NCBI GenBank assembly: GCA_903916255.1
Contig: CAIWVW010000006.1
Location: forward strand, 24,026 to 88,025
DNA: 64,000 nucleotides
Direction: 5' to 3'
Source of the DNA: an uncultured Bacteroidota bacterium
Lineage (GTDB): Bacteria; Bacteroidota; Bacteroidia; JABEUT01
Under the pieces are notes generated by a model that worked only from the letters and a program-made list of their open reading frames with translations, ran no database searches and was not told the DNA's origin. The translations under genes and the position numbers were made by a program. Position 1 is the stretch's first letter, and every line of letters begins with the position of its first letter. Shown here piece by piece: positions 1 to 64,000 of the stretch.

Positions 1-181
1 GTTGTTCTTCGCTAACCTTATGCGGATTGGCATAATGTTTTTTAACTATGTTGTAATATAGACGCTTGATAGCGAGCAAATATACTTTATGTATTGGATA
101 GTAAACCAATAAAAGCGGCAGTGGAAATGCCATAACAGCTATGAAAAACACGGTGAATATGTTTTGTACAGATAATAACAT
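1..181 (-). CDS. Small membrane protein, partial (runs off left edge); paralogue of 50326..50601
   Basis: Not in ORF track; manual translation MLLSVQNIFTVFFIAVMAFPLPLLLVYYPIHKVYLLAIKRLYYNIVKKHYANPHKVSEEQ; A-rich leader; ungapped similarity to the 91-aa ORF at 50326. Confidence 0.75.
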   Translation of the reverse strand, partial: MLLSVQNIFTVFFIAVMAFPLPLLLVYYPIHKVYLLAIKRLYYNIVKKHYANPHKVSEEQ

Positions 182-204
182 AATTTAATTTTGTTGATGT
201 GCTG

Positions 205-330
205 CAAAGGAATACCAAGCGGGAGGCGGGCAGCATGACATTAGCCCTGATTGGGAAATGACTATCGGCAACAAAATGTATGATTTTACAGCATCCTGCA
301 AAAAAAGCGCATTTGCATGATTTACATCAT
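205..330 (-). promoter_or_regulatory. Variant -7 box (TTCCTTTG, 205..212) plus array of FNR/CRP-like half or full sites
   Basis: ATGAC/ATGAT half-sites at 235, 258, 280 and perfect ATGAT-TTAC-ATCAT at 317..330. Confidence 0.55.
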
Positions 331-385
331 ACTATACACGATGATATAACAAGAGTTACGCTGGAATCCAGAGTAGGTTACAGAA

Positions 386-730
386 TTAATTAATTTCAGG
401 AAAGTTGAACGTAACATTTTGGTCTTTAAACTTAAAAGCTACCACATAGTTATCTGAAACATTTTCGGCGCCTTCAAAAAACATGTGCAGCGGGGTGCGT
501 GCCGTTTTAAAATAGGTAGCTATTGTAATATAATTCTCTACACGCGATTTCGGAGCTTTTCCGTTAATGGTGCAATGTCCGTCGGCTATGGCGGTAATGG
601 CTTCGTTTATAAGCATAAGGTCAACACCTCTAACGGTGTTCCTCACTTTTTTGGGCAAGTCTTCAACAAATTCTTTTCTCGATTTGATAGTATGGGCGCT
701 GTTTTTAACAGTAGCAGGTATGGAATGCAT
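386..730 (-). CDS. Hypothetical protein (114 aa)
   Basis: ATG after A-rich leader; same strand as neighbours; no family recognised. Confidence 0.65.
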   Translation of the reverse strand: MHSIPATVKNSAHTIKSRKEFVEDLPKKVRNTVRGVDLMLINEAITAIADGHCTINGKAPKSRVENYITIATYFKTARTPLHMFFEGAENVSDNYVVAFKFKDQNVTFNFPEIN

Positions 731-824
731 TTTGGTTAATTATTAGGTACGGTTGCGTATTTGTGCAATATAAACCTTTTTTGCGGATAATCAAGGAGCA
801 AAGATTAGTAAACCACTATTTTAA

Positions 825-1838
825 TTAAATGGTGGCGGGTTCGCTTAAGTCGTGAATAGTGCACTGGAAGCCCATCATCATATCTTCTGTGGAAAATATA
901 ACTACGTCTTGTTTTACTTTTTTGCGCAACCCTGTGCGGGTTACCAATTCGAATTCGGAGGTTTGTTCCTTTATTTTGTTCTTAAATTGAGTATAGTATC
1001 CGTTTTTAATAGATTCTACATAATCAGCGGCAACCAAAAAGGTAAAGTGTTTTCCAGTAATTTCTTCGGGCGTATAGCCTGTAAGTTTTGAAATGTTGGG
1101 TGTAGCAAAGGTTATTTTGCCGTAATAATCGCACGTATATATAAAACTGCCAACATTCTGGGCAATAGTCCTGTATCGTATTTCACTTTCACTCACTTGT
1201 TTTTCCGATTCTATCCTCTTTTTCATGTCTCCATTGAGCTTAAACAGAACGAAAAAAATAATAAGAAAAGCAATCAGTTCGCCTAGAATAATGGTAAAAT
1301 TGGTTTTACTATTATATAATTCGCCTTGTTGGGTAAACCCGGTGCGTTCCTCGCGCTCCCGTTTGTTGATATTGGCAACCAATGTTCGTATGGTGTCCAT
1401 CAGGGCAATACCGTCTTTGGATGAAACCATTTTCTGCGCACTGTCAAAAGAGAGTTTCCTTACTTTGGCAAGGGTATCTATAAAATGCAACTTTACATAG
1501 ATGTGGTTTGCAAGTATAGTAGCATCTTCCAGCAGGTCTGTGTCATCACCCAGGTCTTTCTGGAGGTTTTTTACAATTCGGTTAATCTTGGCAACTGAGC
1601 TGTCTGAAGGAACCAGATACTTTTCATTTCCGGTGATGATACAGTTCATCACACCTTCGTCGGCAGTGGATGTTATGGCATACATACGTTCTATACGTGC
1701 TATCTGGTGCTCTGAATTAAACGCTTGGTTAGCCAATAGTTCTGTGCGTTTGCTGTTGCTTATGGAATAGTATGTGGCAACGGAAACAATGGCGAGGGAC
1801 AGCAGAAAAACAATTACAATGTATTTATTTATTTTCAT
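825..1838 (-). CDS. Membrane sensor with CHASE3 and PAS domains, no kinase or output domain
   Basis: N-terminal TM; CHASE3-like segment (NCIITGNEKYLVP); second TM; PAS (YTCDYYGKITFATP..GYTPEEITGKHF) ending at the C-terminus. Confidence 0.85.
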   Translation of the reverse strand: MKINKYIVIVFLLSLAIVSVATYYSISNSKRTELLANQAFNSEHQIARIERMYAITSTADEGVMNCIITGNEKYLVPSDSSVAKINRIVKNLQKDLGDDTDLLEDATILANHIYVKLHFIDTLAKVRKLSFDSAQKMVSSKDGIALMDTIRTLVANINKREREERTGFTQQGELYNSKTNFTIILGELIAFLIIFFVLFKLNGDMKKRIESEKQVSESEIRYRTIAQNVGSFIYTCDYYGKITFATPNISKLTGYTPEEITGKHFTFLVAADYVESIKNGYYTQFKNKIKEQTSEFELVTRTGLRKKVKQDVVIFSTEDMMMGFQCTIHDLSEPATI

Positions 1839-1998
1839 TATTTATATTCGCTATATAGTACGGCATGCTGTGCTGCAAAACTAAGCAAATGTTTGAACCC
1901 CGCATACCTCATAATTTTTACGTGTTCATTATCAGCAGGTAATAAAAAGGACAAGAATATCCGCTAATTGAAAGTGGTTTTCATTTGTAAAATGGTTG

Positions 1999-2006
1999 TA
2001 TATTTG
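1999..2006 (+). promoter_or_regulatory. Bacteroidota sigma-A -7 box
   Basis: TATATTTG 43 nt upstream of MarR ATG. Confidence 0.6.
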
Positions 2007-2049
2007 TAAGGTAAACTAACAAGTTAATATACCAAGTTACGCTACATAT

Positions 2050-2475
2050 ATGGATACGATAGAATTGGCATCTTCTTTGCGTTCGGCAGTTTCAAATCTT
2101 CATAAGGGATTGCGGAAGCGGAGCGATTCGGTGAAAGATTATTCCATGACCGAGATAGAAACCATTGCCCACTTGTCCCGTTCTTCTCAGTTACCTACTG
2201 AACTGGCCGCATTAACCCGTATTACAACGCAATCCATGTCGCAGATTTTGAAAAAACTGGAAGGGCAGGGAATTATTAAAAGGACGCCAGCGAAAGATGA
2301 CAAGCGCAAAGTATATATTTCGTTAACCGCCTCCGGAAGAAAATTGGTTGAGAAGACGAGATATGATAGAGACGAGTGGCTGAAAAACGCAATTGAAAAA
2401 GTACTTACCGATAAAGAAAGAGACTTGCTTGTAAAAGTTTTACCTCTTTTATGTAAATTAATAGAAATCAAATAA
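2050..2475 (+). CDS. MarR family transcriptional regulator
   Basis: 141 aa; wHTH (TELAALTRITTQSMSQILKKLEGQGII) and DKRKVYISLT motif. Confidence 0.93.
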   Translation: MDTIELASSLRSAVSNLHKGLRKRSDSVKDYSMTEIETIAHLSRSSQLPTELAALTRITTQSMSQILKKLEGQGIIKRTPAKDDKRKVYISLTASGRKLVEKTRYDRDEWLKNAIEKVLTDKERDLLVKVLPLLCKLIEIK

Positions 2476-2488
2476 TAAATCGAATTAA

Positions 2489-3052
2489 ATGGAACAAAAC
2501 ACAAACAACACAGCACTGTTAGTAATGGATATGCAAATGGGGATTGTTCCCATGCTGCCAACCCCCGGAGAAATTCTCGGCAATGTAAAGAAAGCCATAA
2601 TCACCGCCCGAGAGAGGAAAATTCCGGTTATTTATGTGGTGGTTGGTTTCAGGAAGGGAATGCCGGAAGTAAGCCTAAATAATAAAGGGTTTATGGCAAG
2701 TAAAGCAAGACTGGGCAGTGGAAATATGGAAGAATTTATGAAAATTCATACCGATATTGCTCCGTTGGATGGTGAAATTACGGTAAGCAAGCGCCGGGTA
2801 AGTGCCTTTACAGGCAGCGACCTTGATGTGGTTTTACGAGCACAGGGTATTCAACACATTGTTCTAACAGGCATCTCGACCAGCGGCGTTGTGTTATCCA
2901 CTACCCGTGAAGCTGCCGATAAAGACTACCGCATTACCATATTATCCGATTGCTGCGCCGATGGGGATGAAGAAGTACATCGTGTACTTATCACAAAAGT
3001 GTTCCCCCGCCAGGCCGATGTGCTTTCACTTGAAGATTGGAAGTCTAAATAA
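2489..3052 (+). CDS. Isochorismatase-like cysteine hydrolase
   Basis: ALLVMDMQ, KRRVSAF, LTGISTSGVVLST, AADKDY motifs. Confidence 0.92.
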   Translation: MEQNTNNTALLVMDMQMGIVPMLPTPGEILGNVKKAIITARERKIPVIYVVVGFRKGMPEVSLNNKGFMASKARLGSGNMEEFMKIHTDIAPLDGEITVSKRRVSAFTGSDLDVVLRAQGIQHIVLTGISTSGVVLSTTREAADKDYRITILSDCCADGDEEVHRVLITKVFPRQADVLSLEDWKSK

Positions 3053-3072
3053 TACCGGCTACTTAGGAGGAA

Positions 3073-4329
3073 ATGAAAATAGAGACATTCAGGGCATTCA
3101 AGAGCAGGAACTATCGCTTATATTTTACAGGACAATCCATATCACTCATCGGGACATGGATGCAGAAGACTGCTGTTCCCTGGGTAATTTATGTCCAGAC
3201 ACATTCCCTATTTATGCTCGGATTGTCGGCCTTTGCCACTCAATTTCCAAGTTTTCTTTTTTCACTTTTCGGTGGCGTCGTCTCCGACCGTTATAATAAA
3301 TACAAGGTTCTGCTTGCAACGCAAATACTATCACTCGTGCAGGCTTTATTACTTTCCATACTTGTTTTACTCGAACATTACACGGCTTGGGAAATAATGG
3401 CGGTAAGCGTAATATTGGGTATCATCAATGCGTTTGATGTTCCCGCAAGGCAGTCATTGGTATACAACATGGTGAGCAATAAGGATGATTTGCCGAATGC
3501 CATTGCACTCAACTCATCCATGGTGAACCTTGCCAAAATTGCAGGGCCGGCTTTTGCGGGCCTTGTGCTTGAAAAACTGGGCGCCGGCTTATGTTTTATG
3601 CTGAACGCAGTAAGTTTTCTTGCGGTGATAATTTCCTTGCTTTTCATGCGTTTTGATAAGCCTATAACTTCCGACAGGTCAAAAAAGCCAATCAAGGAAT
3701 TGAAAGAAGGATTTACCTATATAACCACTACTCCTGAAATAGGATTTATACTTTTATTTATAAGCATTATGAGCCTGCTGGTGCTTCCGTATGACGCGCT
3801 GCTGTCGGTTTATGCCAAAGATATTTTCAGTGGGAATGCCTCTACGCTTGGTTATTTGAACAGCTTTATTGGCGTAGGCGCAATAGGCGGAACTATTTTT
3901 TTAGCCTCTTTGAAAGATAAATCGAGTTTGAAAACTATTTTATTAATAGCCACATTTATATTTGGTGTCGGATTGATTTCATTTTCCCATATAGCCGATT
4001 TTAAATGGGCCTGTGTGTTTGCAGTAATGATGGGTTTCGGCATGATGGCGCTGGCAACTATAAGCAATACAATTCTTCAAACCACCTCTGTTCCTGAAAT
4101 GAGAGGCAGGGTAATAAGTTACTTTGCCATGGCTTTTTTCGGGATGCGCCCGCTCGGTTCTTTGCTTATCGGGTGGATTGCAAAATATACCGGAGCTCCT
4201 GATACCGTTTTAGCGGAAGGCATAGCCGCATTGCTTGTTGCAGGCGTATTTTCCTACTTTATGCGGAAGGATATTCTGAAGAAAAGGAACAGGGAGGCAA
4301 TCGATAATGCCGCTTTAGAAATAAGCTAA
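3073..4329 (+). CDS. MFS transporter
   Basis: About 12 hydrophobic segments; GGVVSDRYNK loop motif; AFDVPARQS; PEMRGRV. Confidence 0.92.
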   Translation: MKIETFRAFKSRNYRLYFTGQSISLIGTWMQKTAVPWVIYVQTHSLFMLGLSAFATQFPSFLFSLFGGVVSDRYNKYKVLLATQILSLVQALLLSILVLLEHYTAWEIMAVSVILGIINAFDVPARQSLVYNMVSNKDDLPNAIALNSSMVNLAKIAGPAFAGLVLEKLGAGLCFMLNAVSFLAVIISLLFMRFDKPITSDRSKKPIKELKEGFTYITTTPEIGFILLFISIMSLLVLPYDALLSVYAKDIFSGNASTLGYLNSFIGVGAIGGTIFLASLKDKSSLKTILLIATFIFGVGLISFSHIADFKWACVFAVMMGFGMMALATISNTILQTTSVPEMRGRVISYFAMAFFGMRPLGSLLIGWIAKYTGAPDTVLAEGIAALLVAGVFSYFMRKDILKKRNREAIDNAALEIS

Positions 4330-4350
4330 ACTATAGTTCAAACGTTAGTT

Positions 4351-7300
4351 CTAAATCACTCCCTGACTGTGCATTTTCTGCAGCCGGTCATTATATTCCT
4401 TATATAAATCCTTTTGGTTTCCTGACTGGGCAAGGTATGTAAGGTTTTCCATAACCTGCAGGTTCATATTCATTTCACCTTCGTAATTCTTTTGGTTTTC
4501 CGGCGCAAGTGTTTTTAAATAGGTAACCCATGAGGCGGCCGCATCAAACATTTTCTTTGAAAGTTTGTTTGCTTTGTCGTAGGCCTGCACATCATAATAC
4601 CCTTGCACAATCATAGTTTCGTAGTAATCATACGGGCTGCTCTTTTCCGAAATGGAATCGGTAACCATATTAAGCACTTTAAGCGCCGAATCCTTTTTGT
4701 TTTCACGAATTAACTGAGTTGCCAGTAAGCCCGCTTCAAGCCTTAGGTCGGTGGCCATGCGGCGAATATTATCGTCGCAATAAACGCCCGAACCCATATT
4801 TCCCCAGCGGAATTTATGCATTACATTGTCATACATAACATCAGATGCAATGCGGCGGCCTTCAATGCTGTTGGTGTTTGTATTTACAACAGGCGTAAGT
4901 TCATACACCAATCCATTCGTTTGAAAATACTTTTCAAGACCTAAATAGTTTTCTTCCGGAAGGGTGGTAGCAAAGCAGATGGGGCGTTTCCAATCGTTAT
5001 GGGCAATAGCATCTAGCACCATAATTTTGTTGCGTTCGAGCAATGTACCGCCTACTTTAAAATCCAATTCATTCACAATGCTGTCAGTCATATTAGCAGG
5101 AACCAAACCGCTTTTCAGCACTTGTTGTTTATCCACTTTCAGCGAGAAGAACGGAGTGGGGAAGTAGTTATGCGTTTTTCCATCACCCAACTGTATTTTA
5201 TCGGCTTCATTATCGCTTTTTATAAAGTCGATAACGTTTTTCAAATCGTAAAACTGACCCGCTTTGTATTTTGGGTTGTAATTGGTGGCGATGTATAAAT
5301 AATCGCGGGTGCCTTCCCTGTATTCATCATGTGTAAGCGAAAATGGCATCCTGTCCGATTCATACGCTTTGCGGTTCATTTGGTCAGCATACCATGCCAT
5401 ACCAAGCAGTTCCAAATTACAAACGCGCACATCTGTGCGAATTCCTTCCACTTCCTGTGCATACCAAAGGGGGAATGTATCGCAATCGCCATCAGTAAAC
5501 AAGATTGCATTCGGCGGGCACGATTGTAAATAATCGATTGCCAAATCACGGCAAGTGTATCTTCCGCTGCGGTCGTGGTCGTCCCATTCGGCTCGGCACA
5601 TCACTACCGGCACAATTACAGCAAGCACAGTAGAAAGAATAGCCATGCCTATTCCTGCCTGCCTGTTTTTAGTTGCTTTAGCCAGTAATTCATATAAGCC
5701 AAGCACACCCAACCCTATCCATATTGCAAAAGCATAAAACGAACCGACATAGGAATAGTCACGTTCACGCGGCTGGTAGGGCGGCTGATTGAGATATAAA
5801 ATAATGGCAAGCCCGGTAAAAAAGAAAAGTGTACCCACTACGAGCCAGTTTCGGCGGTCTTTCATAAACTGGAAACCCATGCCAATTAAGCCAAGTATCA
5901 GCGGCAAGCCGTACATGGCATTATGCGCTTTATTATTGGCAAGTTCATCGGGCATACCGTCTTGCGGAGCGCGCATATTATCCAATGCCGGAATGCCGGT
6001 AATCCAGTTGCCATGCAGATTATCGTCGGGGTTGAGGCCGGGAATATCATTTTGTCTTCCGCAGAAATCCCACATAAAATAACGCAGGAACATAAATCCT
6101 ACCTGATAATGGAAAAAGAAGTGAACATTATCGCCAAAAGTAGGGCAATCGACATAGGCAGGTTGGCCGTCTTCTCCAATGCTTTTTACTTTCACCATAT
6201 CTGTTCCGCCCCATTTTTTATAGCCTTCCGGGCGATGCTGAGAAGGGTCAAACATACGGGGAAATATGGTGCACATAGCAGGGTCGTACTTAGGGACTTC
6301 TGTTTTTGTAATCTCTACATATTTTCCTTTCTTTTCGTCTTTGGCATAAACAGCGCTTCCAACATCTGAACTGATTGGCGAAGCTGTGTAATATGGCCCG
6401 TAAAGCTGCGGCCATGAACCATATTGTTTACGGTCTAAGTAATCATTCAAGCTCATCGGGTCGCTTGGGCAATCTTCATTCAGTGGAGTAAAAGCATTTG
6501 CACGAACCACCAGCATTACAAAAGAACAATAGCCGATTATGAGGGTTGCAGAGCATAAAATAGCTGTGTTTAAACCGGGTTTATTATGTTTTTTAGAGTA
6601 GTTAAGCCCCCAAACAATCAATGCGGTTATAAAAGCTCCATAAATAAAAACACCTGAATTAAATGGTAATCCAACGGTATTTACAAAGAATAATTCGAAC
6701 CAGCTGGCAAAACCTACTACGCCAGGAATAACAATGGCTTTAACCCCGCCAAGTATCATAACTCCGACTATAAAACCTGCAATACCTACCTGTGTGCTTT
6801 TGCTTTTTGAAAATTTCGAAAGTATAATATTGGGCCATTTCGAGCGCAATCCGTCGGGATAATTCTTCAGGAAGTAAAGCAATACCGCAGCAGGAATAAA
6901 CAGTAAGCAAAGGAAGTGAACACCGATGGCAAGCCCTATAAGCATGGCAAGCAAAATGAGCCAGCGCTCGCTGTGGTCGGTGGCGCGGGCATATTTGGTG
7001 GAGACCCAGAACATGAGCGACGTAAAGCAAATAGACATGGCCCAAACAGATGCTTCTGTTGCGGAAAACCAAATAGAATCGGCAAAAATGAACGAGGTGG
7101 CTCCAATGAATCCGGCGCCAAGGATAGCATAAATCCGACCTTCTGTTAACTCACCTGAACGGGTATATAATTTCTTTGCAAAAAAGGTGGTTATCCAAAA
7201 TAAGAACATGATAGCCATTGCGCTGAATGTGGCGCAGGCGCGGTTTAATATGGGTGCCACTTTATGCACATCGCCAAAACTGAGCAACGAAATGCAATGT

Positions 7301-7503
7301 TGCAATAACTGCAAGAAAGGCTCCCCGGGCGGGTGGCCTATTTCAAGTTTGTAATAAATGGAAAGGTTTTCGCTGCAATCCCAAAAGCTGGCTGTAGGTT
7401 CCACAGTGCTCCAGTAAACAAAGCAAGCTATAAGGAATACGCACCATCCGACAATATTATTGAGTTTGGTGAATTTGGTTTCTAAAGGTGAGCCGTTAGT
7501 CAT
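4351..7503 (-). CDS. DUF2723 / TMEM260-like GT-C membrane protein
   Basis: SFWDCSE..HPPGEP, FADSIWFSATEA, PRERDYSY, FTDGDCDTFPLWYAQEVEGIRTDVRV motifs; 1050 aa. Confidence 0.9.
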   Translation of the reverse strand: MTNGSPLETKFTKLNNIVGWCVFLIACFVYWSTVEPTASFWDCSENLSIYYKLEIGHPPGEPFLQLLQHCISLLSFGDVHKVAPILNRACATFSAMAIMFLFWITTFFAKKLYTRSGELTEGRIYAILGAGFIGATSFIFADSIWFSATEASVWAMSICFTSLMFWVSTKYARATDHSERWLILLAMLIGLAIGVHFLCLLFIPAAVLLYFLKNYPDGLRSKWPNIILSKFSKSKSTQVGIAGFIVGVMILGGVKAIVIPGVVGFASWFELFFVNTVGLPFNSGVFIYGAFITALIVWGLNYSKKHNKPGLNTAILCSATLIIGYCSFVMLVVRANAFTPLNEDCPSDPMSLNDYLDRKQYGSWPQLYGPYYTASPISSDVGSAVYAKDEKKGKYVEITKTEVPKYDPAMCTIFPRMFDPSQHRPEGYKKWGGTDMVKVKSIGEDGQPAYVDCPTFGDNVHFFFHYQVGFMFLRYFMWDFCGRQNDIPGLNPDDNLHGNWITGIPALDNMRAPQDGMPDELANNKAHNAMYGLPLILGLIGMGFQFMKDRRNWLVVGTLFFFTGLAIILYLNQPPYQPRERDYSYVGSFYAFAIWIGLGVLGLYELLAKATKNRQAGIGMAILSTVLAVIVPVVMCRAEWDDHDRSGRYTCRDLAIDYLQSCPPNAILFTDGDCDTFPLWYAQEVEGIRTDVRVCNLELLGMAWYADQMNRKAYESDRMPFSLTHDEYREGTRDYLYIATNYNPKYKAGQFYDLKNVIDFIKSDNEADKIQLGDGKTHNYFPTPFFSLKVDKQQVLKSGLVPANMTDSIVNELDFKVGGTLLERNKIMVLDAIAHNDWKRPICFATTLPEENYLGLEKYFQTNGLVYELTPVVNTNTNSIEGRRIASDVMYDNVMHKFRWGNMGSGVYCDDNIRRMATDLRLEAGLLATQLIRENKKDSALKVLNMVTDSISEKSSPYDYYETMIVQGYYDVQAYDKANKLSKKMFDAAASWVTYLKTLAPENQKNYEGEMNMNLQVMENLTYLAQSGNQKDLYKEYNDRLQKMHSQGVI

Positions 7504-7663
7504 AAGTCGTAAATCATTTTTAGTAGGCGTGAAAGTAGTATTTATTTTACTTTCAAAAATAATGGCAAGGATTTTTAACTTCTTTTAATAGAGTATCTAA
7601 CTAAATGTATTTTCCTTATAATTGTAGTATCAAACCAGTTAAACCATCGAAACCCTTACAGTT

Positions 7664-8209
7664 ATGAAAATAAAATTAACCTTGATTGCTGCTTTCGGCT
7701 TGTTGTTTACCAGTGCTACAAAAGCGCAAACCCCCGAGACACCTCCAGATCCGAAAATATTTAAAGACACTGCCAACTGTAGAAAATTCGAGAGTAAAGT
7801 GAAGGAATACGTAGAATGGACTATCAAAACGCCTTGCGTTAATAAGGATGTAACTCTCTGGAAGAAAGTGGACGATTTTATATGGGCATGGACGAATGGT
7901 TCATCCGACGTTACAGTTACTATAGGTAAAGTTATAGAACCCATATTAGAAGATAAAAAGGATAAGGGCGGCTATGAGTTATTGATAGCCTATATGGGGG
8001 GAATAGCTGTGTATGAACTGGAAAATCGAAAAGATAAAGATGAGGTAAATATTGAGTATGCCGGCCTTAAAGCGATGCTTGAAATGGTTAAGATAAATGG
8101 TAATTTATTTACCAACGCTAAAGCAGTCAAGAAATATCAGGGCATGGACGATAATGCTCTTAAAAAGTATGTGGCAGATTGCCTTACGGATGACAAGAAA
8201 GGAAAATAA
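7664..8209 (+). CDS. Hypothetical secreted protein
   Basis: Signal peptide ending TKAQ; 181 aa. Confidence 0.8.
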   Translation: MKIKLTLIAAFGLLFTSATKAQTPETPPDPKIFKDTANCRKFESKVKEYVEWTIKTPCVNKDVTLWKKVDDFIWAWTNGSSDVTVTIGKVIEPILEDKKDKGGYELLIAYMGGIAVYELENRKDKDEVNIEYAGLKAMLEMVKINGNLFTNAKAVKKYQGMDDNALKKYVADCLTDDKKGK

Positions 8210-8369
8210 GAGATAAGTTGAATTTAACCTTAGTAGAAAGCAAACTCCAACTTGTTTTTTTTAACCTTATTAATCGTAATAAGGGTATTATATTCTGTAG
8301 TGCTATTTTTTACTAAGGTTAAAATTCAGGAATTAATCCCATCAATTCAAAATAACGGCGTAAATCGCC

Positions 8370-10055
8370 CTATCTCTTTTTCCTGTAATACAAATTTCTG
8401 TACAACATAGTATTCGCACTATCTCCTGTTGCTTGATAATATTGAAACAGTACCTTATAAGGCTGTGCAAAACCGGAATCCATAGAAATTGATTTTTTCC
8501 ATAGGCGCACTCCTTCTGCATAATTGGTATCCCCCTGAAAAACTACTAAGCCTAAATTAAATACGGCAATATTATTATTCGGGTGTTTTGCAATTTCAAT
8601 TTTCAATTCTTTTTCCGCCTCTGGGTACATATTCATGTGGATATAATCGCCTGCAATATTGCTGTGCGTCATGGAAGAATTGGAATCTCTTTTCAATGCT
8701 TCGCGATATGCATCCAATGCATCTTTGTAATCACCTATTTCATCATAATGCTGGGCAAGATAAAGACAGGGAAGTGCCAGTTTGGGCGATGTTTCCATTG
8801 CACTTTTATTAAAGCTGAAACGGTCGTGGAAAATGGGCAAGTGTTCGACTGACAAGGCATAAAAACCAATAATGACAACAATAAGCGATGCAAGCCCTGC
8901 AATGTTTTTTAGCTGCAAAGGTTTCAATGATGCGCTTTTTACCCAATCGAATTGTGTTGAAACAAATATGACACCCATTAAAGGGAGGTAGGCCCTGTGT
9001 TCAAGCCCGGTGAAGCCGGATAAAAAGGATGGTAATAGGAAAAGCAGAAACCAACAAATGCCAAAAGCAACCAATGATTTGTTTTTCCCTTTGCTTAAAA
9101 ACACACAGGCAGCTATTATGCCAATGGCAAGAAACCCTAAAAAATAATTAGTGTCTGCCGCGGTTGACATAACCGAAAGGTTAAAAGGCAAAATGGCTTT
9201 GCCTGCATATTGGATAAAGTATGGTGTGTTAGATAAAAATTGGTGGATAAAACTCCCGAATGAACTATTGCTGTTGTTTTCCGCAAGCGCATGCTGGCGG
9301 ATGAACAGCCATGGTATAATGCAAAGCAGATAGGCGATTCCAAGGTTTTTGTAAATAGGGTTTTTTAACGGTTCGTTATATACAAAACGCAGTAAAATGA
9401 AAACAACAGGAATAAACATAACCGCATTTTCTTTGGTGAAGAGGGCAATTACAAAAAACAGGATATGTGTCGTAAACAACCAGGTTTTATTTTGTTTTCT
9501 ATACTTCAAAAGAGATAAGAGTGAGAGCAAAATAAATATGGCCAACAATGAATCATTCCGTCCTGGTATCCATGCAACGGCTTGGTTTAGCAATGGGTGA
9601 ACCGTGAAAATAAGCGATAACAGCAAAGAGGGCAGGGGAGGGATGTTCAGTTCCAATAACAGCAATAATAAAAGAATGCAGGCAATAGTGTGGTAAAATA
9701 TATTAGCCTCTAAAAAGGGTTTTGGTTTCGGATATTCACCGACGGCGGGAGAAATTTGAGCATCGAGCATGAATGAGAAAATCATTACGGGGCGATAGTA
9801 AGAAGCAAGGGTATCTTTTTGCCCTGTTTCCTGAAAAACCCCTTGCGTAAATGCTTTTGGAGTATTTGAAATATTTTTGAGGAAGGGGTAGTTTTTTACG
9901 ATTATGGTCATATCATCCAAATCCAAAAAGTCGTTATCCTCGGATTTATGATAAAGGGAAAAAGAGAATATGCAAATCAAAAGAATAGCCAAAGGAAGGA
10001 ACCATTTATGGGTTTGTTTATCCCCTCCGGTTTTTGTATTTTCCTTTCCCTTCAT
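8370..10055 (-). CDS. TMTC-like GT-C membrane protein with C-terminal TPRs
   Basis: LDDMTII, YYRPV, HPLLNQAVAWIPGRND, TKENAV, EHRAYLP motifs; TPR-like C-terminus. Confidence 0.85.
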   Translation of the reverse strand: MKGKENTKTGGDKQTHKWFLPLAILLICIFSFSLYHKSEDNDFLDLDDMTIIVKNYPFLKNISNTPKAFTQGVFQETGQKDTLASYYRPVMIFSFMLDAQISPAVGEYPKPKPFLEANIFYHTIACILLLLLLLELNIPPLPSLLLSLIFTVHPLLNQAVAWIPGRNDSLLAIFILLSLLSLLKYRKQNKTWLFTTHILFFVIALFTKENAVMFIPVVFILLRFVYNEPLKNPIYKNLGIAYLLCIIPWLFIRQHALAENNSNSSFGSFIHQFLSNTPYFIQYAGKAILPFNLSVMSTAADTNYFLGFLAIGIIAACVFLSKGKNKSLVAFGICWFLLFLLPSFLSGFTGLEHRAYLPLMGVIFVSTQFDWVKSASLKPLQLKNIAGLASLIVVIIGFYALSVEHLPIFHDRFSFNKSAMETSPKLALPCLYLAQHYDEIGDYKDALDAYREALKRDSNSSMTHSNIAGDYIHMNMYPEAEKELKIEIAKHPNNNIAVFNLGLVVFQGDTNYAEGVRLWKKSISMDSGFAQPYKVLFQYYQATGDSANTMLYRNLYYRKKR

Positions 10056-10097
10056 AAGGGGGTAAAGGTATCAAATTTAAGAATCGGGAATTATAAT

Positions 10098-10769
10098 CTA
10101 TTCGTCTTCCTTACGGAAAATGATATTGCTGACAAACAGGGTTCCGTTCCACTGAAACTCAATAGTGTCGCCGATTAACCATTTTTTATACTTTTCATTT
10201 TCCAAAGTCATTTGAAAATTGATTTTATCTGCCGATTGAATACCCAAGTCGAAAGTGCAATAAGATATTTTACCGATTAAGGATTTTATAGAGTCCGGTG
10301 TTTCCGGTTTAACAAATATGGAATAGCCGAGGTTTTCCTGAATAAGATGCTCCTGATTTTCTTCCAGCGATTTCCCTTTAATATCGTATGCTTTAAAAAC
10401 GTATTTGTCATTTTTATTCACAATATCTCCATCCGTTGTGAAAAATAAAACATATATATTGGCTGCAAGTTTAAATTTCTTTAAGGTGTAAGTAATGTTT
10501 ATTCCTTTACCATTCGAAGAGCTGTATTCGTATGATAAATAATTGTCGGTGGCTGTATCCACGGCATAATCGATTTCGTCTTCGTCTCTTTTCCCTGAAA
10601 TGGTGTATTCACCTTCTTTTATTAAAGCTTTGCGCCCGCTTTCATCCAGGCCGGGAGTGGCATCATCCGGCAGCATCAATAATAAATCGCGCATGGATTG
10701 AGCCGGAGCATATGTGGAAAAAGCGAGTAGCACAAACAATATAATCCGGCAGGATGCAGGTAATTTCAT
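10098..10769 (-). CDS. Hypothetical secreted protein (weak DUF3256-like N-terminus)
   Basis: ATG at 10769 gives signal peptide MKLPASCRIILFVLLAFSTYAPAQ; mature start QSMRDLLLMLPD; family call tentative. Confidence 0.7.
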   Translation of the reverse strand: MKLPASCRIILFVLLAFSTYAPAQSMRDLLLMLPDDATPGLDESGRKALIKEGEYTISGKRDEDEIDYAVDTATDNYLSYEYSSSNGKGINITYTLKKFKLAANIYVLFFTTDGDIVNKNDKYVFKAYDIKGKSLEENQEHLIQENLGYSIFVKPETPDSIKSLIGKISYCTFDLGIQSADKINFQMTLENEKYKKWLIGDTIEFQWNGTLFVSNIIFRKEDE

Positions 10770-10868
10770 TATAGCGAAAATGGTAAATTCAGGCACGCTA
10801 AAATATTATGTAATTAAACGACGGGAATGCCTGCAGTGCGATTGTTATTAACGGACTGATGTGTATGG

Positions 10869-11987
10869 TCAGGTCGTTTTCCTGTAATTAAGAACGGCCC
10901 AGGTGTTTAGCACTATACCCATCAACAACACAATTAATATGTGCGGCAGGATATCATGGAAATGGCTCCCTTTAATTACAATCATCCGCATAACTTGTAT
11001 GAAATAAGAGATTGGGATAACTTCGGTTATTACTTTCGCCCAACCCGGCATACTGTCGATTGGTGTGTAAAGGCCTCCCATCATGTTAAATATCTGCATG
11101 AAAAAGAAGGTAAGCGAATTAGCCTGCATGGGTGTTTCGGAATAGGTGGAAATCAATAACCCAAAGCCCATAATTGCGATGAGGTAAACGGAAACAAAAA
11201 GATATAGCAGTGCAATACTTCCCAATGGGATAATGCCATATACAGCCCAGGCAATAACCAACCCAAGCGTAAATACAATAACACCCAACACCCAGAAGGG
11301 TATTAGTTTCCCAAGGATGAAGAGGTATTTTTTTACAGGAGTAACATTAATTTGTTCAATGGTGCCTTTTTCTTTTTCTATTACAATATTTTGGGATGTC
11401 ATATTGCCGCCTATAAGGGTTACCAGCAATACCAGTATGCCCGGAACCATAAAAAGGTAATAAGAAAGATTAGGGTTGTACCAGTTGGATGATTCCACAT
11501 CGATGGTGGGCATTGGGCTCATTTTTGACGGCTGCATCCAATCCAATCGTATCTGTCCGTTAAAATCTTGTATGATGTTTGTTAAATAACCACTGCCTAC
11601 TGCGGCTTTCACACCATTAATAGCATCAACTGAAAGTGAAACGGTTTGGCTTTGTTCTGTATTCAATTTGCTTTCAAAGCCTTGGGGGATTTCAATAATA
11701 ATATCTGCTTTATCGCTTTCAATAAGTTGGTAAGCCTTGTCATACGACTGGCTGAAGGCCGCCAGTTTGAAATAACCGGAGGACAACACTTTATTGACAA
11801 ACTTTTGCGAATAGGTCGAACGGTCAAGGTCAACCACAGCAATATTGATATTCCTGATGGTATAGTTAGCTGCCTGCGGTAAAATTATTAATTGAATAAT
11901 AGGCGTCATGAACATCATCCGCAATATGTTTTTGTTACGGAAAATCTGCCGGAACTCCTTTTGCAATAAAAATTTCAGCGTTCTCAT
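10869..11987 (-). CDS. ABC-2 type permease (YbhR-like)
   Basis: KEFRQIFR, WYNPNL, MVPGIL, EKEKGTIEQINVTP motifs. Confidence 0.93.
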   Translation of the reverse strand: MRTLKFLLQKEFRQIFRNKNILRMMFMTPIIQLIILPQAANYTIRNINIAVVDLDRSTYSQKFVNKVLSSGYFKLAAFSQSYDKAYQLIESDKADIIIEIPQGFESKLNTEQSQTVSLSVDAINGVKAAVGSGYLTNIIQDFNGQIRLDWMQPSKMSPMPTIDVESSNWYNPNLSYYLFMVPGILVLLVTLIGGNMTSQNIVIEKEKGTIEQINVTPVKKYLFILGKLIPFWVLGVIVFTLGLVIAWAVYGIIPLGSIALLYLFVSVYLIAIMGFGLLISTYSETPMQANSLTFFFMQIFNMMGGLYTPIDSMPGWAKVITEVIPISYFIQVMRMIVIKGSHFHDILPHILIVLLMGIVLNTWAVLNYRKTT

Positions 11988-13093
11988 TATTCCAGGCGGG
12001 TTTTAAAGTTGCGTAAACTAAGCGTCAGGAAAAACACAGTCATGCCAAAAAGTATCAATGTTTCCTTCCAGATATATGAAAAGCCAAGCCCTTTCAGCAT
12101 CACGTCTTTAACAATGATATAAAACCACTTGGCAGGAACTACATTTGAAAGGATTCGCAACACTAAAGGCATGTTTTCAATAGGGAAAATATATCCGCTT
12201 AGCATCATGGTGGGAAGCATCATTCCAACAAGGGAAAGGGTCATAGCGCCATATTGCGACTTGGCTCCTGTGGAAACCAACAGCCCCAGAGCAAGACTTG
12301 TAATAATGTACAAAGTGCTTACAGCATAAAGTAAAAGCAGGCTGCCTTTAATAGGAAGGCCCAATGCAAAGTAACTAAGCAATAAAATTACCGTTAGGTT
12401 AATAAGCGATAGAACCAGATAGGGGACTGCTTTTGCGAGAATCACATACAGCGGCTTGAATGGCGATACCAGCAATACCTCCATGGTTCCTAATTCTTTT
12501 TCCCGGACAATGGAGATGGATGTCATCATTACGCAAATAAGCAACATCACCATGGCAATTACGCCGGGCACAAAGTTTGGGGCACCTTTCAAATCAGGGT
12601 TGTAAAGCATCCGTACATCCAAATTAATTTGTTCGGGCACATCAATAGTTGCATTCATCTGCGATTGGTAGTCGGCTATAATTCCATTTACATAATTGGT
12701 TAGGGTAGTAGCCGTATTGGGGTCGGATGCATCGGCAATAATCTGAATCTGTGCTTTATTTGTATGCAACAAATCGGTGTAGAAGTTTGCAGGGAAAACA
12801 ATGGCCAGTTTAATATCACCTGATTTGAAAGCAGCATCAATCTGCGATGCATTCATTAATTCCCTGCTTATTTTAAAATAAGTGGTGCTTGCTAATTTAG
12901 TGATGATTTGCTGGGAAGCCAAATCCTTTGCATTATCCACAATTACAATATTCGAGTTTTTAATTTCATTGGTAAGTGCAAACCCGAACAGCACAATCTG
13001 CACAACAGGTACGCCAAACAGCATCAGCAAAGTTTTCCTGTCGCGGAAAACGTGCGAAAATTCTTTGCTTATGAATGATAGGAATTGTTTCAT
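11987..13093 (-). CDS. ABC-2 type permease (YbhS-like)
   Basis: KEFSHVFRD, MLYNP, FVPG, REKELGTMEVLLVSP motifs. Confidence 0.93.
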   Translation of the reverse strand: MKQFLSFISKEFSHVFRDRKTLLMLFGVPVVQIVLFGFALTNEIKNSNIVIVDNAKDLASQQIITKLASTTYFKISRELMNASQIDAAFKSGDIKLAIVFPANFYTDLLHTNKAQIQIIADASDPNTATTLTNYVNGIIADYQSQMNATIDVPEQINLDVRMLYNPDLKGAPNFVPGVIAMVMLLICVMMTSISIVREKELGTMEVLLVSPFKPLYVILAKAVPYLVLSLINLTVILLLSYFALGLPIKGSLLLLYAVSTLYIITSLALGLLVSTGAKSQYGAMTLSLVGMMLPTMMLSGYIFPIENMPLVLRILSNVVPAKWFYIIVKDVMLKGLGFSYIWKETLILFGMTVFFLTLSLRNFKTRLE

Positions 13094-13102
13094 AATTTCT
13101 CT

Positions 13103-13855
13103 TTAATCGTCTCCCCGTTTTGCTGTCCTGGCTAATTGATAGAACACTTCTGTTATATTATCTACTTTAAAATTCTGCTTTAGCTGATAGGGCGTATCCA
13201 ATGCTTTAATTTTCCCATCCACCATTATGCAGATGCGGTCGCAATACTCGGCTTCATCAAGGTAGTGCGTGGTGACAAAAATGGTAATTCCCCTTTCAGA
13301 TGCATCATAGATCATGTCCCAAAACTGCTTGCGTGTGGAAGGGTCAACTCCTCCGGTGGGCTCATCTAAAAATACAATTTTAGGCTGATGCACTATTGCT
13401 ACGGAAAAAGCCAATTTCTGCCTCCAGCCAAGCGGCAGAAGGCTTACCAATGTATTCGCCTGGCTTTGCAAATCAAGTTTAGTAATTAACTCTTCGCTTT
13501 TGTCTTTTATCTGTTTATCGGTCAAACCATAAATACCTGCGTAAAACTTAATGTTCTCCAGCACGGTTAAGTCTTCATATAAAGAGAACTTCTGGCTCAT
13601 GTAGCCTATGTTTTTCTTTATGTCTTCCGGGTTGTGGTAAACATCTATCCCTGCAACCTCGGCCTCGCCGGAAGTGGGGCGTGATAAGCCGCAAAGCATC
13701 CGCATGGCGGTGGTTTTTCCTGCACCGTTTGCACCGAGGAAACCAAATATCTCCCCCTTATGGACCTCGAATGAGATTTTGTCCACAGCAATGAAATCAC
13801 CAAATTTCTTGGTGAGTTCTTTGGTTCTAATTACGGTTTCCTTCTTTGTTCCCAT
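13103..13855 (-). CDS. ABC transporter ATP-binding protein
   Basis: Walker A GANGAGKTT; LPLGWRQK signature; Walker B IVFLDEPT; ATG at 13855 preferred. Confidence 0.93.
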   Translation of the reverse strand: MGTKKETVIRTKELTKKFGDFIAVDKISFEVHKGEIFGFLGANGAGKTTAMRMLCGLSRPTSGEAEVAGIDVYHNPEDIKKNIGYMSQKFSLYEDLTVLENIKFYAGIYGLTDKQIKDKSEELITKLDLQSQANTLVSLLPLGWRQKLAFSVAIVHQPKIVFLDEPTGGVDPSTRKQFWDMIYDASERGITIFVTTHYLDEAEYCDRICIMVDGKIKALDTPYQLKQNFKVDNITEVFYQLARTAKRGDD

Positions 13856-14777
13856 CCTTATTTCCAAGTAACCGTATAAAGCAATCTTCCACGGTTGGTA
13901 TTGTTTCTTTAAATATTAAATCAGTATCTCCACGTTCCTGTAAAAAATTTAATAATTGGGCTTCGCTTTCTTTTCCTTCGTGCTTTAATGATAAGTGAAT
14001 ATACTCCCCTGCCGCATAGCAAGTAAGGATGTCCTCATTGGCACGTACGTCTTTCAACAAGCCATGCATGTTGGAAGACTTGATGGCATAAAGCTTTTCG
14101 GGGTAAGCCTTAATAACATTGGCCGGGGTATCCATCGATAATATTTTGCCTTCAATCATTAATGCTATGCGGTCGCACAGGGTTGCCTCATCCATGTAGG
14201 ATGTTGAAACCATAATAGTAATACCCTGCGCTTTCAAGCGTTTCAGCATTTCCCAAAATTCCTTGCGGGAAACCACATCCACCCCTGTGGTGGGCTCATC
14301 TAAAAACAGCACTTCGGGCTTATGTATAAGTGCGCAGCACAGTGCAAGTTTCTGCTTCATCCCACCTGATAGTTTGCCTGCCCGCCTGTTTTTAAAAGGC
14401 TCCAGCATACCATAAATATCTTTAATCTGGTCGTAATTTTCTTCAATGGTTGTACCGAAAACAGTCGCGAAAAATTTCAGGTTTTCCTCTACCGTTAAAT
14501 CCTGGTAAAGTGAAAAACGACCGGGCATATAACCTACAATCCCTCGTATTTTGTGGTAATCTTTTACAATATCATTACCTACTACGGTGCCTGTGCCCTT
14601 GTCGGGAAGCAGGAGTGTGGTAAGTAACCTGAAAATGGTTGTTTTTCCTGCGCCATCGGGGCCAATTAAACCAAATAACTCTCCTTTCTCCACCGCAAAT
14701 GAAATATCATCTACAGCCATAGTGGCTCCTTTGTTATAGGTTTTGGTTATATGGTCTAATGTAATAGCGGCGCTCAT
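13827..14777 (-). CDS. ABC transporter ATP-binding protein
   Basis: GPDGAGKTT; LSGGMKQK; LFLDEPT; overlaps next gene by 29 nt. Confidence 0.93.
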   Translation of the reverse strand: MSAAITLDHITKTYNKGATMAVDDISFAVEKGELFGLIGPDGAGKTTIFRLLTTLLLPDKGTGTVVGNDIVKDYHKIRGIVGYMPGRFSLYQDLTVEENLKFFATVFGTTIEENYDQIKDIYGMLEPFKNRRAGKLSGGMKQKLALCCALIHKPEVLFLDEPTTGVDVVSRKEFWEMLKRLKAQGITIMVSTSYMDEATLCDRIALMIEGKILSMDTPANVIKAYPEKLYAIKSSNMHGLLKDVRANEDILTCYAAGEYIHLSLKHEGKESEAQLLNFLQERGDTDLIFKETIPTVEDCFIRLLGNKDGNKEGNRN

Positions 14778-14783
14778 TTGCTT

Positions 14784-15170
14784 TTATAAAGGAAGAATGT
14801 AAAATACACTAGTTGTAATCAACCCTATAATAATTCCCGTAATTATCATTTTCCATGCTTTTGCACGGTCCTTTTGGAAATTTTCTTTTTGTTCAACTGT
14901 AAAGGTTTTACCAATGTCTCCAAAATTAAAAACACCCTTAAGCCCGAAATTCACACAAAAATGAAAATACCATTGTTGGAAGCTTATTGCTGCGGAAGTT
15001 GCAAGGGGGAATAAGGTTAGCCGCCAAAGTTTGTCGGCGTGAAGTACAATTAATAATATGATTAATACAATGCTTAATAAGGCAGAAATGTATGCAACAT
15101 TCCTTCTTGCCTTAATTTCAGCAGGGCCTATGTTGCAGGTTCCGGGTATATAGTCTCCTCCACTATTCAT
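14784..15170 (-). CDS. Small membrane protein inside the efflux operon
   Basis: 128 aa; YIPGTCNIGPAEI and FCVNFG motifs; about 3 hydrophobic segments; 6-8 nt gaps to neighbours. Confidence 0.85.
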   Translation of the reverse strand: MNSGGDYIPGTCNIGPAEIKARRNVAYISALLSIVLIILLIVLHADKLWRLTLFPLATSAAISFQQWYFHFCVNFGLKGVFNFGDIGKTFTVEQKENFQKDRAKAWKMIITGIIIGLITTSVFYILPL

Positions 15171-15178
15171 ATTTATTA

Positions 15179-16093
15179 TTATTTGGTTGTTGCGCTATTA
15201 AATTTCAAATCTCCATACATGCCTATTTTCAGGTAGCCATCGTTTATTACACGTACTTTAATGGCATAAACTAAATCAGCGCGTTCGTCCTTTGTAGGGA
15301 TGGTTTTCGGGGTGAATTCCGATTTGTCCGAAATCCAATAAATAACACCGGAATAAGACCTGTATTTATTTGCACCTTCGTCGGAGCGGACACTCACTTT
15401 TTGCCCCAGTTTAATTTCTGTTAATTGCGAACCTGTAACATAAGCCCTTAAAATCAAGGTGTCGGTTTCAGCAATCTTATAGAGTGCTTTGCCAGGAGTA
15501 ACCACTTCATGGTTTTCGGCATATTTGGTAAGCACCGTGCCATGAATCGGGTTAATGATTTTGCATTTTAAAAGCTGGTCGTCAATTTGTGCAATCTGCC
15601 TTTCCAGCGGGGTAACGTCCTTGTTTAAAGTTGTAGAGGCTATCCCCAAAGTGTTTTTTTGCGCTTCAATTTGTTTTTTTATCACATCTACCTGTGTGTT
15701 GGCATCATCCAGTTGTTGTTGGGTGGCTGCATTGGCTTTCACAAGGTTTTCCATCCGTTTCTGGTTTATTTGCGCTTCTGCAAGTTGCGATTGCAGCGAA
15801 GCCACCTGCACCGGAATATCCGGCTGCTGGCTGGTGGTAGATGCTATTTGTGCCTGCAATTGTTCTTTCCTGTCATATAGTTGAACACTGTCAACATATC
15901 CAATCCATTGGTTTTTATTCAGCGTTTGCCCTTCTTCCACATCAAACTGCATAAGAGTTCCCGATGATTCGGTGGATACTATGGTTTCTACCGATTCAAA
16001 TGCACCGGCGGCATCCCAGTCATTCTCGGCGTTATGGCAGGATGCAGCAATGAATGCTAAAGATGCTACTGCTAAAATGGATGTTACTTTCAT
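15179..16093 (-). CDS. HlyD-family periplasmic adaptor (YbhG-like), lipoprotein
   Basis: Lipobox AASC; coiled coil; SEFTPKTI..ER.DLVYAIKV motif. Confidence 0.92.
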   Translation of the reverse strand: MKVTSILAVASLAFIAASCHNAENDWDAAGAFESVETIVSTESSGTLMQFDVEEGQTLNKNQWIGYVDSVQLYDRKEQLQAQIASTTSQQPDIPVQVASLQSQLAEAQINQKRMENLVKANAATQQQLDDANTQVDVIKKQIEAQKNTLGIASTTLNKDVTPLERQIAQIDDQLLKCKIINPIHGTVLTKYAENHEVVTPGKALYKIAETDTLILRAYVTGSQLTEIKLGQKVSVRSDEGANKYRSYSGVIYWISDKSEFTPKTIPTKDERADLVYAIKVRVINDGYLKIGMYGDLKFNSATTK

Positions 16094-16113
16094 CGTTTTT
16101 AATTTTGTATGGT

Positions 16114-17391
16114 TTAATTTCCTGTTGTATTCTGGTAGCTGTATTCAGCCAGTAATAATTGTACCTGGTGCAGCAAAAGGCTTTGCTTGGCCTGGTCTTC
16201 GGCATCTAATTCGCTTATATATTCATGGATGGTGGTAACCCCGTTTTCCATCTGCGCTTTTGATGCGTCTTTCACTTCGGTGCGCTTGGCAATAATATCA
16301 TTGTCTTTGTCGAGCATGGCGTGTAGCTTCACGATGTCCGAGCTTTGCTGCTTAAGGGTTATATTGGTGTTAAAAAGGAATGTCTCTTTTTGCACATCCT
16401 GATTTTGCTTGTCAATTTCCAATATTTGTTTTTGGTTTTTCAGTGTATAATAACCTCCCAAATTCCAGCTTAAGCGGAGGCCTGTTATATAATATGCGGC
16501 AGGGTTAACATCAAAAGCATCCAGCCCCGGCATGGCATAGCCACCCTGAAAGAAGGCCAGAAACTTAGGTCGGTTTGATGCATTTAATAATTTTTCCTGC
16601 ACATCGTCATTCTTCTTCTGGAAATCATAAAAGGATAGTTCGGGCCTTTTAATACTGTCGGATGTATTTACGCTTACCGGTATTTGCAGGGAAGTGTTTT
16701 CATCCAGAGTTTGATTGGTGAATACCCCCAGCATATCAATATATGCCTTGCGGGAAGCCTATAGCTGGATTTTGTTCTGTTGCTGCTGCAATAGTTCAGC
16801 CTGGAGTTCGGCAACGGAACTGTTTGTAGCTGTGCCATTTTTCACACCTTCGTTCATTTTATCAATGCTGCTTTGTATGTCTTTTTGGGTCAGGTCATTT
16901 TGTTTTACCTGTTCATCTATCAGCAATGCACCAAAATAAATTTGGTTAATCCTATCCTTTAAGGCATACAATTGTACTTCCACGTTTTGTTCCTGTATAT
17001 TGGCGCTTGCCAAATCCGATTGTTTTTGCTGCTTGATAATACCCCCATCATATATTGTTTGGTCCACTTCGCCATGCACATTAAATTGGTCCTTGGAGAC
17101 AGTTGGGAAATTAATGTCATTAAATGGTTTTGGCAGCCCGCTCACAGAGATTGCCGTTACCGCCGACTGGTAAGTTGCCTGCCCGTTGATGTTAAATTGG
17201 GGATAATAGCCCTTGGCTGCATTTTGTATGCTGTAATCTTTGGTTTTTTCAATCAGGTCGCGCTGCTTTATAAGCGGGTATTGCTGCTTTGCCAGTTTAT
17301 AACAATCCTCAAGGGTTATGGTTTTGGGCGATTGCCCGTAACCGCTAACTCCCATTAAAATAAGGCTGAAAAGTATAAGGATATTTTTCAT
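16114..17391 (-). pseudogene. TolC-family outer membrane protein interrupted by one in-frame TAG (16759..16761)
   Basis: The two ORF-track pieces are in one frame: ...QQQQNKIQL*ASRKAYIDMLGVF...; signal peptide from ATG 17391. Confidence 0.85.
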
Positions 17392-17426
17392 CGGGTAATA
17401 ATATTTTGTAGGTATAGTTTGCATCA

Positions 17427-18047
17427 TTACTTTTTAATTTCAAGCATAGCTTTCATCCATTCGGGAATCATTTTTTTCCTTTCAAGCATTAAGCTTTCGA
17501 ATGCGGCATCATTTATATTTCTTATTCGCTGGAACATAGGGCGTGCCACAAAAGGAAAGATGGATAAGCCAACCATGTTCATCATCAGGTTGCTGGGGTC
17601 TATCTTTTTAACTTTGCCTTTTTTAATTTCCTCCATGAATTGTTTCATAAAGAAAGAATCCATGAGATTAAATTTCATCGGCAGTTTTTCGGGATTATTC
17701 CTCGCTTCATTCATAACGAACAAGGGAACATCCGGATTATCCAGCAAACGGGAAATATAAAAGTCAGCCAGCAATTCCAACTTTTTATAAAAATCTGTTC
17801 TTTCGTCATTCACTATCTCCATTACCCCCTGGAAAAAATGACCCAGGTTTTCAATCATGACTATTTCAAACAGTTTTTCCTTGCTCCTGAAATAATAATT
17901 AAGCAAGGCTAAATTAATTCCGGCTTCCTTAGCAATGTCTCTGGTCTTTGTGGCTGCAAAACCTTTTTGAGTAAAGAGTTTGCGCGCAGCACTCTTTATC
18001 TTTTCTTCTGTGGAACTGTCTGTTTTTATTTTGCCTTTGGGAAGCAT
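17427..18047 (-). CDS. TetR/AcrR family regulator
   Basis: AARKLFTQKGFAATKTRDIAKEAGINLALLNYYFRSKEKLF HTH. Confidence 0.95.
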   Translation of the reverse strand: MLPKGKIKTDSSTEEKIKSAARKLFTQKGFAATKTRDIAKEAGINLALLNYYFRSKEKLFEIVMIENLGHFFQGVMEIVNDERTDFYKKLELLADFYISRLLDNPDVPLFVMNEARNNPEKLPMKFNLMDSFFMKQFMEEIKKGKVKKIDPSNLMMNMVGLSIFPFVARPMFQRIRNINDAAFESLMLERKKMIPEWMKAMLEIKK

Positions 18048-18066
18048 CCTGTATTAATTGACAGCG

Positions 18067-18134
18067 CAAAGATATATGCAAAACAGTAGTGTTAATCATA
18101 TTATTTAATCAAATGATTAAAACTAATGATTAAC
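18067..18134 (-). promoter_or_regulatory. tetR -7 box and palindromic operator
   Basis: TATCTTTG on minus strand (18067..18074); TTTAATCA-AA-TGATTAAA (18104..18121) flanked by GTTAATCAT / ATGATTAAC. Confidence 0.7.
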
Positions 18135-18229
18135 TTGTTGAAACAGAGAAAAATAAATTTTAAAATATTTATACTTTACAACTGTTGGCAAGTTTTAAGT
18201 ATGGCATTTTCATAAAAGGCTTAAAAACG

Positions 18230-18237
18230 TATATTTG
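18230..18237 (+). promoter_or_regulatory. -7 box 4 nt before wzm start codon
   Basis: TATATTTG-ccct-GTG. Confidence 0.65.
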
Positions 18238-18241
18238 CCCT

Positions 18242-19063
18242 GTGGAGTACGAAATTAAACCTCACCAGAAGCTTAACCTGGGCTTAAAAGAGATATGGCA
18301 ATTCAGGGAAATGCTTTTTTTCTTTACCTGGCGCGATATAAAGGTAAAATACAAGCAAACCGTTCTTGGCTTTCTATGGGCCATCCTGCAGCCATTGTTA
18401 CTGATGACCATCTTTTCTCTGGCAGGAAAAGCCTTGAAAATCCCCTCTGAAAGTATTCCGCATCCGTTATTTACTTATTCGGCACTTACCCTTTGGATGA
18501 TATTTTCAACAGGGCTTAATAATGCCGGTAATAGTATGATTTCCAATGCGAATATTATCCGAAAAATATATTTCCCAAGGCTCATCATTCCTATTTCTTC
18601 TGTATTCACAGCCCTGTTCGATTTCCTGATGGCTTTTATCATCCTAATTGGAATGTTAGTTTTTTATCATAATAATATCACCTTCGAATTGGGCAAGTTT
18701 TTACTTTTAGTCCCTGTAAGTATACTTATAACCGCAGTTTCAACTTTTGGAGTCGGTTCACTGCTTGCGGCTTTAACTATTAAATATCGCGATTTTAGGT
18801 ATGTAACGCCATTTTTGGTGCAGGTGCTTATGTTTGTTACACCGGTTATTTATCCCATATCTATGTTCCAGTTTCCGGGAGCCAAATATGTGTTGGCAAT
18901 TAATCCTATGTATAGCGCTATAGAGCTATTCCGTTCCACATTTAACGGGCAAATTTTGGAACTGCGCCTGATTGCCATAAGCCTATTTTTTGCCATTCTT
19001 TTCTTTATTGCCGGAATCTATTATTTCCGCAAAACGGAAGCCTTTTTTGCTGACCTAGCCTGA
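18242..19063 (+). CDS. wzm: ABC polysaccharide export permease
   Basis: WRDIKVKYKQTVLGFLWAILQP, IIRKIYFPR, KYRDF motifs; GTG start at 18242 preferred. Confidence 0.93.
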   Translation: MEYEIKPHQKLNLGLKEIWQFREMLFFFTWRDIKVKYKQTVLGFLWAILQPLLLMTIFSLAGKALKIPSESIPHPLFTYSALTLWMIFSTGLNNAGNSMISNANIIRKIYFPRLIIPISSVFTALFDFLMAFIILIGMLVFYHNNITFELGKFLLLVPVSILITAVSTFGVGSLLAALTIKYRDFRYVTPFLVQVLMFVTPVIYPISMFQFPGAKYVLAINPMYSAIELFRSTFNGQILELRLIAISLFFAILFFIAGIYYFRKTEAFFADLA

Positions 19064-20250
19064 TGATGAAACCCATACTGGAAATAAAAAATATCTCTAA
19101 GAAATTCCGCATTTCGCATAATGGGCAGGCGTATGTGAGCATGCGCGATGCTATTTCTTCCGTATTTAAAAAGTCTGAAGGTACTAAAGAGGATTTTTAC
19201 GCATTAAAGGATATTAGTTTTAATGTAGAACAGGGCGAATGCATAGGTATTATCGGTAAAAACGGTGCCGGTAAATCTACGTTGTTGAAAGTGCTTTCAA
19301 GAATTACACCGCCTACAACAGGTAGCATTATTTCAAGGGGACGTATGGCAAGTTTGCTAGAAGTTGGTACCGGTTTTCATCCGGAACTCACGGGGCGTGA
19401 AAATGTATACCTGAATGGTTCTATACTTGGAATGAGCCGGAAAGAAATCCAAAATAAATTCGATGAGATTATCGATTTCAGTGGTACTGAAAAGTTTTTA
19501 GACACTCCGTTGAAGTTTTACAGCAGTGGTATGCAATTGCGGCTTGCATTTTCTGTGGCCGCTTTTTTGGAGCCGGAAATTATGGTGATTGATGAAGTGC
19601 TTGCTGTGGGCGATGCCGAGTTTCAAAAGAAGTGCATGGGTAAAATGGAAGACATCAATAAACATGGCCGCACAATTCTTTTCGTGAGCCACGACTTAAA
19701 TGCCGTTCAAAACCTTTGCAAAAAAGCAATTTTGCTGAAAGATGGACAGATTGCAATGACCGGAAGTTCGCAGGAGGTGATTACGCATTACCTTCATTCA
19801 GGCTCTATTGCCAGCACCTCATGGGCTCAGAAAAAGGAATTAAGCCATCCGCATTTCAGTAAAATAGATGTGGAAATAAAAGGTAAGCAACCCTATCTGA
19901 AATTGGTTGTTCACTCGGAAATTAAATGTATGCCTGAAATGGCTGCTTCCTTCATTTCATATGATATATTCAGTAAACTGGGTACACCTGTGGGGCAGGC
20001 TATACCTAATTTGGAACCATTTATCAAGTCGGGAGGTGCGGCTATCCACCTTAGCGCCGAAATTGACATGAACGGGTTTATTCCCGGCGATTATTATCTG
20101 GATGCATGGCTGGGCCCGCATTTCAGCGAAACGTATGATTGGCAAAAGGAATGTATAGAGTTCTCTATTATTGAAAGCCCGCAGAAAACCCGCACATACC
20201 AGCACTACCCGGCACATGGCTTTATTGTTCCCGAATCCCGACTAATTTGA
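19063..20250 (+). CDS. wzt: ABC polysaccharide export ATPase with C-terminal extension
   Basis: GKNGAGKST, LLEVGTGFHPELTGREN, YSSGMQLRLAF; about 150-aa C-terminal domain. Confidence 0.95.
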   Translation: MMKPILEIKNISKKFRISHNGQAYVSMRDAISSVFKKSEGTKEDFYALKDISFNVEQGECIGIIGKNGAGKSTLLKVLSRITPPTTGSIISRGRMASLLEVGTGFHPELTGRENVYLNGSILGMSRKEIQNKFDEIIDFSGTEKFLDTPLKFYSSGMQLRLAFSVAAFLEPEIMVIDEVLAVGDAEFQKKCMGKMEDINKHGRTILFVSHDLNAVQNLCKKAILLKDGQIAMTGSSQEVITHYLHSGSIASTSWAQKKELSHPHFSKIDVEIKGKQPYLKLVVHSEIKCMPEMAASFISYDIFSKLGTPVGQAIPNLEPFIKSGGAAIHLSAEIDMNGFIPGDYYLDAWLGPHFSETYDWQKECIEFSIIESPQKTRTYQHYPAHGFIVPESRLI

Positions 20251-20260
20251 TTTTTATTCG

Positions 20261-21016
20261 ATGAAACCCACTACCTATCAGGATAACTTTTATGAATATC
20301 ATTTGCAAGGCGCGCTTGCTTCGGCAGATGCTATTATCCCTATGGTGCAGGAATACGTTAATCCGACTTCTGTAATCGATATTGGTTGCGGTATTGGTGC
20401 ATGGCTAAGTGTTTGGGAAAAAAGAGGCATAAAAGATATTAAAGGAGTTGACGGAGCCTATGTAGATAAAAAGCAACTTCTGATTGAGACAGATAAGTTT
20501 GAAGATTTCAATCTTGAGCAAGGATACAAAAGCACGAAGCGATTTGGTATGGTAACTTGTTTGGAAGTGGCAGAGCATTTGCCCGCCAATTCAGCCGAAC
20601 TGTTTGTGGAATCCTTATGCGCGCTAAGCGATGTCGTTTTGTTTTCGGCAGCAATACCTGCACAGGAAGGTACAATGCACATAAACGAGCAGTTTCATGA
20701 ATATTGGGGGAATATTTTCGCGAAAAACGGATATGCGGTTGTGGATTGTTTGCGGCCAAGAATATGGAATGATTCCAGAATTCAATGGTGGTACAGGCAG
20801 AACATCATGTTTTTTGTAAAGGAATCTGCGTTAGCAAACTATCCTAAATTAAAGGAACTGGCTTTACATAAAGGGCAAAAAGTAATGTCCCTCGTTCATC
20901 CGGAAATGCTGAAAGAGAAAGTACGGAAAATTGATTATTACGAGTCTATACTCCATTCAAGTAAGGCTACATTCAAGTATTTTCTCGATAGCCTCTTCAA
21001 GAAAAAAAACGGATGA
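20261..21016 (+). CDS. Class I SAM-dependent methyltransferase
   Basis: VIDIGCGIGAW; CLEVAEHL; HINEQ. Confidence 0.9.
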   Translation: MKPTTYQDNFYEYHLQGALASADAIIPMVQEYVNPTSVIDIGCGIGAWLSVWEKRGIKDIKGVDGAYVDKKQLLIETDKFEDFNLEQGYKSTKRFGMVTCLEVAEHLPANSAELFVESLCALSDVVLFSAAIPAQEGTMHINEQFHEYWGNIFAKNGYAVVDCLRPRIWNDSRIQWWYRQNIMFFVKESALANYPKLKELALHKGQKVMSLVHPEMLKEKVRKIDYYESILHSSKATFKYFLDSLFKKKNG

Positions 21017-21696
21017 GGGAAGAAAATCAATACCGGTTTGCCGATTACAGCAAGATTGATAAAGCTGACCATTATTATCTTGTATATAAACCGTTAATCA
21101 GGGATTTGGAGTTAGCCGTGAAAAAATACGGAGGCGGAAAAGTGCTTGACATTGGTTGCGGAAACAAACCCTACGAAGGTATGTTTCAGGGAATAGCAAA
21201 AGAGTATGTGGGTTGCGATGTAGTTCAATCAGACCAAAACCGTGTGGATGTTATTTGCGAAGCAACCAGAATCCCGTTGCCCGATTCCAGTTTTGACACC
21301 GTATTCTCCACACAGGTAATTGAACATGTGGAAGACCACCAGGCATTGGTGCGCGAGGCTTTTCGATTGTTAAAACCAGGAGGGCATTTTATTGTTTCAG
21401 GGCCTATGTATTGGCATTTGCATGAAGAGCCATATGATTTTTTCCGCTTTACAAAACATGGTTTTAAATATATTCTTGAAAAGAATGGTTTTACTGTAAA
21501 GGAAATACTTTCCAATGGCGGTAAATGGGCTTTGATGGGACAGGTGATTATACACACTATGCCAGCCAGAATAGTAAAAATGCGTTTTTTCAGAACCTTT
21601 GTGAACCGTATTTTCTCCTATCTTGACAGGAAAAATTTAAACGAGTTCAATACGATGAATTATGTTGTAGTTGGGAAAAAAGAAATTAAACCATGA
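21013..21696 (+). CDS. Class I SAM-dependent methyltransferase
   Basis: VLDIGCGNKPY; FDTVFSTQVIEHV; HEEPYDFFRFT. Confidence 0.9.
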   Translation: MREENQYRFADYSKIDKADHYYLVYKPLIRDLELAVKKYGGGKVLDIGCGNKPYEGMFQGIAKEYVGCDVVQSDQNRVDVICEATRIPLPDSSFDTVFSTQVIEHVEDHQALVREAFRLLKPGGHFIVSGPMYWHLHEEPYDFFRFTKHGFKYILEKNGFTVKEILSNGGKWALMGQVIIHTMPARIVKMRFFRTFVNRIFSYLDRKNLNEFNTMNYVVVGKKEIKP

Positions 21697-22526
21697 ATCC
21701 TGTAATTTCCATAATTATTCCCTGCTACAATCAAGGGCAGTATCTTGAAGAAGCTTTGAAAAGCGCTTTGGGATTTATAGATAAATATTATTGCGAAATA
21801 ATTATTGTTAATGATGGCTCAACGGATTCAGAAACACTTGCTATACTCAATGAGTTGTCGGAAAATGGATGCAGTATAATAAATCAAGTAAATAAAGGCT
21901 TGGGCGCAGCCCGGAATGCCGGAATTAAAGCGGCAAAAGGAAAATATATTTTGCCGCTTGACAGTGATAATAAAATAAGGCCTGAATATATTTCGGAAGG
22001 AATAAAGCTATTAGATGAAAACCCCGAATTAGATGTGGTTTATGGCAATGCTGAATATTTTGGCGAGAAGGCCGGAGTATGGGAAAGCGGAGAGTTCAAC
22101 TTGCAACGATTGATGATTGAAAACTATATCGATGCTTGTGCCGTCTATCGCAAATCTACCTGGGAAAAATTGGGTGGCTATGATGAAAAAATGCCTGTAA
22201 TGGGCTATGAGGACTGGGATTTCTGGCTGCGGATTGCTTTTCAGAATGGAAAATTTAAATACGTAAATAAAGTATTGTTTGATTATCGGTATTCGTCAAA
22301 ATCTATGATACGTTCAATAGAGCAACGCAAAATGGCTTTAATAGATGAGTACATGACGAAAAAGCACAGCCAATATTTAAATCGTTCATACCTGAATAAA
22401 TTGATGCTTTTTAAAGCCAATAGGGACAAAAGACTCGCGATTAGTTTTTTCGTGCGTGCTTGTTTTCCCTCATTCAGTAATCTTTTGCGCAAGGCCGGCG
22501 TTATGAAGAATAAGGATATAATTTGA
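21693..22526 (+). CDS. Glycosyltransferase family 2
   Basis: SIIIPCYN, VNDGSTD, ARNAG, LDSD, GYEDWD. Confidence 0.93.
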   Translation: MNPVISIIIPCYNQGQYLEEALKSALGFIDKYYCEIIIVNDGSTDSETLAILNELSENGCSIINQVNKGLGAARNAGIKAAKGKYILPLDSDNKIRPEYISEGIKLLDENPELDVVYGNAEYFGEKAGVWESGEFNLQRLMIENYIDACAVYRKSTWEKLGGYDEKMPVMGYEDWDFWLRIAFQNGKFKYVNKVLFDYRYSSKSMIRSIEQRKMALIDEYMTKKHSQYLNRSYLNKLMLFKANRDKRLAISFFVRACFPSFSNLLRKAGVMKNKDII

Positions 22527-22543
22527 ACTATATCTGAAGAAAA

Positions 22544-23494
22544 ATGAATGTCTCCGTTGAAATATTGCTCTCTGCTTATAATGGTGAAAAATACCTCGGC
22601 GTTCAGTTGGATAGTATTCTTCAGCAAGATTATACCAATTGGAGATTAACAATTCGGGATGATGGTTCCAAGGATTCGACAAAGTCTATTATTTCTGAAT
22701 ATGTAAGCAAATATCCGGATAAGATAAAGCTTTATAGTGATACAGAAGGCAATCTTGGATTCAATGCTTCCTTCTGTAAATTGCTAAAGCAATGCAGTGC
22801 CGATTATGCCATATATTGCGACCAGGACGATTTCTGGTTCCCCTCTAAAATTTCAACCATGCTATCGGTAATGCTTGAAGAGGAAACCAGATTGCCTGAT
22901 AAAGCGCATATTGTATTTTCCGATTTACAGGTAGCAGATGCAGGATTGAATATGATTTCCGCATCTTTTTTGAAAATGGCAGGGCATAATCCGGATAAAG
23001 GAATGCAGGTTTTTTTTCTGAAGAATTATGTACCCGGTTGCAATATGCTATTTAACAGGAAACTGATAGAACAAGCCATGCAAACTGAAAACATTATCTG
23101 CCTGCACGACCATTGGTTGCTTATGGTTTGCAGTTCTGCGGGCAAACTCAGTTTTATAAATAAGCCCCTTATGAAATACCGAATGCATGATACGAATGCA
23201 ATTGGATACTTTCCGGCGAAAACGCCTTTCATGAAGCAAGTGGGTTTGTTTTTTAAAGATAATTTGAAATATGGGCTGGCCAATAAAAAGTATAGAACCC
23301 TTTTGTATGCTAGAAATATAGCGCAAATGCAAAACATTTGTAGCCATTTAGGAGTAGATGTTTCCAAGGATGCCATTGCATTTGCTGAGATTAACAATAG
23401 TAATTATTTTGTCAGGAAAATTCGGAGCCTTAGTAAGCCTTATATATTGGAAAATTCGCTGTTCAAACAACTGACGTATGTAATCTGTTTTTAA
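22544..23494 (+). CDS. Glycosyltransferase family 2 (rhamnosyltransferase-like)
   Basis: YNGEKYL..QLDSIL, RDDGSKD, CDQDDFW, HDHW, YRMH. Confidence 0.92.
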   Translation: MNVSVEILLSAYNGEKYLGVQLDSILQQDYTNWRLTIRDDGSKDSTKSIISEYVSKYPDKIKLYSDTEGNLGFNASFCKLLKQCSADYAIYCDQDDFWFPSKISTMLSVMLEEETRLPDKAHIVFSDLQVADAGLNMISASFLKMAGHNPDKGMQVFFLKNYVPGCNMLFNRKLIEQAMQTENIICLHDHWLLMVCSSAGKLSFINKPLMKYRMHDTNAIGYFPAKTPFMKQVGLFFKDNLKYGLANKKYRTLLYARNIAQMQNICSHLGVDVSKDAIAFAEINNSNYFVRKIRSLSKPYILENSLFKQLTYVICF

Positions 23495-23503
23495 AGCAAC
23501 AAA

Positions 23504-24391
23504 GTGGACGTATCGATAATCATAGTAAACTACAATACATTCGAGCTTACCTGCTCCTGTATCCAATCGGTTATTCAATTCACAAAGGATTGCAGCTATG
23601 AGATTATTTTGGTAGATAACGCCTCGGCGGAATGTTCCGCTGATTTGTTCCTCCAAAAATTTTCCACTGTAAAATTAATCAAAAGTCCTGTTAACAGAGG
23701 ATTTACAGGAGGCAATAATTTAGGTTTGGAATCTGCAAAAGGCGAAAACTTCTTGCTTTTAAACAGCGATGTCATTTTAACCGGGGATTCTGTTTCCAAA
23801 TGCCTGAATGTTTTGAAGAATAACGAAAAGATAGGACTGGTAACCTGTATGCTTAAATATCCGAATGGCACTATTCAGAATCAATGTCAACGGTTTCCGT
23901 CCATCGGTCGCACAATTATAGAACTGTTTAGGATTCATAAGCTGATTCCGCAACCTAAGCGCGGACTGATTATGGGGAATGGTTTTTGCGACCACAAGGC
24001 AAGCATGTATTGTGATTCTGTTTGGGGCGCATTTTTTATGTTTCCCCGAAAAGTGCTGGAAAAGTTCGATGGAATAAAACTTCCCGGTGAATTTTTTATG
24101 TATGCCGAAGATTTGCTCTGGTGCTACAAAATCCGAAAAATGGGATATTCGATTTATTACAATTCGGAGACTTCTGTTATTCACTATATGGGCGCATCCT
24201 CATCGGAATCTGTGCTGAACTGGAAGCATCAAAATGAATATGATTTTATAGTAGAATATTATAGCTGGTTTTATGCCAAAGCATATGTATTATTGCGCTC
24301 TATGCTTTATGCAACCGCTTTTGACCGTGAGTATGCGGCTAAAATAAGCGGAGTTTATTTTAACTTGTTTGTTAAAGGCAAAACGGTATGA
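23504..24391 (+). CDS. Glycosyltransferase family 2 (WbbL-like)
   Basis: SIIIVNYN, VDNAS, GFTGGNN, LLLNSD, FFMYAED; GTG start. Confidence 0.92.
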   Translation: MDVSIIIVNYNTFELTCSCIQSVIQFTKDCSYEIILVDNASAECSADLFLQKFSTVKLIKSPVNRGFTGGNNLGLESAKGENFLLLNSDVILTGDSVSKCLNVLKNNEKIGLVTCMLKYPNGTIQNQCQRFPSIGRTIIELFRIHKLIPQPKRGLIMGNGFCDHKASMYCDSVWGAFFMFPRKVLEKFDGIKLPGEFFMYAEDLLWCYKIRKMGYSIYYNSETSVIHYMGASSSESVLNWKHQNEYDFIVEYYSWFYAKAYVLLRSMLYATAFDREYAAKISGVYFNLFVKGKTV

Positions 24392-25293
24392 AAACAAGTG
24401 TAATTATACCCAGTTATAATCCGGTTTTAAAACTCCCGGAAACCCTTGAAAAATTGATTCCGCAAGCTGATTTTATAGATGAGCTGATTGTAATAATAGA
24501 TAATACTAACTACACCGATTTCGCAACATCATTGGCAGAGAAGTATGCCGCAACTTTAAAAATAAAAGTATTTCCACAGGAAAACTCAGGCCGCGGCAAA
24601 TCCCGGAACAGGGGAGTGGAATTGGCGATGGGAGATTTGATTATTTTTTTGGATGATGATATGCTTGCGGAAAGTAACCTGATAGAAAGTCATATTAAAT
24701 ACCATCTTGAATGCCCCGATATTATTGTCTCGGGCAATGGATACCGTAATCCTGCCAATGCTGCGTATGATTTTGGTAAGTATCTGATTCAAATGGAAAA
24801 TGGATGGAAAACTAAAAGCCCGATTAAAGAAGATGTAAGCTTGGAGCGATTTAATTTTACATCCTCTAACATGTCTCTGCCAAAAAAGATATTTCAACAA
24901 CTGGGTGGGTTTGATACCCGTTTTTCCGATGGCGAGGATTTTGATTTTGCTGTCAGAGCTATTAATAAAGGTATTTCTGTAAAATATGATAGGGACCTTA
25001 AAGCCTGGCATAATGACTGGCCCGATATAAAGTCATTTTTGCGGCGGCAACGGGAATATACCAATGCAAAAAATGAAATTTTTAAAGTGCACCCTGAATA
25101 TGTAAAGCACTTCCCGAATATGGTGCCGCGGGAAGCTAAAGGCTATAAAAAGAGCCTGGCTAATCTATTAAAATACCCGCTGCTGAACTTTGTTGCTTCC
25201 GATAATGTTATTTTTGCCCCATTACCAATTAAATGGAAATTCATGCTCTACAATATTGCTATCAGTTTTAATTCCATTAATAACTACAATTAA
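24388..25293 (+). CDS. Glycosyltransferase family 2
   Basis: SVIIPSYN, SRNRG, FLDDD, GGFD..GEDFD. Confidence 0.9.
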   Translation: MKTSVIIPSYNPVLKLPETLEKLIPQADFIDELIVIIDNTNYTDFATSLAEKYAATLKIKVFPQENSGRGKSRNRGVELAMGDLIIFLDDDMLAESNLIESHIKYHLECPDIIVSGNGYRNPANAAYDFGKYLIQMENGWKTKSPIKEDVSLERFNFTSSNMSLPKKIFQQLGGFDTRFSDGEDFDFAVRAINKGISVKYDRDLKAWHNDWPDIKSFLRRQREYTNAKNEIFKVHPEYVKHFPNMVPREAKGYKKSLANLLKYPLLNFVASDNVIFAPLPIKWKFMLYNIAISFNSINNYN

Positions 25294-25302
25294 GTTTTTA
25301 TA

Positions 25303-26259
25303 ATGGGCGTAAAAAACATATTTAAATATTTAAGGGCGACCCCCATAATTAATATACCGGTGAGGGTGTTGGTTAAAAATAGAACCGCCTTTGACCAGCG
25401 TGTTTTGAATTTCTTTTCACTTCATTGGCCGGTAACCGGGATTATTTCATTCCATTTGCCAAAAGGCGAAAAGGTGAAAATATATTCAAAAGGCGATGAC
25501 TATGTTTCTACACAAGCCTTTTGGAAAGGTTACATGGGCTATGAAGGGCCTTCGGTACAATTATTTTATTACCTGAGTAAGCAATGCAAAACCATTATTG
25601 ATATAGGAGCCAATGTTGGCTATTTTACTTTGATTGGCGCAAGTTCAAACCCAACTGCAAAGGTGTATTCTTTCGAGCCGGTGAAGCATATTTTCGAACG
25701 CCTGAATAAGAATGTAAACATAAACAACCTGACGAATGTAATTGCTGAAAATTCAGTAGTTGGTAATTCGGAAATGCCCGTAAAATTTTATTTACCGAAA
25801 ACAAATGGGATAGCTCTCGCGGGCTCTACCAAAAGGGGTTGGGCAGATGATGCTGAAGAAATTATGGTTCCCTCCATATCATTGGATAATTATAAAAACA
25901 AGCAATCGATTTCCAACATAGAGCTGATTAAAATGGATTGCGAGTTTCATGAAAAGGAAGTACTGGAAGGAATGAGCGATATCCTGAAAAACGATAAGCC
26001 GCTTATACTGATGGAGGTTTTATTCCCCGAAGGAGAAGGCCAAAAAGGCCATTTTGAAATGGTGACGCATGTGGAGATAGAACGAATCATGAAAGAATAT
26101 GGGTATAGTTTTTATCTGATAAGTAAAGATGCTTTAATTCGTGTCGATAAGCTGGAATATAACCCTGATGAGCGTAATTATTTATTCTCTCCCACACGTT
26201 CCGAAAAAATATACCTCTCCTTTTCCGATATGGATTCGGTGATAAAAAATATAACATAG
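25303..26259 (+). CDS. FkbM family methyltransferase
   Basis: IIDIGANVGYF, YSFEP, LIKMDCEFHE..VLEG. Confidence 0.92.
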   Translation: MGVKNIFKYLRATPIINIPVRVLVKNRTAFDQRVLNFFSLHWPVTGIISFHLPKGEKVKIYSKGDDYVSTQAFWKGYMGYEGPSVQLFYYLSKQCKTIIDIGANVGYFTLIGASSNPTAKVYSFEPVKHIFERLNKNVNINNLTNVIAENSVVGNSEMPVKFYLPKTNGIALAGSTKRGWADDAEEIMVPSISLDNYKNKQSISNIELIKMDCEFHEKEVLEGMSDILKNDKPLILMEVLFPEGEGQKGHFEMVTHVEIERIMKEYGYSFYLISKDALIRVDKLEYNPDERNYLFSPTRSEKIYLSFSDMDSVIKNIT

Positions 26260-26290
26260 TATTATCCTGCAAAGCTTATTAATAAAGGAA

Positions 26291-27409
26291 ATGCACGTCG
26301 TTCATGTAATAGCTAATAATTCTTCGGTTCCTTATCTTAATTGGTTTGCGGAGCGTTTGCACAATTATCCGAATGTGAAGTTTTCATTTATTGTAATGTA
26401 CCCCGAAAAACCTCATTTAATAGATGAAATGAAGGTTTTTGGATGCGATGCCTATTGGGTAAAATTTGATTCATCCAAACGGAAAACCGGAATGATTACG
26501 TCCTTTTTCAAGTTATATAAGCTCTTTAAATGGTTAAAGCCTGATGTGGTAAATGCGCATCTTTTTGATGATTCGCTGCCTGCTCTTTTAGCTGCCCGTT
26601 TTGCCCGAATTAAAAAACGCGTAATCCGCAAACAGGATACTGCTTTTCATTGGTATTTCAAACCGATGTGGGTATGGGCAGACAGGTTTAATAATGTAAA
26701 TTCTACCGATATTATTGCAATCAGCAAAGACTCTGAAAAATTCCTGTTGGAAAAGGAAAAAGCGCCTGCCCGTAAAATCAGGATGATTCATAACGGCATC
26801 CCTATTCGGGCTTTTACGAATCAGGTGGATGCCGACAAAAAAATGCTGATTGAAAAGTATGGACTTCAAGGTAAAATTGTATTGGGAACTATTGCCCGTT
26901 ATATAGAATGGAAAGGCTATAAATACATTATTGAAGCGGCAAAAGCGATTACATTAAAATATAAAAATGTAAAATTCCTTTTTGTTGGTAATGGAGAACA
27001 GCAGCAAGAACTGGAAGATTTGGTAAATAAATACGGCCTTTCTGAATATATTGTATTTACCCAATGGGTGGACAGGAAACATATTCCGTCGCTATATGGT
27101 ATAATGGATGTATATGTACATGCAGCAGTTATGGAGCCTTTTGGCTTTGTACTGGTAGAGGCTATGGCAAACGGAGTACCTATTGTTACATCTAAAACAG
27201 GGGTGGCTGCCGATGCTTTAAAACACAAAGAGACTTGCTATTTTACCGAAGATAAAGACCCTAAAGGCATTGCCGAAGGAGTGGCATGGATGCTTGAAAA
27301 CCCTTCAGAGCGTGATGCAATGAGAGATAAAACAAAGAAATTAGCCTCCGATTTATTCAGCGTGGAAAAGATGCTGGATGAGCATATTAAAGTTTACAGG
27401 GGAGAATAA
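26291..27409 (+). CDS. Glycosyltransferase family 4
   Basis: IHNGI, IARYIEWKG, EPFGFVLVEAMANGVP. Confidence 0.93.
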   Translation: MHVVHVIANNSSVPYLNWFAERLHNYPNVKFSFIVMYPEKPHLIDEMKVFGCDAYWVKFDSSKRKTGMITSFFKLYKLFKWLKPDVVNAHLFDDSLPALLAARFARIKKRVIRKQDTAFHWYFKPMWVWADRFNNVNSTDIIAISKDSEKFLLEKEKAPARKIRMIHNGIPIRAFTNQVDADKKMLIEKYGLQGKIVLGTIARYIEWKGYKYIIEAAKAITLKYKNVKFLFVGNGEQQQELEDLVNKYGLSEYIVFTQWVDRKHIPSLYGIMDVYVHAAVMEPFGFVLVEAMANGVPIVTSKTGVAADALKHKETCYFTEDKDPKGIAEGVAWMLENPSERDAMRDKTKKLASDLFSVEKMLDEHIKVYRGE

Positions 27410-27410
27410 A

Positions 27411-28310
27411 TCATATCTGTTTACTTTTTGCCTTTATACCTAATACCTTTTTGAAAGCCTTTATAAATGCAGGTGGATAAACCATTCCTGCTTTAAGCGC
27501 AAATAGTAACGCTCTGCCTGATTTATGCGCATCGGTATACCAGCTTCCCGAGATAATTAAATACATATTCGATAATACTTTCCGCCTGAATGCGGCTTCG
27601 GGAATAAGGTGCTGTTCTTTAATTTTATGAGCAATGTATAATTCATCTTTTTCAAGCAGCCACACTTTTTTACTCATGCTGCCGGGCGTATTTCGGTATT
27701 TTACCAGTATTTTTGGCAGGTAGGCAGCATAAGCATCTCTGGCAAGTATAATCTTCATATAACGGTCAGCGCAATTGGATAAATGCTCGTCAAACAGAAA
27801 TTTTTCCTTCATCAGGTTTGTTTTAACCATAATGTTGGAGGGTAGAGTAGGTATCGTTTCCCCTTGCCATTGCAACACTTTTTTGAAAAGATTATCGGGT
27901 TCAACCCCTTTTTCAACCCTTTCATCATTCAGTTTTTCATCGCAATGCATTACATCGCAATACACAAAATCTATAATGGAATTACTCAGGAGAAGGTTGT
28001 GTTTTTCTTCGAGATTTGTTGGTAAGTAATAGTCGTCCGCATCCAGAAAGGTAATATAGTTACCTGCCGCAGCCCTTATTCCGGCATTGCGCGCTGCCGA
28101 TACTCCTTTGTTTGGCTGTTTTATCAGTTTAATTCGCTTGTCGGTTAAAAAACCGCTTATAATTTCAGCCGTATTATCGGTAGAGCCATCATCCACCGCA
28201 ATTAATTCCCAGTTGGGATAGGATTGGTTAAGCACCGATGTAATGCTGTCGGCAATGTATTTGGAAACATTGTATGCAGGAATAACTACGCTTATTTCGG
28301 GAGTGCTCAT
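27411..28310 (-). CDS. Glycosyltransferase family 2
   Basis: SVVIPAYN, VDDGSTD, ARNAG, FLDADD. Confidence 0.93.
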   Translation of the reverse strand: MSTPEISVVIPAYNVSKYIADSITSVLNQSYPNWELIAVDDGSTDNTAEIISGFLTDKRIKLIKQPNKGVSAARNAGIRAAAGNYITFLDADDYYLPTNLEEKHNLLLSNSIIDFVYCDVMHCDEKLNDERVEKGVEPDNLFKKVLQWQGETIPTLPSNIMVKTNLMKEKFLFDEHLSNCADRYMKIILARDAYAAYLPKILVKYRNTPGSMSKKVWLLEKDELYIAHKIKEQHLIPEAAFRRKVLSNMYLIISGSWYTDAHKSGRALLFALKAGMVYPPAFIKAFKKVLGIKAKSKQI

Positions 28311-28398
28311 GAGTCTTGTGGTTCACAAAATTATGAATCCCGTGGTTATTACTCGCAATAATCCCTGATATTTGCATTCGAAATAGCCAATATTCTAC

Positions 28399-29616
28399 TT
28401 GAAAACCAGCCGTACCCGCATATTATTTATAACCCAATGGCCTTTTGAAGACGCCCTTGTGCAGACATACACCCTGCCATACGTTCGCATAATTCAAAAT
28501 ATAACGGGCTGTTACCCCTATGTGGTTACCATTGACAAAAATCAAAATGCAATTTCCGTTAAAAGGATGGATGGTATAATATCTATCCGAATACCATCGG
28601 GAAAACGTATGCTTTTCATCGGCTGGCTGCTGAATATTCTTGCGCTCCGCAAAATAATCCGGAAGAAAAGCATTAAAACAGTTCACCCCTGGTGCACCAC
28701 AGCCGGGGCTGTGGGTGCTATTCTGAAAATGTTCGACCGAAATCTGAAACTCAATATTGACAGTTTCGAACCTCATGCAGAAGCGATGGTTGAAAATAAA
28801 ACCTGGAACAAATCAGGTTTGAAATTCAAGGTGCTTTTCTTTTTTGAAAAACTGGAGTCGCGCCTTGCCAATCATTTAATTTTTGCGGCGCCCGGAATGG
28901 AGAAATATATTCTTGAAAAATATAAAACTACCGTAACTAATTATTCTGTAAAGCCTGCCTGTATTGATTTGGATACCTTTTCAGTAAAGTCTGTAAAGAA
29001 TAAGGAATTGCTGAATAAGTACAACCTGGAAGATAAAATAGTATGCGTATATGCGGGAAAATTCGGTGGTATTTATCTGGAAGATGAAACTTTCGCTTTT
29101 ATAAAGGAATGCGCCGAACGGTGGGGCGATGATAATTTTCGGTTTTTATTGCTGAGCAATACAAGTGATGAATACTTGAAAGAAAAATGTACTAACCATA
29201 AAATAGAGCCGTATACTGTAATTAAGTTATTTGTGAAACATGCTGAAGTCCCACTCTACATGGGCCTTGCCGATTTTGCTATTTCTCCCGTTAAGCCCGT
29301 TCCCACCAAGTGGTATTGCACGCCAATAAAAGACGGGGAATATTGGGCCATGGGGTTGCCGGTTGTTATTCCGCCTAATATATCTGTAGATTCCGATATA
29401 ATCAAGGAAAACAAAGCGGGTGCCATACTTCATCGGTTTGATGGAATAGCATATACCGATGCTGCCGAAGAAATAGATGCCATTATTAGAGACAGAAATA
29501 GGTTAGAGGTATTTAATCAGATAAGGCCGTTAGCGGAAAAATACCGGAATTTTAAAATAGCTGAAGAGGTGTACCGCAAAATCTACAGTTCTACCGATAA
29601 ACCCATAGTTACCTGA
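28399..29616 (+). CDS. GT-B (GT4-like) glycosyltransferase
   Basis: VYAGKFGG; CTPIKDGEYWAMGLPVV; TTG start. Confidence 0.82.
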   Translation: MKTSRTRILFITQWPFEDALVQTYTLPYVRIIQNITGCYPYVVTIDKNQNAISVKRMDGIISIRIPSGKRMLFIGWLLNILALRKIIRKKSIKTVHPWCTTAGAVGAILKMFDRNLKLNIDSFEPHAEAMVENKTWNKSGLKFKVLFFFEKLESRLANHLIFAAPGMEKYILEKYKTTVTNYSVKPACIDLDTFSVKSVKNKELLNKYNLEDKIVCVYAGKFGGIYLEDETFAFIKECAERWGDDNFRFLLLSNTSDEYLKEKCTNHKIEPYTVIKLFVKHAEVPLYMGLADFAISPVKPVPTKWYCTPIKDGEYWAMGLPVVIPPNISVDSDIIKENKAGAILHRFDGIAYTDAAEEIDAIIRDRNRLEVFNQIRPLAEKYRNFKIAEEVYRKIYSSTDKPIVT

Positions 29617-30446
29617 AGCAACGATACAGAAAGCGATTTCGGTTCAGTATAGGTCGCTGAACTGATATAGATATTTGACGTGGCGGGATTATTGGTGGTG
29701 GGTGTATAAAGGGCAATGCTATAACTTGAATAATTAATAACCGAACCCGCATACGATACATTCAGGTGAACAGCAATTGGGCCTTCGGCTGCCGTATATT
29801 TTAGTCCTGCTCCAAGGTTATAGCCAAATCCATTTCCCTGCGGAAAGGAATAAAGTGTGCTGACGGGCAAACCGGAATAGGATAGGGTAGGGTAATTGGT
29901 TGATGTAAGCCCGCCCAGCGCTTTCAGTTCGATGGAAAAATATTTGGCAAGCCGCAAATTGTAAATGGGGCCGATAAGGTATTGCAGAATGTAGTAGTTA
30001 TCGCCACTGGTAACAACAGCCGTATTAGGCGGGAAGAACTGGATGTATTGCGAGTTTACCGCATTTATGTTGTAGCCAATATCGCTGCCGCTTAAAAAGA
30101 GCATAATGCTTAATCGTTTATATACCCTGTATGCAAAGTAATATTGATAATGAAAGCCTGACAGCGCATAGCCGCCCAAATGGTTCGTATCCTTACCATT
30201 CAACAAACTGATAGGATATTTTGTCTGGTCTGCCATATGGAAATTTCCTACCGGGAATGCTGTTCCATAATTAAACCCGAAAGAGAACCGTTTAACAATA
30301 CTGTCCTTTTTACGGGCTTTACCGTAGCCCCCGGTAATGGCAAAGGAATGTTTTTTGTCATTTTTGGTGCTGTCTGAACCGCTTTGGGCAATGCCGATAT
30401 TCACCATAAAAACAGATAAAATGGCCAATAGAATAAATCTTTTCAT
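29583..30446 (-). CDS. Putative outer-membrane beta-barrel protein
   Basis: Signal peptide; alternating beta-strand patterns (GFGYNLGAGLKY); C-terminal strand VTMGLSVEL. Confidence 0.75.
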   Translation of the reverse strand: MKRFILLAILSVFMVNIGIAQSGSDSTKNDKKHSFAITGGYGKARKKDSIVKRFSFGFNYGTAFPVGNFHMADQTKYPISLLNGKDTNHLGGYALSGFHYQYYFAYRVYKRLSIMLFLSGSDIGYNINAVNSQYIQFFPPNTAVVTSGDNYYILQYLIGPIYNLRLAKYFSIELKALGGLTSTNYPTLSYSGLPVSTLYSFPQGNGFGYNLGAGLKYTAAEGPIAVHLNVSYAGSVINYSSYSIALYTPTTNNPATSNIYISSATYTEPKSLSVSLLQVTMGLSVEL

Positions 30447-30565
30447 TAAATCTGTTTTTGTAAGGTGCGTGTAATTCTATTTATAGTAACTATACTCACC
30501 GGGCAAAGATATTTTTTATTTGCCAATCAGGCTGTAAAGAAGGGAAGCGAGTAACAGAAATAGCT

Positions 30566-33500
30566 TTAATCCATGCGCTGGCGAGGGTGGTAAACCATAT
30601 AGAATATTATAGGCAGAATCAATAAAACCAATATGGTTGCCGACACAAGTCCGCCAATCATAACAATGGCAAGCGGTTTTTGCGCTTCAGAACCTATTCC
30701 GGTGCTGACAGCTGCGGGGAAAAGCCCTACCATATCAATTAATGCCGTCATGATTACAGGCCTTACCCTTTCCCTTACCCCGTTTACAATTGCTTCTATC
30801 AGGTTTTGCTTTTGTTGTAAATTTCGTTTGAATTGTACTATAAGTATAACGCCATTCTGTATGCATACGCCAAACAGAGCAATAAATCCGATACCTGCCG
30901 AAATACTGAAATTGGTGCCGGTGAGCAAAAGGGCAAAAATACCGCCAATCAATGCGAAGGGCACATTTAGCAGGATAATGGTAGAGTCGCGCAAATTGCC
31001 GAAAGTCATAAAGAGGATGATGAAAATCAGAAGCAAGCTGATAGGCACTACTTGTTTTAAGCGGTTTACCGCCCTCACCTGGCTTTCAAACTCTCCAATC
31101 CAGTCTATTTTATATCCTTTAGGTACTTTTACATTAGCGGTTCTGCGCTGGCATTCAGCAATGGTGCTTCCCATATCGCGGTCGCGGACAGAAAATTTAA
31201 CGGCTATTACCCGTTGATTGTTCGCCCGGTATATAGAACTAATACCTGTTTTTTGTGTAATAGTGGAAATCAATTTAAGTGGAACTTCCCCGGCATTCAT
31301 GGTTGGAACCATAAGATTACCTAGTTCTTCTTCCGTTTTCCTGAATTCAGGAGCGTAACGCACACGTAAATCGAATAGTCGTTCTCCTTCAAAAACCTGT
31401 GTGGCGGCCTGCCCCCCAATGGCCATTTGCACCACCGCATTGGCATTCGCGGTACTTACTCCGTAAAGCCCCATTTTATTCTGTTCCAAATCAATATCCA
31501 ATTCAGGCTGGCCTAAATTTTTCAGTACACCCAAATCCTCAATTCCTTTAATTTTTGTAAGCGTATCGAATATCTGCTTTGCTTTCTCATTTAATACGGC
31601 AAAATCCGTGCCTGAAATCTGGCATCCTAATGCTGCATTCATACCTGAAACAGCCTGTTCCACATTATCGCGGATAGGTTGGGAGAAATTAAATACAACA
31701 CCCACATGTTTCGAAACCAATACGCTATTCATCTCATCAATCAGCGAATCCTTGCTGATATTTCGTTTCCATTCTTCTTTTGGATATAAAATAACATCGC
31801 ATTGGATATCTGAAAAGGCTTCCGGGTCGGAACCGTCATCGGGCCTGCCTGTTTGCGATACAACAGTTTTAACTTCTTTAAAGCTTCCTAATTCTTTGCG
31901 CATGCTATCGGCAAGGGCCGAGGAGTTGGGCAATGCAACACCCAATGGGGTTTGGGCTTTTACCCAAAGTGCGCCTTCGTCCAGGTGCGGTAAAAACTCT
32001 GAACCTAAAAACGTAGAGATATATAAGCTGCCGCCCAGTAAAACAACGGCAAGCAAAAGGCTTGTTTTTTTATGCCTGAACGTAAAATTGAACAGTTTCA
32101 TATATCCCTTTTCAATTCCTATTACAACAGGATTATGTTTTTCGTACACATTTTTGTTTAGCAACATGTGTATTAATACCGGAACAAGGGTTAGGGTGAA
32201 GATAAGTGCGCCGATAAGAGCAAACCCAAGGGTCCATGCAAGTGGAGAGAATATTTTTCCTTCTACATTTTCAAACGAAAAAATAGGAATTAACGCAGTA
32301 ATGATAATAAGTTTGGCAAAAAGAATGGCCTTACCCATATCCATGGTAGTATTCTTTATCCAGCCCATTTTGGAGCGTTTGTTAAACGCTTCCTTGCCCA
32401 ATTCTTTGTACTTTCTGTCGAATACTACAAAGCAGCCCTCGACTAAGACGACCGAGCCATCAATAATTATTCCAAAGTCGACGGCACCAAGGGAAAGCAG
32501 GTTTACAGGCATTCCTTTTATAAGCATGCAGATAAAAGCAAACAAGAGAGAAAGCGGAATGATAATAGCTACTATTAATGTTGCGCGCCAATCGGCCATA
32601 AATAAAAATACCAACCCGATTACCAGAATTATACCTTCTACCAGGTTATGAAGAACAGTTTCGGTGCAATAGGTAATAAGCGTATTGCGGTCATAAAAGG
32701 GCACAATTTTAACATCCGAAGGAAGTATAGATGTATTCAGTTCATCGATTTTGGCACGTACCAATTTCAATACCTCCTGCGGGTTCCTGCCTTTGCGCAT
32801 TACCACTACACCTTCCACCACATCATTGGCAGTATCCATACCCACCCGGCCCAGACGAGGCAGGTTATTTATCCGCACTTCGGCTACATTTTGCACCAAC
32901 AAGGGTACGCCATTCATGTTTTTGATAATGACATTCTTTATTTCATCTATATTGTTCAGCAGTCCGATTCCCCTAACCACAAATGACACTTCTCCCTGGT
33001 CAATTACATCGCCACCGGCATTAATGTTGCTGTTTGAAACAGCGTTGTAAACATCCAATGCGGTGATGTTGTACTTGCGCAACAAATTAGGGTTTACATC
33101 TATTTCATAATCTTTGGTTGGGCCGCCATAGCTGTTAACATCGGCAACCCCTTCCACTGAATGGAGATTGCGCTCTATCACCCAATTTTCTATAGTTTTT
33201 AATTCCAGCGGAGATTTGGTTTTACTTTGAACCGTAAAGCGGAATATTTCGTCGGTAGGGCCATAAGGAGGTTCCACCTCCGGCTGAACTCCTGCCGGTA
33301 ACTGAACATTGCCCAATAAATCCATTACCTGCGCACGTGCATGGTAGTCATCCACTCCATCATTAAAAATAATGGTAATTTGTGACAACCCAAACATAGT
33401 GGTGGAGTGAATAGACGTTTTTTCCTGCACCGAATTCATGGCAAGTTCTATAGGTATGGTAACCTGCCGTTCTACTTCCTGTGCGCCACGTCCCTGCCAT

Positions 33501-33664
33501 TGGGTAATAATTATTATTTGCGTGTTGGTAATATCCGGATATGCCTCTATAGGTGTTTTGCTGTAGGCTATGGCCCCCAGTATGGCAATAACAATGGTGG
33601 CAAAAAGAATAAATATTTTATTCTTTAAGGAGAAGGCAACAATACTTTTTACAAGTTTATTCAT
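30566..33664 (-). CDS. CusA/CzcA family RND efflux transporter
   Basis: IEAYPDIT; GAVDFGIIIDG; ERVRPVIMTA; 1032 aa. Confidence 0.95.
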   Translation of the reverse strand: MNKLVKSIVAFSLKNKIFILFATIVIAILGAIAYSKTPIEAYPDITNTQIIIITQWQGRGAQEVERQVTIPIELAMNSVQEKTSIHSTTMFGLSQITIIFNDGVDDYHARAQVMDLLGNVQLPAGVQPEVEPPYGPTDEIFRFTVQSKTKSPLELKTIENWVIERNLHSVEGVADVNSYGGPTKDYEIDVNPNLLRKYNITALDVYNAVSNSNINAGGDVIDQGEVSFVVRGIGLLNNIDEIKNVIIKNMNGVPLLVQNVAEVRINNLPRLGRVGMDTANDVVEGVVVMRKGRNPQEVLKLVRAKIDELNTSILPSDVKIVPFYDRNTLITYCTETVLHNLVEGIILVIGLVFLFMADWRATLIVAIIIPLSLLFAFICMLIKGMPVNLLSLGAVDFGIIIDGSVVLVEGCFVVFDRKYKELGKEAFNKRSKMGWIKNTTMDMGKAILFAKLIIITALIPIFSFENVEGKIFSPLAWTLGFALIGALIFTLTLVPVLIHMLLNKNVYEKHNPVVIGIEKGYMKLFNFTFRHKKTSLLLAVVLLGGSLYISTFLGSEFLPHLDEGALWVKAQTPLGVALPNSSALADSMRKELGSFKEVKTVVSQTGRPDDGSDPEAFSDIQCDVILYPKEEWKRNISKDSLIDEMNSVLVSKHVGVVFNFSQPIRDNVEQAVSGMNAALGCQISGTDFAVLNEKAKQIFDTLTKIKGIEDLGVLKNLGQPELDIDLEQNKMGLYGVSTANANAVVQMAIGGQAATQVFEGERLFDLRVRYAPEFRKTEEELGNLMVPTMNAGEVPLKLISTITQKTGISSIYRANNQRVIAVKFSVRDRDMGSTIAECQRRTANVKVPKGYKIDWIGEFESQVRAVNRLKQVVPISLLLIFIILFMTFGNLRDSTIILLNVPFALIGGIFALLLTGTNFSISAGIGFIALFGVCIQNGVILIVQFKRNLQQKQNLIEAIVNGVRERVRPVIMTALIDMVGLFPAAVSTGIGSEAQKPLAIVMIGGLVSATILVLLILPIIFYMVYHPRQRMD

Positions 33665-33676
33665 TCAAAGCAAGTT

Positions 33677-34774
33677 TTATTGTCCGTAAACATAAAGACT
33701 GTTTTTGCAAACTACGGCTTCACCAGTTTGCAGGCCTTTTGTTACGTAGGCATCTGTTTCATTGGTACCTTCAATGGTAATCTTTCTTTTTTCAAACTTG
33801 TTATTGCCCTTGGCTACCATTACATAGTAATCATTATCATAAAAAACCAGCGCCTCTTTCGGAACTGCCAATGCTTTTTTATGTTTGTCGATGTGTACAT
33901 TAACTGTGGCAAACATGCCCGACTTTAATAATCCGTCTGAATTATCGAGCACTATTCTTGCCTGCATGGTGCTGGCCGAAGAATCGAGCATATTGGCAAT
34001 TTTTGAAATGGTGCCTTTTATTTTTTTATCCGGATAAGCTACCGTGGTAATATCCGCTGAATCGCCAACGGCTATTTGCGGAATATCGTTTTCATACACA
34101 TTGGCTTGCACCCAAACTGTTTTCAGGAATGAAATGGTGAATAACGGATTGGTATTATCGGCACGTACATTCATGCTTTCGCTGATTGATTTTGAAACCA
34201 CATACCCATCGATAGGGGAGGTAACCGTATAGGTGGAATTACTGTCGGAGCCGGAAACTTTATATGTTTTAAGGTATGTTTCAGCCGTATGGAGGGAAGC
34301 TAAAGCTGATTTATAATCATTCTGGGCCTGCATCACATCCTTTTCCGAATATACTTTGGTTTTATATAGTTCATTGGCTATGTCGAGGTTGCGGGTAGCC
34401 GTTTTTAACTGGCCCTGTGCCACCGCATATTGGCCCTGGTAATTACTTACGTCAGCACTCTTCAATATTGCCAGCACCTGGCCTTTGGTTACATGGTCGC
34501 CTTGCGAAACATTTACTTTCAGTACGTTTCCGCTTACGAAACTGTAAACAGGCGATAAGTAATCCATATCAAATGTCACTTTTCCGCTTAACGCGAGGTC
34601 GGTTCTTTCTTCTTCTATTTTTACTGAATCCATGGTAATTTGCTTCATCTGAATAGCGTTAAGTTCCACCAAATTCGAATCTGCGGGTTGGTCGGCTGCC
34701 TGCGGGGCTGGTTGTTTGCAGCCTGTTAGGAAGAAAACAACAAGTATGAATAATGAAAACAGTTTGTTTAACAT
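33677..34774 (-). CDS. RND periplasmic adaptor (CzcB-like), lipoprotein
   Basis: Lipobox LTGC; TSPIDGYVV; VWVQANVYE; LKSGMFA. Confidence 0.93.
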   Translation of the reverse strand: MLNKLFSLFILVVFFLTGCKQPAPQAADQPADSNLVELNAIQMKQITMDSVKIEEERTDLALSGKVTFDMDYLSPVYSFVSGNVLKVNVSQGDHVTKGQVLAILKSADVSNYQGQYAVAQGQLKTATRNLDIANELYKTKVYSEKDVMQAQNDYKSALASLHTAETYLKTYKVSGSDSNSTYTVTSPIDGYVVSKSISESMNVRADNTNPLFTISFLKTVWVQANVYENDIPQIAVGDSADITTVAYPDKKIKGTISKIANMLDSSASTMQARIVLDNSDGLLKSGMFATVNVHIDKHKKALAVPKEALVFYDNDYYVMVAKGNNKFEKRKITIEGTNETDAYVTKGLQTGEAVVCKNSLYVYGQ

Positions 34775-34776
34775 GG

Positions 34777-36090
34777 TTATTTAATTATGTCAATTCCGGT
34801 TGTGTAATTAAGGGCATGAATGGCATTGAAATATTGCACTTTCATATTTATGAGGTTGGTTTTTCCGTCAATGTAGGTGCTGATTTGGCTCAATAAATCG
34901 AGCAGGTTGATATACCTTTTATCGTAATTGGCAATGGCATTGTCCATCATTTCATTCAAATCGCTTTCATAGTGCGAATCGATTTGCGAATATTGATTAT
35001 TGATGCGGTAAAGATTGGTATACGATGCAGTTACCTGGTTCATTACTGAATATAGGGCAAGGCTGTCATTTAATTCGGCTTGTTTTTTTTGTTCTTTGGC
35101 TTGGGTAACGTTCCATTGGTTGCGGTTAAAGACAGGCAAGTCGATATTGGCAGTTATTCCCCAATAATCGGGAATTACAGAACCTGCGCCAATATTTGCA
35201 ACTCCTAATGTAAGGTCGGGAACAGAAGTAGAATGTTGCAGTTTTAGGTTTTGTTCGCTGTACTGAACCCCTGCGTAAGCCAGTTTAAGGTCGGGCCTGT
35301 TATTTTTTGCGCTGTCCAGAATAGACATGTAAGGCGGTATTTCAGCAGACGGAATACCAAGGTCTCTCACTACTATGTATGTATTTCCTTTGTAGGCAAG
35401 CAATATTCCCAAATCCTGTTCATCACTCGATATGGCCTGACTGGCAGTAATTTCCTGAGCCACTATATCCTGCAGTTGTGCCTGCAGGCGTATTACATCA
35501 TTGCCCGATGCATTACCCAATTTATATTCTGCCTGTGTGCTTTCAACCAAATGCCTTATTTTATTCTCTTCGGATACATACATATTTACCAGCGTCTGGT
35601 TATTGTACAGGTCAGAAATGTCTGTATACATCTGATATTTCAGGCTGCGCAATAAATCAGCCAATTGAAACTCGCTTTGGATAACTCCAACTTTGGCAAG
35701 TTTTGCAGTAGCGCTGTGGCGACCTCCAATAGTGAGCAACTGCTGAAGTTGGAAGGTACGGTCAACTTCCCCTTCTGCGGGATAGTTATTATCAAAAAAC
35801 TTTTTACTGTCCTGATTGTACAAGGTTTGCCCGTATGTCAGGTTCGGATTATACCACAGTTTTGCCTGAAGGTAAGTTGCCTGTGCAATTTTTACATCAT
35901 ATTGCTTTGCAAGAAGGGAAAGATTCATGCTCACAAAGCGTTGTTCTGCAGCAGGAATATTTATAGTAATAGTATCCTCTTTCAAGGGGGTACTATTTTG
36001 CCCCTGCGTAAAAAGGGCAGTAAATACGGAGCACAAAAACAGGAGTGCCTTCAAGTGTAATTTATTTTTGTAATTTTTTCTAAATGGCAT
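34777..36090 (-). CDS. TolC family outer membrane factor (CzcC-like)
   Basis: NLSLLA, NRPDLK, LPVFNRNQ; ATG at 36090 preferred. Confidence 0.9.
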   Translation of the reverse strand: MPFRKNYKNKLHLKALLFLCSVFTALFTQGQNSTPLKEDTITINIPAAEQRFVSMNLSLLAKQYDVKIAQATYLQAKLWYNPNLTYGQTLYNQDSKKFFDNNYPAEGEVDRTFQLQQLLTIGGRHSATAKLAKVGVIQSEFQLADLLRSLKYQMYTDISDLYNNQTLVNMYVSEENKIRHLVESTQAEYKLGNASGNDVIRLQAQLQDIVAQEITASQAISSDEQDLGILLAYKGNTYIVVRDLGIPSAEIPPYMSILDSAKNNRPDLKLAYAGVQYSEQNLKLQHSTSVPDLTLGVANIGAGSVIPDYWGITANIDLPVFNRNQWNVTQAKEQKKQAELNDSLALYSVMNQVTASYTNLYRINNQYSQIDSHYESDLNEMMDNAIANYDKRYINLLDLLSQISTYIDGKTNLINMKVQYFNAIHALNYTTGIDIIK

Positions 36091-36115
36091 TAAACGCTGC
36101 TTTAGTGTAATGGCG

Positions 36116-36175
36116 CAAAAATACACGGCTTTCTTTATGAAGCAATTAGAATACCATTAGAATTTGTTAATTAGA
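36116..36175 (-). promoter_or_regulatory. czcCBA-like promoter with OmpR-type direct repeats
   Basis: -7 TATTTTTG (36116..36123); ATTCTAAT-N3-ATTCTAAT on minus strand (36145..36163, 11-bp period). Confidence 0.65.
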
Positions 36176-36207
36176 TATCAATAGACGATTCCTGCGGCAA
36201 AAACCAG

Positions 36208-37620
36208 TTATGTATGAAATAGTATTGTAAACGTGCTGCCTTCATTAATTACGGATGTTATCCCGATTTTTCCGTTGTGAAGCCGGATTATTTTTTCTGC
36301 CAGGGATAATCCAATACCCGAACCGGGGTGTTTAAAGGCATTTTGGGCGCGGTAAAATGGTTGGAAAATGTGTTGGATTTCTGACGATTCAATTCCAATA
36401 CCCTGGTCTTTTATGGTGATAACTACGTCGGCATCATTGCATGAAATTTCACAAAGCACTTCTTTATCGCCGGAAAACTTAAGAGCGTTCTTTAAGATAT
36501 TGCTTAAGGCTACAAACAACAACCTTCTGTTGCCCTGAATGGTATATTTTTCAGGGTCGTCGGGCAGGTTATAATTTACTTTCACCAAGCCTGATTTATT
36601 GCCCCATTCATCTACTACTTCCCATACTAATTCATCCAGTTGTATTTTTTGCAATTCAGCAGTATCGATGCCCGTTTGAGCGAGTTCAAGCAAGCTTGTT
36701 ATCAATGCATTCAATTTTTCAGCTTCGGTAAGGATGCTTTGCAAAGCGCTTTTATATTCCTCTGTTTCGCGCTTGTTTTTCAGGGTTACCTCGGCTTTGC
36801 CGAATATTTTTGTTAATGGTGTCCGCAGTTCATGCGAAGCATGGGATATAAATGATTGCTGGTCATTAAACGATTGCTCCAAATGTTCCAGCAGATTGTT
36901 AATAGTGGTAGAGAGTTGGTTTATCTCATCATTTTTATAGCGGGTAATGGTAAGGCGCTTATCTAAACTGGTTGACCTGATAATTTTAAGGTTGTTGGTT
37001 ATTTTCAGAATAGGTTGCAAGGCAATGGTTGCAACTATTCTGCCAAGTAAAAATGTAATTACCAAAGAAGAGAGAAATGAAAATAGCATAATATAGGCCA
37101 GCCTTTTCATATTTTGAACACCTGCATCATCAATGGCGGAAGCTATAACCACAAAATTACCGGAGTTATCCACATAATACAAACCCGCTACTTGCTGGTT
37201 TCCGATGGAGAAATGAATTTTCTTTTTGTCGATTACTTGTTGAATAATATCCCTTGACCAGCTTATCGTATCCTCCTTTATAAATACCAGCGAGGAGTGT
37301 ATGTTTTTTAAATTGGCATTCGACCAGCTGATGGAATCTTCCTTAATGAATACGGATTGGAACTTATCATTGTAAATGCGGGTAACCTCATGCGAAAGGG
37401 TTTGGGGATATTTTTCGATAACTTTTTTGAAATTCTCGGGCGACATATTATCCTGTGCAAGGTAGAGTTCCCCCACCGTCAGTGCCCGGTCATCTAATTT
37501 GGCATAAAAACTTTCGCTCCGGTTTTGTTCCACTAAAAAATAAACACCCAGCAGAACTATAAAAAGCAGAACCGCAAACATGAATGTAAACTGGAGCGAT
37601 AAACGGTTTTTTACTTTCAT
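36208..37620 (-). CDS. HAMP sensor histidine kinase
   Basis: 2 TMs; HAMP; ASHELRTPL; NILKNALKF; DQGIGI; GSGIGLS. Confidence 0.95.
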   Translation of the reverse strand: MKVKNRLSLQFTFMFAVLLFIVLLGVYFLVEQNRSESFYAKLDDRALTVGELYLAQDNMSPENFKKVIEKYPQTLSHEVTRIYNDKFQSVFIKEDSISWSNANLKNIHSSLVFIKEDTISWSRDIIQQVIDKKKIHFSIGNQQVAGLYYVDNSGNFVVIASAIDDAGVQNMKRLAYIMLFSFLSSLVITFLLGRIVATIALQPILKITNNLKIIRSTSLDKRLTITRYKNDEINQLSTTINNLLEHLEQSFNDQQSFISHASHELRTPLTKIFGKAEVTLKNKRETEEYKSALQSILTEAEKLNALITSLLELAQTGIDTAELQKIQLDELVWEVVDEWGNKSGLVKVNYNLPDDPEKYTIQGNRRLLFVALSNILKNALKFSGDKEVLCEISCNDADVVITIKDQGIGIESSEIQHIFQPFYRAQNAFKHPGSGIGLSLAEKIIRLHNGKIGITSVINEGSTFTILFHT

Positions 37621-37623
37621 AGC

Positions 37624-38295
37624 CTATAATTCTTTAAGCACGTAGCCACGGCCAATTACAGTTTGAATCAATTTTTGAGAATGGTTCTTATCTATTTTAG
37701 TACGCAGGTAGTTAATATAAACATCAATCAGGTTGGTACCCCGGTCGAAGTTTATGCCCCAAACGGCCTCGGCTATTTCACTTCTCGACAGTACTTTGTT
37801 TTTATTGGAGATAAGTTTTTCGAGCAGTGTAAACTCCTTTGTGGTTAATGGGATTTCAGTTCCGGCCCTGTTCGCTGTCCCTTTATCGCAATCTACTACC
37901 AGGTCGGCTACTTTATACACTCTTCCCGAATTAATTATTCGCCGCCTTGTAAGGGCATTTATCCGTGCAGTCAATTCTTCAAAATGAAAGGGTTTTGTAA
38001 GGTAATCGTCGGCTCCGTTTTCAAATCCTTCCACTTTATTTTTTATGGTTCCCAACGCCGTAAGCATAAGGATAGGCAATTCCTTTTTGTGTTTTCTTAC
38101 CTGCTGGCATACTTTTATTCCGCTATAAGTTGGCAGAACCACGTCCAGAATAAGTAAATCGAAATTCTGTTCAATTGCTGTTTTACTGCCTTCCATGCCA
38201 TCATGTTCCACGGTAACCTGAAACTGCTGTTCTTCCAGCCCTTTTTTTATAAAGGCTGCTACTTCAGGCTCATCTTCAACAAGCAAAATATTCAT
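37624..38295 (-). CDS. OmpR-family response regulator (CusR/CzcR-like)
   Basis: LLVEDE, LILDVVLP, GADDYLTKPF, wHTH with VYINYLRTKID. Confidence 0.95.
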   Translation of the reverse strand: MNILLVEDEPEVAAFIKKGLEEQQFQVTVEHDGMEGSKTAIEQNFDLLILDVVLPTYSGIKVCQQVRKHKKELPILMLTALGTIKNKVEGFENGADDYLTKPFHFEELTARINALTRRRIINSGRVYKVADLVVDCDKGTANRAGTEIPLTTKEFTLLEKLISNKNKVLSRSEIAEAVWGINFDRGTNLIDVYINYLRTKIDKNHSQKLIQTVIGRGYVLKEL

Positions 38296-38386
38296 TGTGT
38301 ACAGGGTTGCATGAATTAACGATACAGGATAAGCAAAGGTATCGTCTTTATTACATTAAGGTAGTACGGGCAGATTAATTATTGTT

Positions 38387-38421
38387 AAAAAAAATCCCCC
38401 GACACTTAAGCCGGAGGATTT
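38387..38421. terminator. Rho-independent terminator (member of a repeated hairpin family)
   Basis: AAAAAAAATCCCCCGACACTTAAGCCGGAGGATTT; U-tract on minus strand after the 68-aa gene. Confidence 0.75.
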
Positions 38422-38442
38422 CTTAGTATAAAAGGATAGCGT

Positions 38443-38649
38443 TTATTGTTTGGTAGCAGAACTTGCAGGAGCTGTTGTTGTTTTGGAAACATTTTTCCTT
38501 GCAGGTACTTTCTTTACTTCTTTCTTCTCTGTTTTTTTGTCCGATTTCTTTTCTGTTTTGGGCTTATCTTGTTTAGTTTGGTAGGCTGAAGCTACAGAAA
38601 CCCCGGTAAACAGAACTACAGTTGCAAGTATGGTGCCTATTTTTTTCAT
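38443..38649 (-). CDS. Small secreted Lys-rich low-complexity protein (68 aa)
   Basis: Signal peptide MKKIGTILATVVLFTGVSVASA; KTEKK repeats; own terminator. Confidence 0.8.
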   Translation of the reverse strand: MKKIGTILATVVLFTGVSVASAYQTKQDKPKTEKKSDKKTEKKEVKKVPARKNVSKTTTAPASSATKQ

Positions 38650-38732
38650 GATGTGTAGATTTGATATATTTATAGTATCTGTAAGGTTGTAAAATAAATG
38701 AAATTGTATGAAGATAAAATGAAGATATTTTT

Positions 38733-39497
38733 TTATTGTTTTATAAGTTGCCCTGAACCAACTACCGAAGACTGGACGGAGGTAGGGTTTCCGGAATAAT
38801 AAACATTCCCCTCGCCATATAGTTGAACCCCTAATCCGCCGGTACAGTTCAAGTACGAATCGCCGGTTGTGTTTGAAGAAAGGAAAGCATAGTTAGTTAC
38901 TACCAGTCCGCTATTGTATATGAAACCTGTTCCACCGAAATAATTGCAGAAAAAATTCTGACAGGTTCCGGTAAGTGTTAAATCGGCTGTGCCGAACATG
39001 TGGGCATTAATATAGCGGGCATTCACATCCAGTGTAATATCACCCGGGGAGTTAGTTGTACCCAGCACCAGCGAATCGAAGGTAAGCGTGCCCTGGCTTT
39101 GCACTGTGCCATACCCCGAATTGGTGATGGTATTCAGGTCGGGCATAGTGATATATACATTTATATGGCTCTTTTTATAGCTGCGGAGCCAGTTGCAAAT
39201 ATTGTTGTTTTTCAAAGTAAGAACATTCCCGTTCACGTCTGCGCCAATATTGGGAATCAGGTTTTTTCCGCCTTCAATAGTGACTGATTGCGGGCTTCCT
39301 GTGGTTATAAATACATTTACATTGTCATTGGCTACAATTTGGTTGAAGGATGGCAAACTTCTGGTTTGTGAAGCATCCGAACCGGCGCTGTCAAAACAAT
39401 CGCAAACAGGCGTTTTATTGCAAGACAATAAACTAATAGCTACCAGAAAATAGCTTATAGCTGATAGCAGTTTTGTTTGTTTTAATTTAAAATGCAT
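38733..39497 (-). CDS. Head GIN domain (DUF2807-like) lipoprotein
   Basis: Lipobox LLSC; Gly/Ser/Asn beta-solenoid repeats; NVYYSGNP C-terminus. Confidence 0.85.
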   Translation of the reverse strand: MHFKLKQTKLLSAISYFLVAISLLSCNKTPVCDCFDSAGSDASQTRSLPSFNQIVANDNVNVFITTGSPQSVTIEGGKNLIPNIGADVNGNVLTLKNNNICNWLRSYKKSHINVYITMPDLNTITNSGYGTVQSQGTLTFDSLVLGTTNSPGDITLDVNARYINAHMFGTADLTLTGTCQNFFCNYFGGTGFIYNSGLVVTNYAFLSSNTTGDSYLNCTGGLGVQLYGEGNVYYSGNPTSVQSSVVGSGQLIKQ

Positions 39498-39507
39498 AAT
39501 TCAAAAC

Positions 39508-40611
39508 TCAAAATTTATAGCCTACGCCCCATTCAATAAAATCGGCTTTAACAAAATGGGTTAATAAAGTAACGTTGGCAATAATATGTTTGTGTGTATA
39601 GTACCTAAGCCCAATGCGGTTATATATGGAGCCGTTGCCCGTAAATTTTGTATAGGCGTAACCACCCATTTCAAGCGGCAGCGATAAATTGCCCAATGTA
39701 ATTTCGTAGGCGGCTTTAAATCCTAACTGAACATCCTGCAAATTATTTTTCAAGGTTATTGAATCCACTTTCAAACGGGCAATATTGGCTTGATTGTAAA
39801 ACACATCCACACCCAGTCCTAATTTGCTTTTCCGGCTCAATTTCCGGAAACCAATATAAGAAACAGTTACTTCCGGATACCTTTCTCCGCCCGGAGGCTC
39901 GATTTCTGAACCGCCTGCCACTAAAAAGAGCTCATGCTCTATTTTCTTCGATTTTACCGTATCGGGATAATCATGCTTCATGCATTTTTCCGGGCTTGAA
40001 ATGCTGTAAGTTATTCCGGTGTTGGCAGTCACAAGGTTTATGCCCAAATTGGGTGTCTGAAAAGCTCCGTTCGAGCAGTGTGTCAGGCCCAAACCGGCTT
40101 CCAGTCTGGTGTGGTCCGATAAATAAAAATGGTAATTCAGCCGGAAATTAAACATAGCGTTTATATGTGAGCCTATCACATCGTTTTTGTGGTTATCGAG
40201 CCGCGTATAGGTAACGGGCATATAGGCCAGCCCCATTCCAATCCTAAAGTACAACCCCTCATGAAAACTTCTTTTTAAATGGAAGTTTATAAAAGGGTAT
40301 ATGCCATATTCATTCCCCAATTGGGCCGGGTTATTCAAATATGCGGAAAAGAAAGCAATGCCCGTTTCGGGGCAGTGGTAGGCGCTGAGCCAGTTATCGG
40401 TGCAGGCCGGTTTGTTTATATAATCCACTTCAAATGCCGGAACATGACCTTGAATCAGGATATTCATGCTGCTTGTATATAGCGGCAATATAAACCCGTA
40501 GTGCAAATCGACAGATAGCCATGAACCCTTGCGGATACTATCCTGCCCCTTTGAGTAAAAACTAAAAGTTATGAACGAAAAGAAAAGTATAAGGAGTTTT
40601 ATTTTCTTCAT
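39508..40611 (-). CDS. Acyloxyacyl hydrolase / PagL-like outer membrane protein
   Basis: NDVIGSHIN; GLTHCSNGAFQTPNLGIN; terminal aromatic EWGVGYKF. Confidence 0.82.
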   Translation of the reverse strand: MKKIKLLILFFSFITFSFYSKGQDSIRKGSWLSVDLHYGFILPLYTSSMNILIQGHVPAFEVDYINKPACTDNWLSAYHCPETGIAFFSAYLNNPAQLGNEYGIYPFINFHLKRSFHEGLYFRIGMGLAYMPVTYTRLDNHKNDVIGSHINAMFNFRLNYHFYLSDHTRLEAGLGLTHCSNGAFQTPNLGINLVTANTGITYSISSPEKCMKHDYPDTVKSKKIEHELFLVAGGSEIEPPGGERYPEVTVSYIGFRKLSRKSKLGLGVDVFYNQANIARLKVDSITLKNNLQDVQLGFKAAYEITLGNLSLPLEMGGYAYTKFTGNGSIYNRIGLRYYTHKHIIANVTLLTHFVKADFIEWGVGYKF

Positions 40612-40619
40612 TTCCTAAT

Positions 40620-41201
40620 CTATTTCCTCCAGCGGAATGACGCTATTAAATGGTTAATGTCTTCTTTCACAAAGTTGACTACCGGCTCCAGCGAATCCTT
40701 GTTCGGCACGGCAAAAAAGTAAAGCGAACCCCGTATAAAATTGCGGGTGCTGTCGGTCAGGTAAAACTGCATATTCGATGCCGCATTGCCTTCAATATCA
40801 TATATCGTTCCGTATATTTTATCTTTCGGATTTTCCACATCCCGCTCATTAATGCCGCTTGCTTTCACTTCATGCTCCACCACATATTTGCGGCATTCGG
40901 CAATTATAGCGCGCACGTCGGTATCTACCGGCAAATAACTCATATATATATTGCAGCGGAACTGCGGAAAAACAATATTCAACCAGCATGAATTGTGCCC
41001 CCCGCCCGAATCGCGCAGCACTGTTGCATATTGCGGATACTCGAATGTAAAAGGGCATTCAGCGGTATACGTCTTGTAGTTGCGTTCTGGTAAGGCTATG
41101 CGAAAATAGCCCAGCCTTTTGGGCGTTGGCTCGTTTGTATTGAAGCAGCCGCAAAGGCCCAATACAATCAATAAACCGACTATGGATAATCTGCGTATCA
41201 T
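40620..41201 (-). CDS. gldD: Gliding motility lipoprotein GldD
   Basis: PKRLGYFRIALP, CPFTFEYP, GNAASNMQFYLTDS..FIRGSLYF..PN.DSL.P; ATG 41201. Confidence 0.92.
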   Translation of the reverse strand: MIRRLSIVGLLIVLGLCGCFNTNEPTPKRLGYFRIALPERNYKTYTAECPFTFEYPQYATVLRDSGGGHNSCWLNIVFPQFRCNIYMSYLPVDTDVRAIIAECRKYVVEHEVKASGINERDVENPKDKIYGTIYDIEGNAASNMQFYLTDSTRNFIRGSLYFFAVPNKDSLEPVVNFVKEDINHLIASFRWRK

Positions 41202-41288
41202 TTTTAAGGACGACAAAAGTAATTATTGCGTGGAAATAGAAAGGCCCTCGCCTTTTAGGGAGAGGTCTTTTCCTGTAACCCTGTTATT

Positions 41289-41360
41289 GCAGGGCTTTAC
41301 AAAGCAATTATACCCTAAATAAAGCTGCCGAATCAGTTAAATTGCTTTGCAAAGCCTTGT
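41289..41360. repeat. 21-bp inverted repeat with 30-nt spacer
   Basis: GCAGGGCTTTACAAAGCAATT pairs with AATTGCTTTGCAAAGCCTTGT (1 mismatch, 2 G-T). Confidence 0.75.
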
Positions 41361-41477
41361 TATGAAGATAGGAGTAGTTGAATGTTATTTTATTCACATT
41401 ATCAGTGATTTATAAGTAAACCACCCCCTTTATATAATAGCCCTTAGCACCCTATAAGAACCTAAATAATAATTTTA

Positions 41478-41507
41478 TTGTACGTAATAATAAAAATTGT
41501 ACATTTG
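41478..41507 (+). promoter_or_regulatory. sigma-A promoter of the RRM gene
   Basis: TTG (41478) - 19 nt - TACATTTG (41500..41507). Confidence 0.7.
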
Positions 41508-41614
41508 CAGCCGATTATCTGAAACCGAAATAAGATTGACGAAAAAATTACAAAGCGTTACGTTTGTGGAGGTTCAGGTTGGAGTTTTTTTATTAATTAA
41601 TTATTTTTTTTAAC

Positions 41615-41938
41615 ATGAACATTTTTGTATCAAACTTGAATTTTAAGGTTCGCAGCGAAGACTTAAAAAACCTGTTCTCCCAGTATGGTGAAGTATTATC
41701 CACCAAAGTTATTACCGACAAATTCTCGGGAAAATCGAGAGGTTTTGGTTTCGTTGAAATGAAAAATGACGAAGAAGGCAACAGAGCCATTGGCGAATTA
41801 GACCAAAAGGATTTTGAAGGCCGTAACATCACCGTATCAGTAGCTAAGCCACGCACCGAAGGCGGAGGCGGCAATGGCGGCGGTAACAGAGGCGGTTTCC
41901 GCAAAAGCAACGGCGGCGGTAACGACTACAGAGACTAA
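41615..41938 (+). CDS. RRM RNA-binding protein with Gly-rich tail
   Basis: RNP2 IFVSNL; RNP1 RGFGFVEM; GGG/RGG tail. Confidence 0.95.
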   Translation: MNIFVSNLNFKVRSEDLKNLFSQYGEVLSTKVITDKFSGKSRGFGFVEMKNDEEGNRAIGELDQKDFEGRNITVSVAKPRTEGGGGNGGGNRGGFRKSNGGGNDYRD

Positions 41939-41961
41939 GTAATTCTACATACAGATACTTG

Positions 41962-41990
41962 AAAGGGGAACAGAAATGTTCCCCTTTTTT
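41962..41990 (+). terminator. Rho-independent terminator
   Basis: AAAGGGGAAC-AGAAAT-GTTCCCCTTT followed by T-run. Confidence 0.88.
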
Positions 41991-42075
41991 GTTTTATTCC
42001 CCCGCCAGGTAGGAGAGGATAGGGTAAGGTCTCCTGATTTTATTTTACCTTTGGCGAAGTACAAAATAAACTGAA

Positions 42076-42489
42076 ATGAAAACTAAATTTCTGATAGTAG
42101 CGTTGTGCGTTACCGGTTGCATTTTCGCGCAGCAATCAAGTGAAAAGCAATTGCAAGCTTCTTCAACTGACAATCATAAACAAGACAAGCTGGTAAAGAG
42201 AAACCGAAATGCCGGAATTACCTTTATAAAGGACCAAATTTACCAGGATGATAAGGTTATTGGCGGTATGCAAGTGGCGCAGAACACGGAAAGGGGCCAA
42301 ATTGTCAGAACCTTTACAATCTTTTTTACCGATGGCTCAAAAATTGCCGAAGCCAAGTCATATGGCAATAAACTGCACGAATGGAACATTATAACAGTAA
42401 AGGATAACCATACACATGTAATTACAGCTACTTCAAATAATGATGCCATTGATGTAATTAAGTATCTGATTAACGGGTATTATTTGTAA
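42076..42489 (+). CDS. Hypothetical secreted protein
   Basis: Signal peptide ending IFAQ; 137 aa. Confidence 0.78.
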   Translation: MKTKFLIVALCVTGCIFAQQSSEKQLQASSTDNHKQDKLVKRNRNAGITFIKDQIYQDDKVIGGMQVAQNTERGQIVRTFTIFFTDGSKIAEAKSYGNKLHEWNIITVKDNHTHVITATSNNDAIDVIKYLINGYYL

Positions 42490-42503
42490 TTCCCGATAAA
42501 ATT

Positions 42504-43676
42504 TTGAAGGGGAATCGGATTGCATATATAGATGGAATTAGAGGTATGGCAGCTTTGATTGTTGTTTTATATCATTACCTTTTGAGTTTTTATCCGGAAT
42601 TATTTCCTTTTAATCCGAATTATATTCACACAGATAATAGTTTGCAAGATGCATTTATCTACAGCCCTTTAAATATTTTTTTTAATTCGGGATTTGCGGT
42701 CTGTCTGTTTTTTGTTATCAGCGGATATGCACTTAGTTATAAATATTTTATTACTAAGGACAGGCAATACCTTAGGGAATCTGTGATAAGGAGATATTTT
42801 AGGCTTGAAATACCAATTTTATTTTCCGTAGTGGTTTCGTATATTCTTTTGAAAACAGAATGTTATTCTAATTTGTATACTGCAACCACTTATACGAAAA
42901 GTACATTCTGGTTTTCGCATTTATGGAACATGTCTCCCGATTTTTTTAAAATGCTTAAAGAAGGACTTTATTCATCATTGTTTTTGGGAGGAACCTCCTC
43001 GTATAACCCGGTACTTTGGACTATGCTTATTGAATTCTTAGGTTCTATGCTTGTATTTGCTACACTCGCTTTGTTTGGGGATTCATCGAAAAGATATTTG
43101 GTTTACTTGTTATTGATAGTGATACTTCATACAAATTGTTTGCCTGCATTTATTATTGGTCTTGCTCTGTGTGATTATTATCATTCTAAAGAAAGAAATA
43201 ATTTTCCAATTAGTATAACTGCCTTAATTTTTGCTTTGGCAATCTATGTAGGAAGTTATCAAAAGATTGGAGCATCTGGTATTTGGAATGTTTTGGATAT
43301 CATTTCAAATGTGGATAAGTCTTTCCCATTTATTATAGGAGCTGTATTGTTTGTTGTGGCTGTAATTAATGGTAAATGGCTGGAGCGATTCTTTTCATCT
43401 CCTTTATTGCAATTTTTGGGTGAAATATCATTCTCAATGTACCTTATCCATCTGCTTATAATCGGTTCTTTGGCTTGCTCCCTATTCAGTTGGTTTTATG
43501 CTATAATGCATTTAAGTTATGGAGTAAGTTTTATGATTACCTTCTTTATTTCATTGTCATTTACGATTGGTGCATCCTTTTTGATGTATAAATACATAGA
43601 CAAAAATGGTATCAAATTTTCCAAGTGGATTTATACCAGGTTCTTTACATTAAAAACAAAAGAAGAAGGTAAATAA
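42504..43676 (+). CDS. Acyltransferase family 3 (O-acyltransferase)
   Basis: IDGIRGMAALIVVLYH, FFVISG, RRYFRL, WTMLIE, LGEISFSMYLIH; TTG start; AT-rich. Confidence 0.92.
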   Translation: MKGNRIAYIDGIRGMAALIVVLYHYLLSFYPELFPFNPNYIHTDNSLQDAFIYSPLNIFFNSGFAVCLFFVISGYALSYKYFITKDRQYLRESVIRRYFRLEIPILFSVVVSYILLKTECYSNLYTATTYTKSTFWFSHLWNMSPDFFKMLKEGLYSSLFLGGTSSYNPVLWTMLIEFLGSMLVFATLALFGDSSKRYLVYLLLIVILHTNCLPAFIIGLALCDYYHSKERNNFPISITALIFALAIYVGSYQKIGASGIWNVLDIISNVDKSFPFIIGAVLFVVAVINGKWLERFFSSPLLQFLGEISFSMYLIHLLIIGSLACSLFSWFYAIMHLSYGVSFMITFFISLSFTIGASFLMYKYIDKNGIKFSKWIYTRFFTLKTKEEGK

Positions 43677-43709
43677 AAAAGTCCCGACAATTATTGCCGG
43701 GACTTTTTT
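43675..43709. terminator. Bidirectional rho-independent terminator
   Basis: AAAAAAGTCCCG-ACAATTATTGC-CGGGACTTTTTT between convergent genes. Confidence 0.9.
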
Positions 43710-43730
43710 ATTTAGTACTATTTGGTAGTA

Positions 43731-45689
43731 TTAATTAATAGCAACCTTTACAACCCTTTGTATGTGGTCGTTACCAACTCTTACCAAATAAATTGCTTTG
43801 GCAAGTGTCGAAATATTGAAAGAGGTTTCTATGGTATTAGAAGCCGTTATCACATCTTTTTGCATCAGCATTCTGCCGTTAATGTCAAAAATTTGTGCAA
43901 CCAGTCTTTCATTTTCAGGGAAATCAGTTCCTTTAATGTTCAACATGCTTCCATTTTGATAAGCCTTAAAGGTAGCTGCATCTGTATTTACAACATTCGG
44001 AACATCGGTAGGGCATTGGGTAATTTGGAAACTAAATATCCATGAACCCACATTGGTTCCATTCCCGAATGAGCTGTTTGTGTACATATTGGTGGCCCAG
44101 AAAGTAATGCCATCGGTTGGGTCGACAGACATTTCAGAATAATCGCCCCAGCGGTTTCCGTTTCCTTGCGGGGTAGCGGCAAGCGCGTTTCCGTTTTTAA
44201 CATCTGTTTCAGTCAGGGTCATAGTATTCAATGCATCGCAGGTTCTTCTTCCGGTATATCGTACACCCGGATAAACACCGGCACTGTCAGAAACTGTATA
44301 TGATAATCCAATGCTTCCATTTTGGTCCATCGCTATACATGGGTTCCAGCGGCTAACCCTATCGTCGGGTGCATAGGTCGATTGTTGGAAAATGCTCCAC
44401 AAGTTTGTTGTGGTATCCTGGTGCAGTTCATACCACCGGATGCCGCCTACGCGGTTGGTTGCATCGCCAACGTTAACTACATGTGCCAATACCGCAGAAT
44501 TGTAGCTTGTCCAGCGCAAATAAGGTATACGGTAAGAGAAGAATCCATCCAAAGCATCCATATCATCGGAAGCATTATTGCCCGGTTGGCGTATATCGGC
44601 ACGGGTTCCTCCGGTAAAGGTAGAGTTGAATGCAGAAGTAAGCAAATGCTGGTATTTCGCATTGATAGTTCCTGTTTTGGTTGTCCAGTTCATTTTTACT
44701 TGCTCGATGCATATAGAATCGGCTCCGCCGCAACCCCAGTTATCATCCCAGTAATAAAATAAGTACTCAGGTGAACCATAAGGAGGAAGTGTGCCATCGC
44801 AATCCAGCATCATAGGGCAGAAGAAGCCCGGTGAATTGCAGCCTAAGTTCCATGGGCCATAGCTCCAGGGTACTGCTATTTCGCCTGCCACAGCGCCTTT
44901 CAGCATACTGTCGCGTTGAAAACAAATTACATAGTCGCTCGATGCGCAATTGCAGGTGCCATAATATCCATCTGCCCAAACTACATATTTAGGATAGTCA
45001 TCTACCTGGCGGCGGTTATTATTGGGAGTAAAGGTGTACATGTGGTAAGTTCCGGTAGGGTCATTTGTTGCCGAAACTGCAAATAAAAGGTCGATAATGT
45101 TATTGGTGCTTGGCCCGTCAAATTCGGTAATTATCCAGCGGTCCGCAGCTTTGTCATACATTACAACGGCATCGCCAAAATCATCCGGATTAAAAACGCT
45201 TTTCAAATCGGTAGAAGCTAATTTAACCGTTCCGGTTTTATTGTAAACGGCATAATCCACATTTACTGTTTGCACAAAATAGTTGGAACCAATCATTCCA
45301 TTCGGGTCGAGCGGATAATAGCCTTGTGAACTTTGTTGTCCATCAATACTTACAGGTGTAAATGTCGACATAGAATGGGTGTTGTGCAGTGTTCCCATTT
45401 CCGTTTGTCTTGCACCATCCACAGCACTTAAACCGGGGTCGTAATTCCATGTATTTTTATGAGCATCCATAGCATCGGCATCGCCGGCAGGCTTCGGTGT
45501 AACTTTTGCAGGTAATTCGCCTTTCGCCCGTTTGGCATCACGCTCTTTTATTAATTCAAGTAAAGGTTTCGATTCCCAATGGGCCTTACATTGCATATAA
45601 TAAGAGCCATTGGCATTGAATTGAACCGTTTGGGCAGGCAGCGAAAAGGCAATAGCCAGTCCTGCGCTTAAGGTTATAAATTTATTCAT
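43731..45689 (-). CDS. T9SS-secreted Cys-rich protein of unknown function (paralogue 1)
   Basis: Signal peptide from ATG 45689; DPNGMIGSNYFVQ, DDYPK, RWGDYS motifs; CTD ..YLVRVGNDHIQRVVKVAIN. Confidence 0.88.
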   Translation of the reverse strand: MNKFITLSAGLAIAFSLPAQTVQFNANGSYYMQCKAHWESKPLLELIKERDAKRAKGELPAKVTPKPAGDADAMDAHKNTWNYDPGLSAVDGARQTEMGTLHNTHSMSTFTPVSIDGQQSSQGYYPLDPNGMIGSNYFVQTVNVDYAVYNKTGTVKLASTDLKSVFNPDDFGDAVVMYDKAADRWIITEFDGPSTNNIIDLLFAVSATNDPTGTYHMYTFTPNNNRRQVDDYPKYVVWADGYYGTCNCASSDYVICFQRDSMLKGAVAGEIAVPWSYGPWNLGCNSPGFFCPMMLDCDGTLPPYGSPEYLFYYWDDNWGCGGADSICIEQVKMNWTTKTGTINAKYQHLLTSAFNSTFTGGTRADIRQPGNNASDDMDALDGFFSYRIPYLRWTSYNSAVLAHVVNVGDATNRVGGIRWYELHQDTTTNLWSIFQQSTYAPDDRVSRWNPCIAMDQNGSIGLSYTVSDSAGVYPGVRYTGRRTCDALNTMTLTETDVKNGNALAATPQGNGNRWGDYSEMSVDPTDGITFWATNMYTNSSFGNGTNVGSWIFSFQITQCPTDVPNVVNTDAATFKAYQNGSMLNIKGTDFPENERLVAQIFDINGRMLMQKDVITASNTIETSFNISTLAKAIYLVRVGNDHIQRVVKVAIN

Positions 45690-45785
45690 GGTTAAGGTTT
45701 GGTATGTTAGTAATGCAAGTATAGGTATATTAAGGCAAAATAAAACTGATATTTTACAGGAATACAATACTTAGGTGGTATAAAT

Positions 45786-45821
45786 AAAAAAGTCCCCGAC
45801 AATTAAGCCGGAGACTTTTTT
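45786..45821. terminator. Rho-independent terminator
   Basis: AAAAAAGTCCCCGACAATTAAGCCGGAGACTTTTTT downstream of the Kelch gene. Confidence 0.85.
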
Positions 45822-45837
45822 AGTAAATCGGAACTGT

Positions 45838-47634
45838 TTATTTTTGAATCAACAGTTTGCCTGTGCCGGTTAATCCGCCCGATTCATTTATAACGCGGTA
45901 TAAATAAAGCCCTGCGGGTTGAGCGCTAAGGTCTATTTTACTTTCGGTGCCTGTAATAATTTCTTTATAAACCTGCTGGCCCAGTTCATTATAAACTTCC
46001 AGCGAGGAGTTATTCATTGCTTGTGCGGTTTCCATGGTAAATAAACCGCTGTTAGGGTTAGGGTAAACCTTTATGGCATTATTTCCGGCAACTGTTGTTT
46101 GCACACTTGTTGTTACACAAGGCAAGGTAAGCAGCGTAGGATTTGAAGCGAACCCGTTGGCAACAACTACCACTGAATAGGTTCCATTTGGCATGGTGGG
46201 AAGGGTAAAGTAGGCTGTGTCTTCCAGGCTGTCGGTCATTACTGCGCCAATTCTGTTCCAATTGGTGGTTTTAGCGTAGTATACGTTAGTGCCGTTGCTA
46301 AGGCGAACCAACGGATAGTTGGTTGAATTTTGGGCATCATCACCATATCCGTTGCCTTCGGAAATGCCATTGAATAGTTTTCCGGTAATTGTGTAATCGA
46401 TACAATTGGTGCTGCTAACGCTGTTAATGGTTGGTTTGCCTTGCGGGATAGCCGCACTGCCCGGAGTATAAATAAAATACTGGTTAGGATTACTGATAGC
46501 GGAACAACCCATAAGAACGGTACCATCGGGCAGGGCCAATAAAGAATTATTTTGAGATATTGAACCGGATAATTCATCGGAACCAATAGTAGGTATGGTG
46601 GCAGTTACCTGTGTAAAAGTATTGGTGGTGTAATCATATTCAAGGAAATAAGTAGGTGTACTGAATTCATTCCGGGCAGTAGGAATGGGCGATACAGCCA
46701 GTAAAATATGTCCGTTTACAAGCATGGCTCCGGGGGCATCAGGTTGCGTTACATAGTTTCCGCTGATTTTTGGGAAATTTGCAGCAGAAGCCCAACTGCC
46801 TTTTGTGCTAGAATTACCTGAAGGAGTGTAAATATCATTGTATTGGGTGGCACCAAAGAAAATGGCATTCCCGTTAGGCAATAAAAACGCATTGCCTGAT
46901 TCAAACCCCCATTGGTCGTAAATATTATTTGGAGCCATTGCATCTACCAGCCATGTATTTGTTTGCGGCACATAGCGGCACGATGAATCTTGTGCAGGAT
47001 TGTTTGGATAGGGCATACCGATAGTAAGAACTGTGCTGTCCGGCAGTTTAAGCCAGGATGCTTCATCATGGTTTTCGGGTTCTGCATTTTCGTTAATATA
47101 ATTTAAGGTAGTGGTATTCAATTGTAAAATGCTGTTACATGGCTGGCCTTGGTTTGCACCAATTTCAGGGCCTTCTAAAATGTTACCGTCATACAACAAT
47201 TCAGATGGGGCATCATAAATATTCCAATTGGCGGGGATATTACCGCATGTGGTCCATGTGTTAGCTACGGGGTCATATATTTCACCATAAGAACCTCCCG
47301 TTCCATATTCGCCGCCTGCAACATATACCTTGCCGCTTGGCAATACCTGCGATGAGAAAGCAAAACGGTCATAATTCATGCTGGTTATGCTTGTCCATGT
47401 TCCATTTACATAACTGCCACTGGCATCGGGTGTAAGTTTATCCCAGCCTGTGCCATATCCCGGCCCTGATGTGTTACTGCATATTACGGTTCCGTCGGTA
47501 AGCAATAGCATAACGCCTTGGTTGGCGTGAGGAGCCTGATTGGTTAATGCTGTCCATGTACCTGTTTGGGCAGTAGATACCGTGAAAATTGAAGAACTGA
47601 TAAGGACGAGTGAACCGATAAGTATTTTTTTCAT
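45838..47634 (-). CDS. Kelch-repeat beta-propeller protein with T9SS CTD
   Basis: MLLLTDGTV, LPSGKVYVAGGEYG, LLPNGN, LPDGTVL repeats; CTD IKVYPNPNSG..GLYLYRV..GKLLIQK. Confidence 0.88.
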   Translation of the reverse strand: MKKILIGSLVLISSSIFTVSTAQTGTWTALTNQAPHANQGVMLLLTDGTVICSNTSGPGYGTGWDKLTPDASGSYVNGTWTSITSMNYDRFAFSSQVLPSGKVYVAGGEYGTGGSYGEIYDPVANTWTTCGNIPANWNIYDAPSELLYDGNILEGPEIGANQGQPCNSILQLNTTTLNYINENAEPENHDEASWLKLPDSTVLTIGMPYPNNPAQDSSCRYVPQTNTWLVDAMAPNNIYDQWGFESGNAFLLPNGNAIFFGATQYNDIYTPSGNSSTKGSWASAANFPKISGNYVTQPDAPGAMLVNGHILLAVSPIPTARNEFSTPTYFLEYDYTTNTFTQVTATIPTIGSDELSGSISQNNSLLALPDGTVLMGCSAISNPNQYFIYTPGSAAIPQGKPTINSVSSTNCIDYTITGKLFNGISEGNGYGDDAQNSTNYPLVRLSNGTNVYYAKTTNWNRIGAVMTDSLEDTAYFTLPTMPNGTYSVVVVANGFASNPTLLTLPCVTTSVQTTVAGNNAIKVYPNPNSGLFTMETAQAMNNSSLEVYNELGQQVYKEIITGTESKIDLSAQPAGLYLYRVINESGGLTGTGKLLIQK

Positions 47635-47984
47635 GTTTGTGTGTGTTAATAATTCCTTATTGAGTAGTAACCCGGATAAGGTTTGAATTTTGGAGGTGTT
47701 TGATTAGTTGAAAGTATGAATACCAATTTTTAAAATCATTCATACTTGGTGGTAAAACAAGCCTCTTGGTAATAGAGAGGTAAAAATGATTTTCGGCAAT
47801 GTAAATAAATAATTCTTTTGCCGGTAACAATTCAAGTTCTTTTCTTGCTTAAAAGTGAGTTAAGGGGAAGGTGTTTTTCTAAATTTCTGATAGTCAGTAT
47901 TTATTTTATTTTATTTAATTCTCAAGCAAGCCGGAATAACTGACATAAATCAGAAAACACAATGTCATAATAAGGAATATGGAT

Positions 47985-48022
47985 AAAATAAAAATGCCCC
48001 CTGACGGAGGCATTTTTATTTT
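47985..48022. terminator. Rho-independent terminator
   Basis: AAAATAAAAATGCC...GGCATTTTTATTTT downstream of paralogue 2. Confidence 0.82.
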
Positions 48023-48036
48023 TAAAAGAATGAGAA

Positions 48037-49998
48037 TTAGTGAATAGCCACCTTAACTACACGTTGAATATGGTCATTACCAATTCTCACCAGATAAATG
48101 GATTTGGCAAGCGATGAAACATTGAAAGAAGTTTGCAATGTTTGTGAATTGGAAACTGTTTCCTGTTGCATAATTGTTTTACCATTTTCATCGAAAAGCT
48201 GAACCACTAACCTTTCGCCCTGCGGGAAATCGACACCCTTTATGTTTAGCGTGCCTCCGTTTTGATAGGCTGTAAGTGATGCATGGTACGAATCTACAAC
48301 AGCAGGTACATCGGTAGAGCATACAGGAACCTGGAATGAGAACACCCTGGTACCAGCATTAATTCCGCTTCCGGCGCCATTTTCAGCATACATGGTAGTT
48401 CCCCAGAAGGTTTTGCCGTCAATAGGGTCAACCGAGAGGTGTGAATAATCGCCCCAGCGGTTACCATTACCTTGTGGCGTATTTACAAGCGTATTACCGG
48501 TAGCGGCAGTACCTTCCGTAAGGGTCATGGTGTTAAGTGCATCGCAATATCTTCTGCCGGTATAACGAATTCCGGGATAAACCGAAGTAGGGTCGGAAAC
48601 GGTGTAAAGCATACCAATATCTCCATTTTGGTCCATAGCTATAGAGGCTTCCCAACGGCTTATTCCATCGTTTGGCCCATAGGTCGATTCCTGGTAAACG
48701 CTCCATTTTTTAGTAGTTGTATCCTGGTGCAATTCATACCAACGGATAGCTGATACAGGAGCCGATAATGTTCCGATATTTACAGGGAACTGCATTACTG
48801 CTGAATTGTAGCTGGCCCATCTTAAATAAGGAATACGGTATCCGAAGAAACCATCTGATGAGGCCAAATAATTGGAGGTTTGGTTGCCTGGTTGAGGAAG
48901 GTTGGCATCAAAATCGGCCGGGAAATTAGAATTGAATGTGGCCATTGTCAGTGTTTGATACTTTGCGTCTATCGAACCGCTACGGCTAGTCCAGTTTACG
49001 CTGATTTGTTCGATAGAAATTGAATCTACAGAACCACCGCAACCCCAGGTATCATCCCAGTAATAGAAAAGATATTCCGGAGCATCTGCGGGAGGAAGGG
49101 TTCCATCACAATCCAGCATTTGCGGACAGAAAAAGTTACCGCCGCAGTTTTCCAAATTGTAAGGGCCATAGTTCCATGGCATGGCTACAAAAGCCGCATG
49201 CTTGCTTCCTACTAACATACTGTCGCGTTCGTAAGCTACTACCATATCGGGCGAGCTGCAATTACAGGTCATGTAATAACCATTTCCCCACACTGCATAT
49301 TTTGGATAATCGTCGAAGCTGTTGGCGTATGGCTCGAATGCATAAATCCAATAGGCTCCTGCAGGGTCGTTTGTTTGAGACACTGCAAACAAAAGTGTAT
49401 CTATATTGTTGTTTGGCGGAATGTAGCCTTCAAATTCGGAAATAATCCAACGGTCGGCTATTTTATCATATATGGTAACCGGGTCTCCGCAATCACATTC
49501 ACCCACTTTTCCAAAAAGAACATCAAGGTCTGTTTGAGGAATATAGGAAGCTCCGGTTTTGTCCCAGGCTGCAAAGGTGCTGTTAATGGTTTGCACATAG
49601 TAGTTCGAACCAATCATCCCGTTAGGGTCCTGCGGATAAGAACCAAGGCCACCCTGACCTTCAAAATTCTCGATAGGGGCAGGAGAAGTCAGGCTTCCGT
49701 AGGTTGTTTGACGGGCGGCATCAGGGATAGGAACATCTATTGCGGGGTGATGCGATGTTCTGGCAAAGTTTTCCATAGATGGACCATCTGCTGCAGGGCC
49801 GAAATGGGTTGCCAATTTGTTTAAGCCTTTGGCATTACGCTCGGCAATAAGGTCTCTGAGGGGCTTTGTAGCCTTTACATAGTAGCATTCTTTGTACATA
49901 GACCCATTGGCATTGTGAATTTCAATGGGCGCATTATTTTGCGCTGACAGCGAAAATGCACACGAAATGCCAACAGAAAGTGTGAGTAATTGTTTCAT
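48037..49998 (-). CDS. T9SS-secreted Cys-rich protein of unknown function (paralogue 2)
   Basis: Same motifs as 43731..45689 (DPNGMIGSNYYVQ, FFCPQMLDCDGTLPP, RWGDYS); CTD ..YLVRIGNDHIQRVVKVAIH. Confidence 0.88.
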   Translation of the reverse strand: MKQLLTLSVGISCAFSLSAQNNAPIEIHNANGSMYKECYYVKATKPLRDLIAERNAKGLNKLATHFGPAADGPSMENFARTSHHPAIDVPIPDAARQTTYGSLTSPAPIENFEGQGGLGSYPQDPNGMIGSNYYVQTINSTFAAWDKTGASYIPQTDLDVLFGKVGECDCGDPVTIYDKIADRWIISEFEGYIPPNNNIDTLLFAVSQTNDPAGAYWIYAFEPYANSFDDYPKYAVWGNGYYMTCNCSSPDMVVAYERDSMLVGSKHAAFVAMPWNYGPYNLENCGGNFFCPQMLDCDGTLPPADAPEYLFYYWDDTWGCGGSVDSISIEQISVNWTSRSGSIDAKYQTLTMATFNSNFPADFDANLPQPGNQTSNYLASSDGFFGYRIPYLRWASYNSAVMQFPVNIGTLSAPVSAIRWYELHQDTTTKKWSVYQESTYGPNDGISRWEASIAMDQNGDIGMLYTVSDPTSVYPGIRYTGRRYCDALNTMTLTEGTAATGNTLVNTPQGNGNRWGDYSHLSVDPIDGKTFWGTTMYAENGAGSGINAGTRVFSFQVPVCSTDVPAVVDSYHASLTAYQNGGTLNIKGVDFPQGERLVVQLFDENGKTIMQQETVSNSQTLQTSFNVSSLAKSIYLVRIGNDHIQRVVKVAIH

Positions 49999-50217
49999 TT
50001 TTTGTATGGTATTGGTATGTTAGTGTTGCAAGTATATGAAATTAAAATGAAATTAAAAGAGATAAGAATCTCATAATTATAAACAAATAGTTATTTCATG
50101 CCGAAAACATGAGCGATGTCATTTTTGGATGTATTAATTTGTAAATATAGCAATACTAAACTAAATAGTAAAATAGTTAAAATATAGTATTAAATGATAA
50201 AAAACGGCAATGTGCGG

Positions 50218-50305
50218 CTGATTAATATCAGCGGTGAAAATGATAAATCTCACTTGTGTCCGGGTGTCAAATCATGATTTTTATTTAACCAGTACTGTTC
50301 TTTTG
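50218..50305 (+). promoter_or_regulatory. FNR/CRP-like site array and variant -7 box
   Basis: CTGAT-TAAT-ATCAG (50218), ATGAT-AAAT-CTCAC (50240), GGGTG-TCAA-ATCAT (50262) at a 22-bp period; TTCTTTTG at 50298..50305. Confidence 0.6.
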
Positions 50306-50325
50306 CGCCACCAAATTAAAAGAAC

Positions 50326-50601
50326 ATGCCAATTACTTTAAGTATCCAGTCTTTTCTTTCGTTTGCATTTGTTGCATTAATTTTTCTACCCTTGCCGATA
50401 TTGATAGTAACTAACCTGTTAGGATATTTGTCTGATTGGTTTATGTTTAACAGTTACCACAAGATAATAGAAAAAAAATACGCGCATCTGCAGTCGATTG
50501 AAGTGGAGCACCTGAAAGAAATTTTTCCGCATAAAAATGAAAAGCATTTGGAAAGCATGGCTGATTATATTAATGGAAAAAGAAATTCGAACGGAAATTA
50601 A
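50326..50601 (+). CDS. Small membrane protein (91 aa), paralogue of 1..181
   Basis: N-terminal TM with PLP motif; A-rich leader; similarity to the ORF at the window start. Confidence 0.8.
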   Translation: MPITLSIQSFLSFAFVALIFLPLPILIVTNLLGYLSDWFMFNSYHKIIEKKYAHLQSIEVEHLKEIFPHKNEKHLESMADYINGKRNSNGN

Positions 50602-50612
50602 AATAAAACATT

Positions 50613-50691
50613 GGGCAGGAATCATAAACATGCTGAGCTACATCAATCTCATAGGCGTAAACGATTTTGCTTGGTAGATTCTTGCCCTTTT
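50613..50691 (+). ncRNA. Candidate structured RNA, copy 1 (3' UTR hairpin)
   Basis: 11-bp closing stem GGGCAGGAATC/GATTCTTGCCC followed by TTTT; core TCTCATAGGCGTAAACGATT. Confidence 0.55.
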
Positions 50692-50722
50692 CCTTTATGT
50701 TTTTCTAATAAAATCAACAGAA

Positions 50723-50766
50723 CTGACGTATATCAGTAAATTTTAAAATAAGTGCAATTACATTTG
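50723..50766 (+). promoter_or_regulatory. Class II-type promoter: FNR-like box plus consensus -7 box
   Basis: CTGAC-GTAT-ATCAG (50723..50736) and TACATTTG (50759..50766); no ORF follows. Confidence 0.7.
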
Positions 50767-50770
50767 CAAC

Positions 50771-50880
50771 CTCAAAAAAGAGTTTAAGCTCTTTAAATGC
50801 GGGGGGAGGTATTAGCTAATGTCCAAGGTTGTTCTCATAGGCGTTAACGATTCAGGCAGGCGATATTCTCCCCGGATTTT
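50771..50880 (+). ncRNA. Candidate sRNA, copy 2 (about 110 nt)
   Basis: Promoter upstream; 5' hairpin AAAGAG/CTCTTT; stem CGGGGGGAG/TTCTCCCCG enclosing TCTCATAGGCGTTAACGATT. Confidence 0.62.
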
Positions 50881-50936
50881 AGAAGGAAAAAATTTTCTTC
50901 TTCAAAAATCTCCGAATACTTAATTTGATTATCGCA

Positions 50937-51989
50937 TTACGAGAATTTGCGGATGCGTTCTAACCCAAACGGATTGAGAACTTTAATTTCCCTTCCGTCT
51001 GTTTCAATCAGCCATTCCCGTTTAAAATCAGACAAGGTGCGTATGAGTGATTCGGTAGATGAGCCTGCAATGCTGGCTAATTCTTCCCGTGAAATCCGAA
51101 TATTATCGTTAGGTGAATTTTTGCGGTGCAATTGTAAAAGCACATCGGCTACGCGTGAACGAACAGAATTATACGCAAGGCTTAGCAGCCTTTCTTCGCG
51201 TTCCGATATATTATTGGCAAGCAATTTTACAAACCGGGTAGATACTTCATGGTTGGAATATATTAGCGACAGGAAATCGTCCTTCGGAATAAGCGCCACT
51301 TCCGCTTCATCGAAAGCACTTGCAGAATCGGTAAACGATGCGCCTTCCAACAAAGCTACATATCCAAAGAAATCTCCGGGGCCATATATTTCGGTAATAA
51401 ATTCTTTCCCTTCCTGATTTACTTTCCAGGTTTTCACTTTTCCTTTTATTACGAAATAAACGGATGTCGGTTTTTCACCTGCTTTATATAAGTCTTCTTT
51501 TCCCCGGAATGATTCGATATGATAATCGGCAGCAACGGATAACGGCAGGCTGAATTTTTTCGCCTCATCTATAAATTCTGCTAAGCCGCTCAAATCGCGG
51601 GAGTAATTCTTCCGGAAAAACTCGGCCCGGCGCAAACGTGTGCGTATGGCATTTAGCAAATCCGCTTCCCTGACGGGTTTGGTAAGATAATCGTCTGCGC
51701 CCAGGTTCATACCCTTGCGCAAGTCGGTTTTTTCGGCTTTGGCCGAAAGAAATATAAATGGGATACCTGCCGTTGATGGGTTTTGCGACACATGCTGAAG
51801 CACACCGTAACCATCAAGACCGGGCATCATAATGTCGCAGATAATAAGGTCGGGCCTTTCGCTCAGGGCCAGTTCTACGCCTTTGTTTCCATTGTCGGCA
51901 GTTACTACCGTATAATTGGCAAGGTCGATAACTTCCGAAATATTCTCGCGCATTTCTGCGTCGTCTTCTATAAGTAGGATTTTTTTCAT
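50937..51989 (-). CDS. Response regulator fused to Crp/Fnr-family domains (REC-cNMP-HTH)
   Basis: LLIEDD..LIICDIMMPGLDG; cNMP-binding fold (GDFFG); ISREELASIAGSSTESLIRTLSDF HTH. Confidence 0.93.
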   Translation of the reverse strand: MKKILLIEDDAEMRENISEVIDLANYTVVTADNGNKGVELALSERPDLIICDIMMPGLDGYGVLQHVSQNPSTAGIPFIFLSAKAEKTDLRKGMNLGADDYLTKPVREADLLNAIRTRLRRAEFFRKNYSRDLSGLAEFIDEAKKFSLPLSVAADYHIESFRGKEDLYKAGEKPTSVYFVIKGKVKTWKVNQEGKEFITEIYGPGDFFGYVALLEGASFTDSASAFDEAEVALIPKDDFLSLIYSNHEVSTRFVKLLANNISEREERLLSLAYNSVRSRVADVLLQLHRKNSPNDNIRISREELASIAGSSTESLIRTLSDFKREWLIETDGREIKVLNPFGLERIRKFS

Positions 51990-52003
51990 AACTATATATC
52001 GGT

Positions 52004-53767
52004 TTAGTTCAATGTGTTAGTAGTGGGTATATTAATGGTAAACGTAGTGCCTACACCCTCTGTGCTCTTAAAATTAATGCTGCCTTTCATCAGGTCGGTA
52101 TATCGTTTTACAATATTAAGACCTAATCCCGTACCTCTGACATTAATAGCATTTTTTGCCCTGAAAAAATTTTCGAACAGATGAGATTGGTCAGTTTCTG
52201 GAATACCCATTCCATGGTCGGTTACATCTATTTCCAGTTCTTTATCATTCAGCTTGGTTGTAAACTCGATTTCCGAACTCTCGGGCGAGTATTTACTTGC
52301 ATTCGAAAGCAGATTTACTATTACATTCTTCATCATTTGGTTGTCCAGAAATACGCCCGTATTATTGCCGATATGCTTATAGGTTATTTTTTGCCCGGTT
52401 TTCAATGTCGAGTTTAATTCATCTATCAAATCTTCTGAAAATAAAACAATATTAAACAGTGTGGGTTTCACTTCTATTTTGCCTTGTTCCAGCTTCTCCA
52501 GCGAAATAAAGCTGTTTAATATATCTACCAAATGGTCCACCGATGATTTTATACGCAGTAAATGCTTGTTGCTTTTATCGCGTATTACATCCACTTCATT
52601 GCTGTTGCGTATGTATTTTTCTATCAGTTCGGTAGAGGATATAATGGTTCCCAGCGGTGTTCTGAATTCATGCGAGGCGATAGAAACAATAAGCGATGTA
52701 AGTTCATTTAAGTGCTTTTCTTTTTCCAGCGATGTCCGTACATCCTGCTCGGCCCTTTTCTGTGCGGTAATATTTTGTTCTACCAGCAAAATTTCGTCAA
52801 TCTCTGTATTTCCGCTGTTCCATAAAGCAACAGCGCTGGCTGTATATAACAGCCCGCGATAGGTAAATTCAAAAGTAGAGTTGATACTTTTCCTTTCGAA
52901 GACCTTCATAAGCTCCCTGGCTATTTCACCTCTCTTTTCCGGCGGAAAACGGGTTAAGTAATCGGTACCCATTAAATCTTCGGGTGCAATCTCGAATTTT
53001 GAAAGTTCTTTTCCGTTGGCAAAAACATATTTTAAGTCGCGGTTAAGAACATTGATGGTACCATCGGGAAAGTTAGTGGCTATCATTTCATACCGCCGCT
53101 GACTGTCGTGTAGCTTTTGTTCGGCCAAGTTTCTTTTTCGGCGGTCGTTCAAATGCAATATGTAGGTAAGAATAAGTAAAAGCACACAAACCACAATACC
53201 CGCAAAATAGAATTTACCGGTTGCACCTGCATTATGCACCATGTCGTCTTCTTTCTCTTCCAGCAATGCTTTGGTCGATTTTTGAAGGCGGTCTATCATG
53301 GCATTTATCGAATCGGAAACATTCTTCTCTGTATCGGATGCTATGATACGCTGGGCGGCCTCGAAACCGTTTTTGCTGCTGCGTAAAATGATACCCGTGT
53401 TCAGTAGTTCGATGCGCATGGATATTAACGAATCGATATGCGTGAACGATTTGCGTTGCTGCAGGGTCGGATTGCCTATTGTCAGCAGTTCGCCCGCTAT
53501 TTTGGTTAACTTGTTGCGGTCGCTTATATAAGGGTCGAGGTACATGTTCTTACTCGTAATTATATACCCCTTTTCGGCATTTTCGGCATCCTTTAGGGTA
53601 GATTGGATGGTTCCCAACGTTTCGATAAGCAGGTGCGTATTTGTTACATCTTTGTCGGATGCTATGTAGGTGGAAGTACTCCGGAATGACTCGAAGCCAA
53701 TAAACCCAAGAATGGCAATAGCTGCAACGTATCCAATCAGGATTAATCTGTCGTAAATACTTTTCAT
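52004..53767 (-). CDS. CHASE3-PAS sensor histidine kinase
   Basis: DAENAEKGYIIT..YLDPY (CHASE3); PAS-like segment; ASHEFRTPLG; NLLSNASKYS; GTGLGL. Confidence 0.93.
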   Translation of the reverse strand: MKSIYDRLILIGYVAAIAILGFIGFESFRSTSTYIASDKDVTNTHLLIETLGTIQSTLKDAENAEKGYIITSKNMYLDPYISDRNKLTKIAGELLTIGNPTLQQRKSFTHIDSLISMRIELLNTGIILRSSKNGFEAAQRIIASDTEKNVSDSINAMIDRLQKSTKALLEEKEDDMVHNAGATGKFYFAGIVVCVLLLILTYILHLNDRRKRNLAEQKLHDSQRRYEMIATNFPDGTINVLNRDLKYVFANGKELSKFEIAPEDLMGTDYLTRFPPEKRGEIARELMKVFERKSINSTFEFTYRGLLYTASAVALWNSGNTEIDEILLVEQNITAQKRAEQDVRTSLEKEKHLNELTSLIVSIASHEFRTPLGTIISSTELIEKYIRNSNEVDVIRDKSNKHLLRIKSSVDHLVDILNSFISLEKLEQGKIEVKPTLFNIVLFSEDLIDELNSTLKTGQKITYKHIGNNTGVFLDNQMMKNVIVNLLSNASKYSPESSEIEFTTKLNDKELEIDVTDHGMGIPETDQSHLFENFFRAKNAINVRGTGLGLNIVKRYTDLMKGSINFKSTEGVGTTFTINIPTTNTLN

Positions 53768-54041
53768 TCTTTTTTAATTACTCAACAGGGTTTAATGGTC
53801 AGTTATAATCCTATGCAACATTACGGAAAAAAAGTAATATTAGTAACTTAATACGCGAATAATCGTAAAGGTTACCGATATTATCGTTAAATTTTAATGG
53901 CTGCCATGATTTGTGTCATTGCAAGCCGTGGGGCAAATCAAGTGGAATATGTTTTATTTGTTGATTATCAGTGCGTAAGTTTATTGTGTACATCCGGAAG
54001 GAACAACAGTATAAATGAATGCTTGGTAAAAATAAGCGGAA

Positions 54042-54055
54042 ATGATTAAAATCAG
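54042..54055. promoter_or_regulatory. FNR-like palindrome
   Basis: ATGAT-TAAA-ATCAG in the kinase / DUF6089 intergenic region; second site ATGAT-TTGT-GTCAT at 53906..53919. Confidence 0.55.
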
Positions 54056-54184
54056 GGTGTAGATTTTTGAAAAAACCCACTTTAGCGTCGGAAAACAAAA
54101 TCGGCTCAGATAAAAACAATTTAAAGATAATATTACGGTAATTTTAACTGACTGCCTGAATAGTATAATTGTAAAAAATAACGA

Positions 54185-55063
54185 ATGCGCAAAATAACTT
54201 ACGTTTTTTCTTTTTTTCTGATGTCGGCCGTTTCGGTCAAAGCTCAATTCGCCACTGAAGTTGGGTTAAACATTGGTGCATCCAACTACCTTGGCGATAT
54301 TGGAGGGCAGTTGCAAAATGCGCGGCCCTGGCTTATCGATATGAAAGTGCAGGAAACCCGCTGGGCAGTGGGCGGATACGTAAAGCAAAAGATTAACAGC
54401 CATTTTTTTGTAGAAGCCCAGCTCAACTGGATTCGCATTTGCGGGGCCGACAGTTTATCGACCAATCATGGCAGGGTAGGGCGCAACCTGTATTTCAGGA
54501 ACGATATTGAAGAGTTATCGGCTATGGCCGATTGGATTTTTTATCAGGTAACGGATATTGGCGGCTACTACAGTTATAAAACTACATTCAATGCCTATTT
54601 AACGGGCGGGGTAAGCGTATTTCACCACAACCCCGAAGCTATGTATGAAGGAGATTGGGTAAGCCTGGAACCTTTGCATACAGAAGGGAAATCGTACAGC
54701 CTTATTCAGCCGGGAATACCTCTTGGTTTTGGGTTTTTCTATATTTTTCAACGTCAGTATAGGGTAGGGTGGAATTTAATATGGACTGAAACCTTTACCG
54801 ATTATCTGGATGATGTAAGCGGAAATTATGTTGCATTGCCCGAAGGTTCGGAGGCTGCTTATATGGCTAACCGCACATCCATGGTGCCGGGAATGACTAA
54901 AAGCTGGGCCGATAACTATTTGCCCGGCAACAAGCGCGGAGACCCAAGTAACAAAGACAGTTTTATTACAACTCAAATATCGCTGGGTTATGTAATTAAA
55001 GGCTCGAGCCATAAGATAATACATAAGTCCCTGTTCAATTACAGGTCGCGCTCTACGTTCTAA
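54185..55063 (+). CDS. DUF6089 / PorT-like outer-membrane beta-barrel protein
   Basis: GASNYLGDIGG, RNLYFRNDI, TFTDYLDDVSG, RGDP..KDSF motifs. Confidence 0.85.
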   Translation: MRKITYVFSFFLMSAVSVKAQFATEVGLNIGASNYLGDIGGQLQNARPWLIDMKVQETRWAVGGYVKQKINSHFFVEAQLNWIRICGADSLSTNHGRVGRNLYFRNDIEELSAMADWIFYQVTDIGGYYSYKTTFNAYLTGGVSVFHHNPEAMYEGDWVSLEPLHTEGKSYSLIQPGIPLGFGFFYIFQRQYRVGWNLIWTETFTDYLDDVSGNYVALPEGSEAAYMANRTSMVPGMTKSWADNYLPGNKRGDPSNKDSFITTQISLGYVIKGSSHKIIHKSLFNYRSRSTF

Positions 55064-55674
55064 TTCTTCAGCTGAACCTTTTCTTCGCAAAACCCGAATT
55101 CTTCTTCGCGGTTGTTTGAGAACACGATAATCGTTTTCCCTTTTGCATACTCGTTAATCATAGCCTTATACCATTGAACCGAATTGGCATCCAGTGCGGT
55201 AACAGGCTCATCCAGCAATAGGAGGGGCGTATCTGACAAAATTGCCAAGCCAAGTTTTACCCGCTGTTTCATACCCGATGAGAAGTTCCTGTAATGCTTT
55301 TCGCGCGTATGCTCGAGGTTAAGAATCCCGATGGCATCTTTTACCGAAATATTGTTTATAAACCGCTTAAACTGTGTATGGAAAGTGATGATTTCTTCCA
55401 ATGTGTATTCCTCCGGAATATCAAGCCAGGGCGCGGCAATAGAAATGTATTGAAATACATCTTCCGGTTTCAATGTTTTATTATTCCACGAATGTGTAAT
55501 GCTTCCTTCCGAAAGTGTTGCCCCGCCTGAAACTATCTTTAACAAAGTGGATTTTCCCGAGCCATTCGGCCCGATTACAACATACTTTTTGCCTGAAATA
55601 AACGCATTCGAGAAATTCCGGAAAATCCAGTTGCTTCCGTACTTTTTGCCTGCATTTGTGAGGGTGATGTTCAA
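55060..55674 (-). CDS. Stand-alone ABC ATP-binding protein
   Basis: GPNGSGKST; FSSGMKQR; LLLDEP; TTG start. Confidence 0.9.
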   Translation of the reverse strand: MNITLTNAGKKYGSNWIFRNFSNAFISGKKYVVIGPNGSGKSTLLKIVSGGATLSEGSITHSWNNKTLKPEDVFQYISIAAPWLDIPEEYTLEEIITFHTQFKRFINNISVKDAIGILNLEHTREKHYRNFSSGMKQRVKLGLAILSDTPLLLLDEPVTALDANSVQWYKAMINEYAKGKTIIVFSNNREEEFGFCEEKVQLKN

Positions 55675-55712
55675 TTTCTGTGAAGGTTTTCCTGTAAGGT
55701 AGATAAATTATT

Positions 55713-56366
55713 TCAGTTGCTGTTATTTACGGGAACATCACTATTGATACCTGCATAAACCAATACTTTGTGTTGCTTTTTTGAATATGCAATACATTGA
55801 TAACATTCTACTCCTATGGAATATTGAAATCCAATAATTGATTGGTCTGAATCTATTTCTTTCATAAATACAGTATCGCTTTGTATCTCATCATCTACAG
55901 GGTTTCCACCGGTAACGGTATCAATGAAAGCTGTAGAGTTCTCAAAAAATGCTTTCACTCGATATTTAATACTGTCGTCAATATTTGCAATACCCGCTCC
56001 TCTGATATCAGACTTGTTGAATAAATCAGAGCTTAAGAAGGTATCAACATAAATCCTTTCTCCCTTGTATGAAATAATAGAAAATATAGCGGTAGCATTA
56101 TACAAGGAATCGCCTATTAGTATTAACTTAAAGGTATCTTTTTGTGAATGGTTAGTAAAGAAATGCGGCGTAATATTGGATGTTAAAATATGCTGAGCTT
56201 GATTTAAAGAAGTAGTCGGCTTAATTGCAACTTGTGTGCCTGCACTATCTTCATTTTTTACAGTTTCATTTTTGTTGCCCCTTGAATTACATGAATAGGC
56301 AATGATACAAATAAGAAGAGTATATGCCGTTACTTTAATTGAATGAAAAAATCGTATTGAAATCAT
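55713..56366 (-). CDS. Hypothetical lipoprotein (AT-rich)
   Basis: Lipobox AYSC; ATG 56366. Confidence 0.78.
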   Translation of the reverse strand: MISIRFFHSIKVTAYTLLICIIAYSCNSRGNKNETVKNEDSAGTQVAIKPTTSLNQAQHILTSNITPHFFTNHSQKDTFKLILIGDSLYNATAIFSIISYKGERIYVDTFLSSDLFNKSDIRGAGIANIDDSIKYRVKAFFENSTAFIDTVTGGNPVDDEIQSDTVFMKEIDSDQSIIGFQYSIGVECYQCIAYSKKQHKVLVYAGINSDVPVNNSN

Positions 56367-56396
56367 AAGCAATCAGCGTCATCTGCGTTCTATGCT

Positions 56397-57206
56397 TTAA
56401 TTCTCCACCGCATCCGATTCTTTCAGGCTGCTCAATGGGCCTTTCATAATGCCATTTGGCGAATTATTAATGAAATCGATAATGCTTTGCTTTTCAGCAG
56501 AGTTTGGTATCTCCGCTTCAATGGCTTTTAATGCTGTGGGTATGCTGGTACCCATTACATAAAGCAGGCGATAAATATCTTCTATCTGTTTAATGACTTC
56601 CGGTTTAAATCCCCGTCGGGACAAACCTACCGTATTTACACCGATATAGGAAAGCGGCTCTCTGGCAGCCTTTACATAAGGGGGCACGTTTTTCCGCACT
56701 TTTGAACTGCCTGCCAGAAAAGCGTGTGCGCCAATGCGGATAAACTGCTGCACCATGGAATAGCCTTCCATAATTACATAATCCTCAATATCTACATGTC
56801 CCGCAAGGCCGCTGTATCCTGAAAGAATAACGTGGTTGCCAATAACGCAGTCATGCGCCACGTGCACATAATTCATGATTAAGCAATTGCTGCCTATAAC
56901 CGTTTTCCAGTTTTCTTTAGTACCGCGGTGGATGGTGCAGTACTCACGGATTACGGTATTATCGCCTATTTCAGTAGTTGTATCTTCACCTGCAAATTTT
57001 AAATCTTGCGGAACAGCACTGATAACAGCTCCGGGAAATATGTTGCAGTTTTTACCGATACGCGCACCGGGAAATATTACCGCATGGCTCTGGATATGGG
57101 TGCCAGCGCCAATTTTTACATTATCATGGATAACTGCAAACGCTTCAATGGTTACATTTTCACCAATCTCCGCATTCTTATGTATTTGTGCCAGTGTACT
57201 TATCAT
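56397..57206 (-). CDS. lpxA: UDP-N-acetylglucosamine acyltransferase
   Basis: Hexapeptide repeats; PQDLKF; IREYCTIHRGT; HVAHDC; ATG 57206. Confidence 0.96.
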   Translation of the reverse strand: MISTLAQIHKNAEIGENVTIEAFAVIHDNVKIGAGTHIQSHAVIFPGARIGKNCNIFPGAVISAVPQDLKFAGEDTTTEIGDNTVIREYCTIHRGTKENWKTVIGSNCLIMNYVHVAHDCVIGNHVILSGYSGLAGHVDIEDYVIMEGYSMVQQFIRIGAHAFLAGSSKVRKNVPPYVKAAREPLSYIGVNTVGLSRRGFKPEVIKQIEDIYRLLYVMGTSIPTALKAIEAEIPNSAEKQSIIDFINNSPNGIMKGPLSSLKESDAVEN

Positions 57207-57211
57207 TTCAT

Positions 57212-58672
57212 TCAATTCTGCTTTACCTTTTCAATTTTATCGGCCTTCTTTTCTATTGCTGCACCATTCGTGTCTTTCACTTTGGCTATTTGCGCCATCA
57301 TTTCAGCTTCGGTAGCTATTTTGTCGCCTACGTAGGCGGTACCCTTCATTTTGAAAATTCCGCGTCTTACAGGTTCCATAAGTTCCAAATGGAAGATAAG
57401 TGTATCGCCCGGCACCACCTGGTTGCGGAAGCGTACATTATCTATTTTCATGAAAAAGGTAAGATAATTCTCCGGGTCGGGAACGGTTTTAAGGGCCAGT
57501 ATTCCACCTGTTTGCGCCATGGCTTCTATTTGCAAAACGCCCGGCATAATTGGGTTTCCGGGAAAATGCCCGCGGAAGAAATCTTCGTTCATGGTTACGT
57601 TTTTAACGCCTACCACATGGGTTTCGCTTAGTTCCAATATTTTATCTACCAGCAGGAAAGGAGGGCGGTGCGGCAGTAAATTCATTATTTCGGTTATGCC
57701 GATTAAAGCCGGTGCGCTTGGATTAAACCGTGCAACCCCTTTCCTGAATCGGTCTTTCTTGGCAGCCTCTTTCAGTTTCTTGGCAAATGCCACATTACCG
57801 GAATGGCCCGGCCTTGCTGCCAGAATATGCGCCTTTAGCGGCATACCTACCAAGGCCAAATCGCCTACCATATCCAACAATTTATGGCGGGCAGGTTCAT
57901 TATAAAAATTTAGCTTGGTATTGTTTAATATTCCGGGTGATTTAACTTCTATTTCGCTGCTTTTTTTGTGGAATACCTTAGCGAGATATTCCATCGTTTC
58001 CTTTGGAATTTCCCTATCAACCAATACAATAGCATTATCAAAATCGCCGCCTTTAATCAGGTTGTGCTTTAAGAGTAATTCCAGTTCATGCAGGAATACA
58101 AATGTGCGGCAAGCCGCTACTTCTTTTTTAAATTCATTAACGCTGTAGATGGTTGCATGTTGGGTCCCCAATACTTCCGAGTTATAATCGACCATTACCG
58201 TTAACCTGAATGTTTCCTGCGGCACGGCCAGCATTTCTATATGCCCTTTGGCATCTTCGTAAGTAAGGTTGTCTTTCAGCTCGAAATATACGCGGGGTGC
58301 ATCCTGTTCTACTATTCCGGCACTTTCGAGCGCTTCCACAAACGGCATGGAACTTCCATTCATTATAGGAATTTCAGGGCCGCTTACTTCTATCAGGCAA
58401 TTATCAATTTCCAATCCAACCAAAGCCGCCAAAAGGTGCTCGGTAGTAGCTATTTTTGCTCCGTTTTGTTCCAGGGTTGTGCCTCTCTCGGTATCGGTAA
58501 CGTTATCTACATCAGCATCTATAATAGGTTCACCGGGAAGGTCAACCCTTTTAAACTTATACCAGTGATTGGCCGGTGCAGGTTTAAAGGTTACCGTAGC
58601 TTCTATTCCTGTATGCAAACCCTTGCCTTTTAAGCTAACAGGGTTCTTAATAGTTCGTTGTTTTTCGCTCAT
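57212..58672 (-). CDS. lpxC-fabZ: Bifunctional LpxC deacetylase / FabZ dehydratase
   Basis: GLHTG, TTEHLLAAL, HKLLDMVGD (LpxC); LPHRPPFLLVD, GHFPGNPIMPGVL (FabZ). Confidence 0.97.
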   Translation of the reverse strand: MSEKQRTIKNPVSLKGKGLHTGIEATVTFKPAPANHWYKFKRVDLPGEPIIDADVDNVTDTERGTTLEQNGAKIATTEHLLAALVGLEIDNCLIEVSGPEIPIMNGSSMPFVEALESAGIVEQDAPRVYFELKDNLTYEDAKGHIEMLAVPQETFRLTVMVDYNSEVLGTQHATIYSVNEFKKEVAACRTFVFLHELELLLKHNLIKGGDFDNAIVLVDREIPKETMEYLAKVFHKKSSEIEVKSPGILNNTKLNFYNEPARHKLLDMVGDLALVGMPLKAHILAARPGHSGNVAFAKKLKEAAKKDRFRKGVARFNPSAPALIGITEIMNLLPHRPPFLLVDKILELSETHVVGVKNVTMNEDFFRGHFPGNPIMPGVLQIEAMAQTGGILALKTVPDPENYLTFFMKIDNVRFRNQVVPGDTLIFHLELMEPVRRGIFKMKGTAYVGDKIATEAEMMAQIAKVKDTNGAAIEKKADKIEKVKQN

Positions 58673-58685
58673 TCTATCTTAGTTC

Positions 58686-58773
58686 AAAGTTTGTAAAGTT
58701 CGTAAAGTTTGTAAAGTGAAAGACATTGATTTTACTTTATGAACTTTCAACTTTATAACTTTATAAACTTTAC
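58686..58773. repeat. Short tandem-repeat hairpin (AAAGT units versus ACTTT units)
   Basis: AAAGT at 58686, 58695, 58704, 58713; ACTTT at 58734, 58743, 58750, 58758, 58767. Confidence 0.85.
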
Positions 58774-58803
58774 GGTACAATAATAAGTTTTTTTGCCGGA
58801 ACT

Positions 58804-59838
58804 TTACTTAGAAATTGTCAGGCTTTCTATTTTCGACTCCAGTTCTTTTATTTTCTTGCTCATTTCAGGCAGGTGCCTGAAAATTACGTATGCTTTTTTA
58901 TAATCCATATGGTCCAGGGCAGGGGAGCCTTGTATGGTGCTGTCACTTTCCACATCGGAACCTATACCTGATTGGGCCGCAATTTTAACCCGGTCACCTA
59001 TAGTTAAATGACCCACAATGCCTACTTGTCCGCCAATCATGCAATCGCGGCCTATTTTGGTTGAGCCGGCAACACCTGATTGAGCTGCTATTACAGTGTT
59101 TTCTCCAATTTCTACATTATGGCCTATCTGAATAAGATTATCCAGCTTAACGCCTTTGTGAATAACAGTGGAGCCCATAGTAGCCCTGTCTATGGTAGTA
59201 TTAGAACCTATTTCGACATTATTTTCTATTACTACATTACCTACTTGCGGCATTTTGCGGTAGTTGTTTTCGTCGTTCGGAACGAATCCAAAACCATCTG
59301 AACCTATAACTACGCCGGAATGAAAAGTGCAGTTATCACCAATTACCGAATCACGGTATATTTTAACGCCCGGGTAGATAATGCAGTTTTTCCCAATCTT
59401 GCAGTTTTCGCCAATATAAACCCCAGGATAAATATAAGTGGCTCCATCTATGGTAGTATCTTCCCCTACAAAGGTAAACGAACCTATATATACATTCCCG
59501 GCAAGGGTCGCTTTTGATGAAACATTGGCATCTTTTTCGACTCCGCTTTTTGCAAATTGCTGTTTATGGTAAGCTTCCATTAAAATGGTGAATGCCTGCC
59601 GCGAATCTTTTACTTTAATTAAGGTTGAAGTTCCTTTTTCATCAGTAATGCCATCTGTTATAATAATAACCGAAGCGCCTGTAGTTTTAAGGTAAGGCAC
59701 ATATTTTGGATGAGAAAGGAAAGTAAGCGAACCGGCAGTGGCTTCTTCAATTTTAGCAAGTTTGCTAACCTTGGCAGATGCGTCACCCTCAACTTTTCCG
59801 TTTACTAATGCTGCTATCTGTTGGGCGGTAAATTCCAT
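58804..59838 (-). CDS. lpxD: UDP-3-O-acylglucosamine N-acyltransferase
   Basis: IGSDGFGF, IGSNTTIDRA, KLDNLIQIGHNV. Confidence 0.97.
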   Translation of the reverse strand: MEFTAQQIAALVNGKVEGDASAKVSKLAKIEEATAGSLTFLSHPKYVPYLKTTGASVIIITDGITDEKGTSTLIKVKDSRQAFTILMEAYHKQQFAKSGVEKDANVSSKATLAGNVYIGSFTFVGEDTTIDGATYIYPGVYIGENCKIGKNCIIYPGVKIYRDSVIGDNCTFHSGVVIGSDGFGFVPNDENNYRKMPQVGNVVIENNVEIGSNTTIDRATMGSTVIHKGVKLDNLIQIGHNVEIGENTVIAAQSGVAGSTKIGRDCMIGGQVGIVGHLTIGDRVKIAAQSGIGSDVESDSTIQGSPALDHMDYKKAYVIFRHLPEMSKKIKELESKIESLTISK

Positions 59839-59842
59839 GCCG

Positions 59843-59850
59843 CAAAAGTA
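59843..59850 (-). promoter_or_regulatory. -7 box 4 nt before lpxD ATG
   Basis: TACTTTTG-cggc-ATG. Confidence 0.7.
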
Positions 59851-60169
59851 CTACTAATTATGAAGTTGAGATGAGTATATATAGTGAGTTATGAGCAATT
59901 AGCTGTTAGTTCTATATGTTTGAAATCAGGCTATTGTGGAATGCATCCGCAGTCTTTTTGCAAATACCGGTCCGAGTTATTAACAATTAATTTGCTTTGG
60001 TTTTCATGTTGTTACGATATAAATAGTTAATAACCTTTTCATGTAATTGCAAAAAGTGCGTATCGTGAAAAGCGTATCGCCGTAGTAAAGCCATACCTGA
60101 TAAATAAACACACGCGATTCATATACCCGCAGGCTTTAACACACCCTGCTTATCAAACCTAAACAACCC

Positions 60170-61390
60170 ATGAAAAGAGCATACTTTATTTTACTTCTTA
60201 ACTTTTCCCTATTTACACATTGCTGCCGGGCACAGGTTACCATGGTAGGAATGTCGCAAAAGGGCGGATTCAGCAACCACGGCACAATTTTCAGTGTCAA
60301 TTCTTCGGGAAATATCGAAACACTTTACAATTTTAATGAAGGCATAAACGGTTGTGTTCCGCATAGCGGTTTGGTGCAGGATAGCGATGGAAGTCTTTAT
60401 GGGGTAGCTGCCGGTTGCGGAATTCATAACGTAGGTACATTGATAAAATACAATGGCGAAAATCACGGCATTACCAAATTGGTCGATTTCCATAATACTA
60501 TTGGAGCCAACCCGGTTGGAGATTTGGTGATAGGTTCAGACGGAGCCCTTTACGGTATGACTAACTCAGGCGGAATAAATGATTTCGGTACCATATTCAA
60601 GTGCACCACCGATGGCAAGTTAACTACTATTGCAAACTTTACACGCGGCAACGGCTCTTACCCGAAAGGAAGCCTGGTGAAAGATTGTTGCGGCAATTTT
60701 TACGGCATGACCCGTTTAGGTGGCGATTACGATAAAGGTGTAATATTCAAATGCACATCATCGGGAGTGGTAACGGTGCTGCATAGTTTTAACGGAAACG
60801 ATGGAGCCATGCCCGAAGGCAACCTTATAATTGTGAAAGACAGTTTGCTTTACGGTGTATCTAAAATAGGCGGAAATGGCGGCGGAAGCATATTCCTCTG
60901 TTCCGTTTCGGGAAAATTCATATTGCTCAATAGTTTTAACAACAAAACAGGCATAAAGCCTTCCGGGAGCCTTTTAAATGGCGGAGATGGTTACTTGTAT
61001 GGCGCAACTGATACAGGAGGAGCCTTTAATTACGGCACATTATTTCGTTGCACGGAAAGCGGAAGAATATCGGTATTGGTTAATTTTAACGATACAAATG
61101 GTGCCGACCCACAGGGAACATTATCAAAAGGCCCTGACGGCATAATTTATGGCATGACCCGCTTTGGTGGTGGCTATTCCGATGCCGGAATAATTTTCAA
61201 ATACACTGTTTCGACCGGAAAACTGGAAACCCTAACCGAGTTTACAAGTACGAATGCTCAAATGACATCGGGCAGTTTAACAGAAATGAAGCTGAATACC
61301 GATTTAAAAGAACTTGCCTCCAACAAAAAACTGGGCAAGCACAACACAGTTGCTAAAAAAGGCAGCAGGAGCGGGATGGGGGAGTTGTAG
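60170..61390 (+). CDS. TIGR03803 / GloVer-type tandem repeat protein
   Basis: Repeats of P.GSL..G.DG.LYG.T..GG..D.GTIF; signal peptide; no T9SS CTD visible. Confidence 0.85.
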   Translation: MKRAYFILLLNFSLFTHCCRAQVTMVGMSQKGGFSNHGTIFSVNSSGNIETLYNFNEGINGCVPHSGLVQDSDGSLYGVAAGCGIHNVGTLIKYNGENHGITKLVDFHNTIGANPVGDLVIGSDGALYGMTNSGGINDFGTIFKCTTDGKLTTIANFTRGNGSYPKGSLVKDCCGNFYGMTRLGGDYDKGVIFKCTSSGVVTVLHSFNGNDGAMPEGNLIIVKDSLLYGVSKIGGNGGGSIFLCSVSGKFILLNSFNNKTGIKPSGSLLNGGDGYLYGATDTGGAFNYGTLFRCTESGRISVLVNFNDTNGADPQGTLSKGPDGIIYGMTRFGGGYSDAGIIFKYTVSTGKLETLTEFTSTNAQMTSGSLTEMKLNTDLKELASNKKLGKHNTVAKKGSRSGMGEL

Positions 61391-61574
61391 GATAAAATAT
61401 TTAGAACACTAGTGCAATAATTTCGAGGTTGTTACGTTATTCACGATGTAGCAAACGATATTAGTAACATATTATAATCTAGGTTGGCTCAAGTTCTTTG
61501 TTTCTGGGTATCTACATGAGATATTAGTTGTAATTCTGTCACATTTTATTGTTAACAAAATTAATTTTACAAAT

Positions 61575-61709
61575 ATGAAAACATTACTTCAAGTTCTCTT
61601 TATTCATCTGAGTCTCTCAATGTTTATAACAAGTGTAGGGCAAATATTGTCTCACGTTGGTGGTCAGGCTGCTCCCGACAGGTTTCGCAACCAAAACAAT
61701 CAATTGTAA
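61575..61709 (+). CDS. Candidate 44-aa leader or small peptide
   Basis: MKTLLQVLFIHLSLSMFITSVGQILSHVGGQAAPDRFRNQNNQL*; TAATTTTA box 5 nt upstream; below ORF-track cutoff. Confidence 0.5.
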   Translation: MKTLLQVLFIHLSLSMFITSVGQILSHVGGQAAPDRFRNQNNQL

Positions 61710-61769
61710 TACCCCAAAAGAATAAGACCTTCATGGGAGGAGCTCCCGGTTCAAATCCGGGGCCTGTCG
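61676..61769 (+). ncRNA. tRNA-like element (acceptor-like stem plus T-arm; no D or anticodon arm)
   Basis: CCCGG-TTCAAAT-CCGGG T-arm (61745..61761) directly followed by GCCTGTCG, which pairs with CGACAGGT (61676..61683). Confidence 0.6.
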
Positions 61770-61773
61770 CATT

Positions 61774-61803
61774 AAGCCACGATTTTCATATCGTGGCTTT
61801 TTT
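61774..61803 (+). terminator. Rho-independent terminator
   Basis: AAGCCACGA-TTTTCATA-TCGTGGCTT followed by TTTT. Confidence 0.88.
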
Positions 61804-62147
61804 ATTTCCAGACCCCACCCTCCAAAGCCCAATGCGTTTAATATTTGCCTGTCGGGCCCCGACTTCGGTACCACTAATTAGTGTCAATGGCCAAATCATC
61901 AAATCTGTGTAATTTGTGGCAAGCATTTACCGGGTATTTGCCTGTTATCAAAAATGTCCAAAAATGCTGAAAAAGCAGGACATACTTCAAAGCCATACCC
62001 ATAAAAGGATGCACGCATTTTGCAATTTTCAAATACGCGTAAAACCCGGACATTTCGTCGGAAGGAATTTTGCGGTTTTTGCATGGTTTTAAAACTGAAA
62101 CCGGTTCCTTCAAAATGCAGATATTTGCATAAATCAAGTTTCATTTT

Positions 62148-62777
62148 ATGAAAATAACCCATTTTATTTTAGGAATAGCAACAGTAGCAATATCATCAAT
62201 TAAAGTTATGGCTCAAACCAGTGATGACCCATTGGCTACCTGGGATAAAGCAGTACTTCAACAAGCCAACACGGCTGAGGCGGTAACGTACCTTACTGAT
62301 GAAGAAAAGAAACTGATATTCTATACGAATCTTTGCCGATTGCAGCCCAAATTGTTTTGCCAAACTGTGCTGGAGGACTATTTGAAAAAGCATCCTGATT
62401 TGAATAAAGGCTCGGTAGGGTTAAGGCGCACCTTATTGGCCGACAAACGCTCTGGTGCCCTTGTACCTGATGAAGAGTTTACAAAAATGGCAAAAGCTTA
62501 TGCCGAAAAAATGGGCAAAGAAGGTAAAGAAGGCCACATCGACTTTGAGCAGCGCATGAAGCCCTTTATGAAAAAATATATGCGGGTAGGCGAAAATTGC
62601 GACTATGGCAATGAACAGGGGTTAGATGCTTTTATGCGCCTGCTGGTTGACCAAAGCGACCCGGTAAACCTTGGGCACCGTAAAAACCTGTTGGATGCAA
62701 ATTTTAAAGCGATAGGAGTTGCAGGTGCGCCCCACAAAACCTATCGCTTTAATTATGTTATGGATTTCGGTGGATGA
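62148..62777 (+). CDS. CAP (SCP-like) domain protein
   Basis: Signal peptide; GHIDF..R; VGENCDYG; LLVD..GHRKNLL..F..IGV. Confidence 0.9.
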   Translation: MKITHFILGIATVAISSIKVMAQTSDDPLATWDKAVLQQANTAEAVTYLTDEEKKLIFYTNLCRLQPKLFCQTVLEDYLKKHPDLNKGSVGLRRTLLADKRSGALVPDEEFTKMAKAYAEKMGKEGKEGHIDFEQRMKPFMKKYMRVGENCDYGNEQGLDAFMRLLVDQSDPVNLGHRKNLLDANFKAIGVAGAPHKTYRFNYVMDFGG

Positions 62778-62846
62778 GTTTGATACGGATTGGAGAAAAC
62801 AGTTTAACCACTGCCTAGCTCAGACAACCCAATACTCATCTATTAT

Positions 62847-64000
62847 TTACAGCCATTGGAAGATGCCCGAAACCCCGTTAAATTTGCCGTTAAAATTATG
62901 CAAAGGATTAGGGCCTCCTCCTGTTCCGCCCTCTTTGGGTGGCAATACCTTTAGTTTATTTTTATACTTGGTGTTGTATTCTTTCATCAGCGATTCTTCT
63001 TTAAACTGGGCCTGTGAAACCTCTCCATCCAGCATCTTTATATTTTCCATTTGCAGGTTAGTTGGCCTAGCTTCCTGAAAACATACCGTTGCGTATACTT
63101 TGGTTATTCTTTCACGCAGCCTTTCTTCATCGGCAAATATAGATGTTTGCTTATTGGCAAGCATACGGCCCTTAAAGGCTTTCAGGGTATCCAGGAATAC
63201 TCCAAGTTTTTTATCCGATTTGTTATTTTCCACCAGTTTTTTAACGGCGTCGATTGCTCCATTAATGCTGTCTACGGCTGAAGCAAGCGCCTCATGCATT
63301 TGCATACATTTAAGTGCGGCGGCATATTGGGCATTGCGGTCGTCATCCGTCATTTTGCCGCTGGTTGGGGCAACTACATTTATGTTTTCGCTATAAGTAG
63401 AGTCTCCAACATATAATTTTATGGTGTATTTACCCGGCAGCACCATCGGAGCAATAAATCCACCCTGGTCCATCTTGGTTCCTCCGGTAGCCGTTTTAGG
63501 CCCGGTGCCACGCAAATCCCATGTAACTTTGTTTAAGCCTTTGCGCTTGGTAGCGGGTAGTTCGCGAAGTTGTTTTCCGTTGGCATCGAATATCTTAATA
63601 GATACATCACCCATCATTACGCGTTTTTTCAAATAATATTGAATAGGTGTAATTTCATCTGCATTGCCGCAAACCCAGCCGTCGTGTTCCGGAAAGCCGC
63701 CTTCATACTTGCCAAATGTAAGTTCAAGGTTTTTAATAGGGTAGAGAAACACATCCTTATTAGCCACTTCTGATGACATATTGCGGATAGCGGTAATATC
63801 ATCCACAATCATAATGCCACGGCCATAAGTAGCCAGAATTAAGTCGTTGGTGCGGGGGTGAATTTGCATATCGCGAACTGGGCAATAATCAGGTATATGG
63901 TTCTTCATCCGGAACCAGTCATCACCGCCGTTAATGCTGCAAAACAAGCCTCTTTCTGTTCCCAGGAATAGGAGGTTTTTGTTTTTCAGGTCTTCTTTAA
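62847..64000 (-). CDS. BNR/VPS10-like glycosyl hydrolase family protein, C-terminal part (continues past right edge)
   Basis: Frame open to the edge: KEDLKNKNLLFLGTERGLFCSINGGDDW; DLILATYGRGIMIVDDI; GLNKVTWDLR; VLPGKYTIKL. Confidence 0.85.
   Translation of the reverse strand, partial: KEDLKNKNLLFLGTERGLFCSINGGDDWFRMKNHIPDYCPVRDMQIHPRTNDLILATYGRGIMIVDDITAIRNMSSEVANKDVFLYPIKNLELTFGKYEGGFPEHDGWVCGNADEITPIQYYLKKRVMMGDVSIKIFDANGKQLRELPATKRKGLNKVTWDLRGTGPKTATGGTKMDQGGFIAPMVLPGKYTIKLYVGDSTYSENINVVAPTSGKMTDDDRNAQYAAALKCMQMHEALASAVDSINGAIDAVKKLVENNKSDKKLGVFLDTLKAFKGRMLANKQTSIFADEERLRERITKVYATVCFQEARPTNLQMENIKMLDGEVSQAQFKEESLMKEYNTKYKNKLKVLPPKEGGTGGGPNPLHNFNGKFNGVSGIFQWL

What the first reader, a model, noticed from the sequence alone, without database searches (positions are those of the whole stretch)
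61562..61803. Compact unit: short ORF overlapping a tRNA-mimic, then a terminator
Seen: a -7-like box, then a 44-codon ORF (61575..61709). A perfect T-arm (CCCGG-TTCAAAT-CCGGG) is followed directly by GCCTGTCG, which pairs over 8 bp with CGACAGGT inside the ORF's Pro-Asp-Arg-Phe codons. The roughly 60 nt between are A-rich with no D or anticodon arm, and a strong terminator starts 5 nt after the element. Established: tmRNA and bacterial Y RNAs (YrlA) are tRNA mimics that retain T-arm and acceptor-like features; RNase P and RNase Z recognise this half of tRNA. Inference: a translation-coupled tRNA-like RNA, where a ribosome on the ORF would open the stem; a decayed tRNA is the alternative.
Basis: partly seen in the sequence, partly recalled or inferred. 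Interest (0 to 1): 0.8.

Follow-up and report, generated by a model that had tools for sequence, protein, structure and literature searches.

The report
Expressed tRNA-like RNA end, orphan family
A lake Bacteroidota genome carries a rare, conserved and strongly transcribed RNA whose last ~110 bases fold like the top half of a tRNA and appear to be trimmed as a tRNA is, but the overlapping small ORF shows no sign of being a real gene.

Summary

**What it is not**
- Not a tRNA, tmRNA or YrlA by ARAGORN or Rfam.
- Not a copy of any extant tRNA. Its T-loop/acceptor string is absent from 185,579 reference genomes.

**Evidence that it is a real element**
- One clear homologue exists, soil contig L097. 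The downstream flank is unrelated; its upstream flank lies off the contig.
- In L097, RNA contigs from two independent metatranscriptomes end exactly at the G after GCCTGTC, the discriminator position. They carry no CCA and no terminator.
- In the window, the only RNA contig across 20 kb lies here.

**Fold**
It uses a distal 5' strand (61663-61669) plus an extra helix (GCUCC/GGAGC).

**ORF**
The 44-codon ORF has no homologue among 5.8 billion proteins, and a 1-nt indel breaks its tail in L097.

**Best reading**
This is a tRNA-derived, tRNA-like 3' domain of a longer abundant transcript, matured by the tRNA 3'-processing route. Translation coupling is unsupported.

The parts
61539..61714 (+). 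Stretch covered by the only metatranscriptome contig found in 20 kb of the window. It shows the transcript reaches at least 124 nt upstream of the tRNA-like domain. The strand is not given by the data and is assumed to be +.
   Evidence: run X8, a 176-nt contig with 0 differences. No other RNA contig lies in 44001-64000.
61575..61709 (+). 44-codon ORF (MKTLLQVLFIHLSLSMFITSVGQILSHVGGQAAPDRFRNQNNQL). It has a hydrophobic N-terminus. Its tail lies inside the tRNA-like domain. It is probably not a conserved gene.
   Evidence: No Pfam hit. No homologue other than itself. The tail frame is broken by a 1-nt indel in L097.
61663..61669 (+). Distal 5' acceptor strand GUCAGGC (model B). It pairs with 61762-61768, with one U-U mismatch. 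In L097 it is GGCAGGU, giving 7 pairs, two of them G-U.
61671..61675 (+). Helix-2 5' strand GCUCC. It pairs with GGAGC at 61739-61743. In L097 a 3-nt insertion lengthens this helix to 11 bp.
61676..61683 (+). It gives 8 bp with 61762-61769. In L097 A becomes G, which keeps the pair as G-U. It competes with model B.
61684..61734 (+). Interior of the domain with conserved blocks: UCGCAACC, AUCAAUUGUAA (61699-61709, containing the ORF's stop codon) and CCCC. Predicted small hairpins are GGUU/AACC (61681-61692, so its first three bases lie just 5' of this part, inside the proximal strand) and ACAA/UUGU (61696-61707). Identity to L097 is 69%.
61735..61744 (+). GGGAGGAGC(U). It resembles the 3' strand of a tRNA anticodon stem plus a variable loop. 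In model B its 3' part forms helix 2.
   Evidence: 9 of 10 conserved. One search shows the same string in a real tRNA-Gly(GCC) of viral locus L109.
61745..61761 (+). T-arm CCCGG-UUCAAAU-CCGGG with a canonical T-loop. The only difference in L097 is A to G at the purine-57 position.
61762..61769 (+). 3' acceptor strand GCCUGUC plus the discriminator-equivalent G61769. G61769 corresponds to L097:112, where RNA contigs end.
61774..61805 (+). Intrinsic terminator: stem AAGCCACGAU/AUCGUGGCUU, then UUUUUUAU. The stem sequence is conserved in L097 and the loop is not. Homology ends with the U-tract. This region is absent from the RNA of the homologue.

Best explanation
The flagged region is the 3'-terminal tRNA-like domain of a longer, abundant transcript. 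The domain spans about 107 nt (61663-61769), and the transcript covers at least 61539-61769.

**Fold.** It forms a D-arm-less three-way junction:
- an acceptor-like stem of 7 bp;
- a second helix (GCUCC/GGAGC) that encloses a conserved, largely A-rich interior;
- a canonical T-arm stacked on the acceptor.

**Origin.** It probably descends from a tRNA. It no longer matches any extant tRNA and has no anticodon arm.

**Proposed working.**
1. Transcription stops at the element's own terminator (61774-61805).
2. The trailer, including the terminator hairpin, is removed directly after the discriminator-equivalent G61769. This is the cut RNase Z makes on CCA-less tRNA precursors, which are the norm in this phylum.
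3. The RNA is left with a 3' end tucked into a tRNA-like minihelix, which should make it resistant to 3' exonucleases and visible to tRNA-binding factors.

**Shown:** the sequence features, conservation, transcription, and the sharp RNA boundary in the homologue.

**Inferred:** the strand of the RNA, the enzyme, the fold (predicted; only two sequences), and the stabilising or mimic role.

The 44-codon ORF is most likely fortuitous.
For: **1. Not chance.** About 0.015 such sites are expected per window.

**2. Conserved as a unit.**
- L097 (soil/rhizosphere contig) aligns from its first base to the end of the terminator U-tract, and the downstream flank is unrelated.
- Identities: T-arm 16/17; acceptor 3' strand plus GCATT 12/12; GGGAGGAGC 9/10; interior 38/55; terminator stems conserved with a variable loop.
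- A third context shares L097:77-147 and then diverges (biocrust run X24).

**3. Not a copy of a living tRNA.**
- The 22-mer has 0 hits in genome contigs.
- The R-degenerate 21-mer hits only L097 among 241 million metagenome records and nothing in viral contigs.
- GGGAGGAGC plus the T-arm has 0 hits in genomes.

**4. Expression.**
- In the window, X8 gives one RNA contig (61539-61714) and nothing else across 20 kb.
- For L097, three metatranscriptomes hold only the element part of the 330 nt queried.

**5. Processing.**
- RNA contigs in X20 and X21 (different studies) are both 151-nt pile-ups ending exactly at L097:112. They carry no CCA and nothing over the terminator.
- DNA runs read straight through this point.
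- None of the 9 tRNA genes found by ARAGORN in fetched loci, nearly all Bacteroidota, encodes CCA.

**6. Fold.** Model B is the minimum-energy fold in both sequences, by 6-10 kcal/mol.

**7. Single copy.** Depth is flat and there are no alternative junctions in four lake DNA runs.
Against: - Only two full sequences exist, so covariation is minimal. Changes are one-sided: A-U to G-U and C-G to U-G. In the window, model B's acceptor has a U-U mismatch and helix 2 is only 5 bp.
- Logan contigs carry no strand. The sharp boundary at L097:112 could in principle be the 5' end of an antisense RNA.
- No CCA was seen, although one would be expected on a true RNase Z / CCA-adding-enzyme substrate.
- The window's own RNA contig stops at 61714 and does not show the 3' end.
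- All RNA contigs read through both candidate RNase P sites.
- No promoter was identified. The RNA could be the 3' UTR of the upstream 406-aa gene.
- What lies upstream in the L097-type genome is unknown, because the contig starts there.
- The family is very rare.
Confidence: 0.45

Rival explanations
1. It is a stand-alone tRNA-mimic small RNA. RNase P cuts at the 5' side of the acceptor (before G61663, or before G61677 in the reader's model). RNase Z cuts after G61769. This releases a 93-107-nt anticodon-less tRNA look-alike that acts as a decoy or handle for a tRNA-binding protein. The longer RNAs seen are precursors.
For: - A perfect T-arm and acceptor-like stem, which are the determinants for RNase P, RNase Z and the CCA-adding enzyme (established knowledge).
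- The 3' end lies at the discriminator position.
- DNA assemblies of the soil homologue break at L097:1-3, exactly at the start of model B's acceptor. This hints that the conserved unit begins there.
- The Rfam SpF41 sRNA has a similar layout: closing stem, hairpin, T-arm, terminator.
Against: - All four RNA contigs cross both candidate 5' cleavage sites.
- No CCA was seen.
- No partner protein gene is conserved nearby. The neighbours differ between the window and L097.
Confidence: 0.2
2. It is a non-functional relic: a partial or crippled tRNA copy left by a tRNA-targeting mobile element. Candidates are a small GIY-YIG nuclease cassette or an integrase att site. It would be transcribed only by read-through, and its tRNA-like 3' half would still be trimmed by the tRNA machinery.
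For: - The 3' 36 nt look exactly like a tRNA 3' half: anticodon-stem 3' strand, 5-nt variable loop, T-arm, acceptor and G73.
- Relaxed ARAGORN reads L097 20-113 as a poor 94-nt tRNA.
- In Udaeobacter loci L099 and L122-L124, a GIY-YIG gene sits between tRNA-Pro(GGG) and a partial tRNA-Pro copy. The ORF's last codons run into the former D-arm. In L099 the ORF ends with the same ATCAATTGTAA.
- A sister MAG (L017) lacks this whole region. Synteny breaks at 59911.
Against: - No GIY-YIG remnant in any frame of the window or L097.
- No significant DNA similarity to those cassettes beyond the pattern-selected 11-mer.
- No tRNA in 64 kb, and no integrase within 10 kb downstream.
- No extant tRNA shares the 3' half, whereas in the cassettes the copy is identical to its neighbour.
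- Conservation is uneven: stems and T-arm are held while the terminator loop is free. This argues for constraint.
- It is the most strongly transcribed spot in 20 kb.
Confidence: 0.2
3. One reading: a translation-coupled tRNA mimic. Ribosomes translating the 44-codon ORF melt the acceptor stem, so the tRNA-like fold forms only on untranslated RNA.
For: - The ORF is inside the transcribed stretch, and its last 11-16 codons overlap both candidate 5' strands.
- It has a hydrophobic N-terminus like a small membrane peptide.
Against: - No homologue of the ORF in 5.8 billion clusters.
- No Pfam hit.
- The nucleotide-level conservation with L097 includes a 1-nt indel that shifts the frame within the tail.
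- The -7-like box lies downstream of the start of the RNA contig.
Confidence: 0.08

Closest known systems
tRNA-like domain of tmRNA (SsrA)
   Same: An acceptor stem plus a T-arm joined to a long second helix instead of D and anticodon arms. It is part of a longer, abundant RNA. The 3' end is matured like a tRNA.
   Different: - No ARAGORN or Rfam tmRNA match.
- No G3:U70 alanine identity; pair 3 is C-G.
- The discriminator is G, not A.
- No tag reading frame is conserved.
- No encoded or observed CCA.
- Both strands of the acceptor lie within the last 107 nt, rather than at the two ends of the RNA.
MALAT1/mascRNA-type and plant-virus 3' tRNA-like structures
   Same: A tRNA-like fold at the 3' end of a longer transcript that recruits tRNA-processing enzymes to define or protect the end.
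   Different: - Those are eukaryotic or viral.
- mascRNA is released by RNase P and receives CCA; viral TLSs end in CCA and are aminoacylated.
- Here no 5' cleavage and no CCA were seen.
Rfam RF02435 SpF41 sRNA (Streptococcus)
   Same: Best Rfam hit. It shares the layout of closing stem, A-rich linker, small hairpin, T-arm GGUUCRAAUCC and an intrinsic terminator.
   Different: - Score is 30.2 bits against a gathering score of 52.
- The closing stem aligns with several non-pairs.
- The phylum is different.
- SpF41's function is unknown, and the two papers checked report it only sporadically.
YrlA / bacterial Y RNAs
   Same: A non-coding RNA that contains a tRNA-like T-arm/acceptor module.
   Different: - In YrlA the RNA ends form the Ro-binding stem and the tRNA-like part is internal. 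This statement is from established knowledge, not tested here.
- No Rfam hit.
- No rsr or rtcB genes among the ORFs examined from 54 kb to about 11 kb past the element.
Partial tRNA copies in tRNA-linked GIY-YIG nuclease cassettes
   Same: A crippled tRNA copy that keeps the T-arm and 3' acceptor strand, lies just after a small ORF's stop codon, and is followed by a hairpin (L099, L122-L124).
   Different: - No nuclease gene.
- No adjacent intact tRNA.
- No GC palindrome replacing the anticodon arm.
- No significant sequence similarity.

Membership tests
canonical tRNA | Cloverleaf with D-arm and anticodon arm, detectable by ARAGORN or Rfam RF00005 | tested here: not met
   ARAGORN finds 0 genes in the window. 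Rfam gives nothing at the gathering threshold or at E up to 10. Only with lowered thresholds is L097 read as a poor 94-nt tRNA, and the window is not.
canonical tRNA | T-arm with T-loop consensus stacked on a 7-bp acceptor stem plus a discriminator | tested here: met
tmRNA | Detected by ARAGORN tmRNA mode or the Rfam tmRNA models | tested here: not met
tmRNA | G3:U70 alanine identity and a tag reading frame ending in a stop codon | tested here: not met
   Pair 3 is C-G in both fold models. Candidate frames differ between the window and L097.
YrlA / Y RNA | Rfam model match; neighbourhood with rsr (Ro60/TROVE) or rtcB | tested here: not met
   No Rfam hit. The genes from 54 kb to about 11 kb downstream are lpxA, lpxC-fabZ, lpxD, a repeat protein, CAP, sortilin/BNR, Zip, FGE-sulfatase, DinB and a PKD protein.
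SpF41 sRNA (RF02435) | Score at or above the Rfam gathering threshold (52 bits) | tested here: not met
   30.2 bits, E = 0.008 in a 501-nt search.
tRNA-linked GIY-YIG cassette (partial tRNA copy) | Adjacent GIY-YIG ORF | tested here: not met
   Pfam and a family HMM on all six frames of the window and L097 find nothing.
tRNA-linked GIY-YIG cassette (partial tRNA copy) | Adjacent intact tRNA whose 3' part is identical to the partial copy | tested here: not met
   No tRNA in 64 kb. The 3' half is absent from reference genomes and from metagenomes apart from L097.
integrase att-site tRNA fragment | Tyrosine or serine recombinase and mobile-element genes nearby; a second copy of the repeat on an intact tRNA | tested here: not met
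   The element is single-copy in lake DNA runs.
3'-terminal tRNA-like structure processed by tRNA enzymes (mascRNA/TLS-like working) | RNA 3' end directly after the discriminator position | tested here: met
   Shown in the homologue L097 in two independent metatranscriptomes. Not shown for the window itself. The strand is not given by the data.
3'-terminal tRNA-like structure processed by tRNA enzymes (mascRNA/TLS-like working) | CCA addition and/or RNase P cleavage at the 5' side | tested here: not met
   The contigs end at G with no extra letters and read through both candidate 5' sites. Depth is low (about 3), so minor forms cannot be excluded.

The most novel reading that the evidence does not exclude
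Bacteria of at least two habitats make an abundant cellular RNA that has been fitted with a D-arm-less, anticodon-less tRNA mimic as its 3' end. tRNA-processing enzymes, rather than the terminator, define this end. It would be a bacterial counterpart of the MALAT1/mascRNA or viral TLS principle. Alternatively, it is a dedicated decoy for a tRNA-binding factor. The two alternative 5' strands (61663-61669 and 61676-61683) would let the RNA switch between a closed tRNA-like form and an open form.
Probability: 0.3. Interest if true: 0.75.

Novelty: new variant of a known kind. Interest (0 to 1): 0.5.

Why it matters
tRNA mimicry is a recurrent way for RNAs to borrow the cell's tRNA enzymes. Few bacterial examples beyond tmRNA and YrlA are defined, and I know of none described for Bacteroidota. 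This element is small and sharply bounded. It is visible in environmental RNA and absent from Rfam. If its 3' end is really made by RNase Z and it carries a longer RNA, it would be a simple natural module for RNA 3'-end definition and stabilisation in a phylum that lacks many classical sRNA tools. Its rarity, with two or three lineages found, limits its general importance.

Tried and rejected

**Homologue searches that led nowhere**
- Exact or degenerate pattern scans. Searches gave nothing. One search gave 8 hits, all chance or unrelated apart from the L099 lead. Viral scans gave only chance hits or real tRNAs.
- Synteny. The P0001 orthologue locus L004 and the sister MAG L017 lack the element.
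- Using ORFs that overlap the element as protein proxies (ORF44 and the 59-aa ORF over the T-arm). Each found only itself.
- Recovering the upstream part of the L097-type locus through its neighbouring proteins. Only the same 1,689-nt contig came back.
- Laying soil RNA contigs on the window. They are too diverged to be laid.

**Ideas rejected**
- tmRNA: no model match, no alanine identity, no conserved tag.
- Group I intron-split tRNA: no Rfam hit.
- A repeat or MITE: the element is single-copy.

**GIY-YIG relic idea.** This was followed through. The architecture is analogous, but there is no sequence support.

**Literature.** I found no description of such an RNA in Bacteroidota.

Full report
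**Observation**

The window is a freshwater Bacteroidota MAG. It carries lpxA, the fused lpxC-fabZ and lpxD at 56.4-59.8 kb, and the same locus occurs in lake metagenome contigs.

- ORF 61575-61709, 44 codons.
- T-arm CCCGG-TTCAAAT-CCGGG at 61745-61761.
- GCCTGTCG at 61762-61769, pairing over 8 bp with CGACAGGT at 61676-61683.
- A 61-nt A-rich interior.
- A 10-bp terminator with a U-tract at 61774-61805.

A descriptor for a T-arm, an adjacent 7-nt strand and a 7-bp partner upstream is expected 0.015 times per shuffled window. In 1.1 Mb of other loci it hits only real tRNAs and this element.

**What it is not**

- ARAGORN finds no tRNA or tmRNA in 64 kb.
- Rfam finds nothing at gathering thresholds.
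- At E up to 10 the only notable Rfam match is SpF41 sRNA, at 30 bits against a threshold of 52. It has a similar layout but poor pairing in the closing stem.
- Relaxed ARAGORN reads the soil homologue, but not the window, as a poor 94-nt tRNA. tmRNA mode finds nothing.
- There is no G3:U70 pair, no conserved tag frame, and no rsr, rtcB or WYL neighbour.

**Relatives**

- Same-species contigs are nearly identical.
- The T-loop-to-acceptor 22-mer is absent from one genome each of 185,579 species.
- A degenerate 21-mer is absent from viral contigs and occurs once in 241 million metagenome records.
- That hit, L097, is a 1,689-nt rhizosphere contig and a clear homologue. It aligns from its first base to the end of the terminator U-tract at about 80% identity.
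- Region identities against L097:

| Region | Identical / aligned |
|---|---|
| T-arm | 16/17 (the one change is R57 A to G) |
| Acceptor 3' strand plus GCATT | 12/12 |
| GGGAGGAGC | 9/10 |
| Interior | 38/55 |
| After the U-tract | 2/7 |

- The terminator stems are conserved and the terminator loop is free.
- A biocrust run carries a third context that shares L097:77-147 and then diverges.
- A sister MAG (LpxD 95% identical) has different genes at this position. Homology stops at 59911.
- In four lake DNA runs the element is single-copy, with flat depth and no alternative junctions.

So this is a rare, sharply bounded, conserved unit. It is not a copy of an extant tRNA and not a repeat.

**Expression and ends**

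- In lake metatranscriptome X8, the only contig across window 44001-64000 is 61539-61714.
- The L097 type is present in many soil DNA runs and in three metatranscriptomes. The RNA runs hold only the element part of the 330 nt queried.
- In X20 and X21, from different studies, the RNA contigs are 151-nt pile-ups ending exactly at L097:112. This is the G after GCCTGTC and corresponds to window 61769. They carry no extra letters and nothing over the terminator.
- X23 has a 261-nt RNA contig reaching 188 nt upstream of L097:1.
- DNA runs read through position 112.
- A pile-up of identical read ends is what a fixed RNA terminus gives.
- None of the 9 tRNA genes found in fetched loci, nearly all Bacteroidota, encodes CCA. 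Cleavage after the discriminator by RNase Z is therefore probably the usual tRNA route there (inference from established knowledge).

Caveats:
- Logan contigs have no strand.
- Depth is about 3.
- No CCA was seen.
- The window's own 3' end was not observed.

**Fold**

With upstream bases included, both the window and L097 fold differently (model B):
- A distal strand pairs with GCCUGUC. It is GUCAGGC at 61663-61669 in the window and GGCAGGU in L097.
- GCUCC (61671-61675) pairs with GGAGC (61739-61743). This helix is 11 bp in L097 because of a 3-nt insertion.
- The T-arm is unchanged.

| Sequence | Model B (kcal/mol) | Model A (kcal/mol) | Pair probability B | Pair probability A |
|---|---|---|---|---|
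| Window | -32.7 | -26.9 | 0.98 | 0.001 |
| L097 | -40.1 | -30.3 | 0.999 | 0.0 |

The result is a D-arm-less three-way junction resembling the tRNA-like domain of tmRNA in outline. With two sequences, the evidence is only one-sided changes that keep pairs. The window's model-B acceptor has a U-U mismatch. The two 5' strands are mutually exclusive partners of one 3' strand. That could be a switch, or a trace of the element's history.

**The ORF**

- ORF44 has no Pfam hit and no homologue among 5.8 billion protein clusters.
- The ORF that runs over the T-arm likewise finds only itself.
- Between the window and L097, the nucleotide alignment contains a 1-nt indel inside the ORF's tail. The conserved blocks (UCGCAACC, AUCAAUUGUAA) are therefore conserved as RNA or DNA, not as protein.
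- The -7-like box (TAATTTTA, 61562-61569) lies inside the RNA contig, so it is not the only promoter. No exact TAnnTTTG lies upstream on the + strand.
- Translation coupling is unsupported.

**Origin and the mobile-element rival**

The 3' 36 nt look like a tRNA 3' half: anticodon-stem 3' strand, 5-nt variable loop, T-arm, acceptor and G73. The string GGGAGGAGC-N-T-arm also occurs in a real tRNA-Gly.

One pattern hit, L099 (Udaeobacter), led to an analogous architecture. A tRNA-Pro(GGG) is followed by a 77-aa GIY-YIG gene and then a partial tRNA-Pro copy whose anticodon arm is replaced by a palindrome. The ORF ends in the former D-arm. Earlier notes of this scan describe many such cassettes; I treated those notes as leads only.

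For the window this idea fails each test I could run:
- No GIY-YIG remnant in any frame.
- No significant DNA similarity to the cassettes.
- No tRNA in 64 kb.
- No parent tRNA anywhere in the collections.
- No integrase within 10 kb downstream.

A tRNA origin is likely. A present-day inert relic is less likely, given the uneven conservation and the strong transcription.

**Verdict**

This is a real, rare tRNA-like RNA domain that is missing from Rfam. It is most likely the processed 3' end of a longer abundant transcript. The function is inferred, not shown. It counts as a new variant of a known kind (bacterial tRNA mimics and 3' tRNA-like structures).

**Limits of the analysis**
- Two sequences only.
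- The upstream part of the soil homologue could not be read.
- The RNA strand is not determined.

Noticed in passing
window 61936-62080 (core 62023-62056): A short dispersed repeat. In four lake DNA runs the summed contig depth rises from about 8-14 to 150-290 over the core. Many contigs join it to unrelated flanks. No second copy exists in this window. It lies in the 345 nt between the terminator and the CAP-domain gene.
   Followed up: partly
window 59911 versus L017: Synteny with a sister MAG (LpxD 95% identical) ends 73 nt upstream of lpxD. The sister has two small membrane proteins, an ECF sigma factor and folE where the window has the 406-aa repeat protein, the tRNA-like element and the CAP gene.
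   Followed up: partly
L099 561-1000; L122, L123, L124 (Udaeobacter-like Verrucomicrobiota): A conserved tRNA-Pro(GGG) - 77-79-aa GIY-YIG gene - partial tRNA-Pro copy - ychF locus. In the partial copy the anticodon arm is replaced by the palindrome GTCGCCGCGGCGAC. The ORF's stop codon lies in the former D-loop. Several homologue protein calls read through T-arms at their N- or C-terminus.
   Followed up: partly
window 61848-61855: A second copy of GCCTGTCG, followed by GGGCCCCGAC, lies 86 nt after the first. ATTTGCCTGT recurs at 61937. This is unexplained and not conserved in L097.
   Followed up: no
window 61556-61563, minus strand: The only exact Bacteroidota -7 motif (TAATTTTG) near the element is on the minus strand. 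It would start an antisense RNA running away from the ORF's start region.
   Followed up: no
window 60170-61390: A 406-aa secreted protein made of about eight glycine-rich repeats (...GG..G.G.IF...) has no Pfam hit. Homologues occur in Bacteroidota, Verrucomicrobiota and Nostoc. In two distant homologue loci (L010, L013), tRNA gene clusters lie just upstream.
   Followed up: no
L010, L013, L031, L068: None of the nine tRNA genes found in fetched loci, nearly all Bacteroidota, encodes CCA. In each, the last base ARAGORN includes is a C.
   Followed up: partly
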